This document shows, one piece after another, positions 1 to 31,385 of a stretch of 31,385 nt of DNA (the stretch's first letter is position 1; each line of letters opens with the position of its first letter). The notes under the pieces were generated by a model, which was not told where the DNA came from, made no database searches, and saw nothing but the letters and a program-made list of their open reading frames with translations. Made by a program: the position numbers and the translations under genes. The stretch is from a virus (Duplodnaviria > Caudoviricetes). The stretch spans positions 1-31,385 of the IMG/VR virus record IMGVR_UViG_3300031857_017116, one strand, 5' to 3'.

Positions 1-2
1 TC

Positions 3-3000
3 ACGGCCCGGCAGGAGGCCCCGCCCGCCCCCGTGGACGAAGCCGCCGCCCAGGCCGCCACAAGCCCGGCCAGCCCTGCGCCGGAGCCTAGCGAGGCCCA
101 GAAAGAGGCTGGCAACTACAAGAAAGGCCATGCCAAGATCGGCGGCCTCGACATCTCCATTGAGAACGAGGCAGGCACCAAACGCCGCCCGGAATGGGGC
201 GCGTTGTCCGACCATTACGGCTACATCAAGGGCACCGTGGACAACACGGGCGAACAGGTCGACGTGTTCATTAAGCCGGGCACTCCCGAAGACTATGCCG
301 GGCCTGTGTTTGTGGTGACTCAGAACGATCCAAAAACGGGCAAATTCGACGAGTTCAAGACCATCATCGGCTACGGCACCGCCGCCGAGGCCGAACAGGC
401 CTACCGGGCCAACTACACCGCCGACTGGCAAGGCTTCGGTGGCATCCAGGAAATGAGCCTGGACGAGTTCAAGGCCGGGCTTGCCGACATGACGGCCCGA
501 GAGAAAGCCGCCCGCGAGCCAGGACAGCCCGTGTCCCAAGCCGGACAAGCCGTGTCCGAACCGCCCGCCCCAGTCACGCCCCTAGCCAAGGCCAAGGCCG
601 CCATTGCCGACTACACGGCCAAGGCCAAGGCCGAGAAGGCCGCCGCCAAGACGCAGGAGGCCAAGAACGCCGCCAACAGGAAGATTGTGGGTGCCGCCTG
701 GCTCGCCAAGCGCCTGGAAGCCTTCGACGGCGTGGTGGATTACGCCGTGGCGACCGAATACAACGGCAAGCCAATTCAGGGCATGATGGTCATTCCCGCC
801 GGACGTGGCGGCCTGTTCGTCATCAACCCCGCCGGAGCCATCGACCAACTTGCCGAAAACAACCTGGGCAAGGAAGCCCTCTACAAGGCCATCGACAAGT
901 TCCTGGTGCATGAGTTCATCCACCAAGCCGCCCTCTCCCGCCTCAACGACAAGCGAATCCTCGACCTCTACAACGCCCTGACGCCAGAGGCCAAGGCCGC
1001 CAGCCGCCGCCTTTACCTAGCCCAGGCAGGCGAAGGCCAGGGCGAACTGGACGAGTTCCAGGCCGCGCACGAATGGTTTGCCCAGCTAGTCGAGGCCCGC
1101 ATGTCAGGGGAGATCAGCAACCAAGCCCTCATTGAAGCCTCCGACGACCCGGCCTTCCGCGACAAGCTGGCCGCCCTGTTCCGCGAGTTCGTGGCCGCCC
1201 TCCGGGAAATCGCCGGGCTGGTCAAAGACCCGGCCATGGCCGAGCAAATCCGGGCCGAGGCAGACGCCGTGGAGGCCGCCGTCAGGCAGATGGCGGAAAA
1301 GGCCGGGCTGGCTGAGCGCCAAGCCCCGGCCCCCGCCCAGCCTGCCGAGCAGGCCGCCCAGGCCAGCCAGCCCGTAGAGGCTGCCGCGCCTATGGGGCAG
1401 GCCGCCGCCGCTGCCACGATCACAAAAGAGCAGGCCGAGGAAGTCCTGAAAGACAGCACTCTCAAAGATAGGCCAATCAAGACCTACGAGATGGCCGTGG
1501 CCGCCAATCAGATCCACATGGGGACCAAGATTTCCGATTGGTCCGCATTCCCATTCACTGGGGAAGCGCAAGACGGCAAGCCAACGCAAGATTTGACTGG
1601 CGCATCTGAGATGCAGAAAGCTCCAACGCTATTCCCAAGCAGCAACGCGCAAGAGCACGGAAATTGCGAGTGGTGCGGAAAGCAGCCAGTAAAGAACTTC
1701 TATTTCATCAAAGATGATGGGAAGAAATGGACGCTAGCCGTTGGTAGCGAGTGCATCACACATTTTGCCGACAAAAGCGGCGATGAAATGGCCAGAGAAG
1801 CCCGCCAAAGCCTTGCCCTTGCCGCCATCCAGGGCATTACGGAGGCCCGCAAGACGCTCTCTAAAGAGTTCAGCGAGATTCAATCAGCCGGTTATGGCCG
1901 CACTGAGCGCGTATGGAAAAATCCTTCAGCCCGCACGCTTAACGATGAAACTCCCGACATCCTTGGTAAGATCACCATAGAAAGCGGAGCGGCAGCACAT
2001 AGCCGCTGGTTGAACACAAAACTTGAAGCCGCTCGCGAGTGGCTGGCACGCTACGCTGAACTGATGGCGCGTCCAGAAACCAAGAAACGCCAAATCGAAT
2101 GGCGCACTAGCCGCATCAAAGAGCTTGAAATCTCTCTCAAGCTCAAAAACAAGCCAGAGTGGGAGCTTGCCAGCCTAGAAAAGAAACTGGAAGAACTGCG
2201 CGGCGAGAAGGCCGCTATGGAAGGCACCGCCGCCACGCCGCCGCCTGCCGCGCCTACGGCAGCCGACGAAATTGCCGCCCGCCAACGAGTCGAGGCCGCC
2301 CGCATCAAAGCGGATGACGCCACCGCCAAAAGAGAAGCCGCCGAGGCCGCCCAGGCGGAGCCAGAACCCGCCCTCCCCGCCTCCGTGACGCCAGCCCAGG
2401 CCGAGGCCGCCGCGACTTATGAAACGCAACAAAAGCCAGTTAAAGGCCAAGGCCGTAGCAATGCGGCAAGCACTCCCGCCCCTGACGTGGCAGGAGAAAG
2501 AAGCGAACTTCAACGCAAACCTGAGACACTTCAACCTGACGGCGACCAGTCAGAAACTCCCACATCTGGGGCTGCGGCCAAAGACAGTGACGAGATACAG
2601 TTGCTCGACCTGACCCCGGCACAGGAGAGGATTTTAGCGCAACTCCCCAAAGCAGAAGCCGCCCAAGCTCTGAAAAAAGGGTTAGGCTACGACCGTCCAC
2701 AAACCACCACTCATAGACTCCCAAACGATCCATGGGTTTACATAGACCGTCAGGGGGAGAAGAGGCTTGGCTACATCGACCAAAACGGCAAGCCTTACAT
2801 GCTCACCGTTGAGGAGTCGGCAGAAAAGCGGCAAAACATCGCTCGTTTTGAGGCGGAACAAAAGCAAAGGATGGAGAGCAGGATGAATGCACTACGCGAA
2901 GACGCACGCATTCAGGATGAAAAACGCATCTTCCAAATCACACCATCCGGCCCAGCCTACTATCGTAAAGGAGGCAAATGGTATGAGCGCGGCACCAATC

Positions 3001-6000
3001 GCGAGCTTGGCCGCAAAAAAGGCGACGATTTAGCACTACTAACCCTTGAAGGCCCAAACGCCGCCATTTACGAGGTGAAAGTAGTGTCTGAAGGCGGGAC
3101 GATGTATTATCAGAACTTCCGCCCAGCCCCGCCCGTGACGGCCCAGCCGCCAGCCGTGGAGGCTGCCGGGAAGGCCGAGGCTAGGCCCATGAACATGGCA
3201 GGCGAAACAAGGCCAGCCAAGCCAGCCAAAGCCGGGCCGCCTGAGTTCGCCAGCCTGCCCCAGGCCTCCCAGGACAAGTTCAACGCCGCCTATGAGGCCA
3301 ACAGCGCCGAGGCTATGGGTAGGTTGCTGTTCCTGAGCAACAAAGGACTCCGCGCCGAGTTTGAGAAACGCACAGGGATTAAGCTGCCCAAGACCGAAAA
3401 AGGCACAACCGAAGCCATCCAGACATGGGCAGCCAAGCCCAGCCAGCCCGAGGCCCAGCCAGCCAGCCAGGCCCCCGCCGCCGAGGCCGGGCAGGGCCGG
3501 GAGGAGGCTGCAGACAAGCCTCCAGTCGGAAAGATTACGGATTTTGGCGAAAAAATCTTTGGAGCGCGAAAAGACGTATGGGGCAAGTTCAAACGCATCA
3601 TGGATCAGGCTTTCCCCGAATCCTATGATGACGTGACGCTTTCCAGAAATGTGCCAGAACCAGATTACGAGGCAGCCATAGAGGCAGGTGTGTCTGTAGA
3701 TGATTTGGCTTTGCTGAAAGCCATCCGAGACAATTTGCCGCCGAAACCAAAAAAATCATGGAAGCTGAAAAACTGGGGAGATGCTGTAAAATTCCTGCAT
3801 CAACTCACGCAAGACGTGATTGCAGGCAAAGGAATTGATCCGGCTGTTTTGACAGGACTTGAACGCACGCAGCGCCTTTCGGGGCTTTCTAACGCCATTA
3901 AGCTATACAAGTATCTTGGCTACCCGCTTTTCACCAAAGCAAAAGGCTGGACTGTGGCTAATTGGGATGTTGGCTACTACAAAGGCCAGAAGCTAGACAA
4001 GTTCACACCCGCAACTATTGCCACCAAAGATGAACGAAGCACGGACATGCTTGTTCTTCGCGCTGGTGAAGAGGCATGGCGTGAAGTGGCGGAAATGATT
4101 AAAATTACCCTAGCGGGACAACCAGCCGAAACGCCAAAAGCCAAAGAAGCCAAAAAACTGCCGTTTGCCGTATGGCAAGACCGCCGAACCGGTCAATACT
4201 TTGTTGGCATTCGTGGAATCAACGGAGTTGTCCGCTTGAAAACAGGCTTCCCTGACGTGAAAGCGGCAAGGCAGCACTTGGCCGACAACCGGGCAGACCT
4301 TGAAGCTATGTGGCAGGGGATGAAGGAGCACCCAGAATACCGCCGCACGGTCAACGAGCCGCGCCAAGGGCCTGCCCGCCGCGACGGCGACGTTTCTCCT
4401 CAAATGTTCCAAGACGCTTTCGGCTTCCGAGGCGTCCAGTTCGGGAACTGGGTTGAAAGCGACCGCCGCCAAACCGACCTAAATCAGGCATACGATGCGC
4501 TGATGGACCTTGCCGAGGCCCTGGGCGTGCCTCCTAAAGCCATGTCGCTAGACGGCTCCCTTGGACTGGCTTTTGGTGCCCGTGGTGTATCCAAATACAA
4601 GGCACACTACGAGCCAGGAGAAGTGGTGATTAATCTCACAAAGAAAACCGGACCAGGATCGCTTGCCCATGAGTGGTTCCACGCTTTCGACAACTACTTT
4701 GCCCGTCTGGATGACACGGGAGCCACTAAAGCACGACCTCTGGATAAATACGCGACCACGCAAAAGCCAGCATCTGCGCCAAAAAACATGCGCCCAGAAG
4801 TCTGGCAGGCTTTCCGTCAAATCGCAACTACGCTGAAAACCGGACCATTTGCCGAACGTTCGGCAACCTTGGACGATGCCCGTAGCAAGCCTTATTACTC
4901 GACTCTTGTTGAGAAATCCGCCCGCGCATTTGAGAAATACATTGCCGACAGGCTTATAGGCAAAGACATCACCAATGATTACTTGGTGAACATCGTCAAA
5001 GACGAAAGCCCGGCTCTGCCAACATCTGCCGAAATGGCCGATGGCATTCAAGCAGCCTATGACAATCTGTTCAACATTCTTGATTCCGTTCCCACGGAGA
5101 CTGGCGTCATGCTTCGCAATCCGCCCGCCACGCCCCAGCCCCTGCCCGCCGACGAAGGTGGCCAGCCAGGCCTAGCCAACCCGCCCGGCGGCCAGGCGGC
5201 CGTCACGCCCGCCCAGGACGCCGAATACATGGCCGCCGTGGAGGCTGGCGACCTGGAGAAGGCACAGCGCATGGTGGACGAGGCGGCTGGAGGAGATCAG
5301 ATTATCAAAAATGCATCGACCTTTGATTTCCAAACGGGCGTTCGTTATGTCGTCAATGCGTTTCACGGATCCAAGTCTCAAACGCCGATAACCGTTTTTG
5401 ACAAATCTAAGCTAGGAAGCAATACCTTTGCAGAATCGGCTAAGAAAGGATTCTTCTTTGCTGGGTCAAAGGAAACGGCATCAAGCAAGGATTATTACAT
5501 TCGCCGCGAATTTGAAGCATCTGAAAGTGGCGAGGAGTGGGTTCGTGATTACAATAAAGCGATCAAGTCGTTGATCCGCGAAGCCGTGGAATTGACCTCA
5601 GCCGAGGAAGTTAATGGCCTTCCGTTTGGATCGGGCGAATTCGTTTCAGAGTGGGGCGACATTGGAGTTGATGTTCTTCTTGATGGAAGCGTCTCCGACG
5701 ACCCTGAATATATAATTTCATCGAGAATACAATTCCTTCGCGATGAGCTTGCGCCTGCGTTAGAGGCTCTTGGAGTTGACGCAAAGGCTGACATTGACGC
5801 ACTATCTGCGTCACTGCCTGACAGTTATCTGGACACCTCAGAAGGCCAGATGGTGAACGCCTATCTGTTCTTGAACAATCCGATGGTGTTTGATGACAAT
5901 GGCAACGAATACCGCGAACAATCGTATGCCGACAGAATCGACGAGGCGCTGAAAAATGGGCACGATTCAGTAATTATAAAAAACACTTTTGACGGCGGTC

Positions 6001-9000
6001 CGCTTGATACGATTTTTGTCGTTTTTGACCCATCCCAAATCAAATCCGCCGACCCAGTCACCCGCGACGAATCCGGCAACGTGATCCCGCTTTCCCAGCG
6101 GTTCAATCCTGCCAGCCCGTCCATCCTTCGAAACCCGCCCGGCCAGCCCGGCCCGGCCCGCCAGTCCGACGAGGCCCAGGCCGCCGAGCTTGAAGAGGCA
6201 GCCAACGAGGCCGTGAGGGAGGCGGAGGACGTGCAGGAAACGTCCGACATGATGGATCAGCTCCGCAAGGATGCCGAGGCCGCCGACGCCCTGCGTAACG
6301 ATCCCGAGGCCGTGGCCGCCGTCCAGGCCAGCGGGGCCATGTCTGGCCGTAACCTGTCCCAGCAGTTCCGTGATCCGGCTGCCCGCGAGTTCTACCGAGC
6401 CCTGACCGCCGCCCGCGACATGGTGGGAGGCCCGGCAACCGTGGTGTTTGACGAGATGCGCAAATGGGCCGCCCAGCAAGTCCAGGCCGATCCAGACAAG
6501 GCCATCGCCTTCGCCTCCGAACTGGCCGACGAAAAGGCCATGATGAAGCCGGAGGAACAGGCCGTTGTGGGCGCGGTGATTGAGCACTTGAACCGAGTGG
6601 TTGCCATGACCGGCGACAAGGCCACACGCCTGCTTCTCCACCGCCTAGGCAACTACTACCTCGACATTGGCACGCTTACCGCCCAGGCCCTCGCAGGCCG
6701 CCGCGACCCGTTGGAAACGCCACAAGACCGCTGGAACAAGGCACTTACCGTGATCTTTGGCCCTGATTCCAAGGTTCGCCGCCGCCTTGCCCTGGCCCCC
6801 ACGGCCGCCGCCAAGGCCCGCCGCATTGCCGAGCTTGAGGCCCAGCTTGCCGGGTATCAGGCAGGCCGCCGTGCCGACATTGAGGCCGCCCTGAAGGAGG
6901 CCCGAGGCCAGGAGACGCAGGAGGAGATTCTGGAGCGCTCCGACGCCGACAACGAGAAGCTGAAGGCCAACATCCTGAAGCGTGTCGGCATCATGGAACA
7001 GGATATGACCCTTTCCACCGTTGACCGTTACAGCCTGCAAACGGCCATCCTTGAACTACCAGCTGTCCGCGAGGCCCTGGACAAGTTTGACTATGGCCGC
7101 GACATCATGCGCCTAGCTTTCCAAGGCCGTTCTGACCGCCACATTGCCGGGGCCTTGCAGATCAACGAGGCCGACGTTGCCAAGTTCATTGAAGAGGTCC
7201 GAAACGGCATCATCCGCCCGGCGCTGGCCGCCGAGGTGAAGGCAGGAAAGGGCTGGGGCGAAATGATCCGCTCCGGCTTTGACAGCCTCGCCCGCAAGGT
7301 GGGCCTGCGCATGGCCGCCGTGTCCGGCCCGCTTGGCACCATGGCCCCTCCGCTCACGCAGCAGCAACAGCAGGACATTGAGAACGAAGTAAACCGCATT
7401 CTGAACTATGCGCTCCAGCCCGCCCGCCGGCGCAACAAGGCCGGAAGCCTGATTGCCAAGGTGATCGACACACCCGGAGGGAAGAAAGTCCGCGTGTTCG
7501 TTCCGTTCGACCCCGAGGACATGGCGAGCTTCTACGCCGTGGCCCGCGAATTCTCCGCCGCCAAAGCCAGCGTCACGGACAAGCTCTACGAATACTGGAT
7601 CAACTGGCCGCTTTTGTCTGGCCCGCAGACCCAGGTGGCAAACCTTACCGGCAACGCCGCCAACGTGCTCTGGCACTACACGGCGCAGCGCATGGTTGAG
7701 GCTGGCATGAACGTCCTCTACCGCGACCCGAACAGCGCCAAACTCGGCGAGTTCAAGCACGTCGCCAAGGCCTTCATGGGCTCCATCATGCCCGCCCTGG
7801 ACATGGCCCGCCAGTCCTTCCTCACCGAGGGCGATTCCGTTCGCCACAAATACCTTGGCGAGCCCATGGAGATCGAGTTCAAGGACGGCAGCCTGGACAA
7901 GGTGGGGGCCTACCGGCCTTCCATCGGAGGCAAAGCAGGCCAACTCGCCCGCCTGCCGGGCCGCCTGCTTCGCTTCACAGATGCGTTCTTCAAGACCTCC
8001 ATTCTCCAAATGGAAGCCACGGCCATCGCCTACCGGGCCGCCGCCTTCCAGGCCAAGCAGCAAGGCCTGACGGGCAAGAACCGGGACGCCTTCTTGGAGT
8101 CCGAGATTGCCAACGCCCTCGCCAACCCAGGCAGCCAAGTCTGGACCGAGGCCAACAAGACCGCCGAAGAACTGCTGTTCCAGGACGAGAACGCCGCAAC
8201 CGACCTTGTGGACACCATCCTGGGCGGCAACCGCAGCGTGCGCGACCTGGAAAAGCTCATGGCCGAGGCCGAGGCTAAGGGCGACAACGAAGGGGCGGCC
8301 AAGCTGCGTAACCGTCTGTTCTGGCGCAAGGTGCAAGGAAAGATCATGCGAATCATCTTCCCGTTCCAGCGGACGCCCACAAACATCATCAAAGTTGGCC
8401 TGCGCAAGGCTGGCGGCTCCGCCGTGGTGGGCCTCTGGCACGCCGCCCGGGCCGGGCTGTTCAAGGTCAGGGATGGCGAGGCGTTCCTGAAGAACTACAC
8501 CAAGGCCATGCAGATCAAGGACGTGTCCGAAAGCCTGCTGGCCGGGCTGGGCTGGATGATGCTCGCCAGCATGTTTGAAGGTGACGATGATGACGAGAAG
8601 AAGCCCATTCTGATTGTCGGCAACCGCCCCTATGCGCCCGGCACCCAGGGCGAGCGCGAGGCATTCCTGCGTAGCACAGGCGGGGCAAACTCCATCCTGT
8701 TCCGCGACAAGGACGGCAAGGTGATTACCTCGTTCAACTTCTCCCGTTACGAGCCCGTAGCCACCCTGCTTTCCGCTTGGGTGGACGGCTATCGGAACTA
8801 CATGGAGGTGAACCGCCGCCGCAAGCAGGGCGAGGCCGACGCCAGCTATTTGCGCTTCATCGGCTCCAGCCTCATGGCTTCCGTTGAAGGCAAATCCTTC
8901 CTGCAAGGCTTCTCCGGCGTCATGGAAACCATCCGCGACTTTGAAGAACGCCGCGACCCCTCCACGTCAAACTGGGCAGCCAAGCAGCTCATCAACGGCG

Positions 9001-9596
9001 CGATTCCGAACCTCATCAAGCAGCCGCTCCGCAACTGGGACGACCTCATCCGCGACACCAAGACGGCAGGCATCGGCTACACCGGCCTGCCAAACCCTGA
9101 GGTGGCCCCAAAACTACCCATCTTCGCCGCCGAACCCAAAGTGACGGCCACAGGCGAGCGCATCCGCAAGGGCTTCAGCCCGCCAGCCCGCCTGCTGTTC
9201 CAGGCAAACGCCGTGGTGAAGCCACAGCCGGACGCCCTTTTACTCCGCGCCAACCGCCTCAACCCCGTGGCTGCGTGGTATCCACAACCCCTCCAGGCCG
9301 ATGACTACTACGTCCGCGAGCCAGGAGCCAAGCGCGGCACGCCAGGCTACAAGGCCCCCATCGCCGACCCGGCCGCCAAACGCCGCTTTGCCGAGCTTGA
9401 CGGCAAGCTATACGCCGACGCCGCCCGCCGCATCACGGCCACGGCCACCCCGGCCGAGCGGGCCAAGCCCACGGAAAGCCTGATTGAGAAGTTCAAGAAA
9501 GCCCGCGAGCAGGCCCGGGCACAGGCCCGAGTCATGGGCGGCACGATTGGCTTGCAGAAGCCCAAAACCCCGGCCATAACTACACCCAATAAATGA
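3..9596 (+). CDS. Giant polyvalent / internal virion (ejected) protein, 5'-truncated. Modules: InPase, zincin, Zn-finger, LPD5/LPD1-like, ART-PolyVal-like, long helical C-terminal region
   Basis: The frame is open to the window edge (acg gcc cgg... from nt 3), so GTG33 is probably not the true start. Motifs: EAQKEAGNYKKGH..ISIEN..HYGYIKGT..VDVF..FDE (InPase); HEFIH..HEWFA; CEWCG..VGSECI; ITDFGEKIFGARKD; FGFRGVQFGNW..AYDALMDLA..LAFGARG..HYEP..SLAHEWFHAFD; FHGS..GFFF..YLFLNNP..GHDSVIIKN..VVFDPSQIKSADPVTRD. ATGA overlap with the portal gene. Confidence 0.9.
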   Translation, partial: TARQEAPPAPVDEAAAQAATSPASPAPEPSEAQKEAGNYKKGHAKIGGLDISIENEAGTKRRPEWGALSDHYGYIKGTVDNTGEQVDVFIKPGTPEDYAGPVFVVTQNDPKTGKFDEFKTIIGYGTAAEAEQAYRANYTADWQGFGGIQEMSLDEFKAGLADMTAREKAAREPGQPVSQAGQAVSEPPAPVTPLAKAKAAIADYTAKAKAEKAAAKTQEAKNAANRKIVGAAWLAKRLEAFDGVVDYAVATEYNGKPIQGMMVIPAGRGGLFVINPAGAIDQLAENNLGKEALYKAIDKFLVHEFIHQAALSRLNDKRILDLYNALTPEAKAASRRLYLAQAGEGQGELDEFQAAHEWFAQLVEARMSGEISNQALIEASDDPAFRDKLAALFREFVAALREIAGLVKDPAMAEQIRAEADAVEAAVRQMAEKAGLAERQAPAPAQPAEQAAQASQPVEAAAPMGQAAAAATITKEQAEEVLKDSTLKDRPIKTYEMAVAANQIHMGTKISDWSAFPFTGEAQDGKPTQDLTGASEMQKAPTLFPSSNAQEHGNCEWCGKQPVKNFYFIKDDGKKWTLAVGSECITHFADKSGDEMAREARQSLALAAIQGITEARKTLSKEFSEIQSAGYGRTERVWKNPSARTLNDETPDILGKITIESGAAAHSRWLNTKLEAAREWLARYAELMARPETKKRQIEWRTSRIKELEISLKLKNKPEWELASLEKKLEELRGEKAAMEGTAATPPPAAPTAADEIAARQRVEAARIKADDATAKREAAEAAQAEPEPALPASVTPAQAEAAATYETQQKPVKGQGRSNAASTPAPDVAGERSELQRKPETLQPDGDQSETPTSGAAAKDSDEIQLLDLTPAQERILAQLPKAEAAQALKKGLGYDRPQTTTHRLPNDPWVYIDRQGEKRLGYIDQNGKPYMLTVEESAEKRQNIARFEAEQKQRMESRMNALREDARIQDEKRIFQITPSGPAYYRKGGKWYERGTNRELGRKKGDDLALLTLEGPNAAIYEVKVVSEGGTMYYQNFRPAPPVTAQPPAVEAAGKAEARPMNMAGETRPAKPAKAGPPEFASLPQASQDKFNAAYEANSAEAMGRLLFLSNKGLRAEFEKRTGIKLPKTEKGTTEAIQTWAAKPSQPEAQPASQAPAAEAGQGREEAADKPPVGKITDFGEKIFGARKDVWGKFKRIMDQAFPESYDDVTLSRNVPEPDYEAAIEAGVSVDDLALLKAIRDNLPPKPKKSWKLKNWGDAVKFLHQLTQDVIAGKGIDPAVLTGLERTQRLSGLSNAIKLYKYLGYPLFTKAKGWTVANWDVGYYKGQKLDKFTPATIATKDERSTDMLVLRAGEEAWREVAEMIKITLAGQPAETPKAKEAKKLPFAVWQDRRTGQYFVGIRGINGVVRLKTGFPDVKAARQHLADNRADLEAMWQGMKEHPEYRRTVNEPRQGPARRDGDVSPQMFQDAFGFRGVQFGNWVESDRRQTDLNQAYDALMDLAEALGVPPKAMSLDGSLGLAFGARGVSKYKAHYEPGEVVINLTKKTGPGSLAHEWFHAFDNYFARLDDTGATKARPLDKYATTQKPASAPKNMRPEVWQAFRQIATTLKTGPFAERSATLDDARSKPYYSTLVEKSARAFEKYIADRLIGKDITNDYLVNIVKDESPALPTSAEMADGIQAAYDNLFNILDSVPTETGVMLRNPPATPQPLPADEGGQPGLANPPGGQAAVTPAQDAEYMAAVEAGDLEKAQRMVDEAAGGDQIIKNASTFDFQTGVRYVVNAFHGSKSQTPITVFDKSKLGSNTFAESAKKGFFFAGSKETASSKDYYIRREFEASESGEEWVRDYNKAIKSLIREAVELTSAEEVNGLPFGSGEFVSEWGDIGVDVLLDGSVSDDPEYIISSRIQFLRDELAPALEALGVDAKADIDALSASLPDSYLDTSEGQMVNAYLFLNNPMVFDDNGNEYREQSYADRIDEALKNGHDSVIIKNTFDGGPLDTIFVVFDPSQIKSADPVTRDESGNVIPLSQRFNPASPSILRNPPGQPGPARQSDEAQAAELEEAANEAVREAEDVQETSDMMDQLRKDAEAADALRNDPEAVAAVQASGAMSGRNLSQQFRDPAAREFYRALTAARDMVGGPATVVFDEMRKWAAQQVQADPDKAIAFASELADEKAMMKPEEQAVVGAVIEHLNRVVAMTGDKATRLLLHRLGNYYLDIGTLTAQALAGRRDPLETPQDRWNKALTVIFGPDSKVRRRLALAPTAAAKARRIAELEAQLAGYQAGRRADIEAALKEARGQETQEEILERSDADNEKLKANILKRVGIMEQDMTLSTVDRYSLQTAILELPAVREALDKFDYGRDIMRLAFQGRSDRHIAGALQINEADVAKFIEEVRNGIIRPALAAEVKAGKGWGEMIRSGFDSLARKVGLRMAAVSGPLGTMAPPLTQQQQQDIENEVNRILNYALQPARRRNKAGSLIAKVIDTPGGKKVRVFVPFDPEDMASFYAVAREFSAAKASVTDKLYEYWINWPLLSGPQTQVANLTGNAANVLWHYTAQRMVEAGMNVLYRDPNSAKLGEFKHVAKAFMGSIMPALDMARQSFLTEGDSVRHKYLGEPMEIEFKDGSLDKVGAYRPSIGGKAGQLARLPGRLLRFTDAFFKTSILQMEATAIAYRAAAFQAKQQGLTGKNRDAFLESEIANALANPGSQVWTEANKTAEELLFQDENAATDLVDTILGGNRSVRDLEKLMAEAEAKGDNEGAAKLRNRLFWRKVQGKIMRIIFPFQRTPTNIIKVGLRKAGGSAVVGLWHAARAGLFKVRDGEAFLKNYTKAMQIKDVSESLLAGLGWMMLASMFEGDDDDEKKPILIVGNRPYAPGTQGEREAFLRSTGGANSILFRDKDGKVITSFNFSRYEPVATLLSAWVDGYRNYMEVNRRRKQGEADASYLRFIGSSLMASVEGKSFLQGFSGVMETIRDFEERRDPSTSNWAAKQLINGAIPNLIKQPLRNWDDLIRDTKTAGIGYTGLPNPEVAPKLPIFAAEPKVTATGERIRKGFSPPARLLFQANAVVKPQPDALLLRANRLNPVAAWYPQPLQADDYYVREPGAKRGTPGYKAPIADPAAKRRFAELDGKLYADAARRITATATPAERAKPTESLIEKFKKAREQARAQARVMGGTIGLQKPKTPAITTPNK

Positions 9597-11659
9597 AGCG
9601 CCTCATTGAATCACACCTGACGTTTGCCTCCGATTACGAAGAGGACGCCTTCATTCAGCACGTCATCGCCGAGGTGAACGACAAACGCGACCTGATGGGC
9701 GTGCAGACCACCAGCCGGGAATACCGGGTGGGATCGACGCTTTACCGCTGGGACAACTACCAACTGGCCTTTGAACAGGACTTTGAACACAGGAAGGCGC
9801 AATGCCTGCTGTTCAAGGAAACCAACCTTTCCTTGAACGTGCCGATGACACCCGTTCTCCAGCACGGCGACAAGATGGCGAACGACCTGCTGGCCTCTGC
9901 GGCCTTTTTCGGCCCGGCAGCGGAGGGCACCGAGGATGAAAACCCGAGCATCGACACCCTTATGCGCCGACTGAAGAAGCGGGCGCAGGCCATCAACCTC
10001 AACGAAACAGGCAAAAAGGCCATGCAGGGGGCCTTGATTCGAGGCCAGGAAATCACCCGGGAAGGCCTAGCTGAGGCGTTTTATATGAAGCCCGTGGTTA
10101 TCCAGGGCGTCAAACTGGACGGCAAGACGCTGAAGGACAGCCAAGGCCAGCCTGTCTTAGCCTCCGACATCTGGATAGACGACCCGGCCTATCCCGAGCG
10201 GCAGGTTTTGCAGCGTGATCCGTCCGTTTGGGCTATCAAAGGCGCGGCTCTGGAGATGGCAAAGCCGCATGTGGTCATGCAGCGCACCAGCAAGGAACCC
10301 GGCTGCGAGGTGGCCGTGATCCATTACGGGGACTTCTTCTGCCATCCAAACGCCGCCAGCATCGACGCCAGCCCGGTTAAAGGCCACGTTTTCGCCGCCA
10401 ACCCTGGCGACCTGCTGATTTCCTACGACCCTGACACTAGGATCAAAGAGACGTATGACGCCTACAAAGAGGCTATCAAGACCAACAGCCTGCCAGGCGG
10501 AGATTACGAGAACTACACGGTTCGCGCCTCCCTGAACCGCATCCGTGACGGCGAGGACGAGAACACCCAGCGCCCGGCAGACCAAAGCCCAAACCGCTAC
10601 AAGCGCAGGACATACGTTGAATGCTGGATTCGCTACGATGCCGACAACGACGGCTACGACGAAAGCATTTATGTCCTGCTGGATTGGGACGCCAAAATCC
10701 CGGTTCACTACGAATACGCCTCCATCATCCTCCCCTGGAACGACAAGGAGCACCCGCACCCCTACACTTGTCACCGTATCTGGCCCAAGCTCCACCGCTG
10801 GACGGGCCGAGGCTACTATGAGCTTCTGGACACCTGGGCCGAGGTGGCCGATAAGATGCTGAACCGCATCGAGTTCGACGCCAACACCTCCGGCAACGTC
10901 ATCTTTGAGAACCCCCTTGCCACCCAGCAGGGCATTGACGGCGGCGGCATCCAGTTCCGCAACTCCGAAGGCTACCAGCTCCGGGCAGGCTTCACGGCCG
11001 ATGATGCCATGTCCGTCAAGACCGTCCAGCCCGCCAACATTGAGGTTTTTGGGCAGCTCATGGAAAAGGCCGTGGGCCGGGCCGAGATCAGCGCCGGCCT
11101 GACCAGCCCGGCCGAGGCCAGCGTGGCCGACGTGCCCGGCCAGGACACCCTTGGCGTGGCGAAGATTCTCGAGAACACCAGCAACCAGTCTCTACGCGCC
11201 CGGGAATCCGAAATAGTGATCGGCCTGCAATCCATGCTGCGGGCATTCATCGACATCGAGCTTTACACCATCACCAACACCAAGGCAGGCATGGCCGCCC
11301 TCATGGAGCAGGTAGGCCAGGAAGAAGGGACGGCCCTGCTGGAGTGGATCAAGACGTTCCCGCAGGACGTGTCCAACGTGTTCGAGGTGTCCCTGACCAA
11401 GGCGCATTCAAGCCAGATGGTCGAAACCGGACAGGCCATTATCAACGTCCTGAACCAGTTCGCCGCCCTGGCACCGCCCATGCAAAACGCCCTAGCCCGT
11501 CAGTATGGCAACATCCTGAAGGGCATCGGCGAGCCGAATCCCGAGGAAACCCTGGCCGCCATGCAGCAGGCCTCCGTTGAAATCGCCCAGGCCCAAGCCG
11601 AGGCCGCAGCCCAGCAGGCCCAGGACGGCCAGACACAACCGCCACCACCTAACCGATGA
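9593..11659 (+). CDS. Portal protein (P22/podovirus-like)
   Basis: 688 aa with ECWIRYDADNDGYDE motif, WTGRGYYELL and a TLGVAKILENTSNQSLR helix, plus a Q/A-rich C-tail typical of podoviral portals. Lies in a structural gene context. Confidence 0.8.
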   Translation: MKRLIESHLTFASDYEEDAFIQHVIAEVNDKRDLMGVQTTSREYRVGSTLYRWDNYQLAFEQDFEHRKAQCLLFKETNLSLNVPMTPVLQHGDKMANDLLASAAFFGPAAEGTEDENPSIDTLMRRLKKRAQAINLNETGKKAMQGALIRGQEITREGLAEAFYMKPVVIQGVKLDGKTLKDSQGQPVLASDIWIDDPAYPERQVLQRDPSVWAIKGAALEMAKPHVVMQRTSKEPGCEVAVIHYGDFFCHPNAASIDASPVKGHVFAANPGDLLISYDPDTRIKETYDAYKEAIKTNSLPGGDYENYTVRASLNRIRDGEDENTQRPADQSPNRYKRRTYVECWIRYDADNDGYDESIYVLLDWDAKIPVHYEYASIILPWNDKEHPHPYTCHRIWPKLHRWTGRGYYELLDTWAEVADKMLNRIEFDANTSGNVIFENPLATQQGIDGGGIQFRNSEGYQLRAGFTADDAMSVKTVQPANIEVFGQLMEKAVGRAEISAGLTSPAEASVADVPGQDTLGVAKILENTSNQSLRARESEIVIGLQSMLRAFIDIELYTITNTKAGMAALMEQVGQEEGTALLEWIKTFPQDVSNVFEVSLTKAHSSQMVETGQAIINVLNQFAALAPPMQNALARQYGNILKGIGEPNPEETLAAMQQASVEIAQAQAEAAAQQAQDGQTQPPPPNR

Positions 11660-12003
11660 CACCCGCCGAAACAGCCCGCGCCCATGAACTGCTTGTCCAG
11701 CTTGAAAACAGCGAGGCATTCAATGAACTGATCGTCAAGCCCTACACCGAGCACGCCGCCGGGGCATTGCGCCGGGCCATCGCCGAGGCCGTCAAGCCCG
11801 CCGGGCCGGTCAAGCAGGGCGAGCCAGTCGATCCGGCCAAGATCAGGAATCCGCAGATTGTCTGCGACTGCCTCCGCGAGCACGCCCTTTACAACGAGGT
11901 TGCCACCCTGGTTTCCAGCCAGCTTGCCAGCATCCGGCAGGCCGCCGCCAAGCGCGAGGCCGCAGGGCGAAAAGACTTGCCAGAAACCACCGAACCCGCA
12001 TAA
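11656..12003 (+). CDS. Hypothetical protein (helical, portal-adjacent)
   Basis: 115 aa, ATGA-coupled to the portal, native codon usage. Confidence 0.75.
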   Translation: MTPAETARAHELLVQLENSEAFNELIVKPYTEHAAGALRRAIAEAVKPAGPVKQGEPVDPAKIRNPQIVCDCLREHALYNEVATLVSSQLASIRQAAAKREAAGRKDLPETTEPA

Positions 12004-12012
12004 TCAAGACCA

Positions 12013-12378
12013 ATGAATTTGTTCCCCGAACGCTACTACAACCCTCGCGGCGGTGATGCCGTTGCCAAGGCCCGCACGTTTGTGGAAGTGGCCTCACCGG
12101 ACACTGAAACCCTGGTTGCCGCCCCGTCCGGCACGGTTCGCATTGCCGTGTTCTCGGTCGAGATTCGCTCTGACGTGGATGCTACTGTTGTTTTCAAGTC
12201 CGGCACCACGGCCATTTCCGCCACGGAATACGTCGCGGCCTCTGGCGGCTCCAACATGGGCAGCCCTGACAACCAGATGGCCCTCTTCAAGGCCACGGCA
12301 GGCGAGGCCCTGAATGTGACCACCACAGGCACCGGCAACGTCTCTGTTTCAATCACCTACGCCATCATCCCCGGCTAA
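12013..12378 (+). CDS. Hypothetical beta-rich virion structural protein
   Basis: 121 aa, rich in T/S/A/V with beta-strand periodicity; TAATG coupling to the next gene. Confidence 0.7.
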   Translation: MNLFPERYYNPRGGDAVAKARTFVEVASPDTETLVAAPSGTVRIAVFSVEIRSDVDATVVFKSGTTAISATEYVAASGGSNMGSPDNQMALFKATAGEALNVTTTGTGNVSVSITYAIIPG

Positions 12379-12815
12379 TGGCTAACAATCTGGTCCTACT
12401 CGGCGCAGGCACAAGCGGCTCAGGCACGCTTACGCCGCCGACAGTGGCACCTGTTTTGACGGTGGACGCCGATCCTGGAAGCTCTGTTGCCTTACTTGAA
12501 TGGACAGCCAGCAATAAATCGGGCTCAGCAGGGTTTGGTTACAATGTCTATCGAGGCACAAATACACCACCTATTCCAGGCGTTGACAGCCCAGTTTTTT
12601 CAACAGGCCCAAATACATTATCTTCATCTGATAATGTCTCAGCCGCCGCAGGAGAAACATACTACTACATAGTAGTTCCATTCAACGATGCTGGGGAGGG
12701 GCCGAGTAGCAATACAGCCAGTGTTATTTTGCCGGGGGAGTCTAATCGCCTCCTGCTAAACACGGGAGGCCACGTTCTTCTCAACCAAACAGGCGACCTT
12801 TTGATTAATGGCTAA
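12378..12815 (+). CDS. Fibronectin type III domain virion protein
   Basis: Pattern L-EWTAS..GYNVYRG..SSSD..GETYYYIVVPFNDAGEG..SN is a typical FN3 signature. C-terminal LLLNTGGHVLLNQTGDLL motif. Confidence 0.75.
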   Translation: MANNLVLLGAGTSGSGTLTPPTVAPVLTVDADPGSSVALLEWTASNKSGSAGFGYNVYRGTNTPPIPGVDSPVFSTGPNTLSSSDNVSAAAGETYYYIVVPFNDAGEGPSSNTASVILPGESNRLLLNTGGHVLLNQTGDLLING

Positions 12816-14382
12816 TTCGCTCATCACAAACCTCACAGACAGGGCCACGCTTGACGGCACCGAAGAAATACCGCTCAACCTGCCGGGCACGCCGGACGTT
12901 GACCGCAAGGCCACTATTGCCGCCGTCAAGACCTACGCGCAGGCCGACCTAGGCACGGCCGCCTTTGCCGACACGGGCGATTTTGCCACGGCCGCCCAGG
13001 GCGCTTTGGCCGATACCGCCGTCCAGCCCGCCGACATCGGAACCGCCGCCGCCGAGGATGTCGGATACTTTGCCACAGCAGCGCAAGGCACCAAGGCGGA
13101 CACGGCCTTGCAGCCTGCCGAGGTGAAATCCAGCAACTTCACCGCCGCGAATGACGGGCTTTATGTCGTTGTGGCGTCCGCAACCGTCACAGACCCAAGC
13201 CCTAGCGAGGGCAAGGGATTTACGGTTGTTGTCCGCAACGGCACTGCCACCATTGGCGGCACCGGATACAGCACGGCAGGCAGCCAGATCAGGCGGCTTT
13301 TCCATTCCGGGGCCTGGGCAACCTACGTTGACGTTCTTACCACCGATTCCCGCCTCACGGACGCCAGGACGCCCACGGCCCATGCCTCCAGCCATGTCAC
13401 GGCAGGCTCCGACAAGATCAGGGACGCCAGCGCCAGCCAGGACGGCCTGATGACCACGGCTTACGCTTCCAAGCTGGACGGCATTGAGGCGGCGGCGGAT
13501 GTCACCGACGCGGGGAATGTTGGCTCTTCCATCCACGGGGCCACGGCCAAGACCACACCCGTAGATGCTGATACAATGCCGCTTATTGACTCGGCGGCCA
13601 GCAACGTCCTGAAAAAAGTCACTTGGGCAAACATCAAGGCCACGCTCCAAACGGCCTACGATGCGCTTTACTCCAAGGTAGGAAGCGTTTCCTCTTCTGG
13701 CCTGACCATGACCACTGCCCGCCTGCTTGGCCGGACCACGGCCAGCACGGGCGCGATTGAGGAACTGACGGCCACGGCGGCCACGGCCTTCTTAAACGCC
13801 ATGGTGGGAGACTCCGGCTCTGGCGGCACCAAGGGTCTTGTGCCTGCGCCGGCGGCAGGCGATGCGGCAGGAGGCAAGTATCTGAAGGCTGACGGCTCTT
13901 GGGCCACTGTTTCCGCCGGATCAACGGCATGGTCATCCGTGACTGGCAAACCGACCACCAAATGCCTGACATCCGACGTGACATCAAACAGCACCAGTTT
14001 GGCGGATGTGACGGGGCTGCCAGTCACGATCAGCGCCACAGGCACCTACAAGTTTGAGTGGGTCGGGGCGTTTACGTCCAACACCACGACTGAAGGACTG
14101 ACGATTGCCATGAATGGGCCGAGCAGCTCTTTCATTTATTTCTCCGTCGCGGTAGCCCTTTCGACCAACTACGTCAATGGCTACACGGTCTATTCATCCT
14201 GGGACACGGGTTCTGTGGTCGCTACTACCGGGGGGGCAACCGCCCGTGAGTTCCGTGTCACCGGCGTGTTCACGGCCACAAGCACAGGGACTATAGCCCC
14301 GCGTTTTTCCGCCGAAAGTGGCGGAGGCAACTCGGTTTCCATCAAAGGCGGCTCCTGGTTCACCGTCACTCCTGCCGATTAA
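12808..14382 (+). CDS. Tail fibre / receptor-binding protein
   Basis: 524 aa, A/T/S/G-rich. Chain of fibre motifs (ATAAQGALADTA, DSRLTDARTPTAHASSH, DGLMT..KLDGIE, RLLGRTTASTGAIEE, GLVPAPAAGD..YLKADGSW) followed by a C-terminal beta-sandwich head. Confidence 0.8.
   Translation: MANSLITNLTDRATLDGTEEIPLNLPGTPDVDRKATIAAVKTYAQADLGTAAFADTGDFATAAQGALADTAVQPADIGTAAAEDVGYFATAAQGTKADTALQPAEVKSSNFTAANDGLYVVVASATVTDPSPSEGKGFTVVVRNGTATIGGTGYSTAGSQIRRLFHSGAWATYVDVLTTDSRLTDARTPTAHASSHVTAGSDKIRDASASQDGLMTTAYASKLDGIEAAADVTDAGNVGSSIHGATAKTTPVDADTMPLIDSAASNVLKKVTWANIKATLQTAYDALYSKVGSVSSSGLTMTTARLLGRTTASTGAIEELTATAATAFLNAMVGDSGSGGTKGLVPAPAAGDAAGGKYLKADGSWATVSAGSTAWSSVTGKPTTKCLTSDVTSNSTSLADVTGLPVTISATGTYKFEWVGAFTSNTTTEGLTIAMNGPSSSFIYFSVAVALSTNYVNGYTVYSSWDTGSVVATTGGATAREFRVTGVFTATSTGTIAPRFSAESGGGNSVSIKGGSWFTVTPAD
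12946..13119 (+). repeat. Two tandem 87-bp (29 aa) repeats in the tail fibre
   Basis: DLGTAAFADTGDFATAAQGALADTAVQPA / DIGTAAAEDVGYFATAAQGTKADTALQPA. Confidence 0.85.
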
Positions 14383-14385
14383 ACC

Positions 14386-14820
14386 ATGAAACTCACCGAC
14401 CACATCCGACTCATCTGGCCCACGCGTCATTTCATCGCCGTTGGTGATGACATCACGTTCCACGACGGCCAGCCCATGCCGACACAGGCCGAACTCAACG
14501 CCACGCGGGCGCAGGCCGAGGCACTGTTTGCCGCAGAGCAGGCCGCCAACCAAGAGCAGCCGCAGCCTGCCCTGACCGTGCCTGGAGCGGCTTTCCTCCA
14601 GGCCATAGGCCGCACGCTTGAAATCGCTCTCAAGGCCAAAATCAACGAGATTCCAAACCTGGACACCAGGCGGCACATGATGCTTTACCTGGAATATCCG
14701 TATTTTGTGTCCAACCATCCAGTAATCGCGCAGATTGCCGCTACCATGGGCAAGACGGATGCAGAAGTTTACGCTTACTTTGAAGCCGCCCACGCCATCG
14801 CATACCCATCTGGACAATGA
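14386..14820 (+). CDS. Putative tail fibre assembly/chaperone-like protein
   Basis: 144 aa directly after the fibre gene; N-terminal IRLIWP..PMPTQAEL and C-terminal HPVIAQIAATMG..EV..YFEAA motifs resemble fibre-adjacent phage proteins. Confidence 0.55.
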   Translation: MKLTDHIRLIWPTRHFIAVGDDITFHDGQPMPTQAELNATRAQAEALFAAEQAANQEQPQPALTVPGAAFLQAIGRTLEIALKAKINEIPNLDTRRHMMLYLEYPYFVSNHPVIAQIAATMGKTDAEVYAYFEAAHAIAYPSGQ

Positions 14821-14831
14821 AAACGCATGGA

Positions 14832-14893
14832 GTAGGCCGAAATTCTAGGCAAGGAGGCTTTTTCTCCTCGCCTTACGGCCCGGAATCGGCTAC
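14832..14893 (+). other. Intergenic imperfect RNA hairpin
   Basis: gtaggccga pairs with tcggctac, enclosing aggcaaggag / ctcctcgcct. Confidence 0.45.
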
Positions 14894-14918
14894 TTGCAAT
14901 CAACCCCATTCAAACGCG

Positions 14919-15296
14919 ATGCACGTTCCCGAACCTTTCCAGACCATCATGCACGACATGCCTGCCTATGTTCAGGCCGCCATGGCAACCGGAGCCGCCG
15001 CAGTCCTGGCCTTAGCTGATGTGGCCTGGCAGGCCATGACGGGGCAGGTGCCAAGCCCGCAGGAGGCCGGAGAGTGGAGCTTCTACGGGGTGCTGATCGT
15101 GGCGGTGATCGTGCTTTTCACGTCACTGGCGTCGGTGATCTACTGGGTGGCAACCAAGGGCCTTAAAGCCTTCCAAGACCTGACGCAGGCCATGGAGAAG
15201 ATGAACGAAACACTGGACAAGCAGAACGACTACTTTGACGAGATCGCCAAGAACGCCGTCCGTTCCGCCCTGACAACCCCGCCCACAAAGGCATGA
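14919..15296 (+). CDS. Holin-like membrane protein
   Basis: Likely start at ATG14919 (MHVPEP) after an A/C-rich leader. Hydrophobic segments AAMATGAAAVLALADVAW and FYGVLIVAVIVLFTSLASVIYWVA precede a coiled coil. Lies upstream of the endolysin. Confidence 0.55.
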   Translation: MHVPEPFQTIMHDMPAYVQAAMATGAAAVLALADVAWQAMTGQVPSPQEAGEWSFYGVLIVAVIVLFTSLASVIYWVATKGLKAFQDLTQAMEKMNETLDKQNDYFDEIAKNAVRSALTTPPTKA

Positions 15297-15722
15297 ATGA
15301 AAGAGGCGTCATTCATCACCGAGTTCCAGGCCCTTGACGTGGCCGAGGGCCAGCAGACCAACCTGCTGAAGCTGATCGCTCCGTTTTCCGTCTATTCCGC
15401 CGTTCTCGACGCCATCATCACGGCCCCCGAGGGCTTTACCTTCGACGGTGAGAGCATCCCGGCATGGCTTCATGGTCTCGTCCCGCCCTTCGGACAGTCC
15501 AAGCGCGGGGCCTGCATCCACGACTACCTTTATCGGCACCACGGCTACCGGACACCCGGCGGAGACTTCCATCCCGTCACCCGAGCCCAGGCCGACGCCG
15601 TTTACAAAGAGCTTGTCCAGGCCAAGGGACTGCCCGGCTGGCGGGCCAACATCCGCTGGGGCGTGCTCCGGCTGGTAGGCTGGGCGGCCTGGCGGGCCAG
15701 CTACAAGGAGGCCCGGCTATGA
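15297..15722 (+). CDS. DUF1353 family protein
   Basis: ITAPEGFTFDGESIP..GACIHDYLY..TRAQADAVY..VLRLVGW matches the DUF1353 pattern, which is common near phage lysis genes. Confidence 0.8.
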   Translation: MKEASFITEFQALDVAEGQQTNLLKLIAPFSVYSAVLDAIITAPEGFTFDGESIPAWLHGLVPPFGQSKRGACIHDYLYRHHGYRTPGGDFHPVTRAQADAVYKELVQAKGLPGWRANIRWGVLRLVGWAAWRASYKEARL

Positions 15723-15835
15723 TCCTGGCGGCGGCAGCTTTGGGCGGCCTGGGATGGCTGCTTGGCACGGCGGCCTGCGTGTGCGTCGTGGTCGGCGTGT
15801 TCCTGCTGGTTGACAAGGGCCTGGGCGGGCGGTAG
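15719..15835 (+). CDS. Possible 38-aa membrane peptide
   Basis: MILAAAALGGLGWLLGTAACVCVVVGVFLLVDKGLGGR; ATGA overlap with the DUF1353 stop; its 3' end overlaps the endolysin promoter. Confidence 0.4.
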   Translation: MILAAAALGGLGWLLGTAACVCVVVGVFLLVDKGLGGR

Positions 15836-15838
15836 AAT
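15810..15838 (+). promoter_or_regulatory. Sigma70-type promoter, probably leaderless, for the endolysin operon
   Basis: TTGACA(15810-15)-N17-TAGAAT(15833-38)-N6-ATG(15845). Confidence 0.75.
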
Positions 15839-15844
15839 GCCGCC

Positions 15845-17572
15845 ATGCCCAAGACACCCGACAAACCCACCCTTCGCCGAGGAGACAAAGGCGAACAAGT
15901 CATGGCGTTGCAGTTCGCCCTTTCCTGGCAAAACCTGCTTGGCATCGCCAACGGCGAGTTTGGTTACAGGACCGAGGCCGCCGTTAAAGCCTTCCAGGCC
16001 AACAAGGGCCTCAAGCCAGACGGCATCGTTGGTCCGGCCACCTGGGCCGCCCTCGACGCCTTCACGGCCACGCTGGCCCCGGCCAAGCCTGCCGAGCCGC
16101 CCGCCATGGGGCTCACGTTCGCGGATTGGTTCGTGAAGATCGCCGGACGTGATCTGGGCAAGGTGGAGAAGCCCAAGAATAACATGGGCGAGTGGATCAA
16201 GAAGTTTTGGCCCTCCACGTCCTACCCCGACGGCTACGAGAACCGTGAGCCTTATTGTATTACAGGAGAAAATGAAATTCTAACGCCGTTGGGATGGGTG
16301 AGAATCGACTCCTATAAAGACGGGCCGATTGCTGTCGTAAACCCATCTACAGGAGAGGTTACTTTTGACCGCCCTCTTTCTTATATATCCAAAGAATATC
16401 ACGGAAAATGTCACCATATCAAAAACCAATGGCTCGACATTATCACCGACAGTGGGCACCGATGGTGGTCATACACAAGCTCACGTAGCAAGAACGCGTC
16501 CATATGCAAGGTGACGGACAAAAAAAGACACGCCATGATGCCCGTTTATCACGACGGGCCAGGAATCAATTTGTCTGATTCTGACATTAACTTTGCTGCG
16601 GCGTTTATTGCAGACGGCTACAAGAAAAAAAACCGAATTGAGTTTGGTGTTTCAAGGCTCCGCAAGATCGAGGCGCTGGACGCATACAACCCGAAAGGAA
16701 GGTGGATTGAAGGAAAAACGCACGGCCCAGTAACAAAAACAAAACGAACCTTTTTTTCATTCGCTATTCCTTCATGGCTTGAGGAATGTGTAAGTGTGGA
16801 CAAAGAAAAGCGCATTTCTATGCAATGGCTTTTGTCTATGACAAAAAGTCAAAAGGCGCATTTCGCGCAAAGGCTTATTTGGTGGGATGGACAGGCCTCT
16901 AGAGGCGAATTAACCGCAAAGAGAAAATCTCACGTTGATGCCGTGGCTCTAGCAGCTAGTTTAAGCGGGTTTTTGCCGACAGTCAGCAGTTATATATCGA
17001 CCTCATCTTTAAGCAAAGGCAACAGGCAGCACAGGGTAAATATTCGCCCAAACAAAAAAACGCGAGCCATTACTTATCCTCAAGATGTTGAGACGTATAT
17101 TGGCAAACATTATATGTATTGCTTTAGTGTGACAACAGGAGTTTTTATTGTCAGGGACAAAAACGGAAATATTACGCCTACTGGCAATTGTGCTGCCGCC
17201 ATGTCGTATTGGCTGGACACCACCGGCGACGAACTCGCCAAGGCCGGGATGCTGGAGGCCATGACGGGCATGAACGCCGCGCAGTTTGAGAAATGGCGCT
17301 GCCAGTCCGCCGCCGCCTTTGGCTGGCTGCCCTGGGCCAGGAAGGCCAAGGGCGTGACCGTGCTGCCGGACACCGCCGAGCCCAGGAAAGGGGATGTGGT
17401 TGTGTTCGACTTTTCGCACATCGGCCTTGTCTCCGGCGTGCCAAGAAAAGGCCGTGTCGCCACGATTGAGGCCAACACCGGGCCGAGCGGCGAGCGTGAC
17501 GGCGACGGATGCTGGCCCAAAGACCGCCCGCAGGAAGTGGCCCGTGCCTTCATTCGTTTCAGCTTCAAATGA
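15845..17572 (+). CDS. Endolysin: PG-binding_1 domain + CHAP-like amidase/peptidase, interrupted by an intein
   Basis: PTLRRGDKGEQVMALQ..GEFGYRTEAAVKAFQANKGLKPDGIVGPATWAAL is the PG-binding domain. The spliced catalytic domain reads NREPY|CAAAMSYW..GDVVVFDFSHIGLV..TIEANT (CHAP Cys/His/Glu-Asn pattern). Spliced length 264 aa. Confidence 0.88.
   Translation: MPKTPDKPTLRRGDKGEQVMALQFALSWQNLLGIANGEFGYRTEAAVKAFQANKGLKPDGIVGPATWAALDAFTATLAPAKPAEPPAMGLTFADWFVKIAGRDLGKVEKPKNNMGEWIKKFWPSTSYPDGYENREPYCITGENEILTPLGWVRIDSYKDGPIAVVNPSTGEVTFDRPLSYISKEYHGKCHHIKNQWLDIITDSGHRWWSYTSSRSKNASICKVTDKKRHAMMPVYHDGPGINLSDSDINFAAAFIADGYKKKNRIEFGVSRLRKIEALDAYNPKGRWIEGKTHGPVTKTKRTFFSFAIPSWLEECVSVDKEKRISMQWLLSMTKSQKAHFAQRLIWWDGQASRGELTAKRKSHVDAVALAASLSGFLPTVSSYISTSSLSKGNRQHRVNIRPNKKTRAITYPQDVETYIGKHYMYCFSVTTGVFIVRDKNGNITPTGNCAAAMSYWLDTTGDELAKAGMLEAMTGMNAAQFEKWRCQSAAAFGWLPWARKAKGVTVLPDTAEPRKGDVVVFDFSHIGLVSGVPRKGRVATIEANTGPSGERDGDGCWPKDRPQEVARAFIRFSFK
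16256..17188 (+). mobile_element. Intein (311 aa) with LAGLIDADG homing endonuclease
   Basis: Block A CITGENEILTPLGWVRI; block B IITDSGHRW; LAGLIDADG-like FAAAFIADGY and FAQRLIWWDGQ; block F YMYCFSVTTGVFIV; block G TGN followed by Cys+1. Visibly AT-richer than its flanks. Confidence 0.92.
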
Positions 17573-17820
17573 CCGAGGCCACCGTTGCCCGCGTTCTCTA
17601 TGAGCAAGTCGCCACCGCCGCCAAAGGCAACGACCACCACCAAGTCACCACGGTTGTCACCAGAGCCATGTGGCAGGTGTTCCTGCGAGCCTACGGCCTG
17701 CCCGAGGACGCCGAGCCCATCCAGTCCACGAACCGCCATAAGGCGCGGAGCGTGGCGGGCTCTCTCACTTTTGTCTTGGATGTCCCGGGCATGTGGGCTG
17801 TGTCACGTCTGACGTTATGA
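17569..17820 (+). CDS. Hypothetical protein (83 aa)
   Basis: MTEATVARVLYEQ...; ATGA overlaps with both the upstream and downstream genes. Confidence 0.65.
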   Translation: MTEATVARVLYEQVATAAKGNDHHQVTTVVTRAMWQVFLRAYGLPEDAEPIQSTNRHKARSVAGSLTFVLDVPGMWAVSRLTL

Positions 17821-18335
17821 GCTACAATCCCCCAAACGAGTTTTTTGGCGAGTCCCGTTCTTTCATGGAAACTTCGCCGCGTGTTGCCGTCCTGCGGTTT
17901 GTCCATCCGTCTGCAATCCTTGGAGAAGGCACGCGTGTCTGGCATTTTGCCGTGGTTCAGGATCGCGTTGTCACTGGCGAGCGTTGTTCCATTGGAAGCA
18001 ACGCCGAACTTAGCGCCGGCTGCATTCTCGGCTCAAACGTCCGCATCGGCCACGGCACCATCACCGCCCCCGGCATGAAGATCGGAGACAATGTTTTCAT
18101 CGGCCCAAACGTCACCTTTTGCGATGACGATTACCCAAAGGCCGGGAATACCGGCTATACACGCCGCCCGCCGCTAGTCATGGCCGGGGCCAGCATCGGG
18201 GCCGGGGCCGTCATCATGCCCGGCGTGACCATCGGCCAGGATGCTACCGTTGGGGCCGGGGCCTTGGTTTTGCACGACGTGCCAGATGGCGCAACCGTCT
18301 GGACAAAGGCCGAAACGATCACGCGCCAGCCATGA
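17817..18335 (+). CDS. Hexapeptide-repeat (LbH) sugar N-acyl/acetyltransferase, WxcM/WbpD/FdtC-like
   Basis: VHPSAILGEGTRVWHFAVV..IGDNVFIGPNVTFCDDDYP..GASIGAGAVIMPGVTIGQDATVGAGALVLHDVP; ATGA-coupled start at 17817. Confidence 0.85.
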   Translation: MSYNPPNEFFGESRSFMETSPRVAVLRFVHPSAILGEGTRVWHFAVVQDRVVTGERCSIGSNAELSAGCILGSNVRIGHGTITAPGMKIGDNVFIGPNVTFCDDDYPKAGNTGYTRRPPLVMAGASIGAGAVIMPGVTIGQDATVGAGALVLHDVPDGATVWTKAETITRQP

Positions 18336-19675
18336 TTTCCGTCATCACAAACGAGCCCTCTTTTGTCGTGGTCTGCCGGTCTGGGGGAGATTACACCCCG
18401 GATCACGCCGCCTGCCTGCACCGCCAGTTTCAGGCGTTCAACACCGACAAACGGTTCCAGTTCTGGTGCCTCACCGACACGCCAACCGAGCCTTGGCACA
18501 TCCGCCTAGAAACCGACTGGCCGGGATGGTGGGCTGTTCAAGAGGCTTGGCGCTTCACGGGGCCGACAATCCTGACCGGCCTCGACACCCTTTTTGCCCG
18601 CCAGTTGACGCCTTTCACGGCACTGGCTCTGGCCTGCCCGCCAGACATGGTATGGGGCACCCGGGATTTCTACCGCCCGAACGAATGGGCAAACGCCGTG
18701 ATGGTCTGGAACGGCGACCACCGGCAAGTCACCGAGGACATGGAGCCGGAACTGCGAAAGTCGGAGATGGGCCACACGGCCGCCCGGCTTGCTGTCATGG
18801 GCGTGCGCCTTGGCCTGCTAGACGACGTGCTGGACGGCATCTTGTCCTACAAAAAGCACGTTCACGTTGCTGGATCGGCGTCCAGCGAGGCCAACGCCCG
18901 GCTTGTGGCCTGGCACGGGATGCCGAGGCCGTGGCATGACAAGTGCGCCGGGACATGGGCGGGCCGGATGTATCGCAGCTTCATGGAGGGCGGGGACGCC
19001 GCCGCCTACCAACTCCTCGCGCCAAGCTCGACATCGCACAAGACGACCCAGTTTCATTTCGCCTGGACAGCTCTAGGTGATGAGGCCGCCTCATTGAGCC
19101 GCCGCATGAACGCAAAATGCTGGCTTACCTACCGGGCGGTTGACGGTGAGATCACCTTTACCGACTGGCTGGCCTGCGTTGCCCCTGCCGTGGCTGCACC
19201 GCATGAAGAAACGCCTTTGGGCGTGCGGTGGAGAGTCAGCCAACTTACGGGAGAGGCTTACCTGATGATTTTGAACGGCAGGCTGGACGAGGCCCGGCTG
19301 AGAATGATCGAGGTAAACGACATCGTTTATGCAGGAGGCTCTGATCTTTGGCCGCCGTGCGTCTTGAACTGGCTTCGATGCGCCGTGTTGAACCAATACG
19401 CTTTGCATCTGGAAGGCGTGAACATCGCCGATTCAACCGCCCGAGTCGTGGAAAACTGGCGAGGCATGGCCCACAAATACGACTGGCACAAATGGCCCAT
19501 GCGCGTTGACGAGATGATTCACGACATACGAGCCTTGAACGTCCTTGCCGCCATCACGCACAAAAGGGAAAAAGCATTCTGGCTTGCGCCCAAGAACCTT
19601 GTCGGCAACAAGGAAATCTTTCACCGATGCCTTTTGAAGCTCGGCGAAGGAAACCCAAAGGCCATTTTCACATGA
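18332..19675 (+). CDS. Glycosyltransferase-like protein (GT-A-like N-terminal domain + unknown helical C-terminal domain)
   Basis: VVVCRSGGDYTPDH..FWCLTD..WPGWWA..GLDT..RDFY..NAVMVWNG..ILSYKKH..LVAWHGMPRPW resembles phage GT8-like proteins. Confidence 0.7.
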   Translation: MISVITNEPSFVVVCRSGGDYTPDHAACLHRQFQAFNTDKRFQFWCLTDTPTEPWHIRLETDWPGWWAVQEAWRFTGPTILTGLDTLFARQLTPFTALALACPPDMVWGTRDFYRPNEWANAVMVWNGDHRQVTEDMEPELRKSEMGHTAARLAVMGVRLGLLDDVLDGILSYKKHVHVAGSASSEANARLVAWHGMPRPWHDKCAGTWAGRMYRSFMEGGDAAAYQLLAPSSTSHKTTQFHFAWTALGDEAASLSRRMNAKCWLTYRAVDGEITFTDWLACVAPAVAAPHEETPLGVRWRVSQLTGEAYLMILNGRLDEARLRMIEVNDIVYAGGSDLWPPCVLNWLRCAVLNQYALHLEGVNIADSTARVVENWRGMAHKYDWHKWPMRVDEMIHDIRALNVLAAITHKREKAFWLAPKNLVGNKEIFHRCLLKLGEGNPKAIFT

Positions 19676-20343
19676 GCGAGATTTCAGACATCCTTGGCGT
19701 CACCATCGCCAGCCCTGGCTATTTTGACATGGCCTACGAAGCCGCAGCCCGTTTTCGCAAATACACGGAACTGGACGCCATGGTAATCACCACGGACCGC
19801 CAGGAAAGCTACGACATGAAGTATGTCCTGCCTCTCCTGGGAACGCGCACGCTGGTGTTTTTTGACGCCGACCTGTGGTTCATTCGCCCGGCGAGCCTTG
19901 CCCGGTTCGCCAACCTAAACGGAATCGCCGCCGTCCAGGACGTGACCCGGCACAGCATCCACGGCACTTTCTGCCTGCAAGATGCCCTAGCCCTCGACAT
20001 GCCACCGGATCGCTACGTCAACACGGGCTTCATGGTCATCAACCCCCGCGTGCCCGCCGTGGGCGAGGCATTCAGGCTGGCTTCCGCCCTCATGGCCCAG
20101 CGCCGGGCCGGAGAGATCAACATTCTCGACAAGACCGAGCAAAGCCTGCTCAATGCGGCCTTTTACCGCTCCGGCGTGGACATGCACTTTTTGCCGGATG
20201 AGTGGAACTTCTGGCCGATGGCCTGGAAGCACAAGTTCTACGACCGCCTGCCGCTGGAGCCCTACTGCATTCACGCCGCCGGAGTGCCCCTGGCCGACAA
20301 GGCCGCCTTCCTGGCCCGCCACGCCGCCGTCTTTGAGGCCTGA
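19672..20343 (+). CDS. Glycosyltransferase, GT8-like
   Basis: LVFFDADLWF (DxD), YVNTGFMVIN, EQSLLN, LPDEWN, IHAAG motifs; ATGA-coupled start at 19672. Confidence 0.8.
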   Translation: MSEISDILGVTIASPGYFDMAYEAAARFRKYTELDAMVITTDRQESYDMKYVLPLLGTRTLVFFDADLWFIRPASLARFANLNGIAAVQDVTRHSIHGTFCLQDALALDMPPDRYVNTGFMVINPRVPAVGEAFRLASALMAQRRAGEINILDKTEQSLLNAAFYRSGVDMHFLPDEWNFWPMAWKHKFYDRLPLEPYCIHAAGVPLADKAAFLARHAAVFEA

Positions 20344-20391
20344 TGCCTCCCCCGCCGCCCGCCGGAACCTGCGGGCATAGAACAAAACGAC

Positions 20392-20631
20392 ATGCCTTAT
20401 ATCCTCCAAGAAACACCCGACGAGTCCTGTGTTTACCGCAGCACGGGCGCAAAAGTGAAACCCATTGTCACCCTCAAAGATGAGCACGGCGGCGTTAGTC
20501 ACATCATTGAAGATGACCACTGCTACGTTCTTCTGAACGGCAGCGAGGAGAAAGGGTTCGCGCCGACGCCATATTGGTATCCTGAAGCCGTTGAGGTTCT
20601 TCGCGGAATGCCTCCGTTGGACGCCGCCTAA
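20392..20631 (+). CDS. Hypothetical protein (79 aa)
   Basis: Clean ORF with an A-rich leader and protein-like composition. Confidence 0.6.
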   Translation: MPYILQETPDESCVYRSTGAKVKPIVTLKDEHGGVSHIIEDDHCYVLLNGSEEKGFAPTPYWYPEAVEVLRGMPPLDAA

Positions 20632-20720
20632 ATCCCTTTGCCTGCTCTCGGCCCCTCGTCCAGACTGGCCCATGGAAACAGGGGCCTTTAGGCCTGGGGC
20701 AGGCATCTCAAAACTTTGTC

Positions 20721-20749
20721 TTGCAAAGTCGTCAATAACTACACACAAT
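20721..20749 (+). promoter_or_regulatory. Possible sigma70-type promoter for the scaffold/capsid genes
   Basis: TTGCAA-N17-CACAAT in an AT-rich intergenic gap, 9 nt before ATG20759. Confidence 0.45.
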
Positions 20750-20758
20750 ACAGCCATC

Positions 20759-21715
20759 ATGTCCGACACCCCGACACCCACCCTTGAACAGATGCTTTAC
20801 GGCAATCTGGAGAAAGACCCTGCCGCCCTGGCCGCCGACTTCACCGCCGCCGCTGGCGTGGCCCAACCGCCCGCCGCAAACGCCAAGCTCCTGCCAGACC
20901 CGGACGACTCCGCCGGACATGACCCCGCCGACCCTGTGGCCGCCGCCGAGGCCGCCGAGGCCGCCAAAGACGCAGGCCAGTATCCGCTTGAGCCTGACGC
21001 CGCCGTGACCTCGCCCGAGGTGTCCACGTCCGCCACCGATACCACCCAGCCCGAGGCCAGCCCGGCCCCGGCCGCCGTTCCTGCGCCCGCCCACGAGCCG
21101 CAGGACTTGGCCCCGGTGTTTTCGCAGGCCCTTCAGGACTACAACGCCGCCGCCACCGCCGCCCAGGAAGCCGCCCAGCGCCTCGCCGACCTCCAAAGCA
21201 ACGCCGAGGGCATTGTTGAGTTCACCCCCGAGATGGCCGCCGCCCTGGAAGACAAGATGAAGGCCGAGGCCAACGCTGAACGCGCTTTTGAGGAGATCGG
21301 CGACGACGCCTTGGCCCTCGCCATCCAGCAGTTTCCAGAACTGGCCGACGACAACAGCCCGGCCACCATCGCCGTCAAGACCGCCCTGGAGGCCAGCCCC
21401 GACCTTGCCGTTCGCTCGCCCACCGCCGTTGCCGAGCTTGGCGTGAAGATCGCCCAGCAGCTCCGCGCCCAGGCCAAGCAGGCCGCCCCGCCCGCCGCCC
21501 AGCCCAAGCCCGCCCCCGGCCCCGTGCCTGCCAAGGCCGCCGCCCCCGCCAGCGCCATGACTTCCCATGCCCAGGCCCAGCGCCCCGCGCCCGGCCAGCC
21601 CGCCACGCCCGACATCGTGACACAAGTCGCACAAGCTGCCCAGGCCGGAAGCCTGAAAAGCCTGTTCGGCTCCGTTCTCGGTGCCGGCGCTCCTGTCGGT
21701 ATTCGCATGTCCTGA
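20759..21715 (+). CDS. Capsid scaffolding protein (putative)
   Basis: Start reassigned to ATG20759 (MSDTPTP; 318 aa). Acidic A/P-rich N-terminus, central coiled coil, located immediately upstream of the MCP. Confidence 0.7.
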   Translation: MSDTPTPTLEQMLYGNLEKDPAALAADFTAAAGVAQPPAANAKLLPDPDDSAGHDPADPVAAAEAAEAAKDAGQYPLEPDAAVTSPEVSTSATDTTQPEASPAPAAVPAPAHEPQDLAPVFSQALQDYNAAATAAQEAAQRLADLQSNAEGIVEFTPEMAAALEDKMKAEANAERAFEEIGDDALALAIQQFPELADDNSPATIAVKTALEASPDLAVRSPTAVAELGVKIAQQLRAQAKQAAPPAAQPKPAPGPVPAKAAAPASAMTSHAQAQRPAPGQPATPDIVTQVAQAAQAGSLKSLFGSVLGAGAPVGIRMS

Positions 21716-21718
21716 TAG

Positions 21719-21830
21719 CTGCCTGGCCTAGAGCCACGGCAGACTCCCGTGTGGAGTGACAACCTGACAACAGACAAACAGGGCCGAGCAAGCCCTGCGG
21801 TTAGTTCTGTTTTCACATTTCACTCCACAC
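21719..21830 (+). promoter_or_regulatory. Structured RNA leader of the major capsid gene
   Basis: Small hairpin ctgcctggc/gccacggcag, then a long stem: gtgtggagtga (21749-59) perfectly complementary to tcactccacac (21820-30), with inner aacaga/tctgtt and cagggc/gccctg. Confidence 0.65.
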
Positions 21831-21834
21831 ACCA

Positions 21835-23370
21835 ATGGCTACCTACACCGCAATCGACGCCCAAACGGTCGCTCAGATCGTTGCGCAGTCCCCCACCTAC
21901 GCCCGTCAGATCATCTGGGTTTCTTCGATCCAGATGGACGAAGAACGTTACAACCCGTTCTCGGAACTGATGGGAGGCCTTGGCTCCGCCAAGCCCATCA
22001 AGGAAGTTCTCGACACCTCCAAAGTGCGAGGCAACACCATCGTTTTCACCCAGGAAGCCGGACTCGGCGGCAAGGGCGTGGAAGGCAACACCTCGCTGAT
22101 CGGCGCTGAAGAAGCCCGCAAATACAGCCAGTTCACGCTGACCATCGGCCTCCACCGCCACGCCGTCGCCGAAACCGTCACCACCAAAGACCTGACGTTC
22201 ATCGGCACGACCTTCGACCAGAGCGCCCGCCGTGGCCTCAACGAATGGGTCCAGCGCCTCAAGTGCGACTGCATCGAGGCCACCATGCTCGGCAGCCTGG
22301 AAACCTACAACACCCTGTATGCGGGCAACAAGGCCAACATCAATGCCCTGACCTCCACGGATGTCGTCACCAAGGCGACCATCTCGCAGGCCAAAATCAT
22401 GGCGAACGGGATCAAGATGAAGCAGATCGAGGTTGCCCGGGCGAAGGGCGGTCAGCGCATCCTGAAGTATTTCTTCCAGGGTAACGACTACCTGTTCCAG
22501 GGCCTCCGCGAAAACTCCACCTGGGAAAGCCTCCTGGCGACCGCTGGCGACCGTGGTGACACGAACTACCTCTTCTCCGGCTTCCTGCCCGAGTATGACG
22601 GCGTTCTGCTCAACAACTGGGCCGTCTCCAACACCGCCGCCGACGCCGCCCAGGGTGCGTTCTGCGCCCCCCGTGCCTACCTCGGTGAGGAATACGCGGC
22701 CAAGGCCACGACCACCACGCTTGTGGCGATCAAGGGCGGCGGCTTCAACGGCAGCTCCACGCTGACCACCAACGCCATCGCCAAGACCCGGAACGACTAC
22801 TTCCGCTACTTCCCTGGCGCTGGCTTCACCGCCTTCGAACAGACGTTCATCTCGTCCACCTCCTCGGCCCGTTACCTCATGGTCATCCACGGCAGCGGCT
22901 CCGACATCGGCAAGTTCAGCTTCTTCAAATACACGACCTGCGACGGTTACACCGTCTCGGCGACTGGCATGGAGCGCCTGGGCTCTACCTCCTCCGGCGG
23001 CTACGTCACCACCCTGACGGGCTCCACGATCACCTGGGGCACCGCTCCCTGGACCTCGGCTTACCTCTCTGAGGCTGCCATCCCGGTCGGCTCGCTCATC
23101 ATCCCCTGCAACAGCAAGGGCCAGCCCTACGTCTGCGGCTACTTCATGGGCAACGACGCCGTGTATTGCGGCTACGGCTCTGTGAACGGCAAGCCCAGCA
23201 CGGCCATGGGCCAGCGCGTCACTGAACAGCAGGACTACACGAACCGCTTCGGTATCGGTGTCCAGATGGTCTGGGGTGCCACCGCCTACAAGAACGCCGC
23301 CCTCGTCAAGAACGGCTACCTTGTGGTTTATGGTGCCTGGAACGCCCCCGGTATGCCGGAGGTCAGCTAA
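21835..23370 (+). CDS. Major capsid protein, N4-gp56/DUF4043-like
   Basis: DTSKVRGNTIVF..LGGKGVEGNTSLIGAEE..FTLTIGLHRHAV; WESLLATAGDRG..NYLFSG..EYDGVLL; EQQDYTNRFGIG. Strong codon bias suggests high expression. Confidence 0.88.
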   Translation: MATYTAIDAQTVAQIVAQSPTYARQIIWVSSIQMDEERYNPFSELMGGLGSAKPIKEVLDTSKVRGNTIVFTQEAGLGGKGVEGNTSLIGAEEARKYSQFTLTIGLHRHAVAETVTTKDLTFIGTTFDQSARRGLNEWVQRLKCDCIEATMLGSLETYNTLYAGNKANINALTSTDVVTKATISQAKIMANGIKMKQIEVARAKGGQRILKYFFQGNDYLFQGLRENSTWESLLATAGDRGDTNYLFSGFLPEYDGVLLNNWAVSNTAADAAQGAFCAPRAYLGEEYAAKATTTTLVAIKGGGFNGSSTLTTNAIAKTRNDYFRYFPGAGFTAFEQTFISSTSSARYLMVIHGSGSDIGKFSFFKYTTCDGYTVSATGMERLGSTSSGGYVTTLTGSTITWGTAPWTSAYLSEAAIPVGSLIIPCNSKGQPYVCGYFMGNDAVYCGYGSVNGKPSTAMGQRVTEQQDYTNRFGIGVQMVWGATAYKNAALVKNGYLVVYGAWNAPGMPEVS

Positions 23371-23383
23371 GGTCACGCCTGAC

Positions 23384-23412
23384 GGCCGCCCGGCCTAACC
23401 CGCCGGGCGGCC
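23384..23412 (+). terminator. Strong GC hairpin after the MCP (terminator/stabiliser; no U-tract)
   Basis: ggccgcccggc-ctaaccc-gccgggcggcc, a perfect 11-bp stem. Confidence 0.55.
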
Positions 23413-23455
23413 TGAAGGCACAACACCCACACGCAACCCTCCATATACCACTTCA

Positions 23456-23998
23456 ATGCTTTCCATCACACCCATCCCGACCAACCCGGCCGATCTTCCG
23501 GCCCTGCTTGGTTCCAGTCTCACGACTTCGCATCGCGTTCTCGTCTATGACAGCCGGAAGCCTTCGGGCGACCCGAACATCATGGCCGACATGACGCTGG
23601 CGGAGTTTTTCAGCGGCGTGAATTCCCTCGTCAACGCAGGCACCATTTCCGGGCCTCGTTCCGACGTTGTGGAAGCCGTCACTGCCACCGTCGGAGGCGC
23701 TTCCATCGCGGCGGCGTCCAGTCACGTCACAGTTACCAGCTCGGATGCCAACCACATCGTCATTCTGCCGGCCCCGGTTGTGGGCAAGCAGCTTGTCATC
23801 AATGTCGGCGCGACCGGGTTTGAGCTTCGCAGTTCCAGTCCTGCAACCATCGCCATCAACGGCGGCAGCGGTGCAAATGCTGAGTCCGCCATTGCGGCAG
23901 ACTCCACATGCTACCTTACATGCGTCTCCGCGACTGCATGGAAAGGATGGTTCATGGATGCAGACGGCGACCTCGCCAAGATCGAGGCGGCGGCCTAA
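23456..23998 (+). CDS. Putative capsid decoration / head fibre protein
   Basis: 180 aa immediately after the MCP; beta-rich VTVTSSDANHIVILPAPVVGKQLVI..INGGSGA..W motif. Confidence 0.55.
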   Translation: MLSITPIPTNPADLPALLGSSLTTSHRVLVYDSRKPSGDPNIMADMTLAEFFSGVNSLVNAGTISGPRSDVVEAVTATVGGASIAAASSHVTVTSSDANHIVILPAPVVGKQLVINVGATGFELRSSSPATIAINGGSGANAESAIAADSTCYLTCVSATAWKGWFMDADGDLAKIEAAA

Positions 23999-24011
23999 CC
24001 AGCCCGGCCCC

Positions 24012-24070
24012 GGCCAAACAATCAGCCAGCCCGGCCTTGCCTTTCCGGCGGGCCGGGCTTATTGTTGGCC
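24012..24070 (+). terminator. Hairpin (possible intrinsic terminator) overlapping a sigma70-like promoter
   Basis: agcccggcc..ggccgggct followed by tattgtt, extended by aacaat/attgtt. The same bases read TTGCCT(24037)-N17-TATTGT(24060). Confidence 0.55.
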
Positions 24071-24093
24071 TACGACATCAAGCACCCGACACC

Positions 24094-24735
24094 ATGATTA
24101 CTCACTTCCAGGTCACATTCCCGCAGGAGCCCGGCGCATCCTTCCCCATTGCCGCCAGCAACGGCCGCACGCTGCCCGTCCGCGCCCGCTCGGACGTTCG
24201 CCCCACCAACTTCCCCACGCGCATCCTGACCCGCGAGGAATGGGACGACCTTCGCCGCCCGGCCGGGCCGTATCTGGCATCCTACCAGCCCAAGCGCCCG
24301 GTGCCGGACGTGGACTTTGAGGCCGAGGACGGCAGCCTGCACAAGACGGCCGAGGCCTGTCTGGCCCATGAATTGAAGGCCCGGTTTGGCGTGGAGACGC
24401 TGGCCGAGGTGGAGGGGCTTATGAAGGTTTTGTCTGACAAGAACAAATTGACCGTTGACGATGTCCAGGCAGCTATTCAAGAAGCCACGGAAACCAAGGA
24501 TTCCGCCGCCAGTTTTACAGCCGATGCGGCAGCTATTACCGCCGACCCCGAGCCATCCGCGCCCACCTACGACGAGGCCCGCCGCCTGCTGGCCTCCGCC
24601 CTTAGCCAGCGCGGCCTGAAGCCCGCCGAGGCCGCCAGGGCAACCGGCCTAACCAGCAAGCAATGCCGCGAAGTGGTGGCTGCCTACCCTGCTGAGTTCC
24701 GCGAGCACGCGGGCAAGCTGTTCCTCAATAGCTGA
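24094..24735 (+). CDS. Hypothetical protein with C-terminal wHTH-like domain
   Basis: Start reassigned to ATG24094 (MITHFQ; 213 aa). C-terminal LASALSQRGLKPAEAARATGLTSKQCREVV is HTH-like. Confidence 0.65.
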   Translation: MITHFQVTFPQEPGASFPIAASNGRTLPVRARSDVRPTNFPTRILTREEWDDLRRPAGPYLASYQPKRPVPDVDFEAEDGSLHKTAEACLAHELKARFGVETLAEVEGLMKVLSDKNKLTVDDVQAAIQEATETKDSAASFTADAAAITADPEPSAPTYDEARRLLASALSQRGLKPAEAARATGLTSKQCREVVAAYPAEFREHAGKLFLNS

Positions 24736-24739
24736 CACA

Positions 24740-24964
24740 ATGTTTGCGCATTACATTATCGCCGTGCTCCAACAGTTTAACGAGGGATGGAGAGTCACGT
24801 CTCTCTTGTCCGTGTGGACAGGACCCGCAAACAGTGAAGAGGAGGCATTAGGGGCCGCTATTGCTGCCGCGACAAAGAAAAATCCAGGCTACAACATTGC
24901 CGGACACGTCATCACCAAAAACCCGCTTTCACCATGCCAGACGCCACCCACCGCCCACGCCTGA
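24740..24964 (+). CDS. Hypothetical protein (74 aa)
   Basis: ORF filling the gap between neighbours; lower GC; ANSEEEALG motif. Confidence 0.55.
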   Translation: MFAHYIIAVLQQFNEGWRVTSLLSVWTGPANSEEEALGAAIAAATKKNPGYNIAGHVITKNPLSPCQTPPTAHA

Positions 24965-25164
24965 CCGCCGGGGCCTACTCCGCCAGCCTCCGCGAAGGGG
25001 CGCAAAGCCTCACGCCAGACCTGAAGGCCGCCCTGGCCTCCGGCCCGCTTGCCATGGCCGACCTAGCCACCAAGGCCGGGCACGGCCTGCCAGCCACGGC
25101 CGCCTGCGTGCGTAGCCAGCCACGCGTCTTTGCCGAGCGCGGCGGGCTGGTGCATCTGGCGTAA
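24934..25164 (+). CDS. Small wHTH-like protein
   Basis: 76 aa; aligns without gaps to the C-terminus of the 24094-24735 product. Confidence 0.6.
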   Translation: MPDATHRPRLTAGAYSASLREGAQSLTPDLKAALASGPLAMADLATKAGHGLPATAACVRSQPRVFAERGGLVHLA

Positions 25165-25171
25165 AACTGCC

Positions 25172-25200
25172 TTGTCAGGGCACGGCGGGCGGGCTATTCT
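25172..25200 (+). promoter_or_regulatory. Sigma70-type promoter, probably leaderless, for the tail genes
   Basis: TTGTCA-N17-TATTCT-N6-ATG(25207), the same geometry as the endolysin promoter. Confidence 0.6.
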
Positions 25201-25206
25201 CGCGGA

Positions 25207-26133
25207 ATGGCTATCATTCAGGACATCCGCGACCAACTGCTTTCCATGTGCGGGCTGGAGGACGTGTCACACGGCCCTCCTAACCTGGAAGATCGAATTA
25301 TCCAGGACATCAACCGCGCTTTAGAAGCAGTGGGGGAGTCAAACCCGAACTGCTTCTACCAAGTCCGGCCAGATCAGGCCGAGGTTGTCAGGCCGCCGAC
25401 CGCCGTTTCCGTGACGGTGGCGCAGTATTCCAAGGCCATCACCTTCAATTCCGGCTACGTCTCCTCATGGATGCCCGGCAACGCCATCATCATTTCTGGT
25501 GACGGCGTGATGAACCGCATAGAGGACGAGGCCAGCCCATCGGCCCCGGCTCTGGCCGAGCCCTACATGGGGGCCTCTGGCACCTACACGGCCACGGTTT
25601 ACAATGACTGGATCATGCTGCCCGCCAACGTGCGGCAGATCATGGACCCGGTGAGCCTGGACAAATCTACGATCCTGATTCCAGCCCAGTCCGCCGCAGA
25701 CCTCAACCTGCGACTCATGGACTACAACAAGAACTACGACCGCCGATATGCCGCGTTCGTGATGGCCTTGCAGAAAAGCGTGCTGGAGCCCACCCGCTAC
25801 TGGCCTTACGCGCAAATGGTCATCGGCACGCTTCGGGCCGGGATCATGCTGGATTCCCTGCCTTCCGCCGCCAGAAAGCTCGTCTATGACGCCCGCAAGT
25901 TGGTATTTGCGCCTGTCACCACGCTTTCCGACACCCGGACAACCCTTATGCCCCAGGGCAAGGATACGGAAATCCTGCTGCCCGTGGCCCGCTGGTTCTT
26001 CTCCTCCTATCAGATGTGCTCCATCCCCAAGACCGAGTTGGAGCCTGAATACGCCCTAGCCATGCAGAAGGCCCGCGAGCTTTCCGTGTTTGGCAACCGC
26101 GCCAAGCGTTACTGCTACAACCCGAACCGATGA
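25207..26133 (+). CDS. Head-tail adaptor / tail tubular protein A-like
   Basis: N-terminal helix IIQDINRALEAV, WIMLPANVRQI, EPTRYW, LDSLPS and C-terminal helices. Precedes the large tail protein. Confidence 0.6.
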   Translation: MAIIQDIRDQLLSMCGLEDVSHGPPNLEDRIIQDINRALEAVGESNPNCFYQVRPDQAEVVRPPTAVSVTVAQYSKAITFNSGYVSSWMPGNAIIISGDGVMNRIEDEASPSAPALAEPYMGASGTYTATVYNDWIMLPANVRQIMDPVSLDKSTILIPAQSAADLNLRLMDYNKNYDRRYAAFVMALQKSVLEPTRYWPYAQMVIGTLRAGIMLDSLPSAARKLVYDARKLVFAPVTTLSDTRTTLMPQGKDTEILLPVARWFFSSYQMCSIPKTELEPEYALAMQKARELSVFGNRAKRYCYNPNR

Positions 26134-29117
26134 ACCAGCTTTACACCATCGACATCCGGGAGTTCGGCACGCTTGCAAGCTCCATTGAAACCACGGACAT
26201 GGGCGGCAAGCTTCAGCGGGCCGTCAACTGCCTGCTGCGCCCAGCCGGGGCCATCAAAGGCATTCCCAAATACACGCGCCTCTGGGCCACGTTCTCCAGC
26301 GAGACGGCCGCCACCAAGATCAGGAGCCTGCCGTTTACTGGCTACCCGTCCGGCGTCGGCGTGGATGGCACAGCTAGGGCCGCCAACAAGACCGTGGCCG
26401 TTCGCGTCTATCGGCAGGGCAAGAACTTCCTGCTGTTCTACGACCTCACCACCAGCAAGGCCCGGGGCCTGTTCTACCTGGGCGATGACGGTTCCTTCAC
26501 CTCTGGCACCTACGATTTCAGCGCCGGAACGCCCACCTGGGAAGTCCTGGCCGTCGGCCTCGACGCCTCGGCCCGCTGGTTTGGCAAGCGCACGGCGACC
26601 CAGCTCATGCTCTCCAACAACAACAACGTGGACACGCCCGTGTGTGTCCAGCTAGGCCGGACGGCCACGCCCGGCAAGTGGCGGCAGGCAGGGAGCAACG
26701 TCAAGCCAGCCACGCCGGTCATTTCCAAGGCCACGCCCGCCGGCACTAGCAACGTCCAGGCCCGCTGGCAGCTTCCAGGCTCGGCCGGGGCCACGTCCTT
26801 CAAGTTCTACGCAGTGCCAGCCACGGACTACTGCTACGCCTACACGACCACGGCCACGACCACGGTTGACGCCTCCTTGAACACATTCGTGGTGTCCGGC
26901 TTTGTGCCAAGCGAAGGCATGGCCGTGCTGGTGGTGGCGACTTCGATCCCGACTGGCCTCACCAACAACACGGTCTATTACTGCAAGAACGTCTCTGGCA
27001 CCACTGTCAGCCTCTCGGCCACGGCAGGCGGGGCGGCCATCGACATCACCACGGCAGGCTCCGGCGTGGTGTTCTACCAGCTCTACGGCCACGGATACAG
27101 CGACAACCAAGCCCTCACGCTCACGACCTCCGGCACGCTGCCAAGCCCGCTTGCCACGGCCACGACGTATTACATGCGGGACGTGGGCACGAACGTCTAT
27201 TTCTTCAAACTGGCCTCGACGGCTGGCGGCACGGCCATCAACATCACGACCACAGGCAGCGGCACGCACAACATTGTGCCGACAGGGGCGGCCGTCCGGG
27301 CAGGCACAGCCACGCTGACTTTCACGGCGGATTCCACCAACTACCCAGGAGCCAATGGCAATTCCAGGATTCAAGTGGTGATCCAGAACAGCGCCTACGC
27401 CACGTCCATTTCCTCCAGTATGACCGGGGCCGGGACGACTAGCAACCCCTACCTTTACACGATCATCACAGGCAGCAGTGCGGCCACAAACAGCACGGAT
27501 GCGATTGTTGCGTTTGTGAATGCCGACACCCGGGCCTTTGGCATCCTTTCGGCCAGCAAATCGGCCGCCGACGCCACAGCCGACACCGGCAGCTACGGCC
27601 CGACCTTCCTTTCCGGCGGCATCGGCTCCGGCACGTCTGAGGGCCTGACAAGCCAGACATGCACCGTTTACCTGCGCTACTTCGACTCTGGAAGCGAACG
27701 ACTTGGCTACGAGGGGATCAGCTCGGACATCTCCAACACCATCATTCTGGACGAGTCGACCCGTTCGGACATCCTTGTTACCATCACGCCAGACCCGGCG
27801 GCCGAGGGCGGGCGGTTTGACCTCATCCGGGTTTACTTCCAGTTCGGCGAAGGCTCGGCGGCCATCTGGAACTACGTCGGCGAGGTTGCCAACACCTCCG
27901 GCACCAAGACGCTGCAAGTCGGCACGAACACCGAGATCGGCGCGGCCATGGCCGTGGATCAGAACCGGCCGCTGCCCTACCGTGATTGCGTGATGGTGGG
28001 CAGCCAAGTCTGGTATGGGGGCGGCTCTGACAACCCTGACCTGCTCTATGTCTCCAAGTCCGCCGTGGACGACGAGATTGCGCCCGAGGGGGCAAATGCC
28101 GAGTCGCCGGAGCTAATCAGCATGGCCCGGCAGACTTCCAGGCTCAAGGTGACGGCTCTCTATACGGACGATTACCGACTGCATGTCCACACCAACAACG
28201 GCGTCATTCTGCTGAACCCCAGCGATCCGACAGCAGACAAGCACATCCCCCAGGTGACAGTGGGCGCTCTCAACCCGGCCTGCATCACCGAATACGAAAA
28301 CAGCCGCATCTTCTTCCTTGGCTCAGACCTGCAAATCTATGAGTTCAGCGGAGCCCGCTACGGCCGCCGGAATATTGCGGCAGCTTCAAAGGACTCTATT
28401 GAGTATTTGCTAGACATCGCCAACGTGGACAAGATCGGCCAGCAGCCAGACCGCGTGAATACATGGGTTGACCTTCGTTCGGAACTCTACTGGTTTTCTT
28501 TTCCAGGCCAAGATAACACGTTGACGAGCTTTGCTTACGATTTCCAGAATAATGGCGTTGTAGGATACTTCGACTATCCAAAGGCCTATGCGGTCGCCAA
28601 AATGGAGCCGGAGCGCCCTGAAACCGTTTTCTGTGACGAGGACGGCAACCTGTTTTTCATGGACAGCCGCGAACAGAATGACAGTGGCGATACACTTGAT
28701 ACCTCATTGGCCTACACGCCGCACGCTATCACCGATCCAATTCCTGTCAGCATGGCCGGTTACGGCTACGTTGACCGTGGCGGCTACCGTTACTATCAGG
28801 CCGTGCAATCGGTGATCGAAACAGGCTTCATCGACCTGGGCAAGGTGACGCAGTTCAAGCAGTTTGGCGGTCTGTTGTTTTCCACAGTGAAAAACAGCCG
28901 CGCCTTTATGGACATCACTTTTGCCAACAAGTCAGGATTTGAGGTAACGCGCACACTTTCAGACATTTACAGCACAAGCACGCAGCAACTTCGCAAAATC
29001 CTTGCTCAACTTGGAGGGGAAGCCGTTAAGGTGAAGTTCACTATTGTTGCAGCAGAGCAAAGCCCCTGGATCATCCGCAACATGAGCCTGCTATACCGTT
29101 CTGTCGGCCAACTCTAA
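26130..29117 (+). CDS. Tail tubular protein B / stabilisation (nozzle, beta-propeller)-like protein with inserted S/T-rich domains
   Basis: 995 aa. N-terminal AVNCLLRPAGAIKGIP; propeller-like segments LLYVSKS, VGALNPACI..IFFLGSD..IYEFSG, FAYDFQ; C-terminal IETGFIDLG..KQF. Confidence 0.65.
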   Translation: MNQLYTIDIREFGTLASSIETTDMGGKLQRAVNCLLRPAGAIKGIPKYTRLWATFSSETAATKIRSLPFTGYPSGVGVDGTARAANKTVAVRVYRQGKNFLLFYDLTTSKARGLFYLGDDGSFTSGTYDFSAGTPTWEVLAVGLDASARWFGKRTATQLMLSNNNNVDTPVCVQLGRTATPGKWRQAGSNVKPATPVISKATPAGTSNVQARWQLPGSAGATSFKFYAVPATDYCYAYTTTATTTVDASLNTFVVSGFVPSEGMAVLVVATSIPTGLTNNTVYYCKNVSGTTVSLSATAGGAAIDITTAGSGVVFYQLYGHGYSDNQALTLTTSGTLPSPLATATTYYMRDVGTNVYFFKLASTAGGTAINITTTGSGTHNIVPTGAAVRAGTATLTFTADSTNYPGANGNSRIQVVIQNSAYATSISSSMTGAGTTSNPYLYTIITGSSAATNSTDAIVAFVNADTRAFGILSASKSAADATADTGSYGPTFLSGGIGSGTSEGLTSQTCTVYLRYFDSGSERLGYEGISSDISNTIILDESTRSDILVTITPDPAAEGGRFDLIRVYFQFGEGSAAIWNYVGEVANTSGTKTLQVGTNTEIGAAMAVDQNRPLPYRDCVMVGSQVWYGGGSDNPDLLYVSKSAVDDEIAPEGANAESPELISMARQTSRLKVTALYTDDYRLHVHTNNGVILLNPSDPTADKHIPQVTVGALNPACITEYENSRIFFLGSDLQIYEFSGARYGRRNIAAASKDSIEYLLDIANVDKIGQQPDRVNTWVDLRSELYWFSFPGQDNTLTSFAYDFQNNGVVGYFDYPKAYAVAKMEPERPETVFCDEDGNLFFMDSREQNDSGDTLDTSLAYTPHAITDPIPVSMAGYGYVDRGGYRYYQAVQSVIETGFIDLGKVTQFKQFGGLLFSTVKNSRAFMDITFANKSGFEVTRTLSDIYSTSTQQLRKILAQLGGEAVKVKFTIVAAEQSPWIIRNMSLLYRSVGQL
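26900..27270 (+). repeat. Two ~55-60 aa internal repeats in the tail protein
   Basis: IPTGLTNNTVYYCKNVSGTTVSLSATAGGAAIDITTAGSG / LPSPLATATTYYMRDVGTNVYFFKLASTAGGTAINITTTGSG. Confidence 0.75.
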
Positions 29118-29128
29118 GCATCACAGCA

Positions 29129-29410
29129 ATGCCCATTCAAGACGCCATCAAAAAGGCCAGGCGCATGGCCCGCAAGACCGCCCCAGAAGGCAGTCTTATG
29201 CGTGACATCTACGAAACAAACCGGGACATCCGCCGCCACTTGAAAGGCATTGCAGGCGAGGTCAGCCTGGAAGAGATGATGCACACCAAGAAACGCCTGC
29301 GAAAGGAAATGCGCGACGAGGAACGCAAAGAAGAAGAGTCAGCCCGCAAGCAGGCCAACCCACGGCAGCTTTCCCCGATCCACGCCAAGCCCATGCCCGG
29401 CTGGGCCTAG
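29129..29410 (+). CDS. Hypothetical charged protein (93 aa)
   Basis: Last + strand ORF; its stop overlaps the stop of the convergent gene (CTAG). Confidence 0.65.
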   Translation: MPIQDAIKKARRMARKTAPEGSLMRDIYETNRDIRRHLKGIAGEVSLEEMMHTKKRLRKEMRDEERKEEESARKQANPRQLSPIHAKPMPGWA

Positions 29411-29622
29411 CCTACGCCCATTTTAAACCAAGGGCGGATCGGCCGCCCGCAACCAAAGCAAAATCCTCGCTCGTATCCGCGGCCTCCACAAAGTTTGCAC
29501 TTACTTATCAAACCTTGCAATTCAATAGGCTTAGACGACACCAAGCCGGTTAAATACGTTGGATGCAAAACAGCCGCCGCAGCGCGGTTTATAGGCCGAC
29601 AATGCACCGGCAAACATTTCAT
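29407..29622 (-). CDS. Small zinc-ribbon protein
   Basis: CKLCGGRGYERGFCFGCG (two CxxC); ATGA-coupled to the upstream - strand gene. Confidence 0.55.
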   Translation of the reverse strand: MKCLPVHCRPINRAAAAVLHPTYLTGLVSSKPIELQGLISKCKLCGGRGYERGFCFGCGRPIRPWFKMGVG

Positions 29623-29852
29623 GGCGAGTCAGGCTCAGAAGTCAGGCTATCCACAGCCCTCCCAAGCAGGTCGGCCATCTCGGCCTTGATGCCGGCGGCT
29701 GGCAGGCCTTGGCGGCGCTTCACGGCCACGACGGCGGTCATGTAGGACAGAACCTCTTCGGCTTCGGTCAAGGGAACTTTGTTCACAGCGGCGGCGATTT
29801 CATCAAACAGGGCCGTGGCGGGCGTGTTGTCAGGGTCGGGTGTCTCGGGCAT
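29619..29852 (-). CDS. Hypothetical protein (77 aa)
   Basis: Start reassigned to MPETPDPDN; helical, native codon usage. Confidence 0.6.
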   Translation of the reverse strand: MPETPDPDNTPATALFDEIAAAVNKVPLTEAEEVLSYMTAVVAVKRRQGLPAAGIKAEMADLLGRAVDSLTSEPDSP

Positions 29853-30033
29853 GGTCGGTAATGGTATCACGTTCTTCTTGGTCCTGCCACCAAAAACGGC
29901 GGCCTTGTGCCTGCCCGGCCGCCCTGGCCCGCCTGGCCTCGGCCAGCCTGGCCTTGTTGGCCTCGCAGGCGGCAAAGATGGCGGCCAGACCGGACTCGGC
30001 TCGGGTTATGGGGCAGGCGGAGGGCTGGGTCAT
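29830..30033 (-). CDS. Hypothetical protein (67 aa)
   Basis: Start reassigned to MTQPSACP; ATGA overlap with the upstream 41-aa ORF. Confidence 0.55.
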   Translation of the reverse strand: MTQPSACPITRAESGLAAIFAACEANKARLAEARRARAAGQAQGRRFWWQDQEERDTITDHARDTRP

Positions 30034-30155
30034 GGGCCAAGTCTGTAAAACACGTTCAGGCACCCGCCCTCCCTTTCCCACGGCCAGCCTTCCGGCGCAC
30101 GGCCCTGGCGGCAGCATGAGGACAGGCAGGCGGCGATGATGAGGAGGCGGATCAT
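30030..30155 (-). CDS. Small putative lipoprotein (41 aa), below the ORF-track cutoff
   Basis: MIRLLIIAACLSSCCRQGRAPEGWPWEREGGCLNVFYRLGP; lipobox LSSC; ATGA overlaps at both ends. Confidence 0.6.
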   Translation of the reverse strand: MIRLLIIAACLSSCCRQGRAPEGWPWEREGGCLNVFYRLGP

Positions 30156-30559
30156 GGCTGCTTTGTGGCCTGGTAGGCGGCGAGGGCGGTGCGTGCAATA
30201 GCGGCACAATCACCCTCTTCTTTGGTGGGCGGCGACTCATCGCCAGACCAATAAATAGTCGTGTCGGCACTAATCACTTGTTCCAAAGCCTCCGCCAGCC
30301 CGTCAGCGGCGGCGCGGAGCTTGGCGTTTTGAGCCGCCATCTTCTCCACAAGCTCGGGGATGTCGGGCACATGGGTGGGCGTGCCGTCAACGTCCAGGCC
30401 AGCCTTGCGGCAGGTTTCGCGGACGGCTGTGTCAGTGTCGGCCCAATCGTGGTTAAGCTGGGCCTGCCTATGTTCGAACCAGCCCACGATGGCGCGGGCC
30501 AGCCGCATCTCGGCGGCGTTGAGTTCGCCAAAGTGGAGGCGGATTTGATCGTTGGTCAT
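30152..30559 (-). CDS. Hypothetical protein (135 aa)
   Basis: MTNDQIRLHFGELNAAEMR..; coiled coil; C-terminal ARTALAAY motif common in phage accessory genes. Confidence 0.7.
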   Translation of the reverse strand: MTNDQIRLHFGELNAAEMRLARAIVGWFEHRQAQLNHDWADTDTAVRETCRKAGLDVDGTPTHVPDIPELVEKMAAQNAKLRAAADGLAEALEQVISADTTIYWSGDESPPTKEEGDCAAIARTALAAYQATKQP

Positions 30560-30562
30560 GGT

Positions 30563-30829
30563 TTACCAAAGGTTGAGGGTTTTGCCAAAGGATTCTGCGC
30601 GTTGGGCGGCGGTAGAGGACGCAACTCTAAAGCCGCCGATCTCATAAATTGGGAAGTATCCGCCGTTGAGAAAGATAGCATATTCCCTTTGCTCTTCTGG
30701 CGTCAGCGCCTTCTCCGCCTCATGCATGGCGTTGAGGTCGTTGAAGTAGTCGGGCAAACTCCTGGCTTCATGCCATCCGGTCATGCCACACGCTTCCGCG
30801 ATCTTGATTCGTTTTTGTTCCTGGGTCAT
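30563..30829 (-). CDS. Hypothetical protein, phage ABA-sandwich-like
   Basis: IAEACG..LPDYFNDLNAMHEAEKAL..STAAQRAESF pattern. Confidence 0.6.
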   Translation of the reverse strand: MTQEQKRIKIAEACGMTGWHEARSLPDYFNDLNAMHEAEKALTPEEQREYAIFLNGGYFPIYEIGGFRVASSTAAQRAESFGKTLNLW

Positions 30830-31134
30830 GGTTTCAGGAATGGTTTGAGTTTGGAGAGGGCATCCGAAAGGAACAGGCCGTGATTGCCAGAAAGATGATC
30901 TTCTAGCCCCGCAAGTCTCTCATGCGCCCCCCTGATAGCCTCGCGCATGGCTGCGTTCTCCTCCGGCGGAATCCAACCCAAGGCTTTTAGCGCCTGTTTG
31001 GTCGCCTCGTCCTCCGCGCAGGCAATTTTGCGGTGAATCATTCCGGCGATGGCGATGTCCGTCGTGTCGCAGCCGAATTCCCTGGACTCAAGGTTAAAAA
31101 AAGGCGTGACCGTCATTTTGAAAGAATCACTCAC
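30826..31134 (-). CDS. Hypothetical protein (~102 aa)
   Basis: GTG start at 31134 overlaps the upstream TGA (GTGA) and is preceded by GGAGG; contains LKALGWIPPE and ENAAMR motifs. Confidence 0.65.
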   Translation of the reverse strand: MSDSFKMTVTPFFNLESREFGCDTTDIAIAGMIHRKIACAEDEATKQALKALGWIPPEENAAMREAIRGAHERLAGLEDHLSGNHGLFLSDALSKLKPFLKP

Positions 31135-31370
31135 TTCGCCACCTCCTTCCATAGCTCCATCCATTCACGCGCCCTAGGCCAGCTTTCCTTGTGGTTGTCG
31201 AGCGCATCCATATAGAGCACGTCAATGAGCTTGTATGCCTCGGCTAGGCCTGCGCGCATGGCGGCGTTCTCGCGGAACAACTCATTCCGCGCCTCCGCCT
31301 CCTGCCGCCATCGTTCCGCCCATTGATCGGCGGTCCAGTCAGTGTGCTCGGCTATTAGATGGTCACTCAC
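31131..31370 (-). CDS. Hypothetical protein (79 aa)
   Basis: GTG start preceded by AAGGGG; ENAAMR coiled-coil motif. Confidence 0.65.
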   Translation of the reverse strand: MSDHLIAEHTDWTADQWAERWRQEAEARNELFRENAAMRAGLAEAYKLIDVLYMDALDNHKESWPRAREWMELWKEVAK

Positions 31371-31385
31371 TCCGCACCCCCTTTC

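Follow-up and report, generated by a model that had tools for sequence, protein, structure and literature searches.

A phage CHAP lysin split just ahead of its predicted catalytic cysteine by a LAGLIDADG intein, most likely a selfish homing element

RESULTS

The lysin gene and its neighborhood

The window analyzed here is a stretch of 31,385 nucleotides from a freshwater phage, and all features described are on its plus strand. Positions 15845 to 17572 encode a 575-amino-acid lysin precursor with a PG_binding_1 domain and a CHAP domain that is split by an intein. The peptidoglycan-binding domain (PF01471; aa 16 to 70, positions 15890 to 16054; profile E value, 6.5e-15) lies within an N-extein of 137 aa (15845 to 16255) that ends in NREPY, with Tyr at -1. 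Joining it to the 127 aa that follow the insert gives a predicted spliced product of 264 aa. The +1 residue (17189 to 17191) is the predicted CHAP catalytic Cys, C449 of the precursor and C138 of the spliced protein. The predicted catalytic His is in the motif SHIGLV (17417 to 17419; H525, or H214 after splicing), and the predicted third triad residue is the Glu of TIEAN (17468 to 17470; E542, or E231 after splicing). All three were invariant in an alignment of 113 homologues that have no insert (empty homologues), and Cys was at +1 in 62/62 intein-bearing hosts when those with a delimited intein at this site (site-mates) were aligned. The earlier note had placed the intein exactly at the predicted catalytic Cys, and the invariance of that residue bears this out.

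The Pfam CHAP profile (PF05257) matched a natural empty allele (P0002, residues 132 to 233) at 26.9 bits and the precursor at 26.5 bits, which is marginal for a cut-off of 26. It matched 79/113 homologues at an E value of 0.01. A predicted structure of the empty allele has a CHAP fold with the invariant Cys and His, plus Glu, and matched the CHAP endolysins LysIME-EF1 (6ist; Z, 12.9; rmsd, 2.8; 130 aligned), PlyGRCS (8h1i; Z, 12.6), and LysGH15 (4olk; Z, 11.8). The fold and the Cys-His-Glu triad are also common to LysK CHAPK (4csh) and PlyPy (5udm). These five enzymes come from phages of Gram-positive hosts and have no inteins. Unlike them, the window lysin has an N-terminal PG_binding_1 domain, as do phiKZ gp144 and the AP3 endolysin, whose binding domains it matched in structure comparisons. 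A hydropathy check of the N terminus found no hydrophobic signal or anchor segment, so the protein has the peptidoglycan-binding and catalytic parts of a modular endolysin without a signal peptide, and its PHROG matches were endolysins in 8/8 cases. We predict from sequence and model that it is a phage CHAP lysin with a Cys-His-Glu triad. Bacterial genomes contain 32 relatives at only 33 to 46% identity (Betaproteobacteria, Chitinophagaceae, Verrucomicrobia, and others), which led to no host assignment.

A near-consensus sigma-70 promoter-like site (TTGACA-17-TAGAAT; 15810 to 15838) ends 6 nt before the lysin ATG. This is the best match (11 of 12) between positions 11400 and 31385, and a promoter there would give a leaderless mRNA. 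It is present in empty alleles too, conserved in the loci L004 to L006, with the -35 box also in L007. At 6 other CHAP-intein loci, the sequence preceding the first ATG had no comparable promoter (the best match was 9 of 12, at a distance of 19 nt), and so it is lineage specific and provides no general explanation. Directly upstream of the lysin gene is a 38-aa ORF with one predicted membrane segment (15719 to 15835; hydropathy, 2.6), conserved in relatives. Positions 14817 to 15296 encode a 159-aa membrane protein (hydropathy, 2.5) with a weak match to phrog_1009, of unknown function, and it is 91 to 99% identical in the empty-allele phages L004 to L006. Both are holin-like candidates by their sequences, and a profile search identified no holin or spanin.

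The insert is a predicted intein with Hint and LAGLIDADG domains

The insert (16256 to 17188; 311 aa; CITG...TGN) corresponds to aa 138 to 448 of the precursor. Its GC content is 44% (GC3, 0.44) versus 62 to 65% (GC3, 0.80) for the exteins, with sharp edges, and the GC3 of 13 other genes in the window ranges from 0.68 to 0.85. An AlphaFold model was confident throughout (pLDDT, 95.6). It matched the TliVMA intein (Foldseek E value, 1.9e-14), as well as PI-SceI and I-DmoI, and a structure comparison gave a VIA Z of 23.4 (rmsd, 4.1; 288 aligned). In the model, the N- and C-terminal parts of the insert form a Hint fold. Between them is a LAGLIDADG endonuclease domain (approximately 16577 to 17041, from the model) with two LAGLIDADG helices, acidic catalytic residues, and the block D lysine. 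All predicted endonuclease catalytic residues are present (Asp120, nt 16613; Lys185, nt 16808; Asp211, nt 16886), as are the splice-junction residues C1, H68, N311, and C+1. Cys1, the block A nucleophile (16256 to 16258), is Cys in 61/61 other delimited site-mates. Block B (16448 to 16465) contains Asp65 (B7) for the usual Thr, His68 (B10), and Trp70 (B12). In block F, Cys289 (F4; 17120 to 17122) is Cys in 61/61 site-mates and in 78/79 other relatives. Block G ends with Thr309-Gly310-Asn311 (17180 to 17188), with Gly for the penultimate His and a terminal Asn.

Several LAGLIDADG-bearing inteins share this fold over the whole length: TliVMA/PhoVMA (7qsu, 7qss, and 7qst), PI-PkoII (2cw7), PI-PfuI (1dq3), and PI-SceI (1vde), with Foldseek E values of 2e-14 to 2e-9 and a VIA Z of 18 to 23. 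Cys1, His B10, the terminal Asn, and Cys+1 are common to all of them and the insert. However, identity is only 10 to 18%, the insert is more compact, it differs from all of them in having Asp B7, Cys F4, and Gly G6, and its host is a phage wall hydrolase rather than an ATPase, polymerase, or reductase.

The HMM search for Hint and LAGLIDADG domains suggested by the earlier note came back empty, as the insert alone had no match in Pfam, PHROGs, NCBIfam, or PDB sequences. The curated intein HMMs thus did not hit it, and its relatives P0136, P0208, and P0258 match PF14890 below the cut-off. This is a sensitivity limit, which the predicted fold and the motifs outweigh. From the modeled fold, the motifs, and the relatives, the insert is an intein that is predicted to splice, and with the empty alleles described below this agrees with its original reading as a real intein. 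No second intein of the same family was found in the window, in G001 (a 49-kb copy), or in the phage G002.

The splicing center combines class 1 and class 3 features

The insert has the N-terminal nucleophile of class 1, as do the other delimited site-mates; a further site-mate, P0264, has Pro1. The usual class 1 helpers Thr B7, Asp F4, and His G6 are absent, with Asp65, Cys289, and Gly310 instead. This does not exclude class 1 membership, because class 1 inteins with such helper variants are known, as described in PMC4031507, PMC5050341, and PMC3196547. There are three close cysteines in the splicing center (Cys1, Cys289, and the catalytic Cys+1), and no His is present in blocks F or G.

The WCT triplet of class 3 (B12, F4, and G5) is complete in the insert (W70, C289, and T309) and in 18/62 site-mates. 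It is shared with class 3 inteins such as the MP-Be DnaB prototype and AceL NrdHF (6zgq). AceL NrdHF was the best endonuclease-free structural match of the insert (Z, 17.8; rmsd, 2.1; 143 aligned; next, 15.1) and the best PDB sequence match of a site-mate profile (E value, 0.0035). Asp B7 occurs in 53/61 site-mates versus 0/79 other relatives, and characterized class 3 inteins have Gly or Asp at B7, according to PMC7891396. However, class 3 is defined by a missing N-terminal nucleophile (PMC2807308), and the insert has a conserved Cys1. The combination is rare but known, as PMC2807308 had already pointed out three WCT inteins that start with Ser1 or Cys1. By its sequence, the splicing center is class 3-like, and we do not file the insert as class 3. 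With such a center and a Pro1 relative, a C1A control may not be splice-dead. Trp B12 coincided with Thr G5 in 18/19 cases (Fisher P = 1e-5), but this coupling was not established, as supported branches provided just 3 pairs that are independent (P of about 0.5 in a sign test).

A lineage of inteins at the CHAP catalytic cysteine

A representative search, ranked by the full-length query, gave 1430 relatives. Among the best 150 that were examined, 69 occupy the same site in diverse CHAP proteins, and the closest to the insert is 36% identical. A word-indexed search for close relatives matched only the window's own cluster. Without a close relative, neither a recent transfer from one particular host to another nor a dN/dS value can be demonstrated. 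In FastTree trees, drawn midpoint rooted, CHAP-site inteins formed one branch of 65 members, separate from other relatives, and the window intein had a long terminal branch (1.13 versus a median of 0.72). Delimited site-mates are 302 to 331 aa, and the endonuclease Asp-Lys-Asp is kept in 61/62. Another 8/8 loci, found from junction DNA patterns alone, are also full length. No mini-intein was seen in either set, although ranking by a full-length query would undercount mini-inteins at this site. Median identity is higher among the inteins (32%) than among their hosts (22%), and intein and extein identities are only weakly correlated (rho, 0.15; Mantel P = 0.005). The weakness of this correlation favors homing, and its positive sign shows some coinheritance or target restriction.

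The same intein family is also found in DNA polymerase A, primase, and other hosts. In 50,697 GenBank phage records, the nearest to the insert were a mycobacteriophage cluster A primase (TOPRIM) intein (e.g., Turj99 and Switzer) and coliphage DNA polymerase inteins, full length and 25 to 26% identical. They share with the insert Cys F4, the conserved block F Arg, and the Gly-Asn end, but they are in replication enzymes, and the CHAP-site inteins form a separate branch. Also unlike CHAP-site inteins, the 79 aligned non-CHAP relatives have Thr B7 in 76/79 and Trp B12 in none. The best viral-structure match of the intein model was UniProt A0A8S5NZS4, a "TIGR02594 family protein" of 561 aa from Myoviridae sp. 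ctLnO19 (E value, 2.6e-28; TM, 0.90). By its modeled structure, this public record most likely describes a CHAP-type protein that carries an insert of this kind; the record is named for the host domain only, and the site would be the one seen here.

Empty alleles are the common form

The search for intein-free alleles that had been proposed was productive. P0002 is a natural empty allele of 264 aa that is 95% identical to the joined exteins, with a gapless EPY-CAAAM. Empty sites were found in DNA at L004 to L007. The sister 90% cluster has 19 members; 15/15 of those listed lack the insert, and 14 of these 15 are 91 to 98% identical to the joined exteins. In the phage G002, 21 kb aligned at a mean of 92%, and the gene is empty. 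Phages with the same neighboring genes at 90 to 100% identity carry the empty gene. In four of four further sequencing runs, each from a different study, the empty allele was the only form (contigs of two skip exactly 933 nt), but they were picked from 24 listed at word shares of 0.15 to 0.32, a choice that favors empty alleles. No intein was found in 139 CHAP relatives (120 short, 14 cluster members, and 5 long), and a search for long proteins gave, besides the cluster of the window itself, just five others, each of which has a PF00182 domain in its precomputed annotation. The empty gene in near-identical phages indicates that the intein is dispensable and recently gained.

The filled gene occurs in one 90% cluster only, and all of its IMG/VR copies are 100% identical. 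The carrier phage was well covered in several samples. Substitutions beside the site gave no clear co-conversion tract: relative to L004 and L005, there are synonymous changes to T at three positions (-10, -1, and +6), but substitutions are overall no denser there than in other parts. In run X14, contigs from an RNA library span the first junction and some other parts of the gene at a depth of 2 to 3, which is no sign of transcription by itself.

DISCUSSION

We interpret the LAGLIDADG intein before the predicted catalytic Cys of this CHAP lysin as most likely a selfish homing element, recently gained and constitutively splicing (probability of roughly 0.8). Synthesis of the precursor would take place in the cytoplasm, and the protein should lack activity before splicing, with the amide of the catalytic Cys tied to the intein and a two-domain insert at the start of the catalytic helix. 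Cys1 would start splicing, the lysin's own catalytic Cys would act as the +1 nucleophile, and Asn311 would release the intein, restoring a scarless lysin. In a coinfecting relative, the endonuclease would cut the empty EPY-CAAA site and repair would copy the intein in, and the promoter-like site at the ATG may allow the endonuclease to be made early enough to home. The CHAP site would be favored because its invariant Cys can act directly as the +1 nucleophile and keeps the DNA target conserved and because imprecise loss is lethal to the gene. A lysin with no export signal stays in the cytoplasm until holin releases it. Therefore, the intein would cost little, and minutes of splicing delay would not set the time of lysis. 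Inteins are generally inserted beside invariant active-site residues, and in a reporter assay a phage intein with a penultimate Gly was already fully spliced at time zero, according to PMC5050341. However, fast splicing is borrowed from such analogues, because the splicing center here, with its Asp B7, its three close Cys, and blocks F and G that lack His, is unlike those of class 1 inteins that have been tested.

The earlier note had suggested that splicing might time or license lysis, with a purely selfish insertion as the alternative. For the intein to be kept on that account, splicing would have to be slow or conditional, perhaps through the redox state of the three cysteines, so that the lysin is active only late or in fit cells. 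Other inteins are known to splice conditionally (several are described in PMC10663303), the predicted catalytic Cys itself doubles as the +1 nucleophile, the lineage has its own changes such as Asp B7, and a host-type promoter at the ATG could give early lysin, when a brake would be useful. Even so, we consider this very unlikely. Empty alleles at 91 to 98% identity, with the same promoter and neighbors, are the common form (every listed sister-cluster member), the endonuclease is retained throughout, codon use is foreign, the same family inhabits polymerase and primase, and release rather than maturation should limit the rate for a lysin without an export segment. These points argue against fixation or domestication as a sensor intein, and the empty alleles, kept endonuclease, and foreign codon use are the profile of the selfish alternative. 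A broader version is highly improbable as a joint reading: CHAP-site inteins as a dedicated lineage between class 1 and class 3 chemistry, with redox-sensitive splicing through Cys1, Cys F4, and the catalytic Cys+1, an early-expressed lysin licensed by splicing, and a present-day intermediate on the way to class 3. The points cited for it are the kept Cys1, invariant Cys F4, Asp B7, an often full WCT, and one Pro1 member.

It is also quite unlikely that the intein is a recently arrived passenger that can no longer move or that splices poorly, the mildly costly result of a single jump that will be lost. The single cluster of identical copies, the long terminal branch, and the lack of a second host with a similar intein among the matches would fit, but none of the residues predicted for splicing or for the endonuclease has been lost, the frame is open, the model is confident throughout, and the carrier is well covered in several samples. 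Alternatively, the host protein might be a virion-associated or other wall hydrolase, and splicing would then bear on entry or assembly. The gene is among structural and glycosyltransferase genes, no holin or spanin was identified by profile, and some records annotate TIGR02594-type CHAP hosts of related inteins as tail lysozymes. We regard this as unlikely given the modular endolysin layout (N-terminal PG_binding_1 and C-terminal catalytic domain), the uniform PHROG matches, the two membrane-protein genes just upstream, and the lack of a second lysin among 27 further hand-chosen ORFs (at least 100 aa) of G001. In any case, it is compatible with selfish homing.

Surveys of inteins put the emphasis on proteins of replication, recombination, nucleotide, and packaging functions; an actinophage survey of 784 inteins gives 19 host proteins, and no lysin is among them. 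None of the GenBank phage records covers 80% of a CHAP-site precursor, and no lysin-hosted intein was found in the literature searched, in line with the earlier view of cell wall hydrolases as rare hosts. Standard intein HMMs miss CHAP-site inteins, and such lysins are therefore misannotated as long CHAP proteins. Splice-gated lysis, if true, would add a new layer to the control of lysis, but the present evidence makes it unlikely. Cys1 together with WCT, Asp B7, and a Pro1 sister provide natural test cases for the rise of class 3 chemistry, and the CHAP site offers a natural starting point for building switchable endolysins. With at least 69 distinct inteins (50% clusters) at the catalytic Cys of wall hydrolases, the host range of inteins is widened to lysis enzymes.

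A predicted intein in the lysin gene

The window is a phage fragment by its portal, major capsid, and polyvalent-protein genes, and the sequencing runs that match it best are freshwater and "fungus" metagenomes. Its lysin precursor is a 575-aa open reading frame (15845-17572, + strand). All eight PHROG matches of the lysin are endolysins. Pfam placed PG_binding_1 at aa 16-70 and CHAP downstream of an insert (16256-17188, + strand; aa 138-448) that starts with CITG and ends with TGN. Removing the insert leaves exteins of 137 and 127 aa. The GC content of the insert is 44% (GC3, 0.44), compared with 62 to 65% (GC3, 0.80) in the exteins; GC3 is 0.68 to 0.85 in 13 other window genes. The same CHAP subfamily also occurs, intein-free, fused to PF00182 (glycoside hydrolase 19; P0293-P0297).

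An earlier note had looked to HMM searches for both parts. This held for CHAP, whereas the insert alone matched no curated profile and no PDB sequence. However, the insert model (pLDDT 95.6, pTM 0.92) fits TliVMA, PhoVMA, PI-PkoII, PI-PfuI, and PI-SceI along its full length by structure comparison, and the clusters that the protein atlas matched to it, at 0.90 to 0.95, are of intein and LAGLIDADG type. Residues for splicing (Cys1, His68 at block position B10, Asn311, and Cys+1) and for the endonuclease (Asp120, Lys185, and Asp211) are present. Sequence and model together identify the insert as a predicted intein.

The insertion site is the predicted catalytic cysteine

Searching shorter proteins with the C-extein gave 127 matches (120 listed), topped by P0002, a natural 264-aa protein that aligns at 95% and reads EPY-CAAAM, with the insert missing. 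C138, H214, and E231 are invariant in 113 homologues from this search. The P0002 model (pLDDT 91) matches CHAP endolysin domains over residues 90 to 264 (Z, 11.8 to 12.9; Foldseek probability 1.0, with an E value of only about 2e-3), and the His and TIE-N motifs line up with PlyPy. CHAP enzymes work by a Cys-His-Glu triad. From the invariant residues, the fold match, and the PlyPy alignment, we infer that the predicted catalytic Cys stands at intein position +1, exactly where the earlier note had put it.

A lineage of inteins at the CHAP site

A phmmer search over 1.84 billion representatives gave 1430 matches, and we examined the best 150 (24 to 36% identity). By junction sequence, 69 of these best 150 share the [P/A/S/N][W/Y]|C...GN|C site, as do 29 of the top 30; a Pfam CHAP match at E 0.001 was found in 47 of the 69. 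Other hosts among the best 150 were DNA polymerase A, primase (both labeled mostly from junction motifs), DUF444, RtcB, DnaB, and NAPRTase. P0180, P0195, P0219, P0198, and P0258 are DUF444, RtcB, or nicotinate phosphoribosyltransferase proteins that carry related inteins.

An automatic procedure delimited both intein ends in 140 of these best 150 (8 of the 10 omitted are CHAP-type). In an unrooted FastTree phylogeny, a single branch (SH-like, 97) separates 62 CHAP-site inteins, the window's included, from the rest, or 65 after three were added by hand; shuffled labels need 46 changes. Cys and His are kept by all 62 hosts. Junction patterns alone led to eight IMG/VR loci with full-length inteins in CHAP genes, three being the same protein, and the top viral-structure match of the intein model was a 561-aa "TIGR02594 family protein." None of 50,697 GenBank phage records covered a CHAP-site precursor at 80%. 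The nearest relatives there are primase, polymerase, helicase, reductase, and methylase inteins (40 best plus 60 spread rows inspected out of 155 and 172). The CHAP-site inteins point to a lineage dedicated to this site.

A class-3-like splicing center

Asp occupies B7 in 53 of 61 inteins at the same site and in none of the 79 other relatives, 76 of which have Thr. F4 is Cys throughout, and G6 is Gly. Blocks F and G have no His in the window intein or in 55 of 62 overall. The Trp B12, Cys F4, and Thr G5 (WCT) triplet occurs with Cys1 in the window intein and 17 others but in 0 of 79 non-CHAP relatives. The endonuclease-free structure nearest to the intein model is the class 3 AceL NrdHF intein. 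In the accessible text of Tori et al. (PMC2807308), class 3 combines the triplet with absence of an N-terminal nucleophile, and the triplet is also noted alongside Ser1 or Cys1 in three inteins; excerpts of other papers describe class 3 inteins whose B7 residue is Gly or Asp (Hoffmann et al., PMC7891396) and class 1 inteins with Cys F4 (PMC3196547). The window intein thus shares the triplet with class 3 but differs in having Cys1, and we file it by sequence signature as class 1.

P0264, a CHAP-site intein (residues 38 to 359) that starts with Pro and keeps Cys F4, is the sister of the Cys1 intein P0211 (46%). Its frame is open and its CHAP C-extein recognizable. This single case is possibly a switch from class 1 to class 3; it may also be a dead intein. 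C1A, suggested earlier as a splice-dead control, is unsafe alone because Cys1 coexists with the class 3 triplet and P0264 has Pro1.

Filled and empty alleles

The filled allele forms one 90% cluster of 2 members, and a sister cluster has 19, with 15 of 15 listed empty. IMG/VR yielded three filled copies, all identical, plus four relatives with the empty allele. The alignment of G002, an empty phage, with the window spans 21 kb (mean 92%; most blocks, 95 to 98%), and lysin-flanking genes are 90 to 100% identical in three of the IMG/VR empty phages (L004-L006). Contigs with only the empty form came from four further runs in four studies, picked at word shares already implying it. Run X8 has the filled allele at a depth of 55 and a diverged empty allele at 2.6. 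The intein-free alleles that the earlier note had called for therefore exist, in P0002, IMG/VR, and further runs.

All 139 CHAP relatives examined (120 short by construction) lack an intein. A control search of 316- to 1007-aa proteins added only five others; being word limited, it did not pick up P0122, P0129, and P0146, hosts at 35% identity that do bear inteins. The endonuclease triad is kept in 61 of 62 site-mates, and the correlation between intein identity and host identity is weak (rho, 0.15). Speaking against mobility, a word-indexed search found no close relative of the intein, and there is no clear co-conversion tract beside the insertion site. By its sequence distribution, the filled allele appears mobile rather than fixed.

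Homing or gating

We favor, at a probability of about 0.8, a reading in which constitutive splicing of the precursor would give back the lysin and the endonuclease would copy the intein into empty alleles when phages co-infect. It is improbable that the intein is now immobile, a passenger stranded in the present lineage.

The earlier suggestion that splicing gates lysin activity and so times lysis is slightly less probable still. The unspliced precursor should be inactive, but this is so for any active-site intein and is not regulation. The lysin lacks an export segment, and where a holin acts, it is release that determines when lysis occurs. Splicing was immediate and complete in a phage intein whose penultimate residue is Gly (PMC5050341). 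Conditional splicing does exist in other inteins, according to the text available from PMC10663303, whereas the accessible part of an earlier review gives no evidence for a physiological role of inteins (PMC4031507).

Promoter and genome context

A sigma-70 promoter-like site, TTGACA-17-TAGAAT (15810-15838, + strand), is the best such match in 20 kb and ends 6 nt upstream of the lysin ATG, from where it would yield a leaderless mRNA from host polymerase. It is retained in empty relatives and is older than the intein; it overlaps a 38-aa membrane ORF, and coding constraint may contribute to its conservation. No such promoter was seen at six other CHAP-intein loci. Sigma-70-like sites also lie at 11977-12004 and 25172-25200; those of three genes (the lysin, 12013, and 25207) end 6 to 8 nt upstream of the ATG. 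Most window genes lack a Shine-Dalgarno sequence (SD), and leaderless or SD-less translation is likely.

Downstream of the lysin, a hexapeptide acyltransferase and two glycosyltransferase-like genes (17817-20343, + strand) make up a putative variable glycosylation cassette; in L004, L006, and L007, the acyltransferase is gone and the first glycosyltransferase replaced. Alignment with L004-L006 breaks down where a 524-aa fiber-like gene ends and the following gene begins (13905-14560, + strand), likely a swapped receptor-binding tip. A 3187-aa polyvalent protein (33-9596, + strand) has InPase, LPD5, ART-PolyVal, and LPD1 domains and is about 74% identical to that of G002 over part of its length, whereas the phages are otherwise 95 to 98% identical. 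Two free-standing genes resembling HNH endonucleases also occur in G001, a longer 49-kb copy of the carrier phage (L055, 654-1418, - strand, and 4823-5521, + strand).

Novelty

Within the text it covers, a full-text literature search (including "intein-containing" with "peptidoglycan hydrolase") found no paper in which a lysin or CHAP domain hosts an intein. An actinophage survey (10.1101/2025.01.02.630785) has 19 intein host proteins, including tape measure protein; its available text does not mention lysin, CHAP, NlpC, or peptidoglycan, but a site within a hydrolase domain could still be listed in its supplements. "Lysin" does not occur in Kelley et al. or in the accessible part of a review (PMC7765530), and the PMC2807308 supplement yielded no match. 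This is a real element of textbook type whose host class and site are apparently unpublished, and the class-3-like splicing center of the CHAP-site intein merits a bench test.
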